A stretch of DNA of 64,000 nucleotides from the NCBI GenBank assembly GCA_965204375.1, contig OZ241986.1, positions 4,032,001 through 4,096,000 on the forward strand. The letters are read 5' to 3'. The notes under the pieces are model-generated. The model was not told the origin of the DNA. It made no database searches and was given only the letters and a program-made list of their open reading frames with translations. Position 1 is the first letter of the stretch, and every line of letters starts with the position of its first letter. The stretch is from Candidatus Latescibacterota bacterium. GTDB lineage: Bacteria > Latescibacterota > UBA2968. Shown here piece after piece: positions 1 through 64,000 of this stretch. The translations under genes and the position numbers were made by a program.

Positions 1-76
1 ACTGTCTGAAGCGGTGTACAACTGGTCGATTTACAGACCAGTTCATCAGAGCCTGCACTGGAGTGATTCTATCCAG

Positions 77-114
77 TGATGGGCAGGATGGAAGGATGGC
101 CAGGATGAGAATCC
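77..114. repeat. Short periodic GGAT-repeat element (half of a REP-like palindrome)
   Basis: gatgggcaggatggaaggatggccaggatgagaatcc: GGATG recurring every 8-10 nt; non-coding position. Confidence 0.35.
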
Positions 115-218
115 GTAGATCATGAGTATCGGTTGTTTACTTTGCGACTGGGTTTGGATATATTTTATGGGTGACCATTACTGGGATGCCTCTCCCCTTT
201 TTAAGGAGGACAATCACA

Positions 219-449
219 ATGAGCAATGATATAACTACAGAAGCGACAGTCACGCTGAGCATTCAGCAACTGGAAGGACTTATCCGCAAGGTGGTTCGTG
301 AAGAACTCATCGAATTGGTAAAACAGAAACCAGAAATTTTCAACCTCGATAAGAACGCTCCGCTTTATGAGGATATGGAGGATATTCTTAAAAGAAAAAA
401 ATCAGGTCAATTGAAGTTTTATACGCACGCAGAAATTTGGGATGAATGA
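219..449 (+). CDS. Putative type II antitoxin (small acidic/helical protein)
   Basis: AGGAGG RBS before ATG 219; 76 aa; ends with 'FYTHAEIWDE'; overlaps the start of the downstream RelE-like gene. Confidence 0.6.
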   Translation: MSNDITTEATVTLSIQQLEGLIRKVVREELIELVKQKPEIFNLDKNAPLYEDMEDILKRKKSGQLKFYTHAEIWDE

Positions 450-771
450 ATATCAAGCGTTTTATGAGGGTCGATTCGCCCGAAACCTTTCGCGCTATTC
501 GAATATACGCCAGCGCATCAAGCGAAGAGTTGAGCAGATTCTCAAAAACCCCTATGATCGCACAGAACGTCTTGGGCAGGTTTCTGGAGGATTAGATTTG
601 CGGGGTTGCCGCAGTGCTCGGGTGGATAGAAACTTCAGATTGATTTTTGTTATCTGTGAAGAATGTCGGTATATACAAGCGTGTCAGTATTGCCTTTGCG
701 AGGGCAGAGAAGATAAAACAATTGTTTTCTTAACGGTTGGGCCACACAATAGGGCTTATACGATGAGATGA
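442..771 (+). CDS. RelE/ParE-superfamily toxin with Cys-rich insertion
   Basis: RelE-like pattern (F.R.L..Y, I.KNPY, L.G.RSARV..NFRLIF, VFLTVGPH..AY) plus a CEEC-x5-CQYC-x-C insert. Confidence 0.7.
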   Translation: MNEYQAFYEGRFARNLSRYSNIRQRIKRRVEQILKNPYDRTERLGQVSGGLDLRGCRSARVDRNFRLIFVICEECRYIQACQYCLCEGREDKTIVFLTVGPHNRAYTMR

Positions 772-789
772 ACATAGAACGGATAAAAA

Positions 790-1392
790 ATGGAAGCGTT
801 TATTATTATGATCATCATCGTTACCGTAGTTCTGGTGCTTGGTGGCCGATGGGCAAAAAATTTCTTTGGTTGCTGCTGCCACGAGTGTGGATCCAAAATG
901 CAACCATTCGAAAAATTGTCCAATGGTGATAAGTCCGATATTCTGGCTTACTTTAAGCGGTTTGAGGACCGCGAGCCAGACGCGGAGGGCATTTTCGTTT
1001 GTAACAATTGCCTGATTGTGTACGATGATTTTTCGGGCGAAAAACGAACGATGGATGGTGACGAAAGATCTTTCTGCAAGGTGTGCAACTCTTCAGGTGT
1101 ATGGTATATAGGCTCCATAGTGTCTCCTAATGAATTGGAGAAATTCCAGGAACGGAATAAAAACCTGATTGAACGAGTTGAGTGCCTGCGATGCCAAAGA
1201 AAACCGGCAGGGTTTTGGGACTGTATTCCATGCGACACAGAGATCAAGATAACGGCTTGCCGACGTTGCTATTCCATTTATACCTGGATGCCTTTTGGCA
1301 GAAGTCGATACAGATTTCATGTCCTGCTTTCGGACAGGGAAATCATCAAGGACTCACCCGACTCAAAGTGGGGTGTATTTGAGTTCGAGTAA
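790..1392 (+). CDS. Membrane-anchored multi-zinc-ribbon hypothetical protein
   Basis: N-terminal hydrophobic helix; six CxxC pairs (CHEC, CNNC, CKVC, CLRC, CIPC, CRRC). Confidence 0.65.
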   Translation: MEAFIIMIIIVTVVLVLGGRWAKNFFGCCCHECGSKMQPFEKLSNGDKSDILAYFKRFEDREPDAEGIFVCNNCLIVYDDFSGEKRTMDGDERSFCKVCNSSGVWYIGSIVSPNELEKFQERNKNLIERVECLRCQRKPAGFWDCIPCDTEIKITACRRCYSIYTWMPFGRSRYRFHVLLSDREIIKDSPDSKWGVFEFE

Positions 1393-1418
1393 ACGACCTT
1401 ATGCAAAGCAGATCGAAA

Positions 1419-1451
1419 CAAAAAAGCCGACGCAAATGGTCGGCTTTTTTT
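1419..1451. terminator. Bidirectional intrinsic terminator
   Basis: aaaaaagccgac-gcaaatg-gtcggctttttt between convergent genes. Confidence 0.8.
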
Positions 1452-1469
1452 ATTTACTCATTTCACCCC

Positions 1470-3242
1470 TCAAGACGAACTTTCCGGCGGATCTTCAAGG
1501 CGATAGGCCGAGGTAATATTGGGAATCTTGCGGAGATTTTGCAGAAGTTCTTCGAGGTGGTCGGCATCTTTGATCTCCACCTGGAATTGGTTGTCGATTT
1601 CCTCGCGCCTGGTCTCGATACTCGCACCCACAATAGGAACACCGAGATTGGACATAACCTGTGTCATATCGGATAACAAATTGGTGCGATCCTGACCCGT
1701 GACCTGGATAGTAGCAGTAAAAGTCTCTGCCTGATCGCGATCGACCATATCGCGCCCCAGACGAACGCTCTGATTAAAAGCCTCTTCGCGCAGAACCCGT
1801 CGAATACAACTTCGCGCCTTGGCACTCTTGACAAAACCGAGCCAATCGCGGTGCGGACGCTGGTGCGGCGACGTAATAATCTCAACCGTCTGCCCTGTTT
1901 CAAGCGGCGTAGAAAGTGACACCATCTGACTGTCAATACGGGCACCCACGCAGCGATTGCCAATTTCGGTATGCACTGCAAAGGCAAAATCGACAGGTGT
2001 GGCCTCATCGGGAAGCTGAATCAAATCGCCCTGGGGCGTAAAAACATAAATCTCATTTGAAAAAAGATCGACCTTGAGTTCCTCGATAATCTCTTGAGGC
2101 TCTGATGCCTCCCCCTGCCACTCGAGCATATTGCGAAGCCCGTCTATGTGCTGATCGAGTTCCGACCTTTCTGGAGACCCCTCTTTGTAAAGCCAGTGTG
2201 CTGCAATACCCTCTTCTGCTGTTTGGTGCATCTCGTGGGTGCGTATCTGCACCTCGATCATCAACCCGCGCGGACCTATCACCGTCGTGTGCAAAGACTG
2301 ATACATATTGCTCTTGGGCGTTGCAATAAAATCCTTAAACCGGGGCATAACCGGTGTATAGAGCGAATGAATCATACCCAGAACGTGATAACATTCCTGG
2401 ACCGTATCGACCAGTATGCGAATAGCCAACAAATCGTAGATATCTTCAAAAGCTTTGCTCCGCGTCTGCATCTTTCGGTGAATACTGAAGAAATTTTTGG
2501 GACGCCCCGTGATCTCCCCGCGAATATTTGCTTCCTTGAGTATTTTTTGCAGCGGCACGCGCATCTCTTCAATATAGGCCTCGCGTTCTCGTCTCTTAAG
2601 GCGAATCTTTTTGCTAATCGCGCGATAGGCTTCGGGTTCGAGCCACTTGAGAGCCAGGTCTTCAAGCTCCCACCGAATGCGCGCAACCCCCAAACGGTGC
2701 GCCAGAGGCGCGTAAATATCCAGACTCTCGCGCGCCATGCGCTCGCGCGTTTCAGGAGGCAGGGGATCCAGCGTGCGCATATTGTGCAGGCGTTCGCAAA
2801 ACTTAATGAGAACAACGCGCAAATCGTTGATCAAAGACAGAAACATCTTGCGGAAATTCTCAGCTTGATCGGCCTCTTGCGATTGAAAAGACAGATCTTT
2901 GATCCTGGTCACACCGTCAACCAGATCGGCAATATGAGAACCAAAATGACGCGCGATTTGTGCGTGGGTCGCTGTGCCGTGCGCTATGGTATCGTGCAAA
3001 ATACCAGCCACCAGAGTTGCAGTATCCTGATTGAGGTCGATAAGAATGCGCCCAACCTCAAGCGCGTGTACAATATACGGCTGGCCCGACTTGCGAAAAT
3101 GATCCTGATGTGCCTTCTTGGCAAAATGAAAGGCGCGGGTCAAGAGTTTTACATTGTAATCGGAACGGCTTTGAAGCGCATGTTGGAGAAATGCGTCAAA
3201 GATGGGATCATCTGCGAGGGATTTTTGGGGGAGTTTGGTCAT
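1470..3242 (-). CDS. rel: RelA/SpoT homologue ((p)ppGpp synthetase; HD-SYNTH-TGS-ACT), short form
   Basis: RKSGQPYIVH, YAPLAHRLG, DLLAIR, RFKDFIATPK.N.YQSLHT, EVQIRT, TGS domain (TPVDFAFAVHTEIG), C-terminal ACT domain. Confidence 0.92.
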   Translation of the reverse strand: MTKLPQKSLADDPIFDAFLQHALQSRSDYNVKLLTRAFHFAKKAHQDHFRKSGQPYIVHALEVGRILIDLNQDTATLVAGILHDTIAHGTATHAQIARHFGSHIADLVDGVTRIKDLSFQSQEADQAENFRKMFLSLINDLRVVLIKFCERLHNMRTLDPLPPETRERMARESLDIYAPLAHRLGVARIRWELEDLALKWLEPEAYRAISKKIRLKRREREAYIEEMRVPLQKILKEANIRGEITGRPKNFFSIHRKMQTRSKAFEDIYDLLAIRILVDTVQECYHVLGMIHSLYTPVMPRFKDFIATPKSNMYQSLHTTVIGPRGLMIEVQIRTHEMHQTAEEGIAAHWLYKEGSPERSELDQHIDGLRNMLEWQGEASEPQEIIEELKVDLFSNEIYVFTPQGDLIQLPDEATPVDFAFAVHTEIGNRCVGARIDSQMVSLSTPLETGQTVEIITSPHQRPHRDWLGFVKSAKARSCIRRVLREEAFNQSVRLGRDMVDRDQAETFTATIQVTGQDRTNLLSDMTQVMSNLGVPIVGASIETRREEIDNQFQVEIKDADHLEELLQNLRKIPNITSAYRLEDPPESSS

Positions 3243-3258
3243 AGAGACCTCCGCATCA

Positions 3259-5802
3259 TCACGCCCAGGTAATCAACCCGGTATCACATATAGAATTGAG
3301 ATCCTGATGGTGTGGGCAGATGCGAACCGTATAGCCCCATCGGCCGCTTTTTTGCAAAGGCAGGTGCCCCACAAAAGTATGGGGACTCTTGAGTACCATA
3401 GGCAGCGACTCACCCTGGACAATCTGCCCCTCTGCGCCGACCTGCCCGTGAAAAATTTCGACAGCCACATCCTCTACACTCAAGTCGCCCAACGCGACAT
3501 CCGCGCGAATCTCGACCTTGTCGCCCACATGTGATGTTTGAGCCTTGCTCGACTTTACAGAGCGGACCGCGACATCCTTCCACCCATGGCGAACTCTATC
3601 TTTCCATTCGGCCAGAGCACTGGCTCTCGCGCCATTGTTATCCGAGAGGTCTTTTGATCGTACATGCGCCTTCAAATAGAACCGCTCGGTATATTCCTGC
3701 ACCATGCGGTGGGTATTGAACTTTGGACACAACACGCGCATAGCATTCTTCATCCGGGCGATCCATCCTCTGGGCAATCCATCCACACCGCGATTATAAA
3801 AAAGCGGCACCGCTTCTTTCTCGAGAATATTGTAAATTGCCCGCGCTTCAATCTGATTTTGATACGCCGGATCGTCGTATTCTTTGCCGTGACCTATCTC
3901 CCAACCCAATTCCGGTTGATACGCTTCGGCCCACCAGCCATCGAGCACACTGAGATTTAGCGCGCCATTGGCAACGGCTTTCATGCCACTGGTACCGCTC
4001 GCTTCCTGGGGTCTCATCGGCGTATTCAGCCAGATATCGACCCCTTGCACGAGATAACGCGCCACACACATATCGTAATTTTCGATAAAAACCAGACGGC
4101 GATGGAGATACTCGCGTTGTGTAAGACTGAAAATTTCCTGGATAAATTCCTTCCCCGCATGGTCTTGCGGATGCGCCTTGCCCGCAAAAATAACCTGAAC
4201 GGGACGTTCTTCATTGCACAAAATACGCGTGAGCCGCTCGAGATCGTGAAACAAGAGCGTCGCGCGTTTATAAGTCGCAAAACGCCTGGCAAATCCAATC
4301 GTAAGCGCATCGGAAGTCAGAACCTCGTCGGCGCGCGCCATATCGATTGACGACGCTATTTCTCGCTGCAACTGCTTTCTGAGACGCTGCCGCGCAAATG
4401 CAACGAGGCGTTCTCTCCTGCGCTCGTGGACGCGCCAGAGTTCCTCGGGCGGAATGTGGTCTATCGTCTCCCACACACTCTGATCGTGTGGCTCCTCCAG
4501 GCGCCGGGGGCCCATATAATTGTCTTCAAGGGCGCGCATTTGTTGCGAAATATGGGAAGCAATATGAACGCCATTGGTAATGGATTCGACGGGTATTTCA
4601 TTCTTCGGCAGCCCGGGCCACAGCGACTGCCACATACTGCGCGAAACCTCGCCGTGAAGTTTGCTGACGCCATTGCGATAGGACGAGAGCCTGAACGCGA
4701 GCACTGTCATATTAAAACCGTCGCCGGATCTTTGGGGACCGCCCTGTCCCAAAGCGAGAAACGCGGACATGGAAAGACCGAGTTCATGCGCGTAGGACCT
4801 GAAGTATTTTTCGATCAGAGAAACGGGAAAGACATCGTGCCCGGCTGGAACGGGGGTATGGGTCGTAAAAACGTGACCTGCTGACGTGTACTCTGCCGCC
4901 TGATCAAATGTGGCACCATTATTATGCATCGCCTGCCGGATGCGCTCCAGCCCCAGAAAAGCCGAATGCCCTTCATTCATGTGGCATACGGTGGGCTGTA
5001 TGCCCAAGGCATTGAGCGCGCGCACACCGCCAATACCCAGCAGAATTTCCTGCCGAATGCGCGTCTCACTATCGCCACCGTAGAGTTGTGCTGTAATTTC
5101 GCGGATAGACGGCGGGTTTTCCATCAAATTGGTATCGAGCAAGTACAGGGGGATGCGCCCAACCTGCACTTTCCATATCCGCACCCGCGCTTCTGCTTCG
5201 GGAAATGCGAGGGTAATGGTGACATCCCGACCGCGTTCATCGCGAACAATCTGGACGGGCAGCGCGTAATAATCATTTTCGGTATATTCTTCTTGTTGCC
5301 AACCATCATTTGTGAGATACTGATTGAAATATCCGTGTTGATACAGCAGACCCACAGCAGAAAATGGCAACCCCAGTGTACTCGCAGACTTGAGGTGATC
5401 CCCGGCCAACACCCCCAGACCACCCGAATAGATCGGCAGGCTCTCGGTAAGACCAAACTCCGCTGAAAAATAGGCGATTTGAACATCGGACGCTGTTTTG
5501 CCATGGGCAGAGTGAAAATAGGTCTCCCCGTCCATAAACGCGCGCAAAGACTCAGACACGCGCTTAAAATGCGCTATGAATCCCGGATTTTTAGAAAGTT
5601 GATTCAGGCGTTCCTGGCTGATATCATTGAGCATACGCACTGGATTGTGATAAACTGTTTCCCAGAGAATGGGATCGATGCGTCGAAACAGATCCATCGT
5701 ATCCGGATCCCACGCCCAGCGCAAGTTGTAAGCCAGTGCTTCCAGGCCCTGAAGGGATTTGGGCAGCGAGGGTTTGACAACAAATGTAGAAATTGGTTTC
5801 AC
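3259..5802 (-). CDS. glgP: Alpha-glucan (glycogen) phosphorylase
   Basis: YFSAEFG, YSGGLGVLAGD, HMNEGH, ARRFATYKR, EASGTSGMK (PLP-binding Lys). Confidence 0.95.
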   Translation of the reverse strand: MKPISTFVVKPSLPKSLQGLEALAYNLRWAWDPDTMDLFRRIDPILWETVYHNPVRMLNDISQERLNQLSKNPGFIAHFKRVSESLRAFMDGETYFHSAHGKTASDVQIAYFSAEFGLTESLPIYSGGLGVLAGDHLKSASTLGLPFSAVGLLYQHGYFNQYLTNDGWQQEEYTENDYYALPVQIVRDERGRDVTITLAFPEAEARVRIWKVQVGRIPLYLLDTNLMENPPSIREITAQLYGGDSETRIRQEILLGIGGVRALNALGIQPTVCHMNEGHSAFLGLERIRQAMHNNGATFDQAAEYTSAGHVFTTHTPVPAGHDVFPVSLIEKYFRSYAHELGLSMSAFLALGQGGPQRSGDGFNMTVLAFRLSSYRNGVSKLHGEVSRSMWQSLWPGLPKNEIPVESITNGVHIASHISQQMRALEDNYMGPRRLEEPHDQSVWETIDHIPPEELWRVHERRRERLVAFARQRLRKQLQREIASSIDMARADEVLTSDALTIGFARRFATYKRATLLFHDLERLTRILCNEERPVQVIFAGKAHPQDHAGKEFIQEIFSLTQREYLHRRLVFIENYDMCVARYLVQGVDIWLNTPMRPQEASGTSGMKAVANGALNLSVLDGWWAEAYQPELGWEIGHGKEYDDPAYQNQIEARAIYNILEKEAVPLFYNRGVDGLPRGWIARMKNAMRVLCPKFNTHRMVQEYTERFYLKAHVRSKDLSDNNGARASALAEWKDRVRHGWKDVAVRSVKSSKAQTSHVGDKVEIRADVALGDLSVEDVAVEIFHGQVGAEGQIVQGESLPMVLKSPHTFVGHLPLQKSGRWGYTVRICPHHQDLNSICDTGLITWA

Positions 5803-5822
5803 AGCGTTTTATCTCCTGAATG

Positions 5823-6845
5823 TCACACATCTTCAACAGCGACGACCGCATCTGTTTCCCACGATTTTATCGCCGCTTCAATAACCATCTGTGCTTTGAG
5901 TGCTTCTTCACCCGAACCTTCGATATCTTCGGGAGATGCGTCTTCGAGATTTTGCTCTATCCACCGCCCAATGCGGCTTTGAAATGTTTCGTTGAACCCC
6001 ATCATACCGCCGATATAGTCATAGCGTTCGAGTTCCATTGAGCGGCGGGGATGAAAATGCAGGCGTTCACAGGCTTCTTCCAGCACAAAGCGAGCATCTG
6101 ATCCGGCGACTTCGAGACGTTCAAGACCATAAGACCCCCCCGGTCCCGTGGCATCGTAACTTCCGGTGAGATTGCCCACCGTACCGTCTGCAAAGCGCAT
6201 ATTGAGTTGCATATTTGACCAGCACACACGGCGATTGCCATCTTTGTCCACGCCGCGCTTAAAAAAGGCACTTACTTTTTCAATATCACCGCAAAAGTAG
6301 CGCATAACGTCGATAGAGTGCGGGTGCAGGGCGCGAATGTGGAACCACGGCGACGTTTCTCGGGGGTTATTGATCCACATCGTCATATTGATAATATTGA
6401 TCTCGCCCAGCCTACCCTGATCAACCCATTCTTTGGCACGCGCAGCAGCAGGTGTAAAGCGGTGATTGAGATCAATACCGTAGCGCAGATTTTTATCTTT
6501 TGCTTTGGCAACCATCTCTTTTGCCTCGTCAATATTATTCGAAATCGGTTTTTCCCCGAGTACATGAACACCCGCTTCGAGGAGTTCCATCGTGGGTTTA
6601 TAGTGATCGCCACCATTTTCATGACCAGCAGTCGCAACACTTGCCACCGCGATATCCAGCCCCGCGTTGAGCATATCCTGCACAGTATAAAATGCCCTGG
6701 CACCGTATTGCGACGCCGCGGCATCTGCGCGTTTTCGGTCTATATCGCAAACCGCAACGAGATTGCACTGGTCGTGACCATTATAGATAGTGGCGTGTCG
6801 GTTGCCAATCCCCCCCAAACCGACCACGGCGACATTTAATCCCAT
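5823..6845 (-). CDS. Gfo/Idh/MocA family oxidoreductase
   Basis: VVGLGGIG Rossmann motif, GEKP, NHRF, HSID. Confidence 0.9.
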   Translation of the reverse strand: MGLNVAVVGLGGIGNRHATIYNGHDQCNLVAVCDIDRKRADAAASQYGARAFYTVQDMLNAGLDIAVASVATAGHENGGDHYKPTMELLEAGVHVLGEKPISNNIDEAKEMVAKAKDKNLRYGIDLNHRFTPAAARAKEWVDQGRLGEINIINMTMWINNPRETSPWFHIRALHPHSIDVMRYFCGDIEKVSAFFKRGVDKDGNRRVCWSNMQLNMRFADGTVGNLTGSYDATGPGGSYGLERLEVAGSDARFVLEEACERLHFHPRRSMELERYDYIGGMMGFNETFQSRIGRWIEQNLEDASPEDIEGSGEEALKAQMVIEAAIKSWETDAVVAVEDV

Positions 6846-6858
6846 TAAAAACTCCTTT

Positions 6859-7536
6859 CTACCAGTTACTGAGTATCCGATCTACAAATGACGGATAAAA
6901 ATACATAACGGCGATAACGCCCCCGAAGAGAATATAAGCCCCGATTACGATGAACATGATCGTCTTTTTGCGCTTACTCATCTTGGCACGAGACGAAGTT
7001 CTCAGATCGCTCGGTTGTTTGAGAAAAGGTTCTGATTCATCCTCACCATCAGAGGCCTCTTCCGACGGTGCTTCCTCGTCTTCTACTTCTTCAGTAATCT
7101 CCTCCGACACTTTTTCCTCGGCCTCGATCTCCTCGGCGTCTGCTGGTGTATCCGCTTCGATATCTTCCTCTAATTTGTCTATATTGAACACATGCTCTAT
7201 TTTTTCGATAAGCGTTTTGTCTTCAAATGGTTTTTCAACAATGCTGTAAACACCCTGTTCCAGGAGCGCTGTGGCTTCTGCTTCCTCGACGGGAAACGAT
7301 ACCACAATTATCGGCATCTCAAAGCCTTCTTCGCGAATAAATTCGATCAACACATCGCCGTGAACAATCGGCATCTCGAGATTGAGCAACACCAGATCGG
7401 GTTGTCCGTGCGCGATCGCATCAACCGCTTCTGTCCACGTTGTCGCGCTCTGTGCCTGATAATCATTGGATTCGAGAATCTTGACAATCCGTTTTACAGC
7501 GGCTTCTTCACTGTCAATAGTCAAAATTTTTGTCAT
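6859..7536 (-). CDS. Atypical receiver-domain protein with acidic linker and C-terminal TM anchor
   Basis: REC fold (KILTID, PDLVLLNLEMP, KPF); likely start ATG 7536; E/D-rich linker; hydrophobic C-terminus. Confidence 0.8.
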   Translation of the reverse strand: MTKILTIDSEEAAVKRIVKILESNDYQAQSATTWTEAVDAIAHGQPDLVLLNLEMPIVHGDVLIEFIREEGFEMPIIVVSFPVEEAEATALLEQGVYSIVEKPFEDKTLIEKIEHVFNIDKLEEDIEADTPADAEEIEAEEKVSEEITEEVEDEEAPSEEASDGEDESEPFLKQPSDLRTSSRAKMSKRKKTIMFIVIGAYILFGGVIAVMYFYPSFVDRILSNW

Positions 7537-7714
7537 CCTATCCCCCGTGCGTAGTAGGGCAAATATTAACGCTTGAAAGTATAAAGCGAAAGAAGTCCAA
7601 TGACAAGGATTTTCCCTCACTGCAATCACCCGGTGAGTTCTCTCTTGATTGGTGAACGTGTGTATAGTATATTGCAATATCAATGGAAATTAAAAATTAA
7701 AAATTGGGAGTCTT

Positions 7715-10597
7715 ATGGAAACAAAAAGCATCGTCGTAAAAGGTGCGCGAGTACACAACTTGCAAAATATAGATCTGACATTGCCCCGACACGCGCTAAT
7801 ATGTTTTACCGGCGTATCCGGTTCGGGCAAGTCATCAATGGCTTTTGATACCATCTATGCCGAAGGCCAGCGGCGTTATGTGGAATCCCTATCTGCGTAT
7901 GCGCGTCAATTTTTGGGACAAATGGAAAAACCCGAAGTCGATCAAATTACGGGATTATCGCCAACGATTTCCATCGAACAAAAGACCGCAGGACGCAATC
8001 CCCGCTCAACCGTGGGCACAATAACCGAAATCTACGACTATTTGCGCGTGTTATTTGCGCGAATTGGCACCCCCCATTGCGTACATGACGGCACGCCAAT
8101 TGGGGCGCAAACGCGCGACGGGATCGTAGATCAAATCATGGCACTGGGTGAAGGCACGCGCATTCATATTCTCTCTTCTCTCGTACAGGGGAGAAAAGGA
8201 GAGTATCACGACCTGTTTGAAAATTTGCAAAAAGAGGGATATATCCGCGCGCGTGTGGATGGACAGATCACAACATTGACCCAGACCCCGAAATTGGAAC
8301 GCTACAAAAGACACGATATCGAAGTCGTCATCGATCGGGTTATCGCAAAAAAAACAATGCGAGGGCGCATAGGCGAAGCCGTCGATGCCGGTCTCATAAT
8401 GGGCAAAGGGGCGATCATTGTCAGCGCAGAAGGCGAGGATGATCTGCTGCTGAGCACGCACTTTTCCTGTCCCACCTGTGGACGCAGCGCGCAGGAACCT
8501 GTACCGCAACTGTTCTCATTCAACAGCCCACAGGGCATGTGCCCCGGCTGCCGCGGATTGGGCACGCGCTATGCAATGGATCTGGCAAAAGTCGTCCCCA
8601 ATCCCGAATTATCCGTACAGGAAGGCGCGATTGCGCCGCTGGGCGTACCCAAAAACCGGTGGAAATCTCACTATTACGCAGGCGTGTTGAAGCGCCATGG
8701 CGCAGACTTGCAAACGCCCTGGAAATTCATCTCGCCAGAGGGCAAACGGGCATTATTATACGGCATAGACGGCAAAATGACCTTTGAATGGCGCCGCAGC
8801 AACGGCAGCATAAAACGCCACCGCGATGGATTTGAAGGTATCCTGCCCCCAATGGAGCGGCAATTTGCCGAAGGGCAGAGCACCATAGTACGCAAACGCC
8901 TCGCACCATTCATGCGCGAGGGTATATGTCCCGCCTGCGAAGGCACCCGCTTAAAACCCGAAGCCCTCTCCGTCAAAATCGAAGGACACACGCTACCCGA
9001 TGTCACGGCGATGACAGTCGATCGCGCACATGCCTTTTTTCAGAGCCTCAAATTGACCGAGACCCAGGCGCGAATCGCCGAAGACGCGCTCAAAGAAATT
9101 CGCGGACGACTGAAATTTCTCCTCGATGTGGGTCTCGACTATCTCACACTCAATCGCACGGCACCGACACTATCGGGCGGCGAGGCGCAACGCATTCGCC
9201 TCGCCAGCCAGATTGGGTCTGGATTGGTAGGTGTAACATACGTACTGGACGAACCGTCAATAGGCCTGCACCACCGCGACAATCGGCGTTTGCTCGACGC
9301 CCTGTGCCGCCTGCGGGACGTGGGCAATACTGTAATCGTCGTCGAACACGACGAAGACACCATGCGCCGTGCGGACCGGGTGGTGGATTTTGGACCCGGC
9401 CCCGGGCATCTCGGTGGTCGGGTAGTCGCCCAGGGATCGTGGAAACAGGTAGCGAGAAGAATCCGCTCGGTAACGGGAGCTTATCTCTCGGGAAAAGAAA
9501 AAATTGCCGTACCCCAAAGGCGGCCCGTATCGCATCGCAACTTATGGATTCGGGGCGCATCTCAAAATAATCTCAAAAATATCGACGCAAAAATTCCCGT
9601 CGGCGTATTTACCTGTGTCACGGGCGTATCCGGATCGGGAAAATCATCGCTGGTCGCCGATATCCTCTATCCCGCTCTCGCGCGAGAATTAAACCGCGCA
9701 GAAACGGAAACAGGCGCACACCGCTGCATCGAAGGCATAGACCTCCTGGACAAAGTCATCGAAATCAACCAGCAACCCATCGGGCGCACACCGCGCAGCA
9801 ACGCGGCGACATACACGGGTGTATTTGATCCCATTCGAAAATTATTTGCCGAACTGCCCGAATCAAAGGTACGGGGCTATAAACCCGGACGCTTCAGCTT
9901 TAACGTAAAGGGCGGGCGATGCGAGGCGTGTAAGGGCAATGGCGCAAACCTCGTCGAAATGGACTTCCTCGCCGATGTGTGGGTAACGTGTCCCGTATGT
10001 GAGGGACGGCGTTTTAATCGCGAAACCCTGGACGTGAAGTACAAGGGCAAATCCATTGCCGACGTGCTGGAAATGGAAGTCGAAGAAGCGCATCTGTTTT
10101 TTCAGGCAATCCCCAGCATTCACCGCATTCTCCAAACCCTGGTCGATGTGGGAATGGGATACGTCAAATTGGGCCAGCCCGCGCCAACGCTCTCCGGCGG
10201 CGAAGCACAACGGGTCAAGCTATCAAAAGAACTGTGTCGCAGAAGCACGGGCAAAACCCTGTACATCCTGGACGAACCCACGACGGGCCTGCATTTTGCC
10301 GATATCCAGAATCTCTTGAATGTATTGCATCGGCTCGTAGATATGGGCAATTCCGTGGTGGTTATCGAGCACAACCTGGACGTAATCAAAACCGCGGATT
10401 GGGTCATTGACCTGGGACCTGAAGGCGGCGAAGACGGGGGACTAATTATAGCAGAAGGCACACCCGAACACCTGGCGCAATCTCCCAACTCCCATACAGG
10501 ACACGCGCTTTGCGAAGCGTTGACCCGCACACCACCTGTACCTGCGAAAAACGGTAAGCGAATCGCCAATGGCTACGTGCGGACATTGACGTTGTAG
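7715..10597 (+). CDS. uvrA: Excinuclease ABC subunit A, N-terminal half of a tandem-duplicated UvrA
   Basis: GARVHNL, GVSGSGKSS, EGQRRYVESLS, LSGGEAQR twice, Zn fingers. Confidence 0.93.
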   Translation: METKSIVVKGARVHNLQNIDLTLPRHALICFTGVSGSGKSSMAFDTIYAEGQRRYVESLSAYARQFLGQMEKPEVDQITGLSPTISIEQKTAGRNPRSTVGTITEIYDYLRVLFARIGTPHCVHDGTPIGAQTRDGIVDQIMALGEGTRIHILSSLVQGRKGEYHDLFENLQKEGYIRARVDGQITTLTQTPKLERYKRHDIEVVIDRVIAKKTMRGRIGEAVDAGLIMGKGAIIVSAEGEDDLLLSTHFSCPTCGRSAQEPVPQLFSFNSPQGMCPGCRGLGTRYAMDLAKVVPNPELSVQEGAIAPLGVPKNRWKSHYYAGVLKRHGADLQTPWKFISPEGKRALLYGIDGKMTFEWRRSNGSIKRHRDGFEGILPPMERQFAEGQSTIVRKRLAPFMREGICPACEGTRLKPEALSVKIEGHTLPDVTAMTVDRAHAFFQSLKLTETQARIAEDALKEIRGRLKFLLDVGLDYLTLNRTAPTLSGGEAQRIRLASQIGSGLVGVTYVLDEPSIGLHHRDNRRLLDALCRLRDVGNTVIVVEHDEDTMRRADRVVDFGPGPGHLGGRVVAQGSWKQVARRIRSVTGAYLSGKEKIAVPQRRPVSHRNLWIRGASQNNLKNIDAKIPVGVFTCVTGVSGSGKSSLVADILYPALARELNRAETETGAHRCIEGIDLLDKVIEINQQPIGRTPRSNAATYTGVFDPIRKLFAELPESKVRGYKPGRFSFNVKGGRCEACKGNGANLVEMDFLADVWVTCPVCEGRRFNRETLDVKYKGKSIADVLEMEVEEAHLFFQAIPSIHRILQTLVDVGMGYVKLGQPAPTLSGGEAQRVKLSKELCRRSTGKTLYILDEPTTGLHFADIQNLLNVLHRLVDMGNSVVVIEHNLDVIKTADWVIDLGPEGGEDGGLIIAEGTPEHLAQSPNSHTGHALCEALTRTPPVPAKNGKRIANGYVRTLTL

Positions 10598-13365
10598 GCG
10601 CGCGGGAGAACAATTTGCAAAACGTGGATGTATCCATCCCCCGCGAAAAAATGACCGTGATCTCCGGCGTATCCGGTTCGGGAAAATCTTCCCTGGCACT
10701 CGACACGATTTACGCCGAGGGACAGCGGCGATATGTCGAATCCCTATCCGCTTATGCGCGACAATTTTTGGGACAGATGCCCAAACCAAAGGTCGATCGC
10801 GTGATAGGCTTATCGCCCGCGATTGCCATTGAACAAAAAGCCGCGAGCAAAAACCCGCGCTCAACCGTAGGCACGGTAACAGAGGTTTACGATTATCTGC
10901 GGGCACTCTACGCATTATTGGGCGATACCTATTGTCCAGATTGCGATGTATTAGCGGGCAGCCAGTCCGTACAGGAAATTGTAACACGCGTGCTGAAAAT
11001 GAAACGACGCCTCTACCTTCTCGCACCCGTAGAACTCGGCAAAGGCGAAGATTATACCAGTTTGATCAACCGCTTTCGCCGCAAAGGTTATTTGCGCGGC
11101 AGACTCAACGGCGCAGTTTTTAACCTGTCAAACCCGCCCGAGATCGACTACAGACAAACTCACAGGCTCGAAATCCTGATAGATCGCGTAATCGCAGAAA
11201 AAAAGAACCGCAAACGCATCGCGGATTCCATCGAAATCGCGCTGGACATTTCAGGAGGCATTTTGATCGTCGCATCGCCCGACGACAGCGAAGAGACGCG
11301 ATTTAGCCAGCACCTCTCGTGTCCATCCTGCGGACGCAGTTTCGAGACAATAACCCCCCAGCATCTATCATTCAACAGCTCTGAAGGCTGGTGTTTGTCG
11401 TGCGAAGGGCTGGGAACGCAGCGCGGCATGGGCATTCACACACTGATCCCCGATATTCACAAATCACTGTCCGAAGGCGCAGTACTCGCCTGGGGAAAGG
11501 TAGAATCACACACACAAATAGGCGACATGCTATCCGCCGTCGGCGAAGCTGCGGGCTTTGACCTGCACACCCCTTTCGCGCAGATATCAACGGAAGGACG
11601 ACACGCAATCTTATACGGTCTGGGCACACAGTGGCTAAAAACCTCTAAAAATCTCTCATTCCAATTCAAGGGCTTATTTCCCACAATCGAGACCCTCGTG
11701 CGACAAGCGCCGCGGTTTCGTCGGCTAATGGGTGAATTCATCCAGGATGTGCCGTGTCCGTCCTGCAAGGGAACCCGCCTGAAGCCAGAAAGTACTGCCA
11801 TAAAATTATTCGGCAAAACAATGCCCCAACTGGTGGCAATGCCCATCCGCGAAGTACGCACCTATTTCGACACAATGATTTTGGAAGGGCAGGCGCGCGA
11901 AGCCGCCGCAGAGGTATTGCACGAAATCCAGAGCCGCCTGCGATTTCTCGACGAAGTAGGCCTGGGCTATTTGAACCTGGGACGGCGAGCACCCACGCTA
12001 TCGGGCGGCGAGGCACAGCGCATCCGCCTGGCGAGCCAGATCGGCTCCGGTCTCACCGGGGTCCTCTACGTACTCGACGAACCGACAATTGGCCTGCACC
12101 AGCGCGACAATCACCAGTTATTGGCTGCACTGGCACAACTGCGCGACCTGGGCAACTCGCTCCTCGTTGTCGAACACGACCGCGAGACCCTGAACCGGGC
12201 AGATCACATTCTGGACTTTGGGCCCGGCGCAGGCGTTGAAGGCGGACGTATCGTAGCCGCTGGCAATCCGCGCAAATTAAAAACCAACAACGGCTCAATA
12301 ACCGCGCATTATCTCGCGGGCGATCTGCAAATCGAGATCCCCGATGAGCGGCGAAACCCCGGGCGGGGATCGCTTTGCGTGGTAGGCGCACGGCATAACA
12401 ACTTAAAAAACGTCGATGTATCATTTCCGCTGGGCACCTTGACCTGCGTGACCGGCGTATCGGGATCGGGCAAAAGTTCGCTCGTCAACGACGTACTCTT
12501 CGGCGCACTTGCCGCCCGCGTGAACCGCGCCCAAAAAGCCTGGGGAGAACACGACGAGGTCCTGGGATTGGAACGCATCGACAAAGTGATCAACATCGAC
12601 CAGACACCCATTGGATATTCGCCGCGCAGCAATCCCGCGACTTATGTCAAAGTATTCGACAAAATACGCACCCTGTATGCCAGCTTGCCAGACGCCCAGG
12701 TGCGCGGATTTAAAACCGGGCATTTCAGCTTTAATCACAAGCGCGGGCGGTGCGATGCCTGTGCGGGTTTGGGCGCGCGCCGTATTGAAATGCACTTCCT
12801 GCCCGATGTGTGGGTCACCTGTGAAACCTGTGGCGGAAAGCGCTACAACCGCGATGTCATTGACATAACCTATAAAGGTGCGTCCATTGCCGACGTTCTG
12901 GAAATGACAGTAGCCGAGGCCCTATCGCATTTTACCCATATACCCGGCATCCAGCGCTCACTCCAAACGCTATTTGACGTGGGCCTGGGCTATATCAAAA
13001 TGGGACAGGCATCGACCACGCTCTCCGGCGGCGAAGCCCAGCGCGTAAAATTGGCGCGCGAATTGGCGCGACCGAGCACCGGAAAGACCGTGTATATCCT
13101 CGACGAACCGACGACCGGCCTGCACTTTGCCGACATCCAGAAACTCCTCGACGTACTCAACCGCCTCGTCAACGCGGGCAATACCGCAATCGTAATCGAA
13201 CACAACCTGGACGTAATAAAAACCGCCGACTGGGTCATCGACCTGGGACCAGAAGGCGGAGAAGACGGCGGCGATTTAATTGCTTGCGGAACGCCTGAAG
13301 AAGTGGTATCTGTCACAGCCTCGCACACCGGACGATTTTTGAAAGATGCGTTGGCAGGCTATTGA
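10582..13365 (+). CDS. uvrA: UvrA second half (homology starts DIDVVGARENNL at 10582, in the -1 frame relative to the first half)
   Basis: Complete second UvrA module; no ATG or RBS before its conserved N-terminus; in-frame TAA at 10555 limits upstream extension. Confidence 0.88.
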   Translation, partial: DIDVVGARENNLQNVDVSIPREKMTVISGVSGSGKSSLALDTIYAEGQRRYVESLSAYARQFLGQMPKPKVDRVIGLSPAIAIEQKAASKNPRSTVGTVTEVYDYLRALYALLGDTYCPDCDVLAGSQSVQEIVTRVLKMKRRLYLLAPVELGKGEDYTSLINRFRRKGYLRGRLNGAVFNLSNPPEIDYRQTHRLEILIDRVIAEKKNRKRIADSIEIALDISGGILIVASPDDSEETRFSQHLSCPSCGRSFETITPQHLSFNSSEGWCLSCEGLGTQRGMGIHTLIPDIHKSLSEGAVLAWGKVESHTQIGDMLSAVGEAAGFDLHTPFAQISTEGRHAILYGLGTQWLKTSKNLSFQFKGLFPTIETLVRQAPRFRRLMGEFIQDVPCPSCKGTRLKPESTAIKLFGKTMPQLVAMPIREVRTYFDTMILEGQAREAAAEVLHEIQSRLRFLDEVGLGYLNLGRRAPTLSGGEAQRIRLASQIGSGLTGVLYVLDEPTIGLHQRDNHQLLAALAQLRDLGNSLLVVEHDRETLNRADHILDFGPGAGVEGGRIVAAGNPRKLKTNNGSITAHYLAGDLQIEIPDERRNPGRGSLCVVGARHNNLKNVDVSFPLGTLTCVTGVSGSGKSSLVNDVLFGALAARVNRAQKAWGEHDEVLGLERIDKVINIDQTPIGYSPRSNPATYVKVFDKIRTLYASLPDAQVRGFKTGHFSFNHKRGRCDACAGLGARRIEMHFLPDVWVTCETCGGKRYNRDVIDITYKGASIADVLEMTVAEALSHFTHIPGIQRSLQTLFDVGLGYIKMGQASTTLSGGEAQRVKLARELARPSTGKTVYILDEPTTGLHFADIQKLLDVLNRLVNAGNTAIVIEHNLDVIKTADWVIDLGPEGGEDGGDLIACGTPEEVVSVTASHTGRFLKDALAGY

Positions 13366-13440
13366 ACAGGGTAATGCAGCAAAAAAAGGGGATTATGTAG
13401 CACAGTAGCATGCATAACCCCTCCTTTCTGAGGAAATTGC

Positions 13441-13648
13441 TACACCAATGGCATCGAATCATTCTGGTCGATGATCAAGCGGGGGATTATGGGCGTGTAT
13501 CACAAGGTCAGCCCAAAGCATCTGTGGAGATATGTTGCTGAATTTGTGGCAAAGCAGAATGTGCGGGCCAAAGATACCATTGAGCAGATGAAATGGATCG
13601 TGCAGAGGTTGAAGGGCAGAGGTTGCGATATTGCGACCTGACGGCTTG
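13441..13648 (+). pseudogene. IS1595-family transposase C-terminal remnant
   Basis: YTNGIESFWSMIKRGIMGVYHKVSPKHLWRYVAEF...DTIEQM; N-terminus deleted; frameshift near the end. Confidence 0.85.
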
Positions 13649-13724
13649 ACTTTTATGGGCGATGCGGTACATGCCTTGATGATAATGGTTGGCCTTGTTG
13701 TGCTCGACAAAGTGCCATTTAATT

Positions 13725-14255
13725 TTAAATGGCGGTGATTTCAGTGATGAGTTGTCCGATATGGAGTTCAAAGCCAGCGAGGGGTATCAAGTCGTCAGGT
13801 TTTTTCGTCAGTTTAAAGGTCGCGGAGGAGCCTTTATCCATAGTGACCAAATGTCCTGCATGCCCTTCGACGACATCTCCTTTTCGCCAAGCGTGAAAGA
13901 GGATAATATCAGGGGCGATGCCTAGGCACAGCAATGCTTGATATGGTCTATGGTGTCGGATGTGATTAAACTGGAAGTTTCCACTCACGTCCTCAGTGGC
14001 TGTTTTTATCTCGAAAGTGACGCCTTGGATTTTTGCATCCCAAGGGCCTGTCCGTGTATCTGCTCCGACCCAGTGCAAGTTTAATACTCGGCACCATTTT
14101 TTCACAAAGTCTTGTCCTATCCCACCGATGTGGGTATTGGAAAGGGATTTAATACTGCCGAGCGGGGCATTGATCCACTTCGGGTCATTAGAATAGTCTG
14201 CAATGATTTCTTGCATCAATTCTATTGGATTAGTCATCACAAAATCCTCCATCAA
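13725..14255 (-). CDS. Putative PD-(D/E)xK restriction endonuclease
   Basis: G.IGQDFV...WDAKI...FEIKTATED motif; overlaps the upstream MTase gene. Confidence 0.65.
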   Translation of the reverse strand: MMEDFVMTNPIELMQEIIADYSNDPKWINAPLGSIKSLSNTHIGGIGQDFVKKWCRVLNLHWVGADTRTGPWDAKIQGVTFEIKTATEDVSGNFQFNHIRHHRPYQALLCLGIAPDIILFHAWRKGDVVEGHAGHLVTMDKGSSATFKLTKKPDDLIPLAGFELHIGQLITEITAI

Positions 14256-15249
14256 TTACAGCCTGTCGGATGTGGTACATAGAGATATGCCGGCAGTTAT
14301 GGACAGCGAGGTTGGAGTATTTACGCCAGTCGGTACTTTGGAGCAGCCGGGTAATACGTTTTGGTTCTTTTTTCAGGATGATGCCATACCCACAAGCATA
14401 TTTTACTTGGTCGAAGTCTTGGACAAGGTTTGGTGGGTCGCCATAGTATGTACGTTGCAAGAAGTAGTCGGCTTCATCTAGGCGTGTTTGTCCACAAAGT
14501 CGCTCTTGCCGTGTATCCACCGTGAATAAGTCGATCCAGTCATTGCATGTTTTCTCTGGCGGGATATTGTTGACACCTCGGCGCCATACTTGCCAGAGGG
14601 CATTGAGTTTGACAGGATTTCCGTGATGGTCTACAAAAGCATCGGCAGGCAAAGGTTCAGATAATACAAGTTGTGCCCCTATAACACGGTGTTTAGGACT
14701 TCCCTTGCCATCACTTTGAAATGCCATGGGCAATACAAACCCAATATAGTCTGAGAACTGTGCTGAATGGTTAAGAAAAGCAAGCGCGAGCCATGCACGA
14801 TATCCAAAAGGAGGATTTCCTAAAACAGCATATCGTTGTCCGTCTTTTGGAGGATCCCATGTCAGGTAGTCTTGAGCAATAAACCCAAACCGTGAAGGCA
14901 AAATGTCTATACCAGTTCGTCGCGTCGAAGGCATAAGGTCATAAAATGCACCCATACCTGCCCCAGGGTCTATGAAATGGTAAGATTCAACATCTGCAAA
15001 GTCATCAACCATAAAGGCATATAAGCTATCCCTACATTCGCGCGCAATATCTTTCCGTGTATAGAAACAATCAAGCCCAACACTGCCCGAATCAACCCAG
15101 GACGGAATGAGTGAGCACCCTTCCCAAGCTTGGTTACGTTTATCTTGCGCTTGCTGCATCTTTAGTTCGTCGAAAGGTATATGGAACGAGGGTAAAGTAG
15201 GAAGGGTGGGAAGATCAGAACCCCCATATGAACTGCTCGCTTGTCTCAT
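14230..15249 (-). CDS. N6-adenine DNA methyltransferase (gamma motif order)
   Basis: FYT, motif I IDPGAGMGAF, motif IV GNPPFG; GGAGG RBS before ATG 15249. Confidence 0.85.
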   Translation of the reverse strand: MRQASSSYGGSDLPTLPTLPSFHIPFDELKMQQAQDKRNQAWEGCSLIPSWVDSGSVGLDCFYTRKDIARECRDSLYAFMVDDFADVESYHFIDPGAGMGAFYDLMPSTRRTGIDILPSRFGFIAQDYLTWDPPKDGQRYAVLGNPPFGYRAWLALAFLNHSAQFSDYIGFVLPMAFQSDGKGSPKHRVIGAQLVLSEPLPADAFVDHHGNPVKLNALWQVWRRGVNNIPPEKTCNDWIDLFTVDTRQERLCGQTRLDEADYFLQRTYYGDPPNLVQDFDQVKYACGYGIILKKEPKRITRLLQSTDWRKYSNLAVHNCRHISMYHIRQAVIDGGFCDD

Positions 15250-15413
15250 AATTGTCCTCCTTAATAAAATAGGGCACAATATTATACTACTGTGCCTCGG
15301 CAATGTCAATGGTTGCAAATCTGTGATTATGCTACTCAACTACATAATCCCCAAAAAAGTCCCTACTGCATGTAGAACACCAGCCAGCCATTGAAGAAAA
15401 TCCATAGACCTCC

Positions 15414-15459
15414 TTTTATGGAACAAAAAATAATATATATTATTTTTGTGAAACATAAA
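15414..15459. promoter_or_regulatory. AT-rich palindrome upstream of the Panacea antitoxin (candidate operator)
   Basis: ttatg-gaacaaaaaataatatatattatttttgt-gaaacataa, immediately before the AGGAGG RBS. Confidence 0.4.
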
Positions 15460-15474
15460 TAATAGGAGGTATTT

Positions 15475-16068
15475 ATGTCTAATATGCAGATTCCCCATTT
15501 CAAAGAGCGGAAGGCTACCCAAGTTGCCGCCTTACTGATAAAGCACAATGGCGGTCAAAGCATTGACAAGTACAAACTCCTCAAGCTGATCTACCTTGTC
15601 GATAGAAAGGCATTGGAGCTTTGGGGACACTCTGTAACTTATGATACACCAGCGAATTTTCCGTACGATCCCACTGGTCCCAATCCCAGCCATACGTATG
15701 ACCTTATTGATCCACCAAAGAGAAATCTAAAGGAGACCTCTTCTACCTCCAGCTATTGGTCTCAATTTTTCTCAAACTACGGAGGCACCGTTAGTCTACT
15801 TGGTTTATGTCCGGGTGTAGGGGATCTCTCCCCTGCTGAGATCGGTTTGATCCATGAAATCTTTGAGGAATTTGGACATAAAACTTTTGGAGAATTGAAA
15901 GAATACCTTCAGGCCTTACCCGAGTATAAAGATACAGAAGGATCGCCTGGACCAATAAAATGGGAAACACTCCTTCAGGCCGTAGGCTGGACAGGTGAAG
16001 ACTTAGAAGAAGTAAAAAAAGATCTCACATTTAAAGCGAAATTTGAAACCTTTGTCGGGGCGAGATAA
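15475..16068 (+). CDS. Panacea/SocA (DUF4065) antitoxin
   Basis: F..RKATQVAA.L, KLLKLIYLVDR.AL..WG..VTYD, GP..S..YDLI, LS.AEI..I..I...FG, LPEY. Confidence 0.85.
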   Translation: MSNMQIPHFKERKATQVAALLIKHNGGQSIDKYKLLKLIYLVDRKALELWGHSVTYDTPANFPYDPTGPNPSHTYDLIDPPKRNLKETSSTSSYWSQFFSNYGGTVSLLGLCPGVGDLSPAEIGLIHEIFEEFGHKTFGELKEYLQALPEYKDTEGSPGPIKWETLLQAVGWTGEDLEEVKKDLTFKAKFETFVGAR

Positions 16069-16070
16069 GC

Positions 16071-16466
16071 ATGGGATTAGCGGGCACATGCGCTATTTGC
16101 CCTGATTGGGGAGGCGAGCATTTATGTATATTTCTGACAGACTTTGTAAATGACAAAAGAAGAAAACCAAAAACCATTATTGTGAATGTCACATCATGGA
16201 CTGCAAGAAAAGAATAAACGCTCATACTCTACCCTGGCGAGCATCCTTTTATCATAAAAAAATCAGTCATTGCCTATGATAATGCCCTCTTACTTGCAGA
16301 ATGGCAGGTCGAACATCTCTTATCTAACGGAAAGAAACAGCCACCAGTCTCTGAAGAACTATTGCGGAAAATTGGTGAAGGGCTTCTCAGGTCACCCTTT
16401 ACATTGACAGATGTAAGAGATTTCTACGAACAATATTCTCAGAATATAGACAAGCCTGAAAAATAG
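16071..16466 (+). pseudogene. MazF/PemK-like toxin with in-frame nonsense codon (TAA 16215-16217)
   Basis: Manual translation: MGLAGTCAICPDWGGEHLCIFL...IIVNVTSW..RKE*TLILYPGEHPFIIKKSVIAY...VSEELLRKIGEGLLRSPFT; starts 2 nt after the antitoxin stop. Confidence 0.7.
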
Positions 16467-16484
16467 TCTCTAATACGAAACTAT

Positions 16485-16919
16485 TCAAGGTTTTCCGATC
16501 AACCTCATCCATTTATCTTTTACTGCTGCGAGTATTCTTCGCAGTATCCGCTTCCACCACACCCTCTCTTTCAGCTTTCTCTTTATATCTCGTTCTTTTT
16601 CTTTCCTGTCTCTTATTCTTCCAGCCATTACTTCTTCAGGCGACCAAGCTCTGCACCACTGGGTCCTACTTTCTCGAATTATGTAATGGCTTCCACAGGG
16701 CAATCGCCAATTCCCGACTGATGGCCGTATGCTTACTGTTTCTCCGTCGTACTCAATTCTCCAATCACTACGCCCTAACGGCAGACTTACTTCAGCTTTG
16801 CATCCACATGCACATAAATGCTCTGTTAGCCGGTGTTTTATCGAGATGTATACCTTCCCTCTCTCCATCACTTCCGGCATGTCCTCCACCCATTCTGTTT
16901 CCCATCTCACTGTTCTCAC
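16485..16919 (-). CDS. DUF6527-family protein (Cys/His-rich)
   Basis: HLCACGC...PL...DW....DG..VS..PSVGNW.LPC.SHY.I motif. Confidence 0.8.
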   Translation of the reverse strand: MRTVRWETEWVEDMPEVMERGKVYISIKHRLTEHLCACGCKAEVSLPLGRSDWRIEYDGETVSIRPSVGNWRLPCGSHYIIRESRTQWCRAWSPEEVMAGRIRDRKEKERDIKRKLKERVWWKRILRRILAAVKDKWMRLIGKP

Positions 16920-16921
16920 TT

Positions 16922-18151
16922 TTATCCTTTCCCTTTTTTTCCCAACAGTATCCGTCCAGTGCTTACGGTGTAGAGTATGCTATCAATTCCATTCGGTCTT
17001 TCGTCTCGATATACGCCTCTTTTGGCTTTCCATTCCGTGATTGCCAGTGCCGCACCTAGCATATTTAGCTCTGCTGTTTGTACGTTACCGTATATCTGAT
17101 TAGGTTGTTCCTCTTCTCCATCCCGAATGCCGTTTCCCTCTTTTTTCACATCCTTTGGTCTGTATTGCGTTTCTACTTTTACCATTCCACCTATCTGGTC
17201 GTTGTTATCGCCTTCTATATCCAGCCCTAACCCAACACTTATATGTAGCACTCCCATTTCGTTGCATTTATTTTGCATCTTTCTCCTGCTGTTCAGACAG
17301 TCCACCGCAATAAAGACAGTTGTGCATTTCGCCAAACATTTCAGCGTCTCATCATCTATTCGCTTCTCATGTACGTATATCCCTTCTTCCCGCACTGCCG
17401 CATACCGTTCTCGATGCCATTCTACCTTACTCTTCCCACTCCCAAGTTCCTCTATCCTTGCTGCTCCTGCTATTCTGAACGCGTTGTGTTGTTCCAAAAC
17501 GTCGTCATCATACAAGTATAGCTCTTTAATGTTTGTTTTGGCTAGTATGTCAACGAGGTACGACCCACTTCCTCCTACTCCTATCACCGCCACTACCTCG
17601 TCCTCTATTCTCTGTTCTATTCCTCTTAACCCGTTCCGATACGCGTTTGTATCTACGTATTTGAACCTTGTCTTTGATTCGACCTCTGGATCTCCACCTG
17701 CTCTTGCCGCCTCCAAGATTCCCGGGCGTTTGGCTTCTGCTTCGCCTCCAACTTCTTCCACATAAGTTTCTATTTTTTCTTGGTAGTCTCTGTACCCACG
17801 ACTGCCTCCTTCACTCTTTGGTTTTCTTGACCACTGCATGTATACCATGATTCCTTCTCCTAAGTCTTGTCCTCTGGCCCAATTTCCACAGCTCAAGTAT
17901 GGCTCCATACTCTCCCCGCTTGCCGTGTGTGGTGTTTCACCTGTCCACCACACTGTATGATCGCCCGGAGGTCTGGTCTTATCACCCGCAAGTTCCAGAC
18001 TCGTTACAATATCTCCATTACCAATATCTCCATTTTGCTTTACGTACGGTATCCCCTTTACTAGCAGGTAGGCCCCGCGTATTTCTACGCGGTAGCCTGC
18101 CTCTACTAGTGCGGATAGGTCGTTGTTATGACTTATCGGTGAATTTGACAT
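16922..18151 (-). CDS. DUF6791 (E2-like) + ThiF/E1-like adenylyltransferase
   Basis: N-terminal DL..L...GY.VEI...YLLV..IPYV, DHTVWWTGETP; C-terminal VIGVGGSGS, DDD.LEQHN.FR, FIAVD, NVQTAELN. Confidence 0.85.
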   Translation of the reverse strand: MSNSPISHNNDLSALVEAGYRVEIRGAYLLVKGIPYVKQNGDIGNGDIVTSLELAGDKTRPPGDHTVWWTGETPHTASGESMEPYLSCGNWARGQDLGEGIMVYMQWSRKPKSEGGSRGYRDYQEKIETYVEEVGGEAEAKRPGILEAARAGGDPEVESKTRFKYVDTNAYRNGLRGIEQRIEDEVVAVIGVGGSGSYLVDILAKTNIKELYLYDDDVLEQHNAFRIAGAARIEELGSGKSKVEWHRERYAAVREEGIYVHEKRIDDETLKCLAKCTTVFIAVDCLNSRRKMQNKCNEMGVLHISVGLGLDIEGDNNDQIGGMVKVETQYRPKDVKKEGNGIRDGEEEQPNQIYGNVQTAELNMLGAALAITEWKAKRGVYRDERPNGIDSILYTVSTGRILLGKKGKG

Positions 18152-18374
18152 TGAATCTCATCCCCTCCATAATTTTTGTTTCCTCCCCTTCCTTGAGAAT
18201 CCCTTCTTTCTCTCCTCTCGGTCCGTCCGTCCAAGTTACGTCATATTCGTACAGTGGTCCATGCTTTCCATCCGGGTACGCTAAATTTACTACCTTGTCA
18301 TAGCTAATTTTCTCCTCTTGGGCCTCGTACTTACGTCCTCTGACGTAGATCAAGATTTTTCTTCCTGCGCTCAT
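18126..18374 (-). CDS. Multi-ubiquitin-family beta-grasp (ubiquitin-like) protein
   Basis: I.V.GR......ISY..VV.LAY...YDVTW..GP....G.L..GE..KI.EGM.FNV..TDKS; overlaps the E1 gene by 26 nt. Confidence 0.8.
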   Translation of the reverse strand: MSAGRKILIYVRGRKYEAQEEKISYDKVVNLAYPDGKHGPLYEYDVTWTDGPRGEKEGILKEGEETKIMEGMRFNVKFTDKS

Positions 18375-18697
18375 ATCCTGCTCCTTTGTAAGTTATATTC
18401 GACTGATCGTGCCATTTTTAAAACTCCTCATGGTTTAGGGTTTAGCAAGTACCCCACTTCTGTTCCCAGGCTGGGGCACCGACGACTATGCCCGGCTGCG
18501 CCTCACCGCAGCATATAACCATTAGCCACTACTTCGCGTGTCACTTAGGCGCGGAATATGTAGCCGATGATCTACCGCTTCTTACGATTGGCTATCAACT
18601 CAACTCCTTGTGAGATATCGGAGAAGATTTTTGTTGACTTCCGGGATCAGGCGTTCTATCGTAAACTATATAGCTGGGATAGCATTTCATTCCTGAC

Positions 18698-18769
18698 TGG
18701 CGACCCGCCTCCACACTGGAGATTTCCCGCCGCCACGGAGTCTCCGAACTCCGCAGCAGCGATTCGCCA
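18698..18769 (-). ncRNA. Candidate structured RNA (three-stem junction) upstream of the Ubl operon
   Basis: P1 tggcga/tcgcca; 14-bp P2 cgctgctgcggagt/actccgtggcggcg, fully paired only on the minus strand (3 G-U pairs); P3 ctcca/tggag. Confidence 0.45.
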
Positions 18770-18774
18770 AGATT

Positions 18775-18798
18775 GAGGGGGCATGGCAGTGCCCCCTC
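18775..18798. terminator. GC-rich hairpin after the IrrE-like gene
   Basis: gagggggca-tggcag-tgccccctc; no clear U-tract on the minus strand. Confidence 0.4.
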
Positions 18799-18810
18799 TT
18801 CTCGTTTGCT

Positions 18811-19395
18811 TCAATTCATCATGTTCAGCCCCCTCAACCTCGCCCGTACGAATGCCGGAGTCACTTTGAAGATGGTCGATAATATCTCATGAATGCGATA
18901 GATAGAGAGTGCCTTTCTGACCGCTGGCTCTGGCATGAGCAAACCGCCAGCAAACCGATGCGCCTGCCATTCGGGATTCCTGTAGATGGGGATCTCAGTG
19001 TCGGGCAGTCGATGCAGTATCCCATCGTTTTTGGCCTGCTCCGATATAATCTTCTGCCGTCGCCGCCGAAACTCTGGTATGTGTAAAATCGCGTGACCGA
19101 TTTCGTGCGCCACGGTCGAACGGTAATAGGACACAGCGGTGGGATCGTCCGCGAGTTCAGCCGACACTACGCAGACTTTATTTTCCGAGTCAGTATAACC
19201 CTGGATTCCACGTTTTTCAAGGGGCTGGTAATCCGACTCAATACCTAGTTGGGGAAGTAAAAACTCAAAGATGGACTCCACGTCCACGACCTGCGGTTTC
19301 TTGATGGCCGCGGGCTGGCAGTAGCCCAGAACACACTGTGCAATTTTGTCGATCTCTTGGCCGCTGCGGGCCCGATCTGGAACTAATTTTCGCAT
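18811..19395 (-). CDS. ImmA/IrrE-family metallopeptidase
   Basis: RSTVAHEIGHAILH (HExxH), PEWQAHRFAGGLLMP, FKVT..FVRARL. Confidence 0.9.
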   Translation of the reverse strand: MRKLVPDRARSGQEIDKIAQCVLGYCQPAAIKKPQVVDVESIFEFLLPQLGIESDYQPLEKRGIQGYTDSENKVCVVSAELADDPTAVSYYRSTVAHEIGHAILHIPEFRRRRQKIISEQAKNDGILHRLPDTEIPIYRNPEWQAHRFAGGLLMPEPAVRKALSIYRIHEILSTIFKVTPAFVRARLRGLNMMN

Positions 19396-19778
19396 CGATT
19401 TTGTCTCCTCCGTTCTTGCATCTGGGCGACCGTCTCAAGTAGTTTGTCCAGATCTTCTTCTGACAGACCGTCTGCTCGCATCAACTCCCCGACCATTTGG
19501 GTCATCTTCGGGCTACTATTCCTAATCATCCTCATTAACTTAGTCGGCATTAAACTTCGGACTTCTTCCGCCAGTTTTATCAGTCGGCTGTCCTGAATAC
19601 CCAACTTCTTCTCGATCTTGGCCACTACATTAGGCGATGGCGGTGGTTTGCGACCCTGCTCCACATCCGATAGGTAGCCGATTGACTTGCCTGTGGCCTC
19701 TGCGAGTTCCCGAAGAGTCCGACGTGCTGTCCGGCGTTCGTTCTTGAGGAGTGCGGCAAACTTTTCTATAGTTGACAT
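19383..19778 (-). CDS. XRE-family HTH transcriptional regulator
   Basis: LK.ER....TLRELA...GKS.GYLSDVEQGRKPPP; overlaps the IrrE-like gene. Confidence 0.9.
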   Translation of the reverse strand: MSTIEKFAALLKNERRTARRTLRELAEATGKSIGYLSDVEQGRKPPPSPNVVAKIEKKLGIQDSRLIKLAEEVRSLMPTKLMRMIRNSSPKMTQMVGELMRADGLSEEDLDKLLETVAQMQERRRQNRCEN

Positions 19779-19797
19779 CGCGGCTTCCTCCTTTCGC

Positions 19798-19868
19798 CGC
19801 TATAGGCGTAACATTTTACGCCTTCTATAGCGTAAAAATAAAGTATAAACAAGAGACTAAAAAGTCAA
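19798..19868 (-). promoter_or_regulatory. Sigma70-like promoter and imperfect palindromic operator of the HTH-IrrE operon
   Basis: TTGACT (19868-19863)-N17-TACTTT on the minus strand; inverted repeat cgctataggcgtaa...ttacgccttctatagcg between promoter and RBS. Confidence 0.5.
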
Positions 19869-19898
19869 GCGTTTTTTCACACTCATAGGTCTAATCGC

Positions 19899-21226
19899 GG
19901 TCAAGTCCAAAAAGTTCTGTAAAAAGGTAGCTCCGTGAAATAGGGGTCAGAGATTTTGTTTCAAATACCTCATGTCCAGATAGCGTCTGCCGGTGATCCA
20001 CTCTTCAGACCACTCCATACACAACGCGCCGATCAGACGTTGACAAGCCTCCTGATTCGGGAAGATCTGCACGACATCAGCCCGTCTTTTGATCTCTCGG
20101 TTGAGTCGTTCCAACAGGTTGGTCGTCCGGATGCGTCTTTGATGCTTTTTTGGAAAGTGGAAGCAGGCCAGACAATGGATAATATCCTGGTCTATTTTGT
20201 CCACGACATTGGGCAGTATCTCTTCATAGGTGTCCATCAGTTGCGATAGGCGCTGTTGTGCGGTGTTGTGATCTGGTGCATTGAAAACGTCTTTAAGTGC
20301 CTCGGCGACCTCCCGTTGGTGCTTAGGCGGTGTGATGCCTTTGATATTTCTGTGGAAGTGGGTTTGACAATGCTGCCAAGCGGCCCCCTGAAAGTGTCGT
20401 TTGATGGCGTTTTGTAAGCCTTCGTGGTGGTCAGAGATGACCAGTTGTACGCCCTTTAACCCACGCTTTTTAAGGTCTTTAAACAGATCAGCATACGTGG
20501 CTTCTGTTTCGGAGTGTGCCACATCTATGGATAGGATGTCTCGGTGTCCACTCTCTGCGATCCCAGAAACGATTAAGACGCCCTCAGACGCGACTTGTCC
20601 CCTGCTACGGATGTGGAGATAGGTCGCATCAATGATCAGATAAGGGTATGCCTGGTCAAGGGATCGCTCACGCCATGCGTTTATGTCTGCATCCAGGTCT
20701 TGACAAAGCTGTGAGACCTGGGACTTTGAAAAGGAGGTCCCACACAAGGCTTCTGTGATCTTTGTGACTTTGCGTGTGGAGACCCCTTGTAGATACGCTT
20801 CTTGAAGGGCAAGTATGAGCGCTTTTTCACTGCGTTGAAACCGTGCAAATAACGCACTGCTGAATCGCCCTTCCCGATCTTGGGGCACGCTAAGCTCGAT
20901 ACGGCCTACGCGCGTTTTGACTATCCGAGGTTTATACCCGTTACGGTAGCCTGTTCGCTCGCCAGTTCTTTGATAGGGTTCTGCCTGTAAAAATGATGTG
21001 ATCTCGGCTTCGAGGAACTGCTGGAGGAAGCGTGTCACGGCCTGATTAAGAAAATCAGGGTCATTTAAAAGTGCGAATTGCTCTGGCGCAGCAATTTTAA
21101 TATCTTTGGGGTAAGTCATCGTAGCCTCCAAGGTTAGGGTTTATACTACTTACTCACCCCTATCTTAAGACTTTTCTCGGAGCTACGGTGACTTTTTACA
21201 TTTTACAGAAATATATGGACGCTATC
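19899..21226 (-). mobile_element. Complete IS256-family insertion sequence
   Basis: Imperfect IRs ggtcaagtccaaaaagttctgtaaaa and gatagcgtccatatatttctgtaaaa; exact 8-bp TSD CTAATCGC at 19891-19898 and 21227-21234. Confidence 0.92.
19947..21131 (-). CDS. IS256 (mutator-type) transposase
   Basis: RNGY..R..KTRVG, GVSTRKV, IDATY, ISDHHEGL, QHCQTHF, RTTN.LERLNREIKRR. Confidence 0.95.
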   Translation of the reverse strand: MEATMTYPKDIKIAAPEQFALLNDPDFLNQAVTRFLQQFLEAEITSFLQAEPYQRTGERTGYRNGYKPRIVKTRVGRIELSVPQDREGRFSSALFARFQRSEKALILALQEAYLQGVSTRKVTKITEALCGTSFSKSQVSQLCQDLDADINAWRERSLDQAYPYLIIDATYLHIRSRGQVASEGVLIVSGIAESGHRDILSIDVAHSETEATYADLFKDLKKRGLKGVQLVISDHHEGLQNAIKRHFQGAAWQHCQTHFHRNIKGITPPKHQREVAEALKDVFNAPDHNTAQQRLSQLMDTYEEILPNVVDKIDQDIIHCLACFHFPKKHQRRIRTTNLLERLNREIKRRADVVQIFPNQEACQRLIGALCMEWSEEWITGRRYLDMRYLKQNL

Positions 21227-21406
21227 CTAATCGCTCATTGAGGTGTAATTTTTAATTTAAGCACACCTTCAATTAAAGACCAAATAGTGGCAAAAATCGA
21301 AAAATTGTTGTATTCATTGAAAGAAATAGCTTATCTTGGTTGTCATTGCGGCATGGTTTTAGCCGCAATCCAGTCTGCCAAATAAGAACAAAATGAGGTA
21401 AACAGT

Positions 21407-23587
21407 ATGACTCTTAAAACTCATGATGGAGTACCCTCAATCTCTGGCACCGAGAGCGTAATTAGAGACTATGAAACAGGAGAAGAACAGCGACAGGCCC
21501 AACAATTGCTTGGCTCTCTCGTACAGGCCGATCAGTATGTGGGGGAGGTCTATTCGCTTGGATATGAGACGGCTCTTGTGCAAATTCACGATTTCCACCG
21601 TCGAGAGGTTGGTGGTATTCCAAGTCTTTGCTTTCTCATCGCCACGCGACTTGGTGTGGATGAGGAATTTGACTACACTAAGGAAGATAGTTCGATAATT
21701 CTGCTGCGCGTAATGGATGCCGCACCGCTACCGAATGAGGATGAGGCGACCAGAGTGCGTGTACAGGCTGCACAGCAAGTGCCTGGTCCCACCGAGGGGC
21801 ATTGGGATCGTTCCGACGTGATGGACTTTAATACTGCACAGCTACTAAGTTACGCCGGAGTGCAATGCCGCGTTATTGGGACGTTCTACTTGCAGCCTTC
21901 AGAAGTCGAGAACGATGAAAGGCTACGTCTCCTGTTCGGTGCTGACCTGTCGAACTATTACCCCAACCAAGGGCTAAAGGTTTACAAGCCGAATGGCAAG
22001 GCTTTGCGACAGATTGTGAATTACCGTGAGATCGACAGTAATGGAGTGAACATCGGCGAGGTTCGGTACGCCTCAACCAACCGCGCTTTTCAAGGCATCC
22101 GCGACGTTTCGGTGACAATTGTACCGGAAGATCTGTTAGGACAAAAGAGCGCACTATTCGGGATGACACGAACTGGAAAGTCGAATACGACGAAGATCAT
22201 AGCAGAGGCAGTGTTCAATCTTCGATATAATTCGAATTCGCTGCGGAAGGTGGGGCAGATCATCTTCGATCCGAATGGAGAGTACGCCAATGCTAATGCA
22301 CAAGACTCGGGTGGAGAGGCTCCAAACGCGCTCAAAAATGTATGGCGTGGACGCGAGGAGGGTAATTCCGAGGATGTGATTACTTATGGGATTCTTGGTC
22401 ATCCCAATGATCCCGAACGAGAGTTCATGTTGCTAAACTTCCATGCCGAAGAGAACCTACCTATCGGAAAAGAAATCATTGACGAGGTGTTGCCAGCCCG
22501 AGACTCAAAGTACATCCAAAACTTCCAGCAAGTTCGTTTGCAGCCACTTGAATCAGGAGCAGAATTTGGAGATCGAATTCGCTACGCTCGACAAGTGTTG
22601 GCATATCGTACCTTGCTGGTAAAGTCTGGCTTTATCGCTCCCAACACTATTCAGCCGCGCACTACCCTCCCCAACAACCTCTTCAGCCAAGACCTGATCC
22701 GAGCACTGACGGATAACGAAGACCCCGAATTTGCGTCTGCGGCGCGAACATTCGGAACAGAAATACCGAGTTGGGACCGACTGGCGCAGGCTCTCGAAGC
22801 ACTCCATAGGTTCATAGGGACTAACGATTACAAAAATTTTGAGAATGAATACATTCAAAACTCCTCTTCTGGCGAGGCGTGGGCTGACGGAGACCTAAAA
22901 GCCATATTGGAGATGATTGCACGTCCGAATGGTGCTCAACTCATTAGACAGGCACGGCCTCAGCATACCGAGAGCACTACTACGGACTATGTTGACGATA
23001 TTTATAATGCGTTAGTTGCTGGAAAACTTGTGATCGTGGATCAGTCCAGCGGGGATGAGGCAGTAAACGACGCCTCAGCGCGTCGAATCGTGCAGCGCAT
23101 CTTTGACGGCAATAAGGAGGCGTTCCGGGAAGGACGCTCGACGGAAGAAATACCGGATATTCTCATCTACGCTGAGGAAGCGCACAACCTGCTTCCGTCG
23201 GATCGCGAGACAGATTATCGAGATATATGGGTTCGCACAGCAAAGGAAGGCGCAAAGTACAATCTCGGCTTAATCTACGTCACACAGGAAGTGTCGAGTA
23301 TCCAAAGGAATATTCTAAAGAATACTGCGAACTGGTTTATCGGCCACCTCAATAACACGGATGAAACGCGAGAACTTCGAAAGTTCTATGATTTCGCTGA
23401 CTTTGAGGGATCGATTCTCCGCGCCCAAGATAAAGGCTTTCTCCGCGTCAAAACCATTTCAAATCCTTTCGTGGTCCCCATACAGGTGCAAGAGTTTAAG
23501 TTAGAGCTGGTTAAACCAGAGGCTTCTAAATCACAGACAGAGGTTCCTGAATCACAAACTCAGTTTGGTATAGACTATGCCGTTTGA
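21407..23587 (+). CDS. HerA/FtsK-family ATPase (DUF87)
   Basis: N-terminal HAS-barrel-like region; Walker A GMTRTGKS; IIFDPNGEY; Walker B ILIYAEEAHN; KEGAKY...VTQ. Confidence 0.88.
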   Translation: MTLKTHDGVPSISGTESVIRDYETGEEQRQAQQLLGSLVQADQYVGEVYSLGYETALVQIHDFHRREVGGIPSLCFLIATRLGVDEEFDYTKEDSSIILLRVMDAAPLPNEDEATRVRVQAAQQVPGPTEGHWDRSDVMDFNTAQLLSYAGVQCRVIGTFYLQPSEVENDERLRLLFGADLSNYYPNQGLKVYKPNGKALRQIVNYREIDSNGVNIGEVRYASTNRAFQGIRDVSVTIVPEDLLGQKSALFGMTRTGKSNTTKIIAEAVFNLRYNSNSLRKVGQIIFDPNGEYANANAQDSGGEAPNALKNVWRGREEGNSEDVITYGILGHPNDPEREFMLLNFHAEENLPIGKEIIDEVLPARDSKYIQNFQQVRLQPLESGAEFGDRIRYARQVLAYRTLLVKSGFIAPNTIQPRTTLPNNLFSQDLIRALTDNEDPEFASAARTFGTEIPSWDRLAQALEALHRFIGTNDYKNFENEYIQNSSSGEAWADGDLKAILEMIARPNGAQLIRQARPQHTESTTTDYVDDIYNALVAGKLVIVDQSSGDEAVNDASARRIVQRIFDGNKEAFREGRSTEEIPDILIYAEEAHNLLPSDRETDYRDIWVRTAKEGAKYNLGLIYVTQEVSSIQRNILKNTANWFIGHLNNTDETRELRKFYDFADFEGSILRAQDKGFLRVKTISNPFVVPIQVQEFKLELVKPEASKSQTEVPESQTQFGIDYAV

Positions 23588-24938
23588 AGGCGAATTTGCA
23601 AGTTATAAACCACTCGCACGGATCGCTAATAGCGAGCGCGTTCAGGATATTGTGAGTCGATGTAAGAAACAGGTTCCCGATGAAGGACCAGCAGAGGCAG
23701 AGCTACTTATTGCCGATGTGAAGCCGAGCGACTGGCTACCCGATCTTGTTCTCGCTATAGATGGGAGTCTTCATCCGGTGCCTGTCGAGAATGGGTATCC
23801 TGGGGCAGAACTGGCCTATCTTACTGTTGCCTCGGTTATTATCGATGTAAAAAAACAACGCGAACTGGACCGAAACCGCCCGGTAGATCCGTTGGCAGCG
23901 CGTACAACTGAAGGAGCAGGTAGCATCGACTGTGCGCTTCCCGGTTGCAACGTAGTTGTGGATAATGAACCGACTCCGAACGCTTCATTCCGCCGCGTAT
24001 TCTTTGAGGCCATCCAGGAGAAACGTCCGTTTTCTGACGGAGAGACGCTGCTTGAGACATACGAGGCACTGTTGGCGTACAAACCTTCGGCACGTTTGCA
24101 AGGATGTCCCTATGAGGGTTGCGAGTTTGATTACGATCCTCGCCCAGGTGTGATGAATTGTAAGTGCGAACAGAAACTGAATTGGTACTCAACCGATGCC
24201 CTCCGCATTCACGAGAGATTTAATCCAGCTGGGCCAAATGGAGCAGTTTTTTCTGAGGCAATGCAGGTATGGGAGCGAGTGTGGGTCGTGAACTTCCTTC
24301 GCTGGATTGAGCGTGATCCTCGACGCTTCCGGCTGCTTCGCAACCTCGCCATTATTCTCGATGGACCGCTTGCGGTATTTGGACAACCGGCATGGCTCAG
24401 CCAGGCGATCCGCCGCGAGTTAAAGCGCATCAACGAGGCTGTTCGTAAAGTGATAGATAGCGATATTCTGATCGTCGGCATCGTAAAAAGCGGGGCATTT
24501 GTTGATCACTACGAGATATTAGATACTCCTACACATGGAACAAACGGAAACTCACGATTCAAGCCACAGACAGCAGTACTCCTCACAAACGAATATATCC
24601 GTACCCACATCGCCATCAGTGCTATCGATGATAAGCCGTTTGGTGAGGCCACTTACTTTGGACGAATGTTTTTCTATAAAACCTCTTCAGGTGCTCGAAT
24701 TGTTGCCTCCCTTCCCTTTCTCACTGAGGATGCACGGAACCTATCGAGCGGGGATGTAAGACACTTTCCGCGCCTTGCTGATGCCATGAGCCTGCTTGAT
24801 GCGACCTTCTCAGCACGCTTTCCGAACGCGGTGGCTCCGCTCGTATCAGCCCACGCAGAGGCAGCGATTCCACTTAATCTTGGACGCGAAGTGCTCGAGC
24901 AACTTGCGAAGAAGCTGATGTCCGAGGAAGAATCATGA
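23577..24938 (+). CDS. NurA-family nuclease
   Basis: LAIDGS, ILDGPL, GIVKSG and C-terminal AH.EA motifs; overlaps herA by 11 nt. Confidence 0.8.
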   Translation: MPFEGEFASYKPLARIANSERVQDIVSRCKKQVPDEGPAEAELLIADVKPSDWLPDLVLAIDGSLHPVPVENGYPGAELAYLTVASVIIDVKKQRELDRNRPVDPLAARTTEGAGSIDCALPGCNVVVDNEPTPNASFRRVFFEAIQEKRPFSDGETLLETYEALLAYKPSARLQGCPYEGCEFDYDPRPGVMNCKCEQKLNWYSTDALRIHERFNPAGPNGAVFSEAMQVWERVWVVNFLRWIERDPRRFRLLRNLAIILDGPLAVFGQPAWLSQAIRRELKRINEAVRKVIDSDILIVGIVKSGAFVDHYEILDTPTHGTNGNSRFKPQTAVLLTNEYIRTHIAISAIDDKPFGEATYFGRMFFYKTSSGARIVASLPFLTEDARNLSSGDVRHFPRLADAMSLLDATFSARFPNAVAPLVSAHAEAAIPLNLGREVLEQLAKKLMSEEES

Positions 24939-26020
24939 TACAAGAGGCGATAGAACGCTGGGCTGCCGTAGGTCCTTACTATGCAATGTTTCCAATAAAC
25001 TTTGCTTTCGAGGTTATTGAGGAGTACACGCAGCCCGGAGACCGTATCCTTGATCCGTTCGTTGGACGAGGGTCAAGTATCTATGCTGCCGCAGCGAAAG
25101 AACGAACAGGATGTGGTATAGAGATTAATCCAGTCGGATGGGTGTACAGTAGCGTAAAACTGCGCCCAGTAACACAAGGACGCGTTCTTAAGCGCTTGCG
25201 AGAAATCGGATATAAGGCTAAAGGGATAGACATAGGTCGTGCGAACTTGCCTATGTTCTTCGAGTGGGCTTATGCGCCAGATGTGTTGCGTTTTTTACTG
25301 GCCTCTCGTGATATCCTGCGCTGGAGAGATAGTAAAGTAGATCGTACATTGATGGCGTTTATCCTGATACACCTGCACGGCAAACGCTTGGGTTCGCTAT
25401 CTAACCAGATGCGGGACAGTAAATCAATGGCTCCTGATTATGCCGTGCGGTGGTGGAACAAGCGCGAAATGAGGCCACCTACCATAGATCCTTTAGCCTT
25501 TTTAGAACAGCGGATTGAACGGCGGTACAAGAAGGGAACGCCTGACTTGGAGGGTGAAGTGCTTCTTGGGGACAGTGTTCAACTACTTAATTCAAATAGA
25601 CGACGACGTGCTTTTGCTTTGCCATTTGATCTCCTGTTCACGTCGCCACCTTACTATGGCGTGACCAACTATCACTACGACCAGTGGCTCCGTTTATGGA
25701 TGCTCGGGCATGGTCCAACTCCGCGATGGCGAGGGGGTCGTTGGCAGAGAAAATTTCAGTCGCGGTCTGATTACCTCGAACTACTTGCGGACGTGTTTGG
25801 AGGGGCTGCCCCACGCATGCGCGATAATGCTATTGTCATAGTTCGTACAGATGCTCGTGAGTTTACGCACTCGGCTACTGTCAAGGCACTACGAACAGCC
25901 TTTCCCAACAAGAACCTGCGTGAAGAACCTCGTCCTTTAAAAAGAAAAACACAAACCGCTCTATACGGCGATACTTCGAAGAAGCCTGGGGAAGTAGATA
26001 TTATTATGACTCCTAAATGA
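24935..26020 (+). CDS. DNA methyltransferase, alpha motif order, SPPY type (probably N4-cytosine)
   Basis: PYYAMFP, motif I LDPFVGRGS, motif IV FTSPPYY; ATGA overlap with nurA. Confidence 0.85.
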   Translation: MIQEAIERWAAVGPYYAMFPINFAFEVIEEYTQPGDRILDPFVGRGSSIYAAAAKERTGCGIEINPVGWVYSSVKLRPVTQGRVLKRLREIGYKAKGIDIGRANLPMFFEWAYAPDVLRFLLASRDILRWRDSKVDRTLMAFILIHLHGKRLGSLSNQMRDSKSMAPDYAVRWWNKREMRPPTIDPLAFLEQRIERRYKKGTPDLEGEVLLGDSVQLLNSNRRRRAFALPFDLLFTSPPYYGVTNYHYDQWLRLWMLGHGPTPRWRGGRWQRKFQSRSDYLELLADVFGGAAPRMRDNAIVIVRTDAREFTHSATVKALRTAFPNKNLREEPRPLKRKTQTALYGDTSKKPGEVDIIMTPK

Positions 26021-26061
26021 TTTGAGCAAAGTTGAATGTAAAATTATAAAAAAAATGTCAT

Positions 26062-26395
26062 GAGTGCTCTGTCAAATAAGTTTATTGATATAGTTGTAAT
26101 GCCGTTCGAGTTTTTCTTGGGTCTTGTGTTTGGTAAAGGTCCAATTGACTACACCACGGCGTTGATTGCGTCGCTCAGCCCAAGCCAGCACTTCTTGTCT
26201 CAACGTTTTCACATCCGGAATACGTCGGTTCAGGCATTGTTTCGACAAGGCTGCGAACTCAAACTCGGCCATGTTGAGCCAGCCGCCCTTCTTGGGGGTG
26301 TAATGCGTTTCAAAAGACTGTGCCAATGAAAAGGCTTCTGTTGAAGGTAAGACCTCATAGAACGCACCGGGGGTGTAAATTTTGTCTGAGTTCAC
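26062..26395 (-). pseudogene. IS630-family transposase C-terminal remnant
   Basis: HYTPKKGGWLNMAEFE...LSKQCL.RRI...W...RN......WTFT; terminal-like agtgctctgtcaa. Confidence 0.8.
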
Positions 26396-26581
26396 CTGAC
26401 AGCTCCTGAGAGAGGTCGAAGCAAGATCTGAGTTGCCTGTGAGGAGAGCGGCGTGCGTCCACTACCAACCGCTACTTCCATCTCGACGACGCGGCCCTGA
26501 GCCGCGCTGCTGAGCGTGTGACGGTGGCAATTCAGGGGAAACTCTGCCAACGCTGGACGTAAGCATCGAGGAGCGCACATT

Positions 26582-27847
26582 GTGAGCCATCTTGCGGATT
26601 CATTTAGAGGAAAATTGCTTCTCCTAATTCTTGATAAGTTCGTTATCGGAGCGATAATCGCGTTGGCTTTCGTCTGCTATGAGCGTTACAAGACAGAAGA
26701 AACGAGGAAGTATGAAGAGAAGCGCTCCGAAATTCAATTGCAGTTCGAGAGAGCGAGATTGCTCAAAGAGTTTCTGCCGATTATTCAAAATTCGGACACA
26801 AATCCTGTCACGAGTAGCTATCTTCTCCATTCCGCAATTCTCACAAACTCTCTGAATGCAGACGCTGCCTTTGATATCGGCCGCGACTTCCTGTATGGCA
26901 AACTATCGGAGAACCGCTACAAAGAAATTGTATCAGCGACTCTTCCGGAAAGCATAGGTGCTTTCGCCAGACGTGGAGTGCAGATAGCAAAGGAGTGGCA
27001 CTCCGCCTTGGGCAGCTTTCCTCATCTAGACGCTAGTTTTAATCCGTTGTCTGGCATTGAGGATTTGCCAAAGGAGGCATCATCAATCATAAAGGAAGCA
27101 AGGTTATACAGAGACTTATTATACGACAATCTTACTGCATTTGATAATTTCGAATCTCTTGAGCTTTTGCAAGAGGACCAAATCCGAGATAACCTGTTTG
27201 GTCTGTTTGTATTGTTGCAGACATCCGACTTCCAGAAAGCTCGTAAGCTTTCCCAGAGACCCGAGAATGTTCTACAATTGCTCGGTATGATCGTTCGTCT
27301 TTGGCAAAGAGGTGGCAAAGATCAGGAAGCGGAAAGCTACTTAGAAGCTCAGTTTGAAGAAGCAGGCAAGTCAAAAGAACGACTCCATCGTGCAATGGTT
27401 CTAGTGGCACTATTGCGTTGGATTTCGGCTAAAGAGGACGGGCTTAAGTCTTCCGCTTTCGCGAGAATCCTGGGAAAGATAGCAGTAGGAAGTTTGCCTC
27501 AAATTGGCATCACTGCCGCCGAAGGAGGCAGTGTCTACTGGTTACGGTGGAACGCTGCCGAAGCGCTTTACCTAGCTAAAGATCAGGCGGCTAACTCAGT
27601 GCCTATAATTGTTCAATTTCTTGAGTCTTTCCGTGATCGTTTGGCGATGGCGGAAAGCCGGGATCAGCTTCGGGAAGTCTCCAATAGATACCACTCAGGA
27701 AAGATTGTGAGAGTTCTTATCTCTGTTTTGGGTAACGTTCCGACAAATGAAGCGAAACGAACACTGCAAGTGTTGCTTAAATTGGAGGATGATCGGCTCA
27801 GGCATTTTCCCCTTCTCAAAGAGAACTTACAGCACGCACTTGAATGA
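26582..27847 (+). CDS. Hypothetical protein: N-terminal TM helix, then helical/HEAT-like repeats
   Basis: 421-aa ORF with GAGGAG RBS; hydrophobic segment at about aa 11-33, a coiled coil, then helical repeats. Confidence 0.6.
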   Translation: MSHLADSFRGKLLLLILDKFVIGAIIALAFVCYERYKTEETRKYEEKRSEIQLQFERARLLKEFLPIIQNSDTNPVTSSYLLHSAILTNSLNADAAFDIGRDFLYGKLSENRYKEIVSATLPESIGAFARRGVQIAKEWHSALGSFPHLDASFNPLSGIEDLPKEASSIIKEARLYRDLLYDNLTAFDNFESLELLQEDQIRDNLFGLFVLLQTSDFQKARKLSQRPENVLQLLGMIVRLWQRGGKDQEAESYLEAQFEEAGKSKERLHRAMVLVALLRWISAKEDGLKSSAFARILGKIAVGSLPQIGITAAEGGSVYWLRWNAAEALYLAKDQAANSVPIIVQFLESFRDRLAMAESRDQLREVSNRYHSGKIVRVLISVLGNVPTNEAKRTLQVLLKLEDDRLRHFPLLKENLQHALE

Positions 27848-28170
27848 AGAATGACAACCGAACGCGTTACGATGTGACATACGGCTAAGTAGTCCTTCAA
27901 ATAAGACCGTTTACGTAAACAAAGGGAAGTCCGTAGGTCAGATTCACAGAAAGGCTAGCTACAGGCGATATGAAGTCCCTCAATCAATGCCACGGAGCAT
28001 CAAGGAACTTACTTGAAAGACCAATGAGATTGCGTGCTTTCGAAAATTTGGATTGGGCCATAGCATAAGGATGTTATGGCTTTTTGGTTTAAAGCAGTTT
28101 GGATGCCTGTCTCTTTCTTATGATCAAACGATTCGAGGTCAAACTATAAAGCGTTAAAAAGGTAAAAAAA

Positions 28171-29358
28171 ATGATATTTCGCATATTGATATGCACAGTC
28201 GCATTACTCTCTGCGAGCGGTGCCATGGCCGACCCTTCCAAAATTGACTTTTGGAATACACAACGCAAAGGCGCCAATCAACAAAATGCACAACACCGTC
28301 CCGAATGGTACGTTGCCGCAGGAGAATTAGGATTGGATTATGTGCGAATCTTGCCCGATGCATGGCCCGCCGAAGGCAGGGACTTCCTGATAGGCAATGC
28401 GGACAACTTCGAGGCAATCAACGAAACCGATCTATCCCTATTGATCAAGGCACTCGACGAAGCCGAACGCAACGGGATCAAAGTCGTCCTTACAATGGTC
28501 AGCTTACCCGGCGCGCGCTGGAAGCAACTGAACAATGACCGGGACGATGCGCGGCTCTGGAAAGACAAAAAATATCATCTCCAGGCATTCGAGTTCTGGC
28601 GCCAACTCGCCGCACGCCTGAAAACACACCCCGCCATCGTAGCTTACAATCCCCTCAATGAACCACACCCGGACAAGGCATTCGGCTTTGACGCGCCAGA
28701 CGAAAACTTCGCCCAGTGGTTCAAACGCATCCAGAACACGCCGGCCGACCTCAACCAATTCAACCGGGAAATGGTCAAAGCAATCCGTTCCGTAGATACA
28801 CACACACCCATCATCCTCGATGGCTGGTTCTATGCATCTCCCCAGGCATTCGTATACAATCGACCCGTTGATGATGACAAGGTCTTATACGCCTTCCACA
28901 ATCCCGGTCCCTGGCAAATGGTAACCTATCGCGTCAATCAGGGCAGGTACGCCTATCCGGACCGCGTGCCCAAATCGTGGAACGGACCAACGGAATCCTG
29001 GACCATTGATCGCCTTGCACGGGAAATGCAGACGGTACAAAAATTTTCCGAACGATACGATATACCACCACACCGAATAATCGCTTCAGAATTCTGGTAC
29101 GACCGTCGCCTTGAAGGCGCGGCAGCATATATGGCCGACCTCATCGAAATCTATAACCAGCGCGGCTGGCACTGGGCTTTTTACGCATATCGCGGCAGCG
29201 GCACATGGACGGGACTCGATTACGAAATCGCGCCAGGACAAAAAATGGGATGGCGTTATTGGCAGGCCATCGAACAGGGCAAAGACCCCGAACCTCTCAA
29301 ACCGAGAGGACCGAACCCATTGTGGGAAATACTGCAGCGGCAGTTTGAAAAAAAATAA
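28171..29358 (+). CDS. Secreted glycoside hydrolase family 5
   Basis: Signal peptide; YNPLNEP (acid/base Glu), AFH, IASEF (nucleophile), W.FY. Confidence 0.85.
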   Translation: MIFRILICTVALLSASGAMADPSKIDFWNTQRKGANQQNAQHRPEWYVAAGELGLDYVRILPDAWPAEGRDFLIGNADNFEAINETDLSLLIKALDEAERNGIKVVLTMVSLPGARWKQLNNDRDDARLWKDKKYHLQAFEFWRQLAARLKTHPAIVAYNPLNEPHPDKAFGFDAPDENFAQWFKRIQNTPADLNQFNREMVKAIRSVDTHTPIILDGWFYASPQAFVYNRPVDDDKVLYAFHNPGPWQMVTYRVNQGRYAYPDRVPKSWNGPTESWTIDRLAREMQTVQKFSERYDIPPHRIIASEFWYDRRLEGAAAYMADLIEIYNQRGWHWAFYAYRGSGTWTGLDYEIAPGQKMGWRYWQAIEQGKDPEPLKPRGPNPLWEILQRQFEKK

Positions 29359-29426
29359 AAAAGATTTAAATTGGTAGAAGAAAGTACTGCGTAATATCAA
29401 TTTTTAATTCGCATTCTCAGGAGGTC

Positions 29427-30209
29427 TTGATGTCATTGTTTTCACTTGAAGGTCGCGTCGCCATAGTCACCGGAGCGGGGCGCGGTATTGGACGTGGTAT
29501 TGCAGAGGGGTTGGCTGCACAGGGCGCGAAAATCGTATGTGCTGCGCGCACGCGGTCTCAATTAGACGAAGTCGTAGCCGCAATACGGGAGGCGGGAGGC
29601 GACGCGCTCGCTTATGAAATGGACATGAAAGACCTGGACTCCGTACGCGGCGGCGCCGATACAGCACTTGAAACATACGGACAAATCGATATCCTCGTCA
29701 ACAACGCGGGCATGAACATACGCGAGCCATTTGAAGACGTAACAGAAGAACACTACGACGAAATCATGGCCGTCAACCTGAAGGGCCTCTACTTCTTAAC
29801 ACAGACCGTCGTCAAACACATGATCTCGCGCAAACAGGGCAAAATCATCCACATCGGCTCATTGACAACCGACTGGTCCTTGTCGCAAATCTCGGTCTAT
29901 ACCGCCACCAAAGGCGCCGTTGGGCAACTCGCCAAAGCCCAGGCATTAGAACTCGGCGAGCACAACATCCAGGTCAACACAATATGTCCGGGCTTTGTGG
30001 TCACGCCATTGACCGAGCGACTCTGGGAAGATGATACAATGCGCGAATGGGCCGAATCCCGTCTGCCCATAAAACGCCTGGCAACACCTGAAGACCTGGC
30101 AGGCACCGCCGTATTCCTCGCCGCGCCTGCATCGGATTACGTCACCGGACAATCCATCTACGTAGATGGCGGCTTCATGGCTGGCGAAGCCTGGCCCTTG
30201 CCTGAGTAA
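29427..30209 (+). CDS. SDR oxidoreductase (gluconate 5-dehydrogenase/KduD-like)
   Basis: TGAGRGIG, NNAG, YTATK. Confidence 0.9.
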   Translation: MMSLFSLEGRVAIVTGAGRGIGRGIAEGLAAQGAKIVCAARTRSQLDEVVAAIREAGGDALAYEMDMKDLDSVRGGADTALETYGQIDILVNNAGMNIREPFEDVTEEHYDEIMAVNLKGLYFLTQTVVKHMISRKQGKIIHIGSLTTDWSLSQISVYTATKGAVGQLAKAQALELGEHNIQVNTICPGFVVTPLTERLWEDDTMREWAESRLPIKRLATPEDLAGTAVFLAAPASDYVTGQSIYVDGGFMAGEAWPLPE

Positions 30210-30220
30210 GGGAGAGAACA

Positions 30221-31216
30221 ATGGCACAATATGACATTCAACAAGAAAACTTTCACGGACACGCGCTCTACGTATTGCGGGATATTGAAGCTGGCCAGGA
30301 AGCCCGTATCCTGCCCTCGGTCGGCAACAATTGTATCTCCTACAAAATCCCAAAAGATGACGGACTATTGGAACTGATTTACTCCCCGCCCGACCCCGAC
30401 ACCCTGAAAGGCCGCGCAAGCGGATACGGCACCCCCATATTATACCCCTGGCCCAACCGCATAGATAGCGGTAAATTCACATTTGACGGCGCAGAATACC
30501 AGCTCCAAACCCCTGCCCCGGGCGAACACGCCTCTCACGGCTACGTCCACGAACGTCCCTGGCGCGTAGTCGAATCCGGCACCTCAGAAGGCGCCTGGAT
30601 AACCAGCGTCTTCACATCAACAGACTTCCCGGAAATCGGCGCACACTTTCCCTTCCCCTTTGAAGCGCGGGTAACATATCGGCTAAAAGACGGCGTATTA
30701 TCCCTCGAATTTGAAGGCACCAACGTGGGCGACAGCGACATGCCCGTCGGCCTGGGCATCCACCCCTATTTCCCCCTACCACTCACTGAAAAAGGCAACC
30801 GGGATCTGTGTACCGTGCGCATGCCCGCATCGACCTACTGGCCCTTGCGCGACGACCCCATTCCCACAGGAGAAATACTACCCGTTGACGGCACGGTATT
30901 TGACGTACGCGAAAACACCCCCTTGAAAGACCGGTATTACGACAACGTCTGGTCCGGCGTATCTACAGCCGACGGATGGAGCAGATGTGAATACACCGAT
31001 CCAACCGAAAGTGTCACCATCGCAATGGAAGCCAATGACGCATTCCGCGAACTCGTACTCTACGCCCCCGACACTCGTCCCATCGTATGCTTTGAACCCT
31101 ACACCTGCGTCACCAACGCCTTCAACCTGCAAAACCAGGGCATCGACGCGGGCCTGATACGCCTCCGACCCGGCGAAAAGCTAACTGGAATAATGAAAAT
31201 TATTGGAGAAGCATGA
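30221..31216 (+). CDS. Aldose 1-epimerase family protein
   Basis: PWPNRI, HG, HPYF, CFEP. Confidence 0.88.
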   Translation: MAQYDIQQENFHGHALYVLRDIEAGQEARILPSVGNNCISYKIPKDDGLLELIYSPPDPDTLKGRASGYGTPILYPWPNRIDSGKFTFDGAEYQLQTPAPGEHASHGYVHERPWRVVESGTSEGAWITSVFTSTDFPEIGAHFPFPFEARVTYRLKDGVLSLEFEGTNVGDSDMPVGLGIHPYFPLPLTEKGNRDLCTVRMPASTYWPLRDDPIPTGEILPVDGTVFDVRENTPLKDRYYDNVWSGVSTADGWSRCEYTDPTESVTIAMEANDAFRELVLYAPDTRPIVCFEPYTCVTNAFNLQNQGIDAGLIRLRPGEKLTGIMKIIGEA

Positions 31217-31806
31217 CCGACCGATTACAACAACAAATTGAATTTCTCCTCGAAATCGATAAACTCAAACAAATCATTCGGCAAACCTATTTGCTCGACG
31301 AAACGCGAAAAGAAAACGACGCCGAACACTCGTGGCATTTTGCCATGTTCGCACTCATCCTCGCGGAATACGCGCCCGAACCAGTGGATATCCTGAAAGT
31401 AATCAAAATGGCGCTGGTACACGACCTCGTGGAAATCGACGCGGGCGACACCTTTCTCTACGACGAATCCGGCAATGCCGACAAAGCCGAACGCGAAGCA
31501 AAAGCCGCCGACCGCATCTTTGCACTCTTGCCTGCAGAACAGGGCGCAGAAATACGCGCATTGTGGGAAGAATTTGAAGCAAAAGAAACGCCCGAATCAA
31601 AATTCGCGGGCGCGCTGGACCGATTCCAACCCTTTTTGCACAATTGCAATACTCAGGGACGCGCCTGGAAAGAGCACGGAATCACCGCCGACCGCGTCTT
31701 GCAAAGCAACAGCCACATCTCAATCGGCGCGCCCATTCTATGGAACCGCGTGCAAGAACTGGTTGATGAAATGGTCGCTGAAGGATATATTGAGGATAAG
31801 AAATAG
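31213..31806 (+). CDS. HD-domain phosphohydrolase (YfbR/HDDC2-like)
   Basis: ENDAEHSWH, VHDLVEIDAGD, LW.EFE, LDR.QP. Confidence 0.9.
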   Translation: MTDRLQQQIEFLLEIDKLKQIIRQTYLLDETRKENDAEHSWHFAMFALILAEYAPEPVDILKVIKMALVHDLVEIDAGDTFLYDESGNADKAEREAKAADRIFALLPAEQGAEIRALWEEFEAKETPESKFAGALDRFQPFLHNCNTQGRAWKEHGITADRVLQSNSHISIGAPILWNRVQELVDEMVAEGYIEDKK

Positions 31807-31818
31807 AGGAACGAAGTA

Positions 31819-32031
31819 ATGAACAAGCCAATAAAAACAGAAGCAGATTACAAAGCCGCCCTCGCGCGTGCAGACGAGATTTTTGATGCAAAACCGGGAA
31901 CACCAGAGGGTGAAGAGTTGGAATCACTCGTTACTTTGATCGAGCATTACGAAGATACAGCCTATCCAATTGACAAGCCCGATCCAATTACAGCCATCAA
32001 GTTTCGCATGGCGCAACAGGGGTTAAAGTAA
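31819..32031 (+). pseudogene. Truncated HigA-like antitoxin (C-terminal HTH missing)
   Basis: PIKTE.DY..AL, GTPEG.EL..L..LIE.YE, PDPI.AIKFRM.Q.GL, then a stop codon. Confidence 0.7.
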
Positions 32032-32099
32032 ATCTGGAAAGGCTCTCTATTTGACAACACCAATTTGATTATCCGGCTAAAAAAACGGGAGGACCGAAC

Positions 32100-33956
32100 A
32101 TGAGCCAGACACTCAAGGACTTATTGAATGACAGTTTTGACCGGCATGCGGAGCGCACGGCGGTTCGCGTATTGCGCCAGCCAGAGGAACCCGGCGAAAG
32201 AAGATTGCAATATCTGCCGTTGACATATCGGCAATTGAAGGTACAGCGAGACCGATTGGCATCGGGCCTGGCGCAACTGGGATTGGAAAAGGGGCAGCGC
32301 ATCGGGTTATTGACCGATGGCGGCCTGGAGTCCGTCCTGGTCTTTTTATCCTGTGATATGCTGGGATTATCCGCAGTGCCCATCTGTAACAAACTGCCCG
32401 ACGATCTGCTCGTACACAGCATCAACCACTCGGGCATTGCCTATTTGTTCACAGACACAAAAAGCCTGGAACAGGTCAACCGCGTACGCGAGCAACTGAA
32501 CAATCCCCCCCAGATCGTCCTGACAGAAGGACAGAGCGATAACACACGCTCATTTTTTGAACTAACCCAAAAAGGCGCAGAATCACCACCGCCAGACATA
32601 GCAATTGACCCCGACGACGAATCGAAAATCGTGTACACATCGGGATCATCTGGATTGCCCAAAGGCGTGATACAAACCCATCGCAATCTCGTCGGCAATA
32701 TCCTGTCCGTATGGGATACGATCAGCAACCGCGACCCGCTCATCTTATTCAAATCCGCGCCCGACTATCACACCATGGGCATATTAAACATCTATTACCC
32801 CCTATCAAAAGGCTGGACACTGGACCTGGCTCGGTCGCCGGATCGCGTACTCGTGGATATTCGATATTCTGAACCCGAAGGCTTTTTAACTGTCCCCCTG
32901 ATCTTAGACAAAGTATTTGGCAACGTGCGAAAAGAAATTGATGCCGGCGGTGCAAAAGGCACATTAATCGCCCGGTCACTGCGCGCCAAACAGCGCATTA
33001 CACGCGGTGAAGCATCGGTCATTGACCGCCTCGTCAATGCCACACTGGGCAAAAAGGTCGTCGGACAAATCAAAGAAAAACTCTCGCAACGCGTGGGCAG
33101 CCGTCTCGAATTGTTAATCGTCGGCTCGGCAAAAGCCGACCCCGAAGCCCTCGACTTTTTCCAGGACGTACTGGACATCACCTCCCTCGAAGGTTATGGC
33201 GTCACCGAATGCAGCCCCCTGATCGCGGCAAATGTCCTGAACGGACAAAAAACAGGCACCGTTGGAAAGCCATTACAAGAAGTAAAAATCATCGCCGAAA
33301 CAGGCGAGGAAATCGCCCACGGTGACCCAAAGACAGAGACCTATAGCGGCAGTGGCGATGGCATTGGCGAATTGTGGGTACACGGCAACCACGTCATGAC
33401 GGGGTACCTCAACGACCCCGAACGCACCGCCGAAGTACTCGTAACCGATGAAACGGGCAAAGTGTGGTATCGCACGGGTGATTTGTTCAGCATGGACGAC
33501 GAGGGATTCTTGACATTCCAGGGACGCTTTGGGCGGCAATTTAAATTGAGCAACGGCGAATTTGTCAACCCAGAACGTCTCGAACGCATATTCGCTCGCG
33601 CATCGCTCATCGAACACGTCTTAATCTGCGGCGATCAGACCCGCACATTCCCGCTACCCGTCGTCACCGTAAATGTAGAAGAAGCACAATTGCAAACAGA
33701 CATTCCCGATTTGCCCACAGACGACGAGGAAGCGCTGTGCAGCCATCCCGCAATTGCCGAGCGCATCCGCGAGCAACTATTAAAAGAAGCCTCGGCATCT
33801 GGCCTTCCCGCGCACGAACGCCCGCAAAAGATACTGGTCTTGCCGGACCAGTTGAGCGAAGAAACGGGAACCCTCACCCGGGGGTTAAAAAAGGTCGTAC
33901 CCAAGAGAATAGAAGAAATCTATGAAAACGAAATCGCCGCAGCGTATGATGGATAA
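32100..33956 (+). CDS. Long-chain acyl-CoA synthetase (AMP-binding)
   Basis: YTSGSSGLPKG, EGYGVTE, W.RTGD. Confidence 0.88.
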   Translation: MSQTLKDLLNDSFDRHAERTAVRVLRQPEEPGERRLQYLPLTYRQLKVQRDRLASGLAQLGLEKGQRIGLLTDGGLESVLVFLSCDMLGLSAVPICNKLPDDLLVHSINHSGIAYLFTDTKSLEQVNRVREQLNNPPQIVLTEGQSDNTRSFFELTQKGAESPPPDIAIDPDDESKIVYTSGSSGLPKGVIQTHRNLVGNILSVWDTISNRDPLILFKSAPDYHTMGILNIYYPLSKGWTLDLARSPDRVLVDIRYSEPEGFLTVPLILDKVFGNVRKEIDAGGAKGTLIARSLRAKQRITRGEASVIDRLVNATLGKKVVGQIKEKLSQRVGSRLELLIVGSAKADPEALDFFQDVLDITSLEGYGVTECSPLIAANVLNGQKTGTVGKPLQEVKIIAETGEEIAHGDPKTETYSGSGDGIGELWVHGNHVMTGYLNDPERTAEVLVTDETGKVWYRTGDLFSMDDEGFLTFQGRFGRQFKLSNGEFVNPERLERIFARASLIEHVLICGDQTRTFPLPVVTVNVEEAQLQTDIPDLPTDDEEALCSHPAIAERIREQLLKEASASGLPAHERPQKILVLPDQLSEETGTLTRGLKKVVPKRIEEIYENEIAAAYDG

Positions 33957-33972
33957 ACCCAAAACCTTATGG

Positions 33973-34052
33973 ATCCACAGATGAACGCAGATAGACACAG
34001 ATGAAAGGAGATTTTTGCCTTTTATCCGCGTTCATCTGCGTTATCTGCGGAT
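33973..34052. repeat. REP-like palindromic element with ~10-nt internal periodicity
   Basis: atccacagatgaacgcagatagacacagat ... atccgcgttcatctgcgttatctgcggat. Confidence 0.75.
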
Positions 34053-34059
34053 GCTTTTT

Positions 34060-35091
34060 ATGCCAATTTTCAACCCCGATAAACTGCGGCGCATTGGCCG
34101 CGAAGTCTTCGAACGCATAGGCGCAACACCCGAAGAAGCCCGAATCGTGGCCGATCTGCTCGTATCGTCCAATCTCGCGGGACACGACTCGCACGGCGTC
34201 GTCCGCATACCACAATACGTATCCGGCGTTCAGAGCGGTCAAATACAACTCGGAACAACCGTGGAAATCGAACGGGAAACCGATGCAACAGCCGTCGTAA
34301 ACGGACACTGGGGATTTGGGCACGTAACCGCAACAGAAGCCATGCACATCGCCATCCAGAAAGCCCGCAAAAGTGCTGTCGGCATCGTAACAGTGCATCA
34401 GTGCAACCACATCGGGCGACTGGGTGGCTATCCCGTACTCGCCGCAGCTGAAAACATGGCCGGACTGATGAGCAACAACGGCCACGGCGCCGACCTCTCA
34501 ATGGCGCCGTGGGGAGGACTGGGACGCATCCTGCCCGCGAATTGTCTCGCCGTTGCATTCCCTTCGGACCGCGACTTTCCCATTGCACTGGACCTGACCG
34601 CCGCAACCGCGGCAGGTGGCAAAATGCGGGTCGCCCTTGCCCGGGGCGAACGCGTACCCGAAAATTGGCTCATCGACGCCGAAGGCACCCCCACAACGGA
34701 CCCCGCCGACTACGTACACGGCAATGCCGCGCTAACCCCCTTTGGCGACCACAAAGGATATGGCCTATCATTCATCTTCGACATCTTATCCGGCGCCCTA
34801 TCGCCCGCCGGATGCACCCGCAAAAACTCACCTGTAACGGGCAACGCCCTATTTGTACAGGCCATTCGCATCGATGCATTCCAGCCCATCACCGACTTTA
34901 AAGCCGAAATCGGGCGATTCATCGACTATGTAAAATCGGCAAAAACCGCACCCGGATTCGACGAAATACTCGTACCGGGCGAACGCTCCCATCGCACGGG
35001 TTGTGAACGCGAGGCAAATGGAGTCCCCATAGAAGAAACGACCTGGGAACAAATTTGCGAAACCGCAAAAAAATTCGATGTAAAAACTTAA
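34060..35091 (+). CDS. Ldh_2-family (malate/L-lactate/ureidoglycolate) dehydrogenase
   Basis: GHDSHG, HIGRLG, HKGYGL, PGE. Confidence 0.88.
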   Translation: MPIFNPDKLRRIGREVFERIGATPEEARIVADLLVSSNLAGHDSHGVVRIPQYVSGVQSGQIQLGTTVEIERETDATAVVNGHWGFGHVTATEAMHIAIQKARKSAVGIVTVHQCNHIGRLGGYPVLAAAENMAGLMSNNGHGADLSMAPWGGLGRILPANCLAVAFPSDRDFPIALDLTAATAAGGKMRVALARGERVPENWLIDAEGTPTTDPADYVHGNAALTPFGDHKGYGLSFIFDILSGALSPAGCTRKNSPVTGNALFVQAIRIDAFQPITDFKAEIGRFIDYVKSAKTAPGFDEILVPGERSHRTGCEREANGVPIEETTWEQICETAKKFDVKT

Positions 35092-35105
35092 TCACTGCCT
35101 CAAGC

Positions 35106-35155
35106 AAACAAAAACCCGCCCCCTATTTACGTCTTCAGGGAGCGGGTTTTTTGTT
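35106..35155. terminator. Bidirectional terminator
   Basis: aacaaaaacccgc...gcgggttttttgtt between convergent genes. Confidence 0.7.
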
Positions 35156-35163
35156 AAACCGCG

Positions 35164-36501
35164 TTATTCTTTCGGTTCAGGTGGTTCGGGCGGATCGGGC
35201 GGCGTGGGCGTTTCAGGCGCATCTATCTCTTCATCTGAATACAACCTCAGATTTCCCCGACCGAGTTCAATCGCAACCTTAGAACCGCCGCCATTGAGCT
35301 GCCCAGTCACGACCTGTGAGGTACGCGACACACCGGTAATAGACAGAGGCAGGTCGGTCTGGATACTCCCGCGCCCAACATAACCGTGTACATCGACTGC
35401 CGAACCATCGGGAATGGTGAGATCAACCGCGCCAGCTTTATTTTGAATCGCATAGTCATCGCCAATGGGTTTGTGTGGATGCACCGCAATCTTGCCGCCG
35501 CGACTTTGTACAATGACGCCCGCTTCGGGATTTTCAATTTCGACAGTTCCCCGATTAATCTGGACAGTAGTTGTACCAACAATATTTGCAAGATGCGTTG
35601 CGCCGCCATTATTTTTTACAACCGCATTTCTATCAACCCGACCAACTTGAATTGAACCGCGATTGTTGTTTGCAGTAAAATCACCCCCAACATGTTGCAC
35701 CGCGACATCGCCGCGGTTCTGTTTAATGCTTATATTGCCCGAAGCACCTTCCAAAATCGTTTTGCCGCGGTTATTTTTGAGGCTTGCTGCGCCATCAATT
35801 TTGGGAAGCGTGATATTGCCGTGTCTTGCCCGCACATTGAGATCGACTTTTTCGGGATGATGCAACTCAAAGTCGATCCGCACAGATCGAATGGGATCGC
35901 CTTTTTCGCGTTTGGGCACATTGGGTCGTACTTTCACAACGCCGGACTCCCGCCGTATTTGAACATCAATTTGTTCGGCATAAGCGTTCACCGCTTCTTC
36001 ATCAGTTCCCCAAACCGAGATCGTCGCGTCAATCTTGACCTCATCGCGATCCCAAATTTTCGAAATAACATGGCCTCTTGGCGTCTGCACAGATAGACGA
36101 TCAGATACCTGGATCGGTGTTGTCTCAACAAATTGTCGAACAGCTTTTTCGGGATGCTGTCGTCTATCTTCCGTCCATTGTGAAAAGGCTTCAGATGCCG
36201 TTTGCAGGGCTTCCTGAACAATCTCGCCCACATCGGGAATTGAGCGCGTGGCTTCACGCACCGCGCGTCTGGCTTTCGGCATGGCTTCGCGGATGCGTTT
36301 TTGTACTTCAACCTGAATATCCGCACCGCCGCGCCGGCGTCTGCGCTGGCGCTGACGACTTTCATTGCGTCTGCGTTGGCGATCTTCACCTCGCGGTTCT
36401 TCCGCGGTATCTCCGAGCGCATCGAGTAATTTCACGGCATCTTCCGCCGTTATTTTTCCATCTTGAATCATCTCCAGAACTTTCATGCGTTCTTCTTTCA
36501 C
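35164..36501 (-). CDS. SHOCT-like + DUF4097 beta-strand-repeat protein (YvlB/LiaX-like)
   Basis: EER.KVL.M..DGKITAEDA..LL.AL N-terminus; ~19-aa N.RG repeats. Confidence 0.8.
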   Translation of the reverse strand: MKEERMKVLEMIQDGKITAEDAVKLLDALGDTAEEPRGEDRQRRRNESRQRQRRRRRGGADIQVEVQKRIREAMPKARRAVREATRSIPDVGEIVQEALQTASEAFSQWTEDRRQHPEKAVRQFVETTPIQVSDRLSVQTPRGHVISKIWDRDEVKIDATISVWGTDEEAVNAYAEQIDVQIRRESGVVKVRPNVPKREKGDPIRSVRIDFELHHPEKVDLNVRARHGNITLPKIDGAASLKNNRGKTILEGASGNISIKQNRGDVAVQHVGGDFTANNNRGSIQVGRVDRNAVVKNNGGATHLANIVGTTTVQINRGTVEIENPEAGVIVQSRGGKIAVHPHKPIGDDYAIQNKAGAVDLTIPDGSAVDVHGYVGRGSIQTDLPLSITGVSRTSQVVTGQLNGGGSKVAIELGRGNLRLYSDEEIDAPETPTPPDPPEPPEPKE

Positions 36502-36516
36502 GATATACTCCTTTCT

Positions 36517-36906
36517 TTATTTTTTATTCATTCTTTTGAGTTCTTCCGCTGCATCCTCCACTGAAATCTCACCGGATTCGAGACGGTCGAGAACCTCTTG
36601 CTGGGACGCAGTGGACAAATCCTCCCCCTCGGAATGTGTTCCCGTTGCAAAACCGAGTTCTGCAATCACATCGTCGAGATGGTTGCGAATCGTGCTATAG
36701 GGCACGCGGAGTTCGCGCGTCATCTCTTTGACATTGCCGCGCAATCGGACAAATGTCTCGACAAAAGTCAGGTTTTCGGGTGACAGCCGGTTAAAAATAG
36801 TGGGCTGAAATTCTCCGATAACCTCACAGGCACATCGCGTGCAGCGAATGCGCGTGACAATCACATCATTTTGGCAGGCAGGGCATTTCTCAATAATTTT
36901 ACGCAT
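36517..36906 (-). CDS. DUF2089-family Zn-ribbon/HTH protein
   Basis: CPAC..C..C..GEF, FV..RGN.KEM, Y.T.R..LD, GEISVE.A. Confidence 0.85.
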   Translation of the reverse strand: MRKIIEKCPACQNDVIVTRIRCTRCACEVIGEFQPTIFNRLSPENLTFVETFVRLRGNVKEMTRELRVPYSTIRNHLDDVIAELGFATGTHSEGEDLSTASQQEVLDRLESGEISVEDAAEELKRMNKK

Positions 36907-37159
36907 TTTTATCCTTTTTTTCATTTTAGACACCAATTTAAACAAAAAGTTTCACAAAAATATAAAATATTTCAGTATTAGATGCAATTTATTTTTTACA
37001 AATATTGGTCTTTTAAATAAATTTGACTACGTTTTTATATTTATCTGACAGACGGGATCAAGACAATAAACTGATTTGAAGGACCAAAACCTTCTCATTT
37101 GACTTTTTCTAATATTTTCTTTCCTTGTTATATCTTCTCACCCCACAACGAGGCATCTA

Positions 37160-39781
37160 ATGACACGCCTATTAATCGTCCTCATCGCATTGATCAGTCT
37201 GAATACATCGGCTCATGCTCGCGTTGACCTCAGCTATTACTTGCCCGAGGGTACGACCTACGATTCCGACATCCCCACACCCGAAGCATTTTTCGGATTT
37301 CAGATTGGCGACTGGCACCTGCGGCATGACCTCATCGTGAACTACATGCGCACATTGGCCGAACGCTCCGAACGCATAGTCCTCACACAATACGCCCAAA
37401 CACACCAGCAGCGCCCCCTATTATTACTCACCATCACATCGCCGCAAAATCACCAAAACCTCGAAACCATCCAGACACAACACCGGCAACTCACAAACCC
37501 GGATCAGTCATCCGCACTCGACATCAACACAATGCCCGTAGTCGTGTACATGGGATATAGCATCCACGGCAATGAACCCAGCGGCGGCAACGCCGCGCCA
37601 TTAATTGCATATCACCTATCAGCGGCGCAAGGTCCTGCCATAGACAACCTGCTCACCAACGCCGTCATCTTGCTCGACCCCGTATCCAATCCCGACGGCT
37701 TCGGCCGCTTTGCACACTGGGCAAATATGCACCGCAGCAAACAACTCGTTGCCGATCCCGGACACCGGGAACATCGAGAAATCTGGCCGAGCGGACGCAC
37801 CAACCACTACTGGTTTGATCTCAACCGCGACTGGGTATTTATTCAACACCCCGAAAGCAGGGGGCGGATTGAAACATTCCACGCCTGGAAACCCAACATG
37901 CTCACCGACCACCATGAAATGAACACCAATTCCACTTACTTTTTTCAACCCGGCATACCCTCGCGCAACAACCCCCTCACGCCAGCACGCACCTATGAAC
38001 TCACCGCTGCAATCGCCGAACGCCACGTCAGCGCCCTCGATAAAATCGGCACGCTATATTACACACGGGAGTCATTCGACGACTTTTACATCGGCAAAGG
38101 ATCGACCTATCCCGACCTCAACGGCGGCGTGGGCCTTCTCTTTGAGCAAGCCAGCGCACGCGGACTCCTGCAAGAAAGCATTCACGGATCCATCTCATTT
38201 CCCTTTGCCATACGCAACCAGGTGCGAACTGCCCTATCAGCGCTCCAGGCGGCCCGTGAACTGCGCACCGAACTGCTATCGCATCAACGCGATTTTTATA
38301 CCTCCGCAATCCGAGAAGCCGGGGCTGCCGCCATCAAAGCTTATGTTGTTGGCGATCCGGATGACATAGCGCGCACCCATCATTTTCTCGACATACTCCA
38401 GCAGCACCACATACAGATCTACGACCTCGCGCGCCCCATGCGCGTCGGTGGTCAGACCTTCCAGCCCGGCTCGGCCTATATCATTCCCACCGCGCAACCG
38501 CAATACCGCTTGCTCACCAGCCTGTTTGAGCGCCGCACGACCTTTCGTGACAGCTTATTCTACGATGTCTCAGCCTGGACATTACCCCTGGCATTTAACA
38601 TGCCCCTGATAGAGATCAAATCGTCATCCCAGGAATTTATCGGCGACCTCTTGCCGCCGTCTAAATTTCCTCGTGGCCGTCTATCTGTATTCAACTCAGA
38701 GGTCAATACACAGACGGGTTATATTGGCGAACAGAGAGCTTATGCGTACCTCTTTGAATGGAACGGACATTACGCACCTCGCGCACTTTACCGCCTGCAA
38801 AAAGCCGGTATAAGAGCCAAAGTGGCCTCGCGACAATTCAGCATGCATATTTCCTCAGACTCGGAGAATGAGCACTTATTTGACTACGGCACCATACTCA
38901 TCCCCATGGGCATTCAAAAAAATGATCCACAAACAATTCGAAACCTCATGCAAACAATCGCACGCGAAGATGCTCTTGATGTATTTGCCGTCTCCACCGG
39001 ACAAACCGACAGCGGTATTGACCTGGGCAGCCCGGGGTTTGTCCCCCTCAAAATACCTCAAATAGCCCTTTTAATTGGCAAAGGCGCCGATGTCTATAAC
39101 GCCGGTGAAGTGTGGCATTTGTTAGACCAGCGCTATAACATGTCGATCAGCCTCATAGACGCCAGCCATGTGCGCGATATAGACCTCAATCGCTATAATA
39201 CAGTAATCGCAGCAGGCGGATCTTATAGCAACCTCGACTCTACTGGCGTCAACGCCTTAAAACAGTGGCTGCGTCAGGGCAACACACTCATTGCCCTCAA
39301 CAGTGCTGTTCACTGGGCCATCGATTCCAAACTCGCCAGTGCCCAATTCATCAAGCGATCTCGAGAAAATTCCGGTGAACGCAAAGCTTATATCAATGCG
39401 CCCAGCGATCGGGGAGCGCAAATTATTGGCGGTGCTATCTTTCGGGTGCACCTGGATCGCACCCATCCCCTCGCCTATGGGTATCGCAATGATAACCTGC
39501 CAGTCTTTCGGCGCGGCACACTCTTTATCAAACCCGTAAACCCTTATGCCACCCCTTTGCAATACACCAAACAGCCCTTGCTCGCAGGTTATATCTCTGA
39601 ACAGAACCACAATTACATCGCCGAAACCGCATCCACCCTCGTCGCCAAACAGGGCAATGGCCGCGTCATACTCATGCTCGACAACCCCACCTTCCGCGCC
39701 TATTGGTACGGCACCCAAAAACTCTTTGCCAACGCCCTCTTTTTCGGTCCCACCATCAGCCTTCGCACATTAGGCGAGTAA
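37160..39781 (+). CDS. Secreted M14 zinc carboxypeptidase
   Basis: Signal peptide; HGNE, NPDG, DLNRD, DHHEM. Confidence 0.88.
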   Translation: MTRLLIVLIALISLNTSAHARVDLSYYLPEGTTYDSDIPTPEAFFGFQIGDWHLRHDLIVNYMRTLAERSERIVLTQYAQTHQQRPLLLLTITSPQNHQNLETIQTQHRQLTNPDQSSALDINTMPVVVYMGYSIHGNEPSGGNAAPLIAYHLSAAQGPAIDNLLTNAVILLDPVSNPDGFGRFAHWANMHRSKQLVADPGHREHREIWPSGRTNHYWFDLNRDWVFIQHPESRGRIETFHAWKPNMLTDHHEMNTNSTYFFQPGIPSRNNPLTPARTYELTAAIAERHVSALDKIGTLYYTRESFDDFYIGKGSTYPDLNGGVGLLFEQASARGLLQESIHGSISFPFAIRNQVRTALSALQAARELRTELLSHQRDFYTSAIREAGAAAIKAYVVGDPDDIARTHHFLDILQQHHIQIYDLARPMRVGGQTFQPGSAYIIPTAQPQYRLLTSLFERRTTFRDSLFYDVSAWTLPLAFNMPLIEIKSSSQEFIGDLLPPSKFPRGRLSVFNSEVNTQTGYIGEQRAYAYLFEWNGHYAPRALYRLQKAGIRAKVASRQFSMHISSDSENEHLFDYGTILIPMGIQKNDPQTIRNLMQTIAREDALDVFAVSTGQTDSGIDLGSPGFVPLKIPQIALLIGKGADVYNAGEVWHLLDQRYNMSISLIDASHVRDIDLNRYNTVIAAGGSYSNLDSTGVNALKQWLRQGNTLIALNSAVHWAIDSKLASAQFIKRSRENSGERKAYINAPSDRGAQIIGGAIFRVHLDRTHPLAYGYRNDNLPVFRRGTLFIKPVNPYATPLQYTKQPLLAGYISEQNHNYIAETASTLVAKQGNGRVILMLDNPTFRAYWYGTQKLFANALFFGPTISLRTLGE

Positions 39782-39806
39782 CAGGCGCGTTCCACCTTGC
39801 ACAAAA

Positions 39807-39844
39807 TAAAAGAGCACTGATTCTCACAAATCAGTGCTCTTTTT
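39807..39844. terminator. Bidirectional terminator
   Basis: aaaagagcactgatt-ctcaca-aatcagtgctctttt. Confidence 0.8.
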
Positions 39845-39863
39845 ATCATCCTCATCACGGTAT

Positions 39864-40634
39864 TCACCGTTGAATATCATGGCGCGTGGCATCTCTCGGC
39901 ACGGGCAAAACAAAGTCCTCGTCGGACAAACCCGTATTAATAGCGCGCGATTTGACCTGGATGAGAATGACATCCTCGCCCTGCTGAATCTCGATACGCC
40001 GGGGCAGTGCAAAGCCGCCATCCATGCGATAATCGGACAGAATGCGCGCCGACACGAATTGTCCATCGCCGTTATAGACCCTCTCCTCGCGTAAAAAACC
40101 CGTATGCGCCTCAATCCAGAGACGGCGCAAATAAAGATCGTATTGCAACTCGAGAAAAATATTTTCTTTCCCGGGTTCAAAACGCACCACGCGGGCGGCA
40201 TCTATGGGGGAAAGATTGGGCAAGCCGAGAATAGCGCGATCATACGCATAATAGGACAGATCGACATCCGTGAGCACGTAGAGCACATCTTCGGGAGGAC
40301 CCACGAGATAGCGGTTTTCTCGGGGCAGGTGAACGTGCAGCGTATCATCCTGGGCACGCGCGGCCATGACCACGGTACCAAAACCACCAACGACGAGTTT
40401 GAGATCTGAAGGCAATCGGTGGCGCACAAGCGCAGAAGCCCTGCGTTCGCGCACCCCATCAATAGTGAGGTCAATACTCGCGCGAACCTCCTGACTGCGC
40501 AGGCTGTCGTAGCGGGTAGCGATGAGATCGAAAAATTCGGCTGAAGAAGTAACAGGCGGCAACAGAGGGGGACGGTTGGCGACACAGCCGCCGAGGAAAA
40601 AGAAAAAAATTAGCAGGAATCTATGATTGCGCAT
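39864..40634 (-). CDS. Lipoprotein, LolB/DUF4292-like
   Basis: Lipobox LGGC; beta-rich; C-terminal IN.GL.DE.F.L.VP. Confidence 0.65.
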   Translation of the reverse strand: MRNHRFLLIFFFFLGGCVANRPPLLPPVTSSAEFFDLIATRYDSLRSQEVRASIDLTIDGVRERRASALVRHRLPSDLKLVVGGFGTVVMAARAQDDTLHVHLPRENRYLVGPPEDVLYVLTDVDLSYYAYDRAILGLPNLSPIDAARVVRFEPGKENIFLELQYDLYLRRLWIEAHTGFLREERVYNGDGQFVSARILSDYRMDGGFALPRRIEIQQGEDVILIQVKSRAINTGLSDEDFVLPVPRDATRHDIQR

Positions 40635-40665
40635 TTGGCATTTAAGACGGGGGAACGGAGTACGT

Positions 40666-42570
40666 CTATTCGGAATAACTGGCGTCTTTGGAAAAATTTT
40701 CGAATTTTTTCCGCAGAGTCTGGTTATCGGGATCAAATTCTATAGCGCGTTCATAGTGGTGGCTTGCGCGGGAGAAATCGCCCATTTTGTGCGCTGCGTC
40801 GCCCGCGTGCTCGTGAATAACCGCGAGATTTTCGCGCAGACCATCTACAATTGGGGAATTGGGATCGGTTTGGCGAAGGGTTTCTTCCTCTACGGCGAGT
40901 GCGCGGTCCAGCCAGCGCGCGGCGTTCTCGTACTGCTTGAGCTGATAATAGACCCAGCCGAGGCTGTCGAGATAAGCGCCGTTCTCTGGATCAATCTTCA
41001 GAGCGCGTTCAATTAACTTTTTTGCCTCGGTGAGGCGTTCACCGCGCTCGGCGAGCATATACCCCAAATAATTGCTGGCATCTGCGTGATCCTGATCCAG
41101 CGCCAAAAGGCGCTGAAATATTGCGACAGCGCGATCGAACTGTCCCGCACGTTCAAGGCTGCGCCCCAGATCAAAGAGCACATGCTCGAGAAACTCGGGA
41201 TTATTTTCCGTATCGGCGACGAGTGGCTCCAGCAGGGGAATGGCTTTTTCCCAGTTGCGATCAAAAAGATATGTACGTGCCAGTTCGTAGCGAAAACCCG
41301 TATTTTGGGGTCTCGCGTCAACAGCCTGTTGATAGATCGTGCGCGCACTGGCAATTTCGTTTTGGCGCAAATAAACGCGGGCAAGATCAAACGCGATTTG
41401 ATCGTAATACTCGCTTTCAGGGCGCGCATCTCGATGGAGCTTTTCCAGGACCTGTTGCGCGCTTGCCCAGTTTTCCTCGGCCCTGTACGAACGGGCAATG
41501 CCGAGATGATATTCGGTCTTTTCACCCTGTAAATTGGCGTGGCGATAGGTTTTGCGCGCATCGGCCGTACGGTTGGCATCGAGCAACAAACGGGCTTTTA
41601 TGCCCAGCAGAGTCTGGTTTTCGGGATCGGTTTGCAACTGGTGATTGAGAACGCGTTCGGCCATATCGACAAATAGCATTTTCTCGTCGTGATCGTGACG
41701 TCCCTTCACCATTCTGAGGAGCACATTGCCCAACTGATTGACCAAACGAGCATCTGGTTCTTCAAAGAGGTAATTGAGATAGGGTTCGTGGCTGTAAATG
41801 TGTACTAACTGAACCCAGACCGGGACGGTCTCCTTGGTAACGCGATAATCTTGCCGCGCGATTATTCCCCGAAAATTTTGTTCTGCAGCCAACGTATCGC
41901 CCCGAGAGAGATGTGTTATGCCCAGCTTAAACTGGAGATCATCGTTATTGGGGTCCTCTTCGAGAATATCGCGATAAATCTGCGCTGCTTTGTCAAACGC
42001 GCGCTGCCGATTGTAGATGTCAGCGGCAAAGCGCTTTTCGCGCGCGCCCATCAGTCCGGGCATAGCAACAATGCTATCGAGCAATGTCAGAACCTTGCCG
42101 CGCTGGCCCCTGGCCCTGTAAATCTGGAAAAGATGTTGATAAGCACTCAGATCTCGTGGCACGAGGCGCACAATGGCATTTAACTGGTCAATCGCTCTGG
42201 TAGTATCGCGCAGGCCCCGGCTGAGAGCTTCGTAATAGAGCCAGCGAATTTGCACATCTTTCGGATCGATTTGGACGGCTCGCCGCGCGGGTTCAACCGC
42301 CTGTTGAAATCGCCGAACAGCATTGAGATTGCGAGCCAGTGCGCTATAGAGTGTCGCAGAGGTTGAGTCGTATTGCACAGCGGCTTGCAATTCTTCAATA
42401 GCCCGATCGCGTTGGCCTGCGGATTCTGCAAATCGCGCCCGCAAAAAGTGCGTGACAGCATGGGGATGAGGGGGTGCTTTTTTGGGTACAGAGCGCAAGC
42501 TAATCTGCGGTTGCTGCGGTGATACACAGCCGATGAGCAGTGTGAACAAAAAACAGAATGTGTAACGCAT
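40666..42570 (-). CDS. TPR-repeat lipoprotein
   Basis: Lipobox LIGC; multiple TPRs; NYLGY.LA...P.NGAYLDSLGW. Confidence 0.85.
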   Translation of the reverse strand: MRYTFCFLFTLLIGCVSPQQPQISLRSVPKKAPPHPHAVTHFLRARFAESAGQRDRAIEELQAAVQYDSTSATLYSALARNLNAVRRFQQAVEPARRAVQIDPKDVQIRWLYYEALSRGLRDTTRAIDQLNAIVRLVPRDLSAYQHLFQIYRARGQRGKVLTLLDSIVAMPGLMGAREKRFAADIYNRQRAFDKAAQIYRDILEEDPNNDDLQFKLGITHLSRGDTLAAEQNFRGIIARQDYRVTKETVPVWVQLVHIYSHEPYLNYLFEEPDARLVNQLGNVLLRMVKGRHDHDEKMLFVDMAERVLNHQLQTDPENQTLLGIKARLLLDANRTADARKTYRHANLQGEKTEYHLGIARSYRAEENWASAQQVLEKLHRDARPESEYYDQIAFDLARVYLRQNEIASARTIYQQAVDARPQNTGFRYELARTYLFDRNWEKAIPLLEPLVADTENNPEFLEHVLFDLGRSLERAGQFDRAVAIFQRLLALDQDHADASNYLGYMLAERGERLTEAKKLIERALKIDPENGAYLDSLGWVYYQLKQYENAARWLDRALAVEEETLRQTDPNSPIVDGLRENLAVIHEHAGDAAHKMGDFSRASHHYERAIEFDPDNQTLRKKFENFSKDASYSE

Positions 42571-42575
42571 GATCG

Positions 42576-43826
42576 TTAATCCCTATGTGGGCGAGTTTTT
42601 GATTTGGGTTTTTTGAACTCCCACATCAGTTCGCTGCGGCCAAAATCGGTTTCGTGAGACTGTACGATGAGTTTGATATACTTTGTCTGATCTGAAACAA
42701 CCGGTGTTTTCATAACAGTATGCGCGGAAAAATAGAGTATAAGCAATTTTTCATTGCCCACATAAGTAATATTCACGGGCGGCTCTGCAAAATAGCGCAC
42801 TTTTTCACCAGGCGTATAAGTGGGATAAATATACGTGCCAAATACATCTGTGACTTCGATTTCTCTACCCGGCACAGAAACCTGGAGTGCTTCGAGCGGA
42901 TAAAATGCCCGCTCTTCAATTTTGTCGGGCTCATACCCGATGTCTTCGCTGTCTTCGAGATAAATTGTCCAGCGACTCAGATCGAGATATGCCTTGTCGT
43001 AGATGGTATTGAATTTTAAGCGAATTTGAATATCGTCACCGAGTTGGTTCTGGCGCGCATAATCGTCCCAGGTCTGCGCAGAAATGCTATCGGGGCCGTA
43101 GTGGGTCTGCAACATATCAAATTCTGAACGCACGAGATCCGGAACGTACAGCGTCGCTGAAATGAGCAACGGGGAACGCACGACGCGATAGCGTTCGGAA
43201 ACCCCCAACTCTCGGAATTGCAAATCGGGATGCTCGGCAATACTCGGCGCCTGCGGCAAATCATCTATGGGACGCACCGAGGGAATAAAGCTGCGCACAG
43301 TCCATAACCTGAGCAATTGGGGATATGTCCAGGTGTTACCCGGATCGGGTTCTGAAGGCAGGGTGAGTTTATAGACCTCCTTTTTTCCCGAAAACTCCGG
43401 AAAAAGCGGAGAGTTTTGAACGTGGTAATAGGGATATTGCGCGATGGGAATGGCAAAAACATCGCCCTTGTCGATCAGCTTATCCAGGCGTTCAATTTGC
43501 TTGCTATCGAGCGCAGTTTTGAGCGCATCAAATACGGCACTGGCACTGTCATTCGCGCTCTGGCGCAGACTTCTCAGATCCTTGAGTTTTGGAATATAGC
43601 CCTGCCACAAAAGGGCTTCGTTGGTTCGGCGCGCGCGTTCAGTTTGATATGCAATCACGATATCGCGAAGTGCGGAAACGTGTTTGGCAACATGTTCTTT
43701 CTGATCGCCCTGCGCCTTGAGGTGCTTGCTCAACCGGTCCGCTTCAAGCAGATCCTTCGTATTGGCACCCCAGGCGGTCTGAAGCGCAAAAAGTAAAACC
43801 GCGACAAAACTGGCTCGGAAAAACAT
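42576..43826 (-). CDS. Secreted hypothetical protein
   Basis: Signal peptide MFFRASFVAVLLFALQTAWG; in an operon-like run with rnr. Confidence 0.6.
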   Translation of the reverse strand: MFFRASFVAVLLFALQTAWGANTKDLLEADRLSKHLKAQGDQKEHVAKHVSALRDIVIAYQTERARRTNEALLWQGYIPKLKDLRSLRQSANDSASAVFDALKTALDSKQIERLDKLIDKGDVFAIPIAQYPYYHVQNSPLFPEFSGKKEVYKLTLPSEPDPGNTWTYPQLLRLWTVRSFIPSVRPIDDLPQAPSIAEHPDLQFRELGVSERYRVVRSPLLISATLYVPDLVRSEFDMLQTHYGPDSISAQTWDDYARQNQLGDDIQIRLKFNTIYDKAYLDLSRWTIYLEDSEDIGYEPDKIEERAFYPLEALQVSVPGREIEVTDVFGTYIYPTYTPGEKVRYFAEPPVNITYVGNEKLLILYFSAHTVMKTPVVSDQTKYIKLIVQSHETDFGRSELMWEFKKPKSKTRPHRD

Positions 43827-43906
43827 GATATATCCCGTGTTTATTTTATGTTTAAAACCAACCCTCTTTTTTAATGTTTGAGAGTCCAAAAGGTTCAAAA
43901 TTGTGT

Positions 43907-46072
43907 TTATCTCCTCCCATGTCTCTTCCGCGAGCCTTTGGGGCGATCATTTTGCGCATGTGACAAAAGGTGAAAATCTATCCGCAGGCGTTGCTGGTCG
44001 AGTTGGGCGAGTTGTACTTGAACCGAATCCCCAAGTCGGAAAATCGTTCCCGTGGATTCGCCAACGAGAGCGCCTTGCAACTCGTGGTAAATATAATAAT
44101 CATCCCAGAGATATTTTACGTGAACCAGGCCCTCGATGAGCACATCATTGAGTTGAACAAAAAAACCAATAGAACGCACATCGACGATAACAGCATCAAA
44201 ACACTCGCCTATCTTATCTTTCAAATAGAGAATTTGCATAAGCCGAATAGCATCCCACTCGGCTTGTTGCGCGGCGATCTCGCGTTGCGTCGCCAGATCC
44301 CCAATATCGGACAGACGACGTGCGCGGCGCGCCATCTGTCCGGACGTGCTATCATCGTTAATCGCATCGCGCAAAATCCGGTGAAGAATCAGATCGGGAT
44401 AGCGCCGAATGGGCGATGTAAAATGCGTATAAGTATCACAAGCCAACCCGAAATGACCGACATTGTCGGGTGTGTACACCGCTTTCTTCATCGAGCGCAA
44501 CAGGCGATTACTCAAAATATAACCAACAGGCTCATCCTTGAAATTTGCGAGAAACGCCTGGATATTTTCCGCCCGCGAAGGATTGGAAAGGCGATACCCC
44601 AATGTTCTCGCCAGATCGCAAAACGCGGCGAGTTTTTCACCGTCGGGCGGTTCGTGGACGCGATAGAGAATCGGGATACCGCTATCGGCCATGCGCCGGG
44701 CAACGATTTCATTTGCCAGAAGCATAAATTCTTCAATAAGACGATGACTATTCAAACGAGCGCGGGGACCAATGTGAATGGGATGGCCCTGATCGTCGAG
44801 AATAATACGCGGTTCGGGAATCTCAAAGTCAATCGTCCCCCTTGCCATGCGTTTCTCTGTCAGACGACTTCTCAGAGCCTCCATATACATGAGAACATCG
44901 GCATACGGTTCGGCGGGATTGGCCGCGCCCTTATCGCAATCGAGCACGCGCTGAACCTCTTCATAAGACAGGCTCGCGCAGCTGCGTATAACCGTCTCTG
45001 CAATTTGGGCGTCAATCAACTCGCCATCGGGGGTGATATGCGCCAGAATACTCAGAGCAAGGCGATCTTCACCGGGCTGCAAAGAACAAATGTCCGCAGA
45101 GAGCTTTTCCGGCAACATGGGAATGACGCGGTCGGGAAAATACACACTACTCCCGCGTGCGAGGGCTTCGTGATCGAGGGGCGAGCCTTCGGGAACATAG
45201 TAGCTGACATCGGCAATGTGAATACCCAGACAATAGGTCTGATCATCGAGAACCTGAAGCGACACGGCATCGTCGTGATCGCGCGCATCAACTGGATCAA
45301 TGGTAAAACAGGTCAAATCGCGCAAATCGAGGCGACGGTCAATCTCCTCTGCGGGAATATCTTCTGGAATCGCTTCTATAACATCGAGTACATGTTGAGG
45401 AAAATCGAGAGGAAGGCCGAGTTTTTTGATGAGAATCAGGGTCTCAATCCCCGCATCGTCCGCATTGCCCAGAACCTCGACAATCTGACCATCGGGATGG
45501 GCATTGGGTGAGGAATATTTAAGGCGCACAACCACCTTTTGCCCCGCCTGAGCGCCACAGGTCAGGTCATCGGGGATATGAACGCGTGCGCGGATGCGCG
45601 GATCGTCGGAAGTAACGAGAGAAACGCCATCATACGTACCCACCATTGTTTGCTCGGCGCGTTCCACAATGCGAACCAACTCGCCCTCTGCGCGATCGTT
45701 ACCCCGTGCCCTGCGCGTAAGGCGCACCAGAGCGCGATCACCGTGTCGCGCACGCCTCATGTATCTCGCACCAATAAAAATATCTGCGCCGCCATCGTCG
45801 GGCGCGAGCAAGCCATATCCACTGGCCTGAACACTGATGCGACCAACGACGAGATTGTGTTCAGACGGAATGCCGTAACGGCTGCGACGCAACTTTACGA
45901 GGTCACCATCGCGCACCATGCGGCGAATCAGTCGGCGAAAATCTGAATAAGCCCGATCGGAAACGCGAAGCGCGCGAGCAAGTTCCCTGATCTTGAGTGG
46001 ACGCCTGTGTTGTTGACGCACAAAATTCAGTACTTGATCACGAGAGACAGACATATTTTTTACAGGAGCCAA
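43907..46072 (-). CDS. rnr: Ribonuclease R
   Basis: N-terminal wHTH, cold-shock domains, TIDP.DA.D.DDA, HFTSPIRRYPDL, S1 domain, basic tail. Confidence 0.95.
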   Translation of the reverse strand: MAPVKNMSVSRDQVLNFVRQQHRRPLKIRELARALRVSDRAYSDFRRLIRRMVRDGDLVKLRRSRYGIPSEHNLVVGRISVQASGYGLLAPDDGGADIFIGARYMRRARHGDRALVRLTRRARGNDRAEGELVRIVERAEQTMVGTYDGVSLVTSDDPRIRARVHIPDDLTCGAQAGQKVVVRLKYSSPNAHPDGQIVEVLGNADDAGIETLILIKKLGLPLDFPQHVLDVIEAIPEDIPAEEIDRRLDLRDLTCFTIDPVDARDHDDAVSLQVLDDQTYCLGIHIADVSYYVPEGSPLDHEALARGSSVYFPDRVIPMLPEKLSADICSLQPGEDRLALSILAHITPDGELIDAQIAETVIRSCASLSYEEVQRVLDCDKGAANPAEPYADVLMYMEALRSRLTEKRMARGTIDFEIPEPRIILDDQGHPIHIGPRARLNSHRLIEEFMLLANEIVARRMADSGIPILYRVHEPPDGEKLAAFCDLARTLGYRLSNPSRAENIQAFLANFKDEPVGYILSNRLLRSMKKAVYTPDNVGHFGLACDTYTHFTSPIRRYPDLILHRILRDAINDDSTSGQMARRARRLSDIGDLATQREIAAQQAEWDAIRLMQILYLKDKIGECFDAVIVDVRSIGFFVQLNDVLIEGLVHVKYLWDDYYIYHELQGALVGESTGTIFRLGDSVQVQLAQLDQQRLRIDFHLLSHAQNDRPKGSRKRHGRR

Positions 46073-46175
46073 TGGCAGACAAATAGGCGGGAGATATGGT
46101 GGCGGTGTTTGAGCTAAAGTATTATACTGCTGTGGAAAACTCAGGGCAAATATACGGAAAGGGCGCGAAAAAGCA

Positions 46176-47255
46176 ATGCAAAACCTCTACTACCTGATCG
46201 CTCTCTTGTGCTTTGGGGGATGCGCCGCGCAATATGTTCTGGCACCCGATGGGGAATACGATTATCGCGTACCCGTTGGGCGAGGCGATGCCCAGGCGGG
46301 ATTTGAAACCCTGTTCACCTCCACCGTTAAAGTAGTATGGACACCCCAATATGCCAACGTGTTCTACACACATAATATGAGAGATGACAGGGGCTTTTCG
46401 CTCCATTTGCCTTTAACAGATGAAAACAGCCCAACGGGCTATCGGCTGACGCGAGATGGTATCCGCGAAACCGTCGATTCTTATTCCAAAGTGGGCACTG
46501 CGCTTGTGGTCACGCGGCAAACATCGACCAATCGATACGACATGGCAATTGCACTGACAAATGCACATGTGGTAACAGCACCAGATACCATTCGGTATTT
46601 TATGCGGGACGCCCGGGGCATGGAAACGAAGGTACTCGAACGGATTTCCATCAAAATCAGCTCCTCATTGCACATGGTCAATCGCAATGGCGAAAGCATC
46701 TCTGCAAAAATCGTGCGCCTCGACCCTGAAGTAGATCTGGCTTTGCTCAAACTCAATATTCCCAATCCGATGAGAGACCCATCGCCTTTTTCTCGGCGGC
46801 TGGGCAAAACATCGGATCTGCAATGGGGCAATTTTGTCTATATCGCAGGTCATCCAAAAAACAAGATGCGCCTCACCGCGGGCACAGTGAGTTTGGACGA
46901 TGACAAAGATCGGTTTTTTGTCGATGCACCCATCCGTGCGGGCTACAGTGGCGGGCCTGTCGTTGCCGTGCGAGATGGACTGCCCAATTTTGAACTCGTG
47001 GGCCTTTGTCGGGGAGCCACAACAGAAACATTCCGATTGCTGGTACCCAACCGAAAACTGAATGAAGGGGCGACATTATCGCCCGACTTGCTCGGTCACA
47101 TCTCGGTTGAAGAGCGCGAGGTCGTGGAACCCGGTTTGGGTATCATCGTGGGAATAGAAGCCGTCAAACGCTTTTTATTGGACAGTCGCGAACCGCTCCG
47201 CGAGATCGGTGTAAATATCAAAACCGACGCGGCAATGCGAATGTGGGGGTTTTGA
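46176..47255 (+). CDS. Trypsin-like serine protease lipoprotein
   Basis: Lipobox FGGC; catalytic triad TNAHVV / DLALL / GYSGGP. Confidence 0.8.
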   Translation: MQNLYYLIALLCFGGCAAQYVLAPDGEYDYRVPVGRGDAQAGFETLFTSTVKVVWTPQYANVFYTHNMRDDRGFSLHLPLTDENSPTGYRLTRDGIRETVDSYSKVGTALVVTRQTSTNRYDMAIALTNAHVVTAPDTIRYFMRDARGMETKVLERISIKISSSLHMVNRNGESISAKIVRLDPEVDLALLKLNIPNPMRDPSPFSRRLGKTSDLQWGNFVYIAGHPKNKMRLTAGTVSLDDDKDRFFVDAPIRAGYSGGPVVAVRDGLPNFELVGLCRGATTETFRLLVPNRKLNEGATLSPDLLGHISVEEREVVEPGLGIIVGIEAVKRFLLDSREPLREIGVNIKTDAAMRMWGF

Positions 47256-47320
47256 ATCCGGGCGATTTGAGTTATATTGTTAATCCGCTTTTTCTAACCG
47301 CTTTTTACAAGGAGACCAAA

Positions 47321-47767
47321 ATGAAACATCTTACTGCTTCTTTGCTGACCTTATTCCTCTTACCCGCGCTCGTCGGGGCGCACTGCGAGATACCGTGTGG
47401 GATCTATGGCGATGAGGGTCGGTTTGCTCTGCTATTGGAAAATGTGACCACCATTGAAAAGTCGATGAATGAAATCAACAAATTATCGGGAGAAAGCGAG
47501 AAAAACAACAACCAGATCGTGCGTTGGGTCGTCAACAAAGAGCACCATGCCGATCAGATTCGCGATATCGTCGCACAATACTTCCTATCGCAACGGATCA
47601 CAGAACCTGCTGAAGGGACGGCAGCAAAAGCCTATACTGAAAAACTAATAGCCCTGCACAAAATTATACGCACAGCAATGAAATGCAAGCAAACCACAGA
47701 CCCGAAAAACGCGCAAACCCTGCGCGATCACATAAATGCTTTCCAAGCCCTTTACAATGCGAAATGA
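47321..47767 (+). CDS. sodN: Nickel superoxide dismutase precursor
   Basis: Ni-hook HCEIPCGIYG after a hydrophobic leader; AGGAG RBS. Confidence 0.9.
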   Translation: MKHLTASLLTLFLLPALVGAHCEIPCGIYGDEGRFALLLENVTTIEKSMNEINKLSGESEKNNNQIVRWVVNKEHHADQIRDIVAQYFLSQRITEPAEGTAAKAYTEKLIALHKIIRTAMKCKQTTDPKNAQTLRDHINAFQALYNAK

Positions 47768-47792
47768 TTAGTTATTCATCATTGCTTTTTAT

Positions 47793-47827
47793 GGGACAAT
47801 CTCCATCGAGATTGTCCTATTTTTTTT
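47793..47827 (+). terminator. Intrinsic terminator after sodN
   Basis: gggacaatct-ccatcg-agattgtcct followed by a T-run. Confidence 0.75.
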
Positions 47828-47834
47828 ATTTTTC

Positions 47835-47863
47835 TTGCGCTACTGAAAGGTCTTTGATATATT
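47835..47863 (+). promoter_or_regulatory. Sigma70 promoter of groESL
   Basis: TTGCGC-N17-TATATT with an extended -10 TG. Confidence 0.65.
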
Positions 47864-47873
47864 CTCCGCCCCA

Positions 47874-47900
47874 TTAGCACTCGACAGGTGAGAGTGCTAA
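47874..47900 (+). promoter_or_regulatory. CIRCE element (HrcA operator)
   Basis: Perfect TTAGCACTC-N9-GAGTGCTAA. Confidence 0.97.
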
Positions 47901-47951
47901 AACACATCATCCGTTTCTTTTCACTCCACCTCGCAGAAGGAGGCTATAACA

Positions 47952-48242
47952 ATGGCGAAGGTGAAACCCCTCGGGGATCGCGTGCTGGTCAGACCTGTTG
48001 AAGAAGACGAGCAAATCAAGGGCGGCATCATTATTCCCGACACAGCCAAAGAAAAACCCCAGCGGGGCGAAATCGTGGCTGTTGGCGATGGCAAGCCCGA
48101 CGATTCGGGCAACCGGATCCCGTTGTCGGTCGCATCCGGCGACACAGTACTTTACGGCAAGTATTCGGGCACAGAAGTCCGTCTGGACGACGAAGACTAT
48201 CTGATCATGCCCGAAGGCGATATTTTAGCGATCATTGATTAA
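47952..48242 (+). CDS. groES: Co-chaperonin GroES
   Basis: [30 protein letters not shown]. Confidence 0.97.
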
Positions 48243-48253
48243 TACCGCATTAA

Positions 48254-49909
<1,656 letters not shown>

Positions 49910-49924
49910 GAAGCTGTCTTTCAC

Positions 49925-49959
49925 AAAAAAGGGACACTCAATTGAGTGTCCCTTTTTTT
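49925..49959. terminator. Bidirectional terminator
   Basis: aaaaaagggacactc-aatt-gagtgtccctttttt. Confidence 0.9.
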
Positions 49960-49988
49960 ATGCTCTTTTGATGTTGACCGTGCGACAG

Positions 49989-52571
49989 CTACCCAGTGAC
50001 TGTTTTGCCAAAAGAATCCACGAAGATGAGGAAGTCGGAAATGTCAATGGTTCCATTGTTGTCGAGGTCAAATTTTGGATCGAAGTTTTCCTGTCCGCTC
50101 TGGGTTCCAAATACTTCAGCAAAAAGCAAAAAGTCTGCCATATCGACCTGTCCACTGCCATCAAAGTCGGAAGAGACAAGAGGGGTCTCTTCTACCACAA
50201 AGCGGATGATTTCAGTAAAGTTTGCCCGAAGGATGTTCAGCGCCTTGTCCCATACATTCATTTCGGCAAGTCCCCATGTTCCTGGGATGCTGCCAACCGG
50301 CAAGATGATCGTTTTATGATAGGTTTCATAGATGGTTGGATCGCGTGTAAAATAGACTTTGTGATAATCCTTCGGATCGTAATGCCTAAAGTGGTGCATC
50401 ACGCCATTGGGGTCGCGTAAATACATGTCTGTCGAACGATATCCACTGATGTTGTCCTTGGTTCTAAAGCTAATATCGACCTGTGTTTCGCCGTTTGGAG
50501 CTTCTGGATTGGTCGGTTCTGACTGAATAGTAATCTGATTCAAATCGAGCACAGGTGGTATGTCATCCGGATTTGTCGTTTGAATGTCAATGGTGGCGGG
50601 TTCTTCATCTACTATTACATCATCATCCGCTAATCCATGCCCTGGATCGGTAAAGTACACGCCTCGCACGTTTAAGGCAATATCCTCCATCGAGATGTAA
50701 TTGAGTTTGTACGTGCCATTCTGGAAGTAATCCGGAATTTTAAGTTCAACACTCGCTTCACCGGTTTGTGGATTATAACTTCCATATTCCTGCGCGCGAC
50801 GAGAATAGGTTTCGGCATTTGCATCATTTACATTTGCAAAGACGTGACTTATACCGATTTCTTCAAAAAGTCGCCAACGTGCGGTGAGAATTTGCAGGGA
50901 CCTGTCTTCTGCTGTGCCTGGTGACAATGAGAGTTGCATTGTATTTTTGATGTAATCCGGTGGTTTATAATCGGCAAACGGATTGTTGAGATACAGCTTC
51001 CATCCAAAATCGACCTGAGATTCGTGGCGTTCATTGCCCTGAGCATCCCTGAGAGTAATTTGATCTGGACCCCAATAGCCATGCGCCGCGTGCTTTGATA
51101 GTGTCTTCTGGCCTCGCAAAATGTGGCTTGCATTGATGTACCTGCCATCGGAGCTTACAGGATAAAGATAGATGTCAAAATAAGTGCCTTTTGTACTGAA
51201 AAGCCTGATAGGTGTTGCTTGAGCAGTGTCAAAACCATTCTCACGGTGAAGCTCAAGCTCTATTGTTATATCCTTATCCTTTTCCGGTTCGCCATGTACC
51301 CGTATGTCAACACGTATGATTCGTCCCGGATACACCAAATCGGGATACAGATTATAGACCTGAAACGTCAAGTCTTCGCGTATCCGCGATATGTAGCGCG
51401 TGCCGTGCATGACCCGATCGCGAATAAATTCGTATTTGGCAGGGGAACGCGAGCGCAATTTGTCGGGATCCACGATGTAATAACTGACCGTTTCTGCCAT
51501 GTCCTCATTCGGATTCTTACCGTGTGCATAAGCGGAGACAAACTCAGTCTGCTTAGTCGTTGACCAGCCATCGCCATCGTCTGGATTTTCATACCAGCCT
51601 CCGAGTTCAATCCAATCCTGTTTGAGTTGATCGTCAAAGAGGTGTTCCCATAAGAAGTGTGCTTTTTCATGGAGAATTAAGCGGTGGATGTAGTCGAGGC
51701 CCTGATCCTTAAAAGCGGATTCCATGAACTCAATATAGCCCGCCCTCGTCCATGCCACAGCAGGTGCAGTCGGATAAAGCGGATGGGGTGTTCCATCTAA
51801 TCGCCGCACCAGATATCGCAAACCTGGCGTCGTGAGCATCCCTTGTGGGTATTCTTCAAGCATACTCACAAGAGCCATCAGTTCCTCGTTTTTGAACTCT
51901 CCAAACCGGCCTGCGTGTTCCCCCGTGGTGTTCCGCGTCAGTTCGGTATAGTCCGGTACATATATGCTTACACCGTAGCGGTTCTCTAAAATTCGTTCCA
52001 TCGCACGTCTATCCATGCCACCATCGGTTACGTAGCGAACGACGGCATGGTGGAGTCTTTTGGAGAAGAAACGGCCTCTCACGCCTTCTATTTCTGCCAG
52101 CAATGGATCGGCATAAGTGAAGGCTTCCCGGGACAGGGTGACGATTTTTTGCCCGTCCTGGATGCGAATCTCTATGTCATTTTCAATATGCTGGTCTGTC
52201 AATTGCCATAATGAGGATGGAACTTCGGGTATCTCTTCGGAATAGTCGTTACTCAATTGTGGGATAGACTCAAAGGTTTGGAGCAGTCGGTAAGCCTGGT
52301 CTGCGTTCCATTCGGTGCCGAGTAATACTGAATATTTTTGCATGAGACGCAATGATGCGCTGTGGGGCACAACCTGTATCGGCTGGTGTAAGAACATGAC
52401 CTGCACGGGTTGAACAAGGGTGGCCGATTCTACCCCTTCATAGGTTTTATCGGTTTTCCAGGTATAGGTGTATTGTGCAACAGCGTGTCCGCTGAAGATG
52501 AGTGTCAGCAGGAGGATTATGCAGCTCAGGGACGCAAATTTAGAGATGCGGTGATATGTTTTTTTATCCAT
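49989..52571 (-). CDS. Secreted zincin-like metallopeptidase with C-terminal dockerin/EF-hand pair
   Basis: Signal peptide; LHEKAH plus FVSAYA..NPNEDMAE; DFDGSG.VD..DF and DLDNNG.ID..DF repeats. Confidence 0.75.
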   Translation of the reverse strand: MDKKTYHRISKFASLSCIILLLTLIFSGHAVAQYTYTWKTDKTYEGVESATLVQPVQVMFLHQPIQVVPHSASLRLMQKYSVLLGTEWNADQAYRLLQTFESIPQLSNDYSEEIPEVPSSLWQLTDQHIENDIEIRIQDGQKIVTLSREAFTYADPLLAEIEGVRGRFFSKRLHHAVVRYVTDGGMDRRAMERILENRYGVSIYVPDYTELTRNTTGEHAGRFGEFKNEELMALVSMLEEYPQGMLTTPGLRYLVRRLDGTPHPLYPTAPAVAWTRAGYIEFMESAFKDQGLDYIHRLILHEKAHFLWEHLFDDQLKQDWIELGGWYENPDDGDGWSTTKQTEFVSAYAHGKNPNEDMAETVSYYIVDPDKLRSRSPAKYEFIRDRVMHGTRYISRIREDLTFQVYNLYPDLVYPGRIIRVDIRVHGEPEKDKDITIELELHRENGFDTAQATPIRLFSTKGTYFDIYLYPVSSDGRYINASHILRGQKTLSKHAAHGYWGPDQITLRDAQGNERHESQVDFGWKLYLNNPFADYKPPDYIKNTMQLSLSPGTAEDRSLQILTARWRLFEEIGISHVFANVNDANAETYSRRAQEYGSYNPQTGEASVELKIPDYFQNGTYKLNYISMEDIALNVRGVYFTDPGHGLADDDVIVDEEPATIDIQTTNPDDIPPVLDLNQITIQSEPTNPEAPNGETQVDISFRTKDNISGYRSTDMYLRDPNGVMHHFRHYDPKDYHKVYFTRDPTIYETYHKTIILPVGSIPGTWGLAEMNVWDKALNILRANFTEIIRFVVEETPLVSSDFDGSGQVDMADFLLFAEVFGTQSGQENFDPKFDLDNNGTIDISDFLIFVDSFGKTVTG

Positions 52572-52646
52572 TGTGTTCCCCTAAAATGTGAAAGTTTAGT
52601 GAATCGCTTTCATCAAGCCTGACGGGATCCGAACTCAATTTATATA

Positions 52647-52662
52647 TGCAAAAATCGTGCCA
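52647..52662 (-). promoter_or_regulatory. Sigma54 -24/-12 promoter
   Basis: TGGCAC-gattt-TTGCA on the minus strand, ~75 nt upstream of ATG 52571. Confidence 0.85.
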
Positions 52663-52717
52663 ATGTGAGCGTTGTTTCAGAGAGCTATACTCATAAAATG
52701 TTGTTTTATATCAAAAA

Positions 52718-52769
52718 AAGAGCCAATCTGACTATATCATATCGTCGCTGAATAGTCGGATTGGCTCTT
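52718..52769. other. Long inverted repeat (terminator of the activator gene, or activator binding site)
   Basis: aagagccaatctgactat-N16-atagtcggattggctctt; followed by a T-run on the minus strand. Confidence 0.6.
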
Positions 52770-53031
52770 ACACAAGACTTTATATGGTCTTGTGGAGGAC
52801 GTACTATGGTCTCCATGGTCCCGAGAGCATCATTCATTATTATTTTTCGTTCTGTTCACCTCGAGTACAAATAAAAGCCCGTCAATCACCACCGATTGAC
52901 GAGCTTTTTTATTTTATGGTCGCCCAACTGTACCACTCACTAAACCAATGGCACAGGATGATGGGTTTGAAACTTCTACACTATCCACTCAAGCGGGATA
53001 ATTCCAGGGTATAAACTACGATAGCAGCTTA

Positions 53032-56000
53032 TCAGTGATGATTTATTTTGATACCCAGTCTTTTCATTTTCCCATACAGAGTAGAAGGTGGTACTCCAAG
53101 CAACTTCGCCGCGCCCTCAGGACCCTTTATCTGATAGTTCGTAGCTTTTAGAGCATCAAGGATGTAGCGGCGTTCATATTCATTTAAAGGCACAAATTCA
53201 CGGTCTTGAGAAGCCGATAAAGTCCGCTGACCCTTATCTGCGATTCGAGAACCATACAGTCCCAGATCTCCCACTCCGATTTGAGACTCAGGACACAAGA
53301 TGACAGCCCGCTGCATCGTATGCTCTAATTCCCGCACATTCCCTGGCCAATCGCAGGCTTGCAACACCTCTATAACCTCTGGCGTCAAGGGAGCTATTTG
53401 CTTGCCCAAATGCGCCGCCAGGCGATCTTTGAAATACTCGGCCAACTCCGGGATATCCTCCTTGCGCTCGCGCAGAGGCGGCAAATACATTGGAAAGGCA
53501 TTGAGGCGGTAATACAGATCCTCCCGAAAAGCACCTGCACTGACCATCTCCTCAAGATTGCGATTCGTCGCTGCCACAATCCGCGTCTTTGCCCTCAGCG
53601 TCTCGCTGCTGCCAACGCGCTCAAACGTGCCCTCTTCCAGCAAGCGCAACAGCTTGCCCTGCGTTTCCAGCGCCATATCGCTGATCTCATCTAAAAAGAG
53701 CGTGCCACCCTCCGCCAGTTCCACCCTACCCAGTCTGCGAGAAACTGCGCCGGTAAATGCTCCTTTCTCATGACCAAAAAATTCACTATCGATCAACGCT
53801 CCGGGCAATGCACCGCAACTAACCTCTATAAAAGGCCCATCGCTATGGGCACTCAGCGCGTGTAGTGTCCGCGCTGCCAGTCCCTTGCCCACACCCGTCT
53901 CACCCAGAATCAGCACCGTTATATCAGTCGATCCTACCTTTCTAAGCTGATTTTGAAACGCCTGCAGGGCCACACTCTGACCGATAAACTCGTTGTTCCT
54001 CTGACCGTTGAGTGCGGCTGTCAGAGCTTCCATGCGCAAGTCTGGTTCGACTGAGATTTCAACCTGCGCGATCTCTGAGTAATTGAGATCGCGATCTATC
54101 GCCCGGACCTGGAATGTGTAGTCTCCCGGTGGCAATTCCCGGTAATGCGCCCGCACCTTTCGGGTTGCTGGTTGCCAATCTGCATCATAGCCCTTCAGGC
54201 GATGAATATAGAGCATATCACGGGAGGGTGTAGAAAAACTCAGACCCTTGTACTCGAAAATCACATTCTGGTCTGCTTTAGATAAGATGCCTTCCTCTAA
54301 GTCCTCATAGACCTGATCAGCGATCACCTGCAGCAGACGAATCCGGGGTGGAATGTATCGCAGACGGTAGCGGATTATAGAACCCTGAACAGTGCCAAAA
54401 TAGAAGATTCCATCGCGATCTTCGAATATCTGGCAAACCAGTCCTATATGCGGTGAATTGATGGTCTGAAAAAGCTGACCATCAAAGTGAACCACGCCCC
54501 CGTCTGTACCAAACCATAGATGACCGCGCGAATCCTCGAACAAACAACGGATGCGATTATGCGGCAAACCATCTGCTGTTGTGAAATTGTGAAAGACGCG
54601 ACCATCAAAGCAAGCCAGACCGCCCTGAGTAGCGATCCACAGGTTGCCATCGCGGTCTAAGAGCAGATCGTTGATCTTGTGGTCTATCAGCCCATCATCA
54701 ACCCCATAAAATTTAAGACCCTCTTCAGGATGCCAGCGCGCCAGACCCCTGTCGTCATTTGAGAAATGGTGGCAGGCCAAATGAAAATAGATCTCGCCAT
54801 CGCACCCGGCGACCACAGTGCCAATGCGGTCTAAAATATTTTCTTTTTTCTCCTCCAAAAAAATGGTTTGAAACTCCTCGCCCTGCTGGTAAATGAGCTT
54901 TAATGGGCTGGCCAAAAGCGCTTCTCTTTTGTTATTACAGCCCCGTTCCCAATAGCCGAAAAGGAAATTCCCCTGAGCACCCTGGACAATTGTGCTGATA
55001 CTCTTTTTCCCTAAACCTGCGGGTGATTCCATCTTTTTCAACTTCTTCCCATCATAGCGGAACAGGCCATTGCGACCACCGAACCACAGATACCCTTCAT
55101 GGTCCTCATAGATAGAGAAACAGTTGTCAACATCAAAGCCCTGCTCACGACCTAAAACTGTAACGTGCCCGTCATCAATGCGAGCGATGCTTTTGTGCAG
55201 GGTGGTGAGAACAGGAGACACAAACCCAATCCATATATCACTGCGCCGGTCTTGCACGATCTGCGAGATCTCGATAAAATCTTTGCCGAACAGCTTACCC
55301 AGATCGAAAATGCTGATACTGTGTTCTTCGTAGAGCACGATACCGCCCCAGGTGGCGAACCAATACTGATGCTCCCGATCCTGGAACACGGCTATGACCG
55401 CGGGATGGGGCAGGCCATCGGCAAGAGTAAATTCGCTGAACCCATCGCCATCCTCGTAGAGCACCCCTTCCAGGGTACAAAACCACATCCGGCCTTCCCG
55501 ATCACACTGAATTTTGCGTAGCCAACCACTCAAATCTACCTGAATAGACTGGAAGTTGCCATCGGCATAGCACCAGAGCCTGTCTCCATATCCAAGCCGA
55601 CCGATCCACACCTTGCCGGTATGGTCCTGACTCACGGCATAGCTGACTTCAGCCTGGGAAAAGCCCTCCTCTTCTTCGTAGCGGTGAAAGGATGTACCGT
55701 CAAAGCGGATGGGATATTCAGCGCCAATCCACAGATGGCCTTGTGGATCCTGGGTGATGCCCCAGCAATGGGGGATATTCCAATCCGGAATAAGCGGAAT
55801 GATGTCGTGGAAGGTCGTACCGTCGTAATACCCCAGAGTATGCTGGCCTCCGCACCATATACGCCCCTCACGGTCTTCGTAGATGGATTGCACCGTTCTG
55901 CCTGCAATGCCGTCGTCCTCCAAATGGTGAAAATTTACGCCGTCATACCAGCAAACACCCTTTGATGTACCGAACCACAATCGCTTTTGACTATCCAGAT

Positions 56001-56214
56001 AGATGGTAATAATCTGGTTGCTACAAAGACCATCCTGTTGGGTAAATGTCTGAAACGCATTGCCATCAAAGCGGCAGGTACCGTTGTCCCAGGTGGCGAA
56101 CCAGAGATAACCCTCGCTATCTTCGGCGATGTGTTGGATGCGTAAACTGGACAGGCCTTCGGATATGGAATAAGTCCGATAGGTGCCCGTGCGGTCAAGT
56201 GGCTTGATCATCAA
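53032..56214 (-). CDS. Sigma54-dependent activator fused to Reg_prop beta-propellers and a Y_Y_Y domain
   Basis: Repeated ED..G.LWF.T..G blades; Y..L.PG.YTF.VRA; GETGVGK, GAFTGA, FLDEI, WPGNVREL; C-terminal HTH. Confidence 0.9.
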   Translation of the reverse strand: MMIKPLDRTGTYRTYSISEGLSSLRIQHIAEDSEGYLWFATWDNGTCRFDGNAFQTFTQQDGLCSNQIITIYLDSQKRLWFGTSKGVCWYDGVNFHHLEDDGIAGRTVQSIYEDREGRIWCGGQHTLGYYDGTTFHDIIPLIPDWNIPHCWGITQDPQGHLWIGAEYPIRFDGTSFHRYEEEEGFSQAEVSYAVSQDHTGKVWIGRLGYGDRLWCYADGNFQSIQVDLSGWLRKIQCDREGRMWFCTLEGVLYEDGDGFSEFTLADGLPHPAVIAVFQDREHQYWFATWGGIVLYEEHSISIFDLGKLFGKDFIEISQIVQDRRSDIWIGFVSPVLTTLHKSIARIDDGHVTVLGREQGFDVDNCFSIYEDHEGYLWFGGRNGLFRYDGKKLKKMESPAGLGKKSISTIVQGAQGNFLFGYWERGCNNKREALLASPLKLIYQQGEEFQTIFLEEKKENILDRIGTVVAGCDGEIYFHLACHHFSNDDRGLARWHPEEGLKFYGVDDGLIDHKINDLLLDRDGNLWIATQGGLACFDGRVFHNFTTADGLPHNRIRCLFEDSRGHLWFGTDGGVVHFDGQLFQTINSPHIGLVCQIFEDRDGIFYFGTVQGSIIRYRLRYIPPRIRLLQVIADQVYEDLEEGILSKADQNVIFEYKGLSFSTPSRDMLYIHRLKGYDADWQPATRKVRAHYRELPPGDYTFQVRAIDRDLNYSEIAQVEISVEPDLRMEALTAALNGQRNNEFIGQSVALQAFQNQLRKVGSTDITVLILGETGVGKGLAARTLHALSAHSDGPFIEVSCGALPGALIDSEFFGHEKGAFTGAVSRRLGRVELAEGGTLFLDEISDMALETQGKLLRLLEEGTFERVGSSETLRAKTRIVAATNRNLEEMVSAGAFREDLYYRLNAFPMYLPPLRERKEDIPELAEYFKDRLAAHLGKQIAPLTPEVIEVLQACDWPGNVRELEHTMQRAVILCPESQIGVGDLGLYGSRIADKGQRTLSASQDREFVPLNEYERRYILDALKATNYQIKGPEGAAKLLGVPPSTLYGKMKRLGIKINHH

Positions 56215-56749
56215 AAAGAACCCTATGATATGAATAAAAAACTGGTTTATAAATTGTAGCTCGCATCTGTAAACTAAATAATAATGATTTCTAAATATTC
56301 AAGAACAAAATGCGCCTTGATCATTTGCCAAAATTTCCTTCTTTATTTTTTCATACTTTTAAGTTGGAGTAACGGCTGCAACCGATAGACAGATAGGAAA
56401 CTTAGTCCTGGGTCTGAGTCGTCTATCTTCAAGATAAGGTCTTTAATTTTCTCATCCAGTTTGAGCAACTGTAGAATCAATGCGATCAACTCTTTCACCA
56501 CATCGCCCATTCACCGATCAAAATATACACTTTTGTCGCCAACGCTCGATCCCCGCGTCAACAGACAATCCACAAATTCAAGTTGTGAACAATCCCCCAA
56601 TACAGCATATTAAATGCATAATGAGGTGCCTGAGTTTCTGTCGAGCTTTTTTGTTGCTCAATTTTGTGATATTGGCCTGATATTTGCTTGAGTTCTGACT
56701 GTTGCGTTTGTCCAAAATACGACCAACCTTCAGAACAGAGGAAGCAGAA

Positions 56750-57133
56750 GTGTCAGACGTCCACAATTCAATTAAAGAATATAAAGGCATTCTGGGACAG
56801 GTCACTTCACCCCTAATATTTTTTGCTCTGGCACTTCTGGTCATTGAAGGAATCATTGGGATTACAGTCGTCAAATCAAAACTCGACGCTATACAGCAAT
56901 TCTACATGATTCTTGTTATGGCCTTTTTATTTTTGGCTGTTGTTGGTCTCGTTGCCTGGATTACTGTGAAATATCCGTTGAACTTAATGGATAAAGTTGA
57001 TGAAAGCATAGCACGCAATGAAGTGATTGAAAATTTTGTTGAAAGTGACATGTTTAGAGATACTGTCATCGACATCGTAACTGATATTGTCCAGCAGGCA
57101 CAATCAAAGGAGCGAGAAAATGGATCAAAATGA
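56750..57133 (+). CDS. Small two-TM hypothetical protein
   Basis: Two hydrophobic helices; GTG at 56750 after GAGGAAG. Confidence 0.6.
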   Translation: MSDVHNSIKEYKGILGQVTSPLIFFALALLVIEGIIGITVVKSKLDAIQQFYMILVMAFLFLAVVGLVAWITVKYPLNLMDKVDESIARNEVIENFVESDMFRDTVIDIVTDIVQQAQSKERENGSK

Positions 57134-57389
57134 ACGAGGAACGATAAAGGAGATTGTCAAAGTGATCTATCACTCCAGGGGAGATTGGCGCACGCCGGGG
57201 GGTATTGCAAGGGCTCTCCAACTTCCTTCTGAGACTGTAACCCAAATCGTAAAAAGCCATCCCGAATTTTTTATTTTAGCAGGTGACGACCGTGCGAAAT
57301 ATGCTCTTCGTCCCGGCGGTCTCGATGCCGTGTCACTCACTGATAATGCGCGAGACTTATATCTCCAGGAACTAACGCTGAGTTCATAG
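57120..57389 (+). CDS. Small winged-helix-like hypothetical protein
   Basis: AAGGAG RBS; WRT..GIAR.L.L..E.V..I pattern; overlaps the upstream gene. Confidence 0.55.
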   Translation: MDQNERGTIKEIVKVIYHSRGDWRTPGGIARALQLPSETVTQIVKSHPEFFILAGDDRAKYALRPGGLDAVSLTDNARDLYLQELTLSS

Positions 57390-57420
57390 CTCACGACACA
57401 TCTCACCCTATCTTCAATCT

Positions 57421-58686
57421 TTAAGGACTAAAAAACACGCGATTATTGATCACCTCACCTGCCTCTTTATCCGGATAACGAGACTCCCCATCAAAAAAAA
57501 CAAAAGGTGGGAATTGCCCTGCGGGAATGGTATTGGCGCCAGTGGGACGTTCCAGATTCGCCTCATTAAAAATCGCATCCTGCGGCAAAGCGAGCTGCGA
57601 TTCCCAATCCCCATCCTGCAAAGTCAACCAGATCAGGCGTTTATCCTCTGTCTCCCAGTTCAATCCACGCGTGGGTTTGCCATCATTCCAGCCCTTCCCA
57701 AGCGGCTGAAGCTCCAGCAACGCATAAAGCGTACCCGCTTCATCCACACTAAACGCCCCTCGACACCCCGTCGGACGGTGATCTGGAAAACCCGCATCAA
57801 TGGACTTTCGCTGCCACACACCCTGTGCATCGAGCCGGGCATATACAATCTCCCCCGGCTCATCCAGATGCGAAACATAGAGAATATGTGGTCCCTCAGA
57901 AGAAACCACAATACACCCCTGTGAGAGCACCTCGGGACGGGGCATAGGCTCGTGGCGTTCATCCTCCTCAGAACGAACGAGAATATCGAGCTGCTCGGGC
58001 CGCGCTGGCAACTCGACGCGCGCACCATCGGCCCTCTCCCAAGACTCGCCACCATCTCGACTGCACATATAACACACAGCCTGATGTAACCCACGCTGAT
58101 CGCGGATGCCTATACCCTCATAAAAATCCACCACAAGATGAATAACGCCATCAGCATCGATAGCCATACCCGTTTGAAACGCACCGTAACCAGTATAATC
58201 CTCACGGCGTTTAATCAACTTCCCGCGTTCTCGCCAGGCTTCACCCTTATCTTTAGAATAAAAATCCACACCATCCCAGCGATTGGGCGACCGCACCGTT
58301 AAAAAAAGCGCATCATCCAAACCGCACACAACAACCGGATAAGTCCCCGAACCAGCCGGCTCACCCTCCGTCCATTCACTCGCATCATTGGGCCGCACCG
58401 ACCGCCGATATGTCACTGGCGAATTATGACCGCTCATAATAGCCTGCAAATAGCCCTCGTGGTCAATGGTCATAACCGGACGCGCGTGATTATCGCGCCC
58501 CTGATTAAGCGTGAACGGTCCCAAACATTCCCCAGTATCGCGATCAAAAGTGCAAACCCTGTTAAAATAGCCCTCACCTGTCACATCCTGCCAGACCACA
58601 TGCGTTCTGCCATCGTGCGTAACAACCTTATTCCCCGCGCCAGAAGTTGCGCGTTCACTGCCAACTTGAGAGATTAATCTGGACAT
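57421..58686 (-). CDS. BNR-repeat (BNR_4-like) beta-propeller protein
   Basis: DNH..P...D..G....SGH, TYP, S.DGG.SW. Confidence 0.75.
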   Translation of the reverse strand: MSRLISQVGSERATSGAGNKVVTHDGRTHVVWQDVTGEGYFNRVCTFDRDTGECLGPFTLNQGRDNHARPVMTIDHEGYLQAIMSGHNSPVTYRRSVRPNDASEWTEGEPAGSGTYPVVVCGLDDALFLTVRSPNRWDGVDFYSKDKGEAWRERGKLIKRREDYTGYGAFQTGMAIDADGVIHLVVDFYEGIGIRDQRGLHQAVCYMCSRDGGESWERADGARVELPARPEQLDILVRSEEDERHEPMPRPEVLSQGCIVVSSEGPHILYVSHLDEPGEIVYARLDAQGVWQRKSIDAGFPDHRPTGCRGAFSVDEAGTLYALLELQPLGKGWNDGKPTRGLNWETEDKRLIWLTLQDGDWESQLALPQDAIFNEANLERPTGANTIPAGQFPPFVFFDGESRYPDKEAGEVINNRVFFSP

Positions 58687-58788
58687 ATCGAACTCCCTTG
58701 AGTGTATCATATCCTGAACCGCTCAAAAACCGATCACGGATTAATCGGATGACGCGGAAATACGCGGATTAGAAACCAAAGCTACTGA

Positions 58789-59814
58789 TCACATGCTAAA
58801 CCGCTCAAAAATCAGATATTGATACGAATGTTCTTCCCCCGCCTCATACAAACACCCAACATCTCCATCGGGTAACAGAGCCAGACAGGAATACGCTGCC
58901 GGACCCTCGTGCAACAACTTTTCCCGGGACCACGTCTGCCCACCATCCTCGCTCAACCGCACAGTCATATTCTCGCGCTCCCCTCGTCCCTTCCCCGGAT
59001 AAAACCGATCTCCAGCTTCGGGACTTTCTATCGGCGTGAGCGACACGGGATTTGAAAAAAACAATCGGTCGCCTTCGCCTATCAAACTCGCCTGACATTT
59101 TGGACACGGCAAATTCGCATCGTGTACAACCTCCGACCAACTGTGTCCACCATCCCCACTCACCGAAATCCCCCGCAACCCTTCGCTATACGTCTGCATC
59201 CGAATATTCATCTTCAACGACCCATCTGATAATTCCACAACCTGGCATTCATTCGCACCCGGCGCGATCAACGCGCTCAATTGCCATGTCTCACCATGGT
59301 CATCGCTATAAATCGTATGCGAACCATTGCCATAAGTCTCATCCTCCCGATGATCGCACGGAATCACCAGCCGCCCCCTGTGCTCCCCCCATTGCAATTG
59401 AATACCAACACCCGGACCCGTCGCATACCAATTCCACGAAGGCTTCTTCACAACCGCAGTAATCTCCGTGGGATCGGCCCACGTCTTCCCATCATCCCCA
59501 CTATGCGTAATGAACACATCGTCATTCTCCCGACAAAACGGCAACCAGATCACACCCGTATCACCATCCACCGCAGGACACGGATTGCCAATCGTCACCT
59601 CTCCAGGCTCCCCGTAAATCAACAACTGTTCAGACCACGTCTCCCCGCCGTCCTCCGACCGCTTCACCAGCAAATCGAGATCCCCGTGATCCCCCCGCCC
59701 GGTGCGCCGCCCCTCGCAAAACGCCAGCAAAGTCCCCGCCTGTGTCACCAGCAATGCGGGAATGCGATACGTGTGATACCCATCTTGTCCACTGGTATAT
59801 ACATGTGTCTTCAT
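58789..59814 (-). CDS. Sialidase family GH33
   Basis: YRIP motif, multiple SxDxGxTW Asp-boxes, AYS..., LYE. Confidence 0.9.
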   Translation of the reverse strand: MKTHVYTSGQDGYHTYRIPALLVTQAGTLLAFCEGRRTGRGDHGDLDLLVKRSEDGGETWSEQLLIYGEPGEVTIGNPCPAVDGDTGVIWLPFCRENDDVFITHSGDDGKTWADPTEITAVVKKPSWNWYATGPGVGIQLQWGEHRGRLVIPCDHREDETYGNGSHTIYSDDHGETWQLSALIAPGANECQVVELSDGSLKMNIRMQTYSEGLRGISVSGDGGHSWSEVVHDANLPCPKCQASLIGEGDRLFFSNPVSLTPIESPEAGDRFYPGKGRGERENMTVRLSEDGGQTWSREKLLHEGPAAYSCLALLPDGDVGCLYEAGEEHSYQYLIFERFSM

Positions 59815-59829
59815 TTTTCCTCCCTTATA

Positions 59830-60705
59830 TTATGACCTCTCCACAGGAACCAAACGCAGCGCATTCTCGCAATAAATCTTTCGCCTGACATCCTGTGGCA
59901 AATCCAGCCTCTCCAAATGCACCTGCAGCGCATTCCCCGGAGCATCGCGCCCAAAAAGTAAACGATCCTGATATTCGATCAAAAAGCCCTGCCCCTCATC
60001 CGCCATCCGCTGTAACGCATTCAAACCAGAACCCGCCGACAAATCCGCCCACAGATTCGCATATTGTGCAAACAGATCAAACAAACGCCCCCCCGGCACA
60101 ATCGGGCCCGAAGGATATACATCCGGATCCGTCGCCTCATCCCCACTCACATGCCGCCAGAAACCAGGCGCGTGACCGACAAATATCGTATCGGGACACG
60201 CCTGCAACGCCTGCTCCAACGCGCCAATCTCCCCCCCATACCAGTGCTCCTGATACACCCCATTCAAAAACGGCGTATCAATATGCAAAACCACTGGCGC
60301 ACCCAACTCACCTGCCTTGCGAAACAACAAAATCGCACGCGGATCGTTCAACAACATGCGATAGCTCCACTCCCCACACACCCGAACGCCATGCGAATAA
60401 CACGCAGCCTCAAAAAGCCCTGCTGCATCGCCCTCCGAAGGACAGGGACAATATCCCGCCACAAACCGATCCGGATACTTCTCACACGCCCGCGAAAGAT
60501 CACTCAACGTCGTACCCGCATGTGTGCCATCGGGCCGTGCATTGACCGGATTAAATACCCGGTGGCTACTCGCGACATGCTCACCCGGCGGCAAATACCA
60601 CGTCAGCAACCACGCCACATCATACCCGAACTGATCCATCTCATTCAACACACCCTCGGCATTCAAACCGTGATAATAAACGTGATTGTGTGCATCAATA
60701 ATCAT
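59830..60705 (-). CDS. Amidohydrolase_2 family protein
   Basis: IDAHNH, VLH, GH, DLSAGSG, LFGRD, ENA.RL. Confidence 0.85.
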   Translation of the reverse strand: MIIDAHNHVYYHGLNAEGVLNEMDQFGYDVAWLLTWYLPPGEHVASSHRVFNPVNARPDGTHAGTTLSDLSRACEKYPDRFVAGYCPCPSEGDAAGLFEAACYSHGVRVCGEWSYRMLLNDPRAILLFRKAGELGAPVVLHIDTPFLNGVYQEHWYGGEIGALEQALQACPDTIFVGHAPGFWRHVSGDEATDPDVYPSGPIVPGGRLFDLFAQYANLWADLSAGSGLNALQRMADEGQGFLIEYQDRLLFGRDAPGNALQVHLERLDLPQDVRRKIYCENALRLVPVERS

Positions 60706-60805
60706 TGTTAAACCTCTATTTCGTGATTTTTCTTGACGAAGATTCAATCCGAAAATAATATTAAGCACTGCACGATTCAAGAACGAAAATCCCAATCACG
60801 GTCAA

Positions 60806-61744
60806 ATGTCCAACTCTCAATTAGATCTCTCGACAAAAATCGCCAAAAGGCTCACCCTTAAAAACCCCGTCATCATGGCATCGGGCACTTTTGGACACGG
60901 CGCCGAATACGCGTCCCTCTTTGACCTGAGCAAAATCGGTGGCATCGTCACAAAAACCATCACCTATCACCCCCGGGCGGGCAACCCACCGCAGCGCACT
61001 GCCGAAACGCCATCCGGCATGCTCAACGCCATTGGACTGACCAACCCGGGCATCGACGCATTCATCGCCGAAAAAGTCCCACCCCTTGCCGCACTCAACA
61101 CCGGACGCATCGTCAGCATAGCGGGAACATCGGACCGGGAATTTGCCGACATGGCCGCCCGGTTCAACGACCTCGAAGGCATAGACGCCCTCGAACTCAA
61201 CATCTCATCGCCCAACATGAAAGACGGCGGCATGCTCTTTGGCTGTTCCGAACGCGCCGCCCACAACGTAACCCGAGCCGTCAAAGCCGTATCGCAATTG
61301 CCCATCATCGTCAAACTCACCCCAAACGTAACCGACATCGCCGCCATAGCCGGCGCAGTCGAAGAAGGCGGAGCAGACGGCATCGCCCTCATCAACACTC
61401 TGTTGGGCATGGCAATCGACATAGACACGCGCCGTCCCATCCTGGGAAACATCACAGGCGGTTTATCTGGACCCGCGATCAAACCCGTCGCCCTCGCCCT
61501 CCTCTGGAAAGTCGTCGAACGGGTCTCTGTCCCGGTCATCGGCATGGGCGGCATAGCCACAGCGCGCGACGCCATTGAATTTCTCATCATTGGCGCATCC
61601 GCCATACAGGTTGGAACCACAACCTTTGTTCGCCCTCTTGCAGCCCTGGAGATACTCGATGGCATTGCAGACTATTGCAAAACACACGAAATCGACCGCA
61701 TATCCGACCTCGTCGGCAGCATGCAACCACCTGCGGCGCATTAA
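60806..61744 (+). CDS. pyrD: Dihydroorotate dehydrogenase family 1B catalytic subunit
   Basis: ASGTFG, GNPP.R.AET, LNISSPN, KLTPN, GGLSGPAIKP. Confidence 0.9.
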   Translation: MSNSQLDLSTKIAKRLTLKNPVIMASGTFGHGAEYASLFDLSKIGGIVTKTITYHPRAGNPPQRTAETPSGMLNAIGLTNPGIDAFIAEKVPPLAALNTGRIVSIAGTSDREFADMAARFNDLEGIDALELNISSPNMKDGGMLFGCSERAAHNVTRAVKAVSQLPIIVKLTPNVTDIAAIAGAVEEGGADGIALINTLLGMAIDIDTRRPILGNITGGLSGPAIKPVALALLWKVVERVSVPVIGMGGIATARDAIEFLIIGASAIQVGTTTFVRPLAALEILDGIADYCKTHEIDRISDLVGSMQPPAAH

Positions 61745-62177
61745 AATTTCCCACTTACTCTGCATCCTCCTCTGCGTCTCCATCATGGGATGTGCCTCGC
61801 ACCCCCGCTATCGCGCCAAACCCATCACAGACAAACCAAAAACTTCCAAACCCTCCAGGACCGTATCCCCATCTCCAAAATACCGATCATCTCAAATAGG
61901 CTACACATCTTACTACGCGCACAAATTCCACGGACGACCAACAGCCAGCGGTGAAATCTACGACATGAACGGCTTATCCGCCGCACACCGCGAACTGCCC
62001 CTCGGCACAATCATCCGCGTCACACATCTAAGCAACGGCAAATCCGTCGTCGTCAAAGTAAATGACCGCGGGCCTTTCGTTGACGGACGCATCCTCGACC
62101 TCTCCCTCGGCGCAGCCAAAAAGCTCGACATGGTCAATGAAGGCGTTGCCCGAGTCAAAATCGAAATTGTCAAATAG
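61731..62177 (+). CDS. rlpA: RlpA septal lytic transglycosylase lipoprotein (start uncertain)
   Basis: Lipobox IMGC; FHGR.TASGE, AAHR.LP, VNDRGPF..RI.DLS. Confidence 0.88.
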   Translation: MRRIKISHLLCILLCVSIMGCASHPRYRAKPITDKPKTSKPSRTVSPSPKYRSSQIGYTSYYAHKFHGRPTASGEIYDMNGLSAAHRELPLGTIIRVTHLSNGKSVVVKVNDRGPFVDGRILDLSLGAAKKLDMVNEGVARVKIEIVK

Positions 62178-62183
62178 GATAAT

Positions 62184-62564
62184 ATGATGAAATGGAAAGA
62201 ATGGCAAACTGTAGCAGACGATGAAACTCTGTGGATAGATAATAAAGAAAAAGGGCTACTCAAAGCCGAATATCTGACCGCTTACGTCTTGCGCCTCTGG
62301 TTTGAAGAAGACCTCGATGTTTCAATTTATGATCTGGATTTTTATCCCCTCTTTGTTGAAGAAAATCCAGGAGGCGTTTTTGAGTTGCTACGCAATAAAG
62401 AGCGATTTCATCAGGTAATTGGCAACTATGCCTTGATTTGGCCCAATCCCGAAACAGGTGAATATGACGAACAAGCCATTGATCTTGCTCCCGAATGTGT
62501 GCGTTTTTTTTGTGAACGTTTTGGCAAAATTGTAAAAGGCCTCCAGGAAGAGCAGGTCGCCTGA
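62184..62564 (+). CDS. DUF2442-like protein
   Basis: A.Y...Y.L.L.F, GVF..L.....F..V....L.WP....DLAPE. Confidence 0.65.
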   Translation: MMKWKEWQTVADDETLWIDNKEKGLLKAEYLTAYVLRLWFEEDLDVSIYDLDFYPLFVEENPGGVFELLRNKERFHQVIGNYALIWPNPETGEYDEQAIDLAPECVRFFCERFGKIVKGLQEEQVA

Positions 62565-62601
62565 TACGAAGATCGATATTTTAACAAGTCCATTCCCGTG
62601 C

Positions 62602-62845
62602 TCATTCTGCACTACCCCGCCCAATGCGGCGGCTGATATGGAGAACATTATAGCTAAACCCCATATCTAAAAAACCGCGAACAAGCGCGGCATAACCCAG
62701 CATAAACACAATCTGATCGCGCGACCACAGGCCAATACCCTCAAACCGCTCCGCCAGAAGAAAAACCGCTGTAACACCCGCCAGATTGAGAATAATATCG
62801 GAAACAATATTAATGAGAAAAAACCGAAAATCCCGCGTCATCCAC
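62602..62845 (-). pseudogene. ABC-2-type permease fragment interrupted by the IS605 element
   Basis: Hydrophobic helices with I..WS..Q..F..G and I.R.I..G pattern; truncated at both ends. Confidence 0.6.
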
Positions 62846-62890
62846 GTGATTACTCCCAACGCTAAAGCAGTTGGGCTTCTTGGCGGTCAA
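62846..62890 (-). mobile_element. IS200/IS605 right end (hairpin + TCAC); 3' part of the predicted omega/reRNA
   Basis: Minus strand gaagcccaac-tgctttagc-gttgggagtaatcac immediately after the tnpB stop. Confidence 0.8.
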
Positions 62891-64000
62891 GCCACCTGAC
62901 TTTGTAATCCCAAAGTCAATATGTTTAGCGCAGCATTGTGGTCTCTGTCAGTGGTATAGCCACACTTTTTGCAATGATGCACACGATCAGAGAGGGCTTT
63001 CTTCTGTCTATGTCCACAAGAAGAGCAATCTTGTGAGGTGTATTCAGGATCAACAGGCTTGAATCCAATACCAGCTTCTTCCGCTTTGTATTCGAGACAA
63101 TGCCGAAACAGGAACCACGCTGCGTCTGAGATGCTTTTTGACAAGCGACGATTCTTTTGCATCTTTTTCGCGTCTAACTTTTCTGTTGCAACAAAGCCAT
63201 ACTTATTGACGACTTTTCGAGCTTCTTGGTGGACAAAATTATGTCGTCTATTACGGATACGCTCATGCACTCTGGCAACAGTCTTACGTGCTTTCTCTCG
63301 TTTTTTTGGCGACGCTTTTTTTACTTTGTCCCACTTGCGCTGTGCTTTTGCAAGTGCCTTTTCCTCTTTACGAAAAAAGCGAGGATTAGCGATCTTTTCT
63401 CTATCAGAAAACATAGCAAAATTATCAAGTCCCACGTCAATGCCAACGGCGGGGCCAGCGTCTGTTTTTTCAGGCGCAGTGCCTATATCACAAGAGATAG
63501 TAACAAACCACTTGCCCGTCGCTGTGCGTCTGAGCGTGCAAGACTTAGGCATACCCTCAAGGGGTCTGTGCTGCACAATCCGAATACAGCCTATTTTGCC
63601 CAATCGCAAGCCCTTATCGTCCAATCGGCAACCATTGGAAAACTGAGGATAGGTGATAGAATCATAGCGATTCTGACCTTTGTATCTGGGAAAGCCAGCT
63701 TTCTCACCCGTCTTTGCCCGCTCTTTGACACGACGAAAGAACGCCTTGAATGCAAGATCAACCCGTACCGCGACCTGTTGCAACACCTGACTATACACTT
63801 GCGTAAATTCAGGTCGTTGTTTCTTCATCAATGGCATGGTTTTTATCTGGTCATAGCAGGACAAAGACTGATGCTTTTGCTGCCATGCTTGTACTCTCAC
63901 ACAAAGAAGCTGGTTATACAGCAAGCGACATTCTTCGCTATGCGCCGTCAGGATTTTCTCCTGTTTTTTCGTCGGGCGCAATCTGTATTTTACGGACTTA
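62887..64000 (-). CDS. tnpB: TnpB RNA-guided endonuclease (IS605 OrfB); start lies beyond the window
   Basis: KYRLRPT N-terminus, GFPRYK, RuvC GIDVG / ATE / DRD.NAA, Zn finger CSSC...CKKC. Confidence 0.93.
   Translation of the reverse strand, partial: KSVKYRLRPTKKQEKILTAHSEECRLLYNQLLCVRVQAWQQKHQSLSCYDQIKTMPLMKKQRPEFTQVYSQVLQQVAVRVDLAFKAFFRRVKERAKTGEKAGFPRYKGQNRYDSITYPQFSNGCRLDDKGLRLGKIGCIRIVQHRPLEGMPKSCTLRRTATGKWFVTISCDIGTAPEKTDAGPAVGIDVGLDNFAMFSDREKIANPRFFRKEEKALAKAQRKWDKVKKASPKKREKARKTVARVHERIRNRRHNFVHQEARKVVNKYGFVATEKLDAKKMQKNRRLSKSISDAAWFLFRHCLEYKAEEAGIGFKPVDPEYTSQDCSSCGHRQKKALSDRVHHCKKCGYTTDRDHNAALNILTLGLQSQVA

Follow-up and report, generated by a model that had tools for sequence, protein, structure and literature searches.

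A herA-nurA-methyltransferase cassette in Candidatus Latescibacterota, a probable mobile restriction-modification-like system

The cassette and its upstream stretch

The window, i.e., the whole 64,000-nucleotide stretch of Candidatus Latescibacterota DNA that was analysed (contig OZ241986.1, positions 4,032,001 to 4,096,000), contains a 4.6 kb cassette of three genes on one strand, preceded by an intergenic stretch:

21227..21406, + strand, upstream intergenic stretch kept with the cassette (sequence reading, blastn)
21407..23587, + strand, herA-like ATPase gene (726 aa)
23577..24938, + strand, nurA-like nuclease gene (453 aa)
24935..26020, + strand, DNA amino-methyltransferase (MTase) gene (361 aa, permuted motif order)

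A GAGG ribosome-binding site is found at 21395-21398, 8 nt 5' of the herA ATG, and no promoter-like consensus site is seen within 21227-21406. The intergenic stretch directly follows an IS256 copy, whose end is at about 21220, and the blastn match of the window resumes at 21227 with locus L001 and at 21275 with locus L002. The first-pass annotation had reported that herA and nurA overlap by 11 nt, that nurA and the MTase gene overlap via ATGA and that the catalytic motifs of HerA, NurA and MTase are all present; these features are indeed seen in the sequence, the 11-nt overlap being ATGCCGTTTGA, and the motifs are intact in the window copy. All three genes are under purifying selection (dN/dS = 0.07-0.15, window versus L001 and L003).

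The three encoded proteins

The herA product belongs to the FtsK/HerA-clade ATPases by the Pfam cut-off of PF01935 (DUF87; E 4.3e-12, 47.1 bits versus a gathering score of 23.2, aa 233-300). Its Walker A (GMTRTGKS, aa 252-259, nt 22160-22183) and Walker B-like motifs (ILIYAEEAH, aa 585-593, nt 23159-23185, with EEAH at 590-593) are spaced by about 330 aa and are invariant or nearly so in 44 relatives. R610 and Q627, by sequence pattern the candidate arginine finger and the candidate sensor-1 residue, are nearly invariant in 44 sequences, within ..WVRTAKEGAKY..YVTQE..; a sensor-1 glutamine and an upstream arginine finger are given as hallmarks of the FtsK/HerA clade in part of PMC10853773. In the PDB, the window HerA matches TdpA (8wet, E 2.4e-17; E 1.5e-21 with the HerA family profile) and Sulfolobus solfataricus HerA (4d2i, E 1.7e-9), and the PADLOC HerA models match it weakly, with E values down to 4e-19. 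The NCBIfam HerA equivalogs (repair; anti-phage 1 and 2) give 51.9, 43.4, 41.2 and 32.3 bits versus cut-offs of 800, 800, 850 and 970, the anti-phage ones thus reaching 41-43 bits for cut-offs of 800-850, and by these scores the window HerA is placed in another HerA subfamily. Pfam searches with aa 1-230 and 300-560 separately give nothing usable.

The window NurA lies below the Pfam cut-off of PF09376 (E 0.015, 15.3 bits versus a gathering score of 21), so that its identity rests on its relatives, 39/44 of which match this family (E <= 0.001, best 1.2e-32; 40-89% identical to the window NurA). The NurA motifs I (..DG), II (..DG) and C-terminal III (LxxAHxxxA), as defined in part of PMC13748450, are all recognised in the window nuclease, as LAIDG (D62-G63, nt 23760-23765), IILDG (D262-G263, nt 24360-24365) and LVSAHAEAA (nt 24840-24869), with D62-G63, D262-G263, A425 and E428 present in 44/44 sequences. 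An atlas search with NurA returns NurA-bearing clusters for 29 of the 30 feature matches (top score 0.96). No matching model is available for this NurA in PADLOC, mad7 included, or in NCBIfam; the PDB searched by sequence (two NurA family profiles, two distant NurA relatives) gives no real match, and Pfam on aa 100-255 alone nothing usable. Residue 303 is a valine in the window NurA and a glutamate in 43/44 relatives, which counts against a role in defence. The Cys-rich insert emphasised by the first-pass annotation (CPYEGC...CKC, aa 177-197, nt 24105-24167) is present but not universal: in an alignment read by eye, 29/44 relatives keep it, one has four cysteines otherwise spaced and 14 have mostly lost it. 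Judged from this alignment, a third of the family can do without it.

By its Pfam score and its motifs I and IV, the third product is classified as an N4/N6 amino DNA methyltransferase. It matches N6_N4_Mtase above the cut-off (E 4e-11, 43.7 bits versus 26.7; aa 14-66 corresponding to profile positions 161-213 of 221), and both the AdoMet motif I (DPFVGRGSS, nt 25052-25078, with DPFxGR at aa 40-45) and the catalytic motif IV (TSPPY, aa 236-240, nt 25640-25654) are invariant in 44/44 sequences. Motif I precedes motif IV, the reverse of the order seen in beta-class N4/N6 relatives of the PDB. The generic PADLOC model MTase_II (PDLC03325) matches aa 15-259 weakly (E 5.7e-20), and Pfam on aa 70-235 and 250-361 alone gives nothing usable. 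As an SPPY-type motif IV is associated with N4-methylcytosine specificity, the invariant TSPPY points to an N4-methylcytosine mark. The MTase has no hypervariable target-recognition stretch (conservation of 0.44-0.79 in 20-aa windows), and the conserved region between its motifs suggests a single conserved, probably short, target. Classical restriction-modification (R-M) enzymes diversify their specificity, and the uniformity of the MTase therefore counts against a defence role. On rhizobial plasmids, relatives of this permuted MTase (32% identity) have other large ATPases as partners.

Linkage of the three genes in relatives

The cassette is patchily distributed, with 140 relatives among 185,579 species genomes, the best 80 of which, all picked through NurA, were examined. 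In these best 80 of 140, the MTase gene lies directly 3' of nurA at 80/80 loci (tblastn) and herA directly 5' of nurA at 79/80, the exception (L078) being a contig that begins inside nurA. The co-conservation of the MTase with herA-nurA, which had been proposed as a check of the initial reading, is thus complete in this set. An all-against-all clustering of 1087 ORFs shows that only the herA, nurA and MTase families exceed 8 loci, and no fourth gene is common to these 80 loci (best of 140). When all three genes are whole, herA and nurA are separated by -32 to +14 nt at 64/66 loci, and nurA and MTase overlap by 4 or 1 nt at 45/66 (longest-ORF starts in both cases). Pairwise identities are correlated for MTase-NurA (r 0.93), MTase-HerA (0.82) and HerA-NurA (0.81).

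Two proteins were considered as natural fusions and dismissed, P0124 (C-terminal half of HerA with NurA) and P0125 (NurA with MTase, containing apparent frameshifted stretches). The MTase gene is frameshifted at two loci, L002, where HerA and NurA are whole, and L053, whose herA is truncated by the end of the contig; under strict R-M logic, cells should not survive a frameshifted MTase beside HerA-NurA, unless the frameshifts come from errors of assembly, and this counts against the R-M reading. The opposite situation, an insertion-type disruption of herA or nurA with a whole MTase, is found in L006, L052 and Deferribacter and speaks for that reading.

Mobility, genomic surroundings and alternative roles

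The cassette moves as a unit among widely differing microbes. L003 and the window share only 21452-26023, i.e., the cassette, and their flanks differ. In a concatenated tree of 44 rows, members of different phyla group together with SH-aLRT values of 100, e.g., Latescibacterota with Rhodothermota and Cyanobacteriota. More distant versions are carried by a haloarchaeal plasmid of Halorarius (HerA 33%, NurA 26% and the same permuted MTase 28% identical), by a Deferribacter megaplasmid, in the order MTase-HerA-NurA, and by a Vibrio prophage, in which HerA and a NurA-like gene (30%) are located between int and xis. The methylase beside the HerA-NurA pair of the Vibrio prophage is a D12 Dam-type MTase, unrelated and encoded on the opposite strand, which by sequence we take as a non-orthologous replacement of the methylase. 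A distant HerA-NurA pair is found without a methylase on a Tolypothrix plasmid, and this counts against the defence role.

In the window, the cassette shares a variable island with a Type II R-M pair, a Panacea antitoxin gene, E1-like/DUF6527, HTH/M78 genes and IS256; close relatives differ in which of these elements they carry at the same position of the chromosome. It had been stated initially that neither mre11/rad50 nor a conventional restriction endonuclease is nearby. The first part is borne out among the 45 window ORFs scanned (16 + 29), but the second is not, as PADLOC detects REase_II at 13728-14255 (E 1.3e-10), adjoining MTase_II at 14233-15339 (E 7.7e-53), about 6 kb upstream. This Type II pair is a separate insertion, missing from L001 and L002, which both have the triad. 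Two candidate partners were rejected: the Type II endonuclease as a partner of the cassette MTase, as it has its own MTase and is missing in L001 and L002, and the upstream HTH/M78 pair as a regulator of the cassette, as the whole block is missing in L002, which keeps the triad.

In the neighbourhood check, defence or mobile genes are frequent. A toxin-antitoxin, transposase, R-M or defence gene lies within two ORFs of the cassette at 19/36 loci, a raw count without a background frequency, but 17/36 loci have no defence or mobile neighbour, which counts against the defence role. A SIR2_2 gene flanks the cassette at one locus only, L035.

These results bear on three alternative roles. In the first one, the cassette would be a selfish addiction module, in which a cell that loses the methylase has its chromosome attacked by longer-lived HerA-NurA (post-segregational killing) and phage defence is a side effect. 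Transfer of the block as a unit between phyla, its presence on plasmids and in a prophage and the toxin-antitoxin genes and transposases that often adjoin it are in keeping with this idea, which we nevertheless consider unlikely: most loci are chromosomal and devoid of their own recombinase, and insertion-broken herA or nurA persist beside an intact MTase, which fits a relaxed need for restriction rather than addiction. Its logic is, moreover, compatible with defence, and classical Type II R-M systems do both.

The second one is a DNA repair or end-resection module as in archaea, Deinococcus and Thermus, in which the methylase would act in epigenetics or strand marking. End resection is the canonical task of the HerA-NurA pair (parts of PMC9960219 and PMC12977600), the NCBI name of the relatives is 'DNA double-strand break repair nuclease NurA' and, in the window, two uvrA paralogues are found immediately upstream. 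However, no mre11/rad50 is found in the 45 window ORFs scanned, and the patchy distribution, phylum-mixed tree, variable flanks, island slot and int-xis position of one version are hardly those of a repair module. As it would also leave the 80/80 methylase linkage and the swap for an unrelated methylase unaccounted for, we regard it as very unlikely, and annotators should be cautious with the NCBI label, which is probably wrong for this family.

The third one, an apparatus by which mobile elements would transfer or partition DNA, finds its arguments in parts of two publications: HerA-family pumps take part in the conjugation-like transfer of Thermus, where HepA mutants are impaired both in competence and as DNA donors (PMC5448004), and the HerA-NurA operon is presented in an older review as a key element of plasmid partitioning (PMC2588523). 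It is nonetheless highly improbable, as no relaxase, coupling protein, replication or partition gene is common to the 80 loci (best of 140), and most copies sit among chromosomal housekeeping genes.

Comparison with known systems

TdpA is the closest characterised and solved relative of the window HerA (8wet), and the resemblance to TdpABC, a system of thermophiles (An et al. 2025, Nat Chem Biol 21:1160), extends to the layout, a three-gene unit with a modification gene, a motor and a nuclease. The TdpA hexamer and TdpB reportedly degrade unmodified DNA, sulfur blocking both translocation and cutting. tdpABC is described, in part of PMC12914056, as a phosphorothioate-based R-M system in which tdpC alone is sufficient for modification. 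The similarity is limited to the ATPase core (profile aa 208-295 and 517-657), and the modifier of the cassette is an AdoMet-dependent DNA methyltransferase rather than TdpC. The cassette probably works like Tdp but is not a TdpABC member, its third gene being a methyltransferase at 80/80 loci.

Self marking by methylation is also combined with ATPase-nuclease modules in the MADS system of Pseudomonas aeruginosa (mad1-mad8; part of PMC13662399). The window HerA matches PADLOC mad8 (E 9.4e-12) and, weakly, the MTase matches mad2 (E 7.6e-6). MADS differs by its eight genes, its m6A mark, the OLD-like MAD3-MAD4, a kinase and others, versus three genes here; as only the mad8 and mad2 models are touched, the cassette is by sequence distinct from MADS.

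The canonical HerA-NurA of Sulfolobus, Pyrococcus, Thermococcus, Deinococcus and Thermus shares with the cassette the same two families in the same adjacent order. The cassette differs by its larger HerA, a Zn-ribbon-like NurA insert in 29/44 relatives, an obligatory methylase, a mobile and patchy distribution and the lack of mre11/rad50. With no such domains in the 45 window ORFs and no fourth family in the 80 loci, its gene content is not that of the archaeal mre11-rad50-herA-nurA operon.

Type I, Type III and Type ISP R-M and BREX/DISARM associate a self-marking methylase, an NTP-driven motor and a nuclease acting on unmodified DNA, and the cassette too has a methylase, a motor and a nuclease. 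Its motor, however, is a ring-forming FtsK/HerA-clade ATPase and not an SF2 helicase, its nuclease is predicted to have the RNase H-like NurA fold and not PD-(D/E)xK, and it has no specificity subunit.

SIR2-HerA and DUF4297-HerA likewise have a HerA-family hexameric ATPase with an adjacent effector, and the window HerA matches them in the PDB and PADLOC (E 1e-6 to 1e-19). In the cassette, the effector is NurA, a methylase is present and SIR2 and DUF4297 domains are absent; in the parts of PMC11472057 and PMC11291478 that bear on them, these two systems have no modification gene. By analogy, the cassette could be a HerA-scaffolded abortive or trigger-sensing system, with NurA as an effector acting on all DNA. 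The MTase would then serve as a sensor, as a regulator or to decoy phage anti-restriction, and not as a self mark. The HerA matches and the lack of target-region diversification in the MTase speak for such a system, which we find quite unlikely, as these similarities are weaker than that to TdpA and the TSPPY and AdoMet motifs are invariant in 44/44 relatives. The unrelated but catalytic-type Dam methylase of the Vibrio element further argues that methylation itself matters.

The first-pass annotation had held that no characterised system has this composition. None was indeed found described in the full-text literature, the supplements on HerA/FtsK 'capture' systems (PMC10853773, PMC12839542), which could include the triad, lying outside the scope of this search; the already characterised TdpABC nevertheless shares the same logic, which makes the idea less unprecedented than first thought. 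The PADLOC analysis, also suggested at that stage, gives no nuclease model and weak HerA and generic MTase_II matches.

A proposed mode of action

Our favoured reading, with a probability of about 0.6, is that this is a self-contained, horizontally mobile, R-M-like immune cassette with HerA-NurA as its restriction arm. The MTase would mark the host's own DNA, probably as N4-methylcytosine, the HerA hexameric motor would feed DNA into the NurA nuclease, and NurA would processively degrade DNA without the mark, e.g., injected phage or plasmid DNA. A motor-nuclease with a self-marking MTase had been proposed from the outset, and the 80/80 linkage, the mobility and the flanks lend it support; the sequence-based checks named at that stage as able to refute it did not do so. 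We infer the defence role, the protection by methylation and the reading of the mark from the sequences.

The mark could be read in two ways. These could be: (i) methyl marks stall or exclude HerA-NurA, much as phosphorothioate is said to stall or exclude TdpAB, or (ii) the MTase also recognises the DNA and brings HerA-NurA to sites without the mark, in the manner of Type I/III R-M and BREX. That a sequence-blind ring motor and a nuclease should sense a base methyl is a weak point of this reading.

More tentatively, and with the odds somewhat against it, the cassette may represent a new class of ATP-dependent R-M, in which HerA-NurA enter and destroy DNA processively and a dense, conserved N4-methylcytosine acts as a stop or keep-out signal. 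The permuted MTase would travel and co-evolve with NurA, its mark being a 'Chi-like' self signal and the base-methyl counterpart of the TdpAB phosphorothioate brake, and transfer via plasmids and temperate phages would have carried the class into archaea and at least 18 bacterial phyla. As the cassette is compact, does not depend on any shared accessory gene and has carriers that include cultured cyanobacteria, a haloarchaeon and a Vibrio prophage, these ideas are directly testable. If true, the restriction arm, a methylation-controlled hexameric pump joined to an RNase H-fold nuclease, would stand outside the textbook R-M types, and a processive nuclease that methyl marks can block might find use as a tool. 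Archaeal-type end-resection machinery would moreover be tied to immunity, and the TdpAB principle would extend beyond phosphorothioate.

Organization and conservation of the three-gene cassette

The genes of the cassette lie on the same strand and overlap one another:

21407–23587, same strand as nurA and the DNA methyltransferase (MTase) gene: herA-like ATPase gene (726 aa)
23577–24938, same strand as herA and the MTase gene: nurA-like nuclease gene (453 aa)
24935–26020, same strand as herA and nurA: DNA methyltransferase gene (361 aa)

Both the 11-nt herA/nurA overlap (ATGCCGTTTGA) and the ATGA nurA/MTase overlap reported by the first-pass annotation are read in the window sequence. GAGG is found 8 nt 5′ of the herA ATG, and promoter or terminator signals within the cassette are not above chance in a simple scan (7 promoter-like sites vs. 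8.6 expected). When the sources with three whole genes are compared, using approximate start codons, the herA–nurA spacing is of -32 to +14 nt in 64 of the 66, and the nurA/MTase overlap is of 4 or 1 nt in 45 of the 66.

NurA relatives were sought in one genome per species (185,579 species); 140 were found, the best 80 of which were analysed. By tblastn, the MTase gene is directly 3′ of nurA in all of these best 80 of 140 loci and herA is directly 5′ in 79, the exception being a locus (L078) that starts within nurA. The MTase is thus co-conserved with herA–nurA homologues, and the three-gene observation of the first-pass annotation is real. After clustering of the 1087 ORFs of the 80 loci and of window 10–40 kb, the three families are present in 78–81 sources each; as the next family reaches just 8, there is no fourth cassette component. 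The pairwise identities of HerA, NurA and MTase correlate with one another (r 0.81–0.93, highest for MTase–NurA), and dN/dS is 0.07–0.15 for each gene when the window is compared with the related loci L001 and L003.

The protein components

The window HerA matches Pfam DUF87/HerA (47.1 bits vs. a cut-off of 23.2) and, weakly, twelve PADLOC families (eleven for HerA, plus mad8; best E 4e-19), and is far under every cut-off of the NCBIfam HerA equivalogs. Its Walker A motif, GMTRTGKS (with K258), and its Walker B-like EEAH are invariant or nearly so across the 44 HerA relatives, and R610 and Q627 fit as candidate Arg finger and sensor-1 Q, which are among the HerA/FtsK clade features described in a passage of PMC10853773.

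The window NurA is itself under the Pfam cut-off (E 0.015); PF09376 is matched by 39 of the 44 aligned family members (best E 1.2e-32). It is 40–96% identical to its family members, the relatives are labelled NurA by NCBI, and NurA-bearing clusters represent 29 of 30 feature hits in the protein atlas. All three NurA motifs defined in a review (PMC13748450) are found in it, and D62-G63, D262-G263 and E428 are invariant in 44/44 sequences. A family profile retrieves 881 of 1.84 billion representatives at E 0.001 and 337 at E 1e-30, nearly all of about 450 aa: the NurA family is real but rare. The Cys-rich insert pointed out in the first-pass annotation is present in the window copy but is not family-wide; its four cysteines are kept in 29/44 sequences and mostly lost in 14/44, mainly in a Bacteroidota-centred clade, so the family does not require the insert. 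Residue 303 (24483–24485), in a G-x-E-K-S-G stretch beside the invariant K304, is Val in the window and in the Latescibacterota loci L001 and L002, and Glu in 43/44 aligned relatives including L003; E303V is a lineage-specific change.

The MTase matches Pfam N6_N4_Mtase in its AdoMet region only (43.7 bits vs. 26.7) and PADLOC MTase_II (PDLC03325) over aa 15–259 (E 5.7e-20). The solved enzymes closest to it are N4/N6 methyltransferases of the beta class, with SPPY first and motif I last; in the window MTase this order is reversed (permuted), motif I preceding SPPY. SPPY can be read as a signature of N4-cytosine methylation. DPFxGR and TSPPY are invariant among the relatives, and the catalytic motifs noted at first reading are present in all three proteins. 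Conservation is uniform between the two MTase motifs, which suggests that the enzyme has a single conserved target and has not diversified its specificity.

Mobility and genomic context

In the closest relatives, the Latescibacterota chromosomes L001 and L002, the triad occupies the slot that it has in the window, with a uvrA paralogue on one side and a GH5 gene on the other. Tandem uvrA-like genes (960 and 916 aa) are found at 7715–13362, directly upstream of the island. The island cargo, and last the window-specific segment 26022–28167, are:

13728–14255 and 14230–15339, - strand: Type II restriction-modification (R-M) pair (PADLOC REase_II, E 1.3e-10; MTase_II, E 7.7e-53)
15475–16068: SocA/Panacea antitoxin-domain gene
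16485–16919: DUF6527 gene
16922–18151: E1-like ThiF + DUF6791 protein (PADLOC E1-E2 matches; NCBIfam PRK06153)
18811–19395: M78 peptidase, paired with the HTH gene, resembling CapP/CapH
19383–19778: HTH gene, paired with the M78 peptidase, resembling CapP/CapH
19905–21220: IS256/Mutator-family element (transposase 19947–21131, - strand, Pfam E 4.6e-126)
26022–28167: 89-aa ORF and 421-aa ORF (26582–27847, GTG start)

The Type II pair, neither ORF of which is matched by Pfam, qualifies the earlier statement that no conventional restriction enzyme lies nearby. It sits on segment 13380–15454, missing from L001 and L002. L002 lacks the entire 13389–21274; L001 lacks 13380–15454, the IS256 copy and 26022–28167, which stands in place of about 0.5 kb of L001. 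The cargo at 15475–19778, present in L001 and missing from L002, may be a defence module of ubiquitin-like conjugation together with its regulator pair. The IS256 copy, with imperfect inverted ends (19905–19940 and 21173–21220), is missing from both relatives; its insertion point is about 186 nt 5′ of herA, and it may have altered cassette transcription. Pfam, PADLOC and NCBIfam give no family for the two ORFs of 26022–28167; in the atlas, the clusters nearest to them are hypothetical and unnamed (best 0.92, with recognition under the usual level). A gene of the TnpB/IS605 OrfB type (Pfam OrfB_IS605, Cas12f1-like TNB domain) is also observed at 62890–63981 (- strand).

The only stretch common to L003 and the window, 21452–26023, consists of just the three genes. 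The concatenated tree, built from 44 sources, mixes the phyla with full support, and its eighteen phylum labels need 23 changes vs. a minimum of 17. The cassette is mobile and is placed in variable islands. Its cultured carriers include Vasconcelosia minhoensis LEGE 07310 (L005), Brunnivagina elsteri CCALA 953 (L012), Spirulina sp. CCNP1310 (L018), Synechococcus sp. PCC 7336 (P0020) and Halorarius halobius ZY10.

Pfam was applied to 143 flanking ORFs (of 159 listed), two per side in 36 loci. In raw counts, a PIN/MazF/HigB toxin, transposase/recombinase, R-M, SIR2, HNH or AAA_15 gene lies within two ORFs in 19/36 loci, while the flanks of the other 17 are housekeeping or unknown genes.

Damaged copies were also observed. 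A frameshifted MTase gene stands beside a whole nurA in L002 and L053, which may reflect assembly errors, and three cassettes with a whole MTase gene are split by insertions of 1–1.8 kb each:

L006, 6957–8001: insertion splitting nurA
L052, 5359–6884: insertion splitting herA
L084 (Deferribacter megaplasmid), 7032–8811: IS200/IS605 tnpA-tnpB element splitting herA

Insertion-type disruptions are found only in herA or nurA, which with three cases is not significant. Two apparent fusion proteins, P0124 (819 aa; HerA C-terminal half and NurA) and P0125 (817 aa; NurA and MTase, with stretches that look frameshifted), were rejected as natural fusions; both probably result from read-through or assembly.

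Distant versions

A Halorarius plasmid carries, in the same order, a DUF87 protein (33% identity over 701 aa), a NurA-like protein (26%) and the same permuted MTase (28%, E 7e-23), and the Deferribacter order is MTase-HerA-NurA. MTase relatives at 32% identity have other partners, a 1414-aa SF1-helicase-like ATPase on a Rhizobium plasmid and two ORFs of no known family on a Mesorhizobium plasmid. In two Vibrio temperate-phage records (PQ189353, L081 1309–5751; PQ189371), HerA (two CDS) and a NurA-like gene (30%) directly follow the integrase; a D12 Dam-type methylase, on which alone the annotation puts an R-M label, lies on the opposite strand between the NurA-like gene and the excisionase, and no similarity was found between it and the window MTase. 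A Tolypothrix plasmid (L083 3623–10326) has HTH-DUF87-NurA with no methylase; what follows instead is a small ORF, then an 816-aa protein in which an RNase_T-type exonuclease is joined to a STAND/ORC-like NTPase. This arrangement is similar to the HerA/FtsK 'capture' systems of PMC10853773. Taken together, the MTase is a modification module, and the HerA–NurA pair has gained a methylase on more than one occasion.

A proposed restriction-like function

Our observations establish the parts, motifs, selection, linkage and mobility of the cassette. The restriction-like defence proposed by the first-pass annotation, a motor-nuclease with a self-marking MTase, is retained as the best-supported reading. 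The methylase would mark self DNA and HerA–NurA would destroy unmarked DNA; the motor-nuclease may be braked or kept out by the marks, or it may be loaded at unmodified sites that the methylase recognises. Against defence, we count the 17/36 uninformative flanks, the frameshifted MTases of L002 and L053, V303 in the window lineage, and distant HerA–NurA pairs without methylase, as on the Tolypothrix plasmid.

The NurA–HerA section of PMC13748450 claims, without reference, that bacterial NurA–HerA complexes mainly degrade viral DNA, and its passages make no mention of a methylase. No HerA-NurA-methylase system was found by full-text literature search, nor in main-text passages of two HerA/FtsK 'capture' comparative-genomics papers. 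SIR2-HerA and DUF4297-HerA have HerA alone in common with the cassette. MADS shares the logic of methylation and ATPase-nuclease modules; it has eight genes, and the cassette matches the mad8 and mad2 models only. TdpA (8wet) of TdpABC, listed among phosphorothioate-based R-M systems in passages of PMC12914056 and PMC13223576, is the best solved relative of the window HerA. The Vibrio phage offers a natural, culturable model for the idea of HerA–NurA acting with a methylase. From its sequence, and with a function that we infer, the cassette would be a new methylation-based kin of the motor-nuclease R-M systems exemplified by TdpABC.
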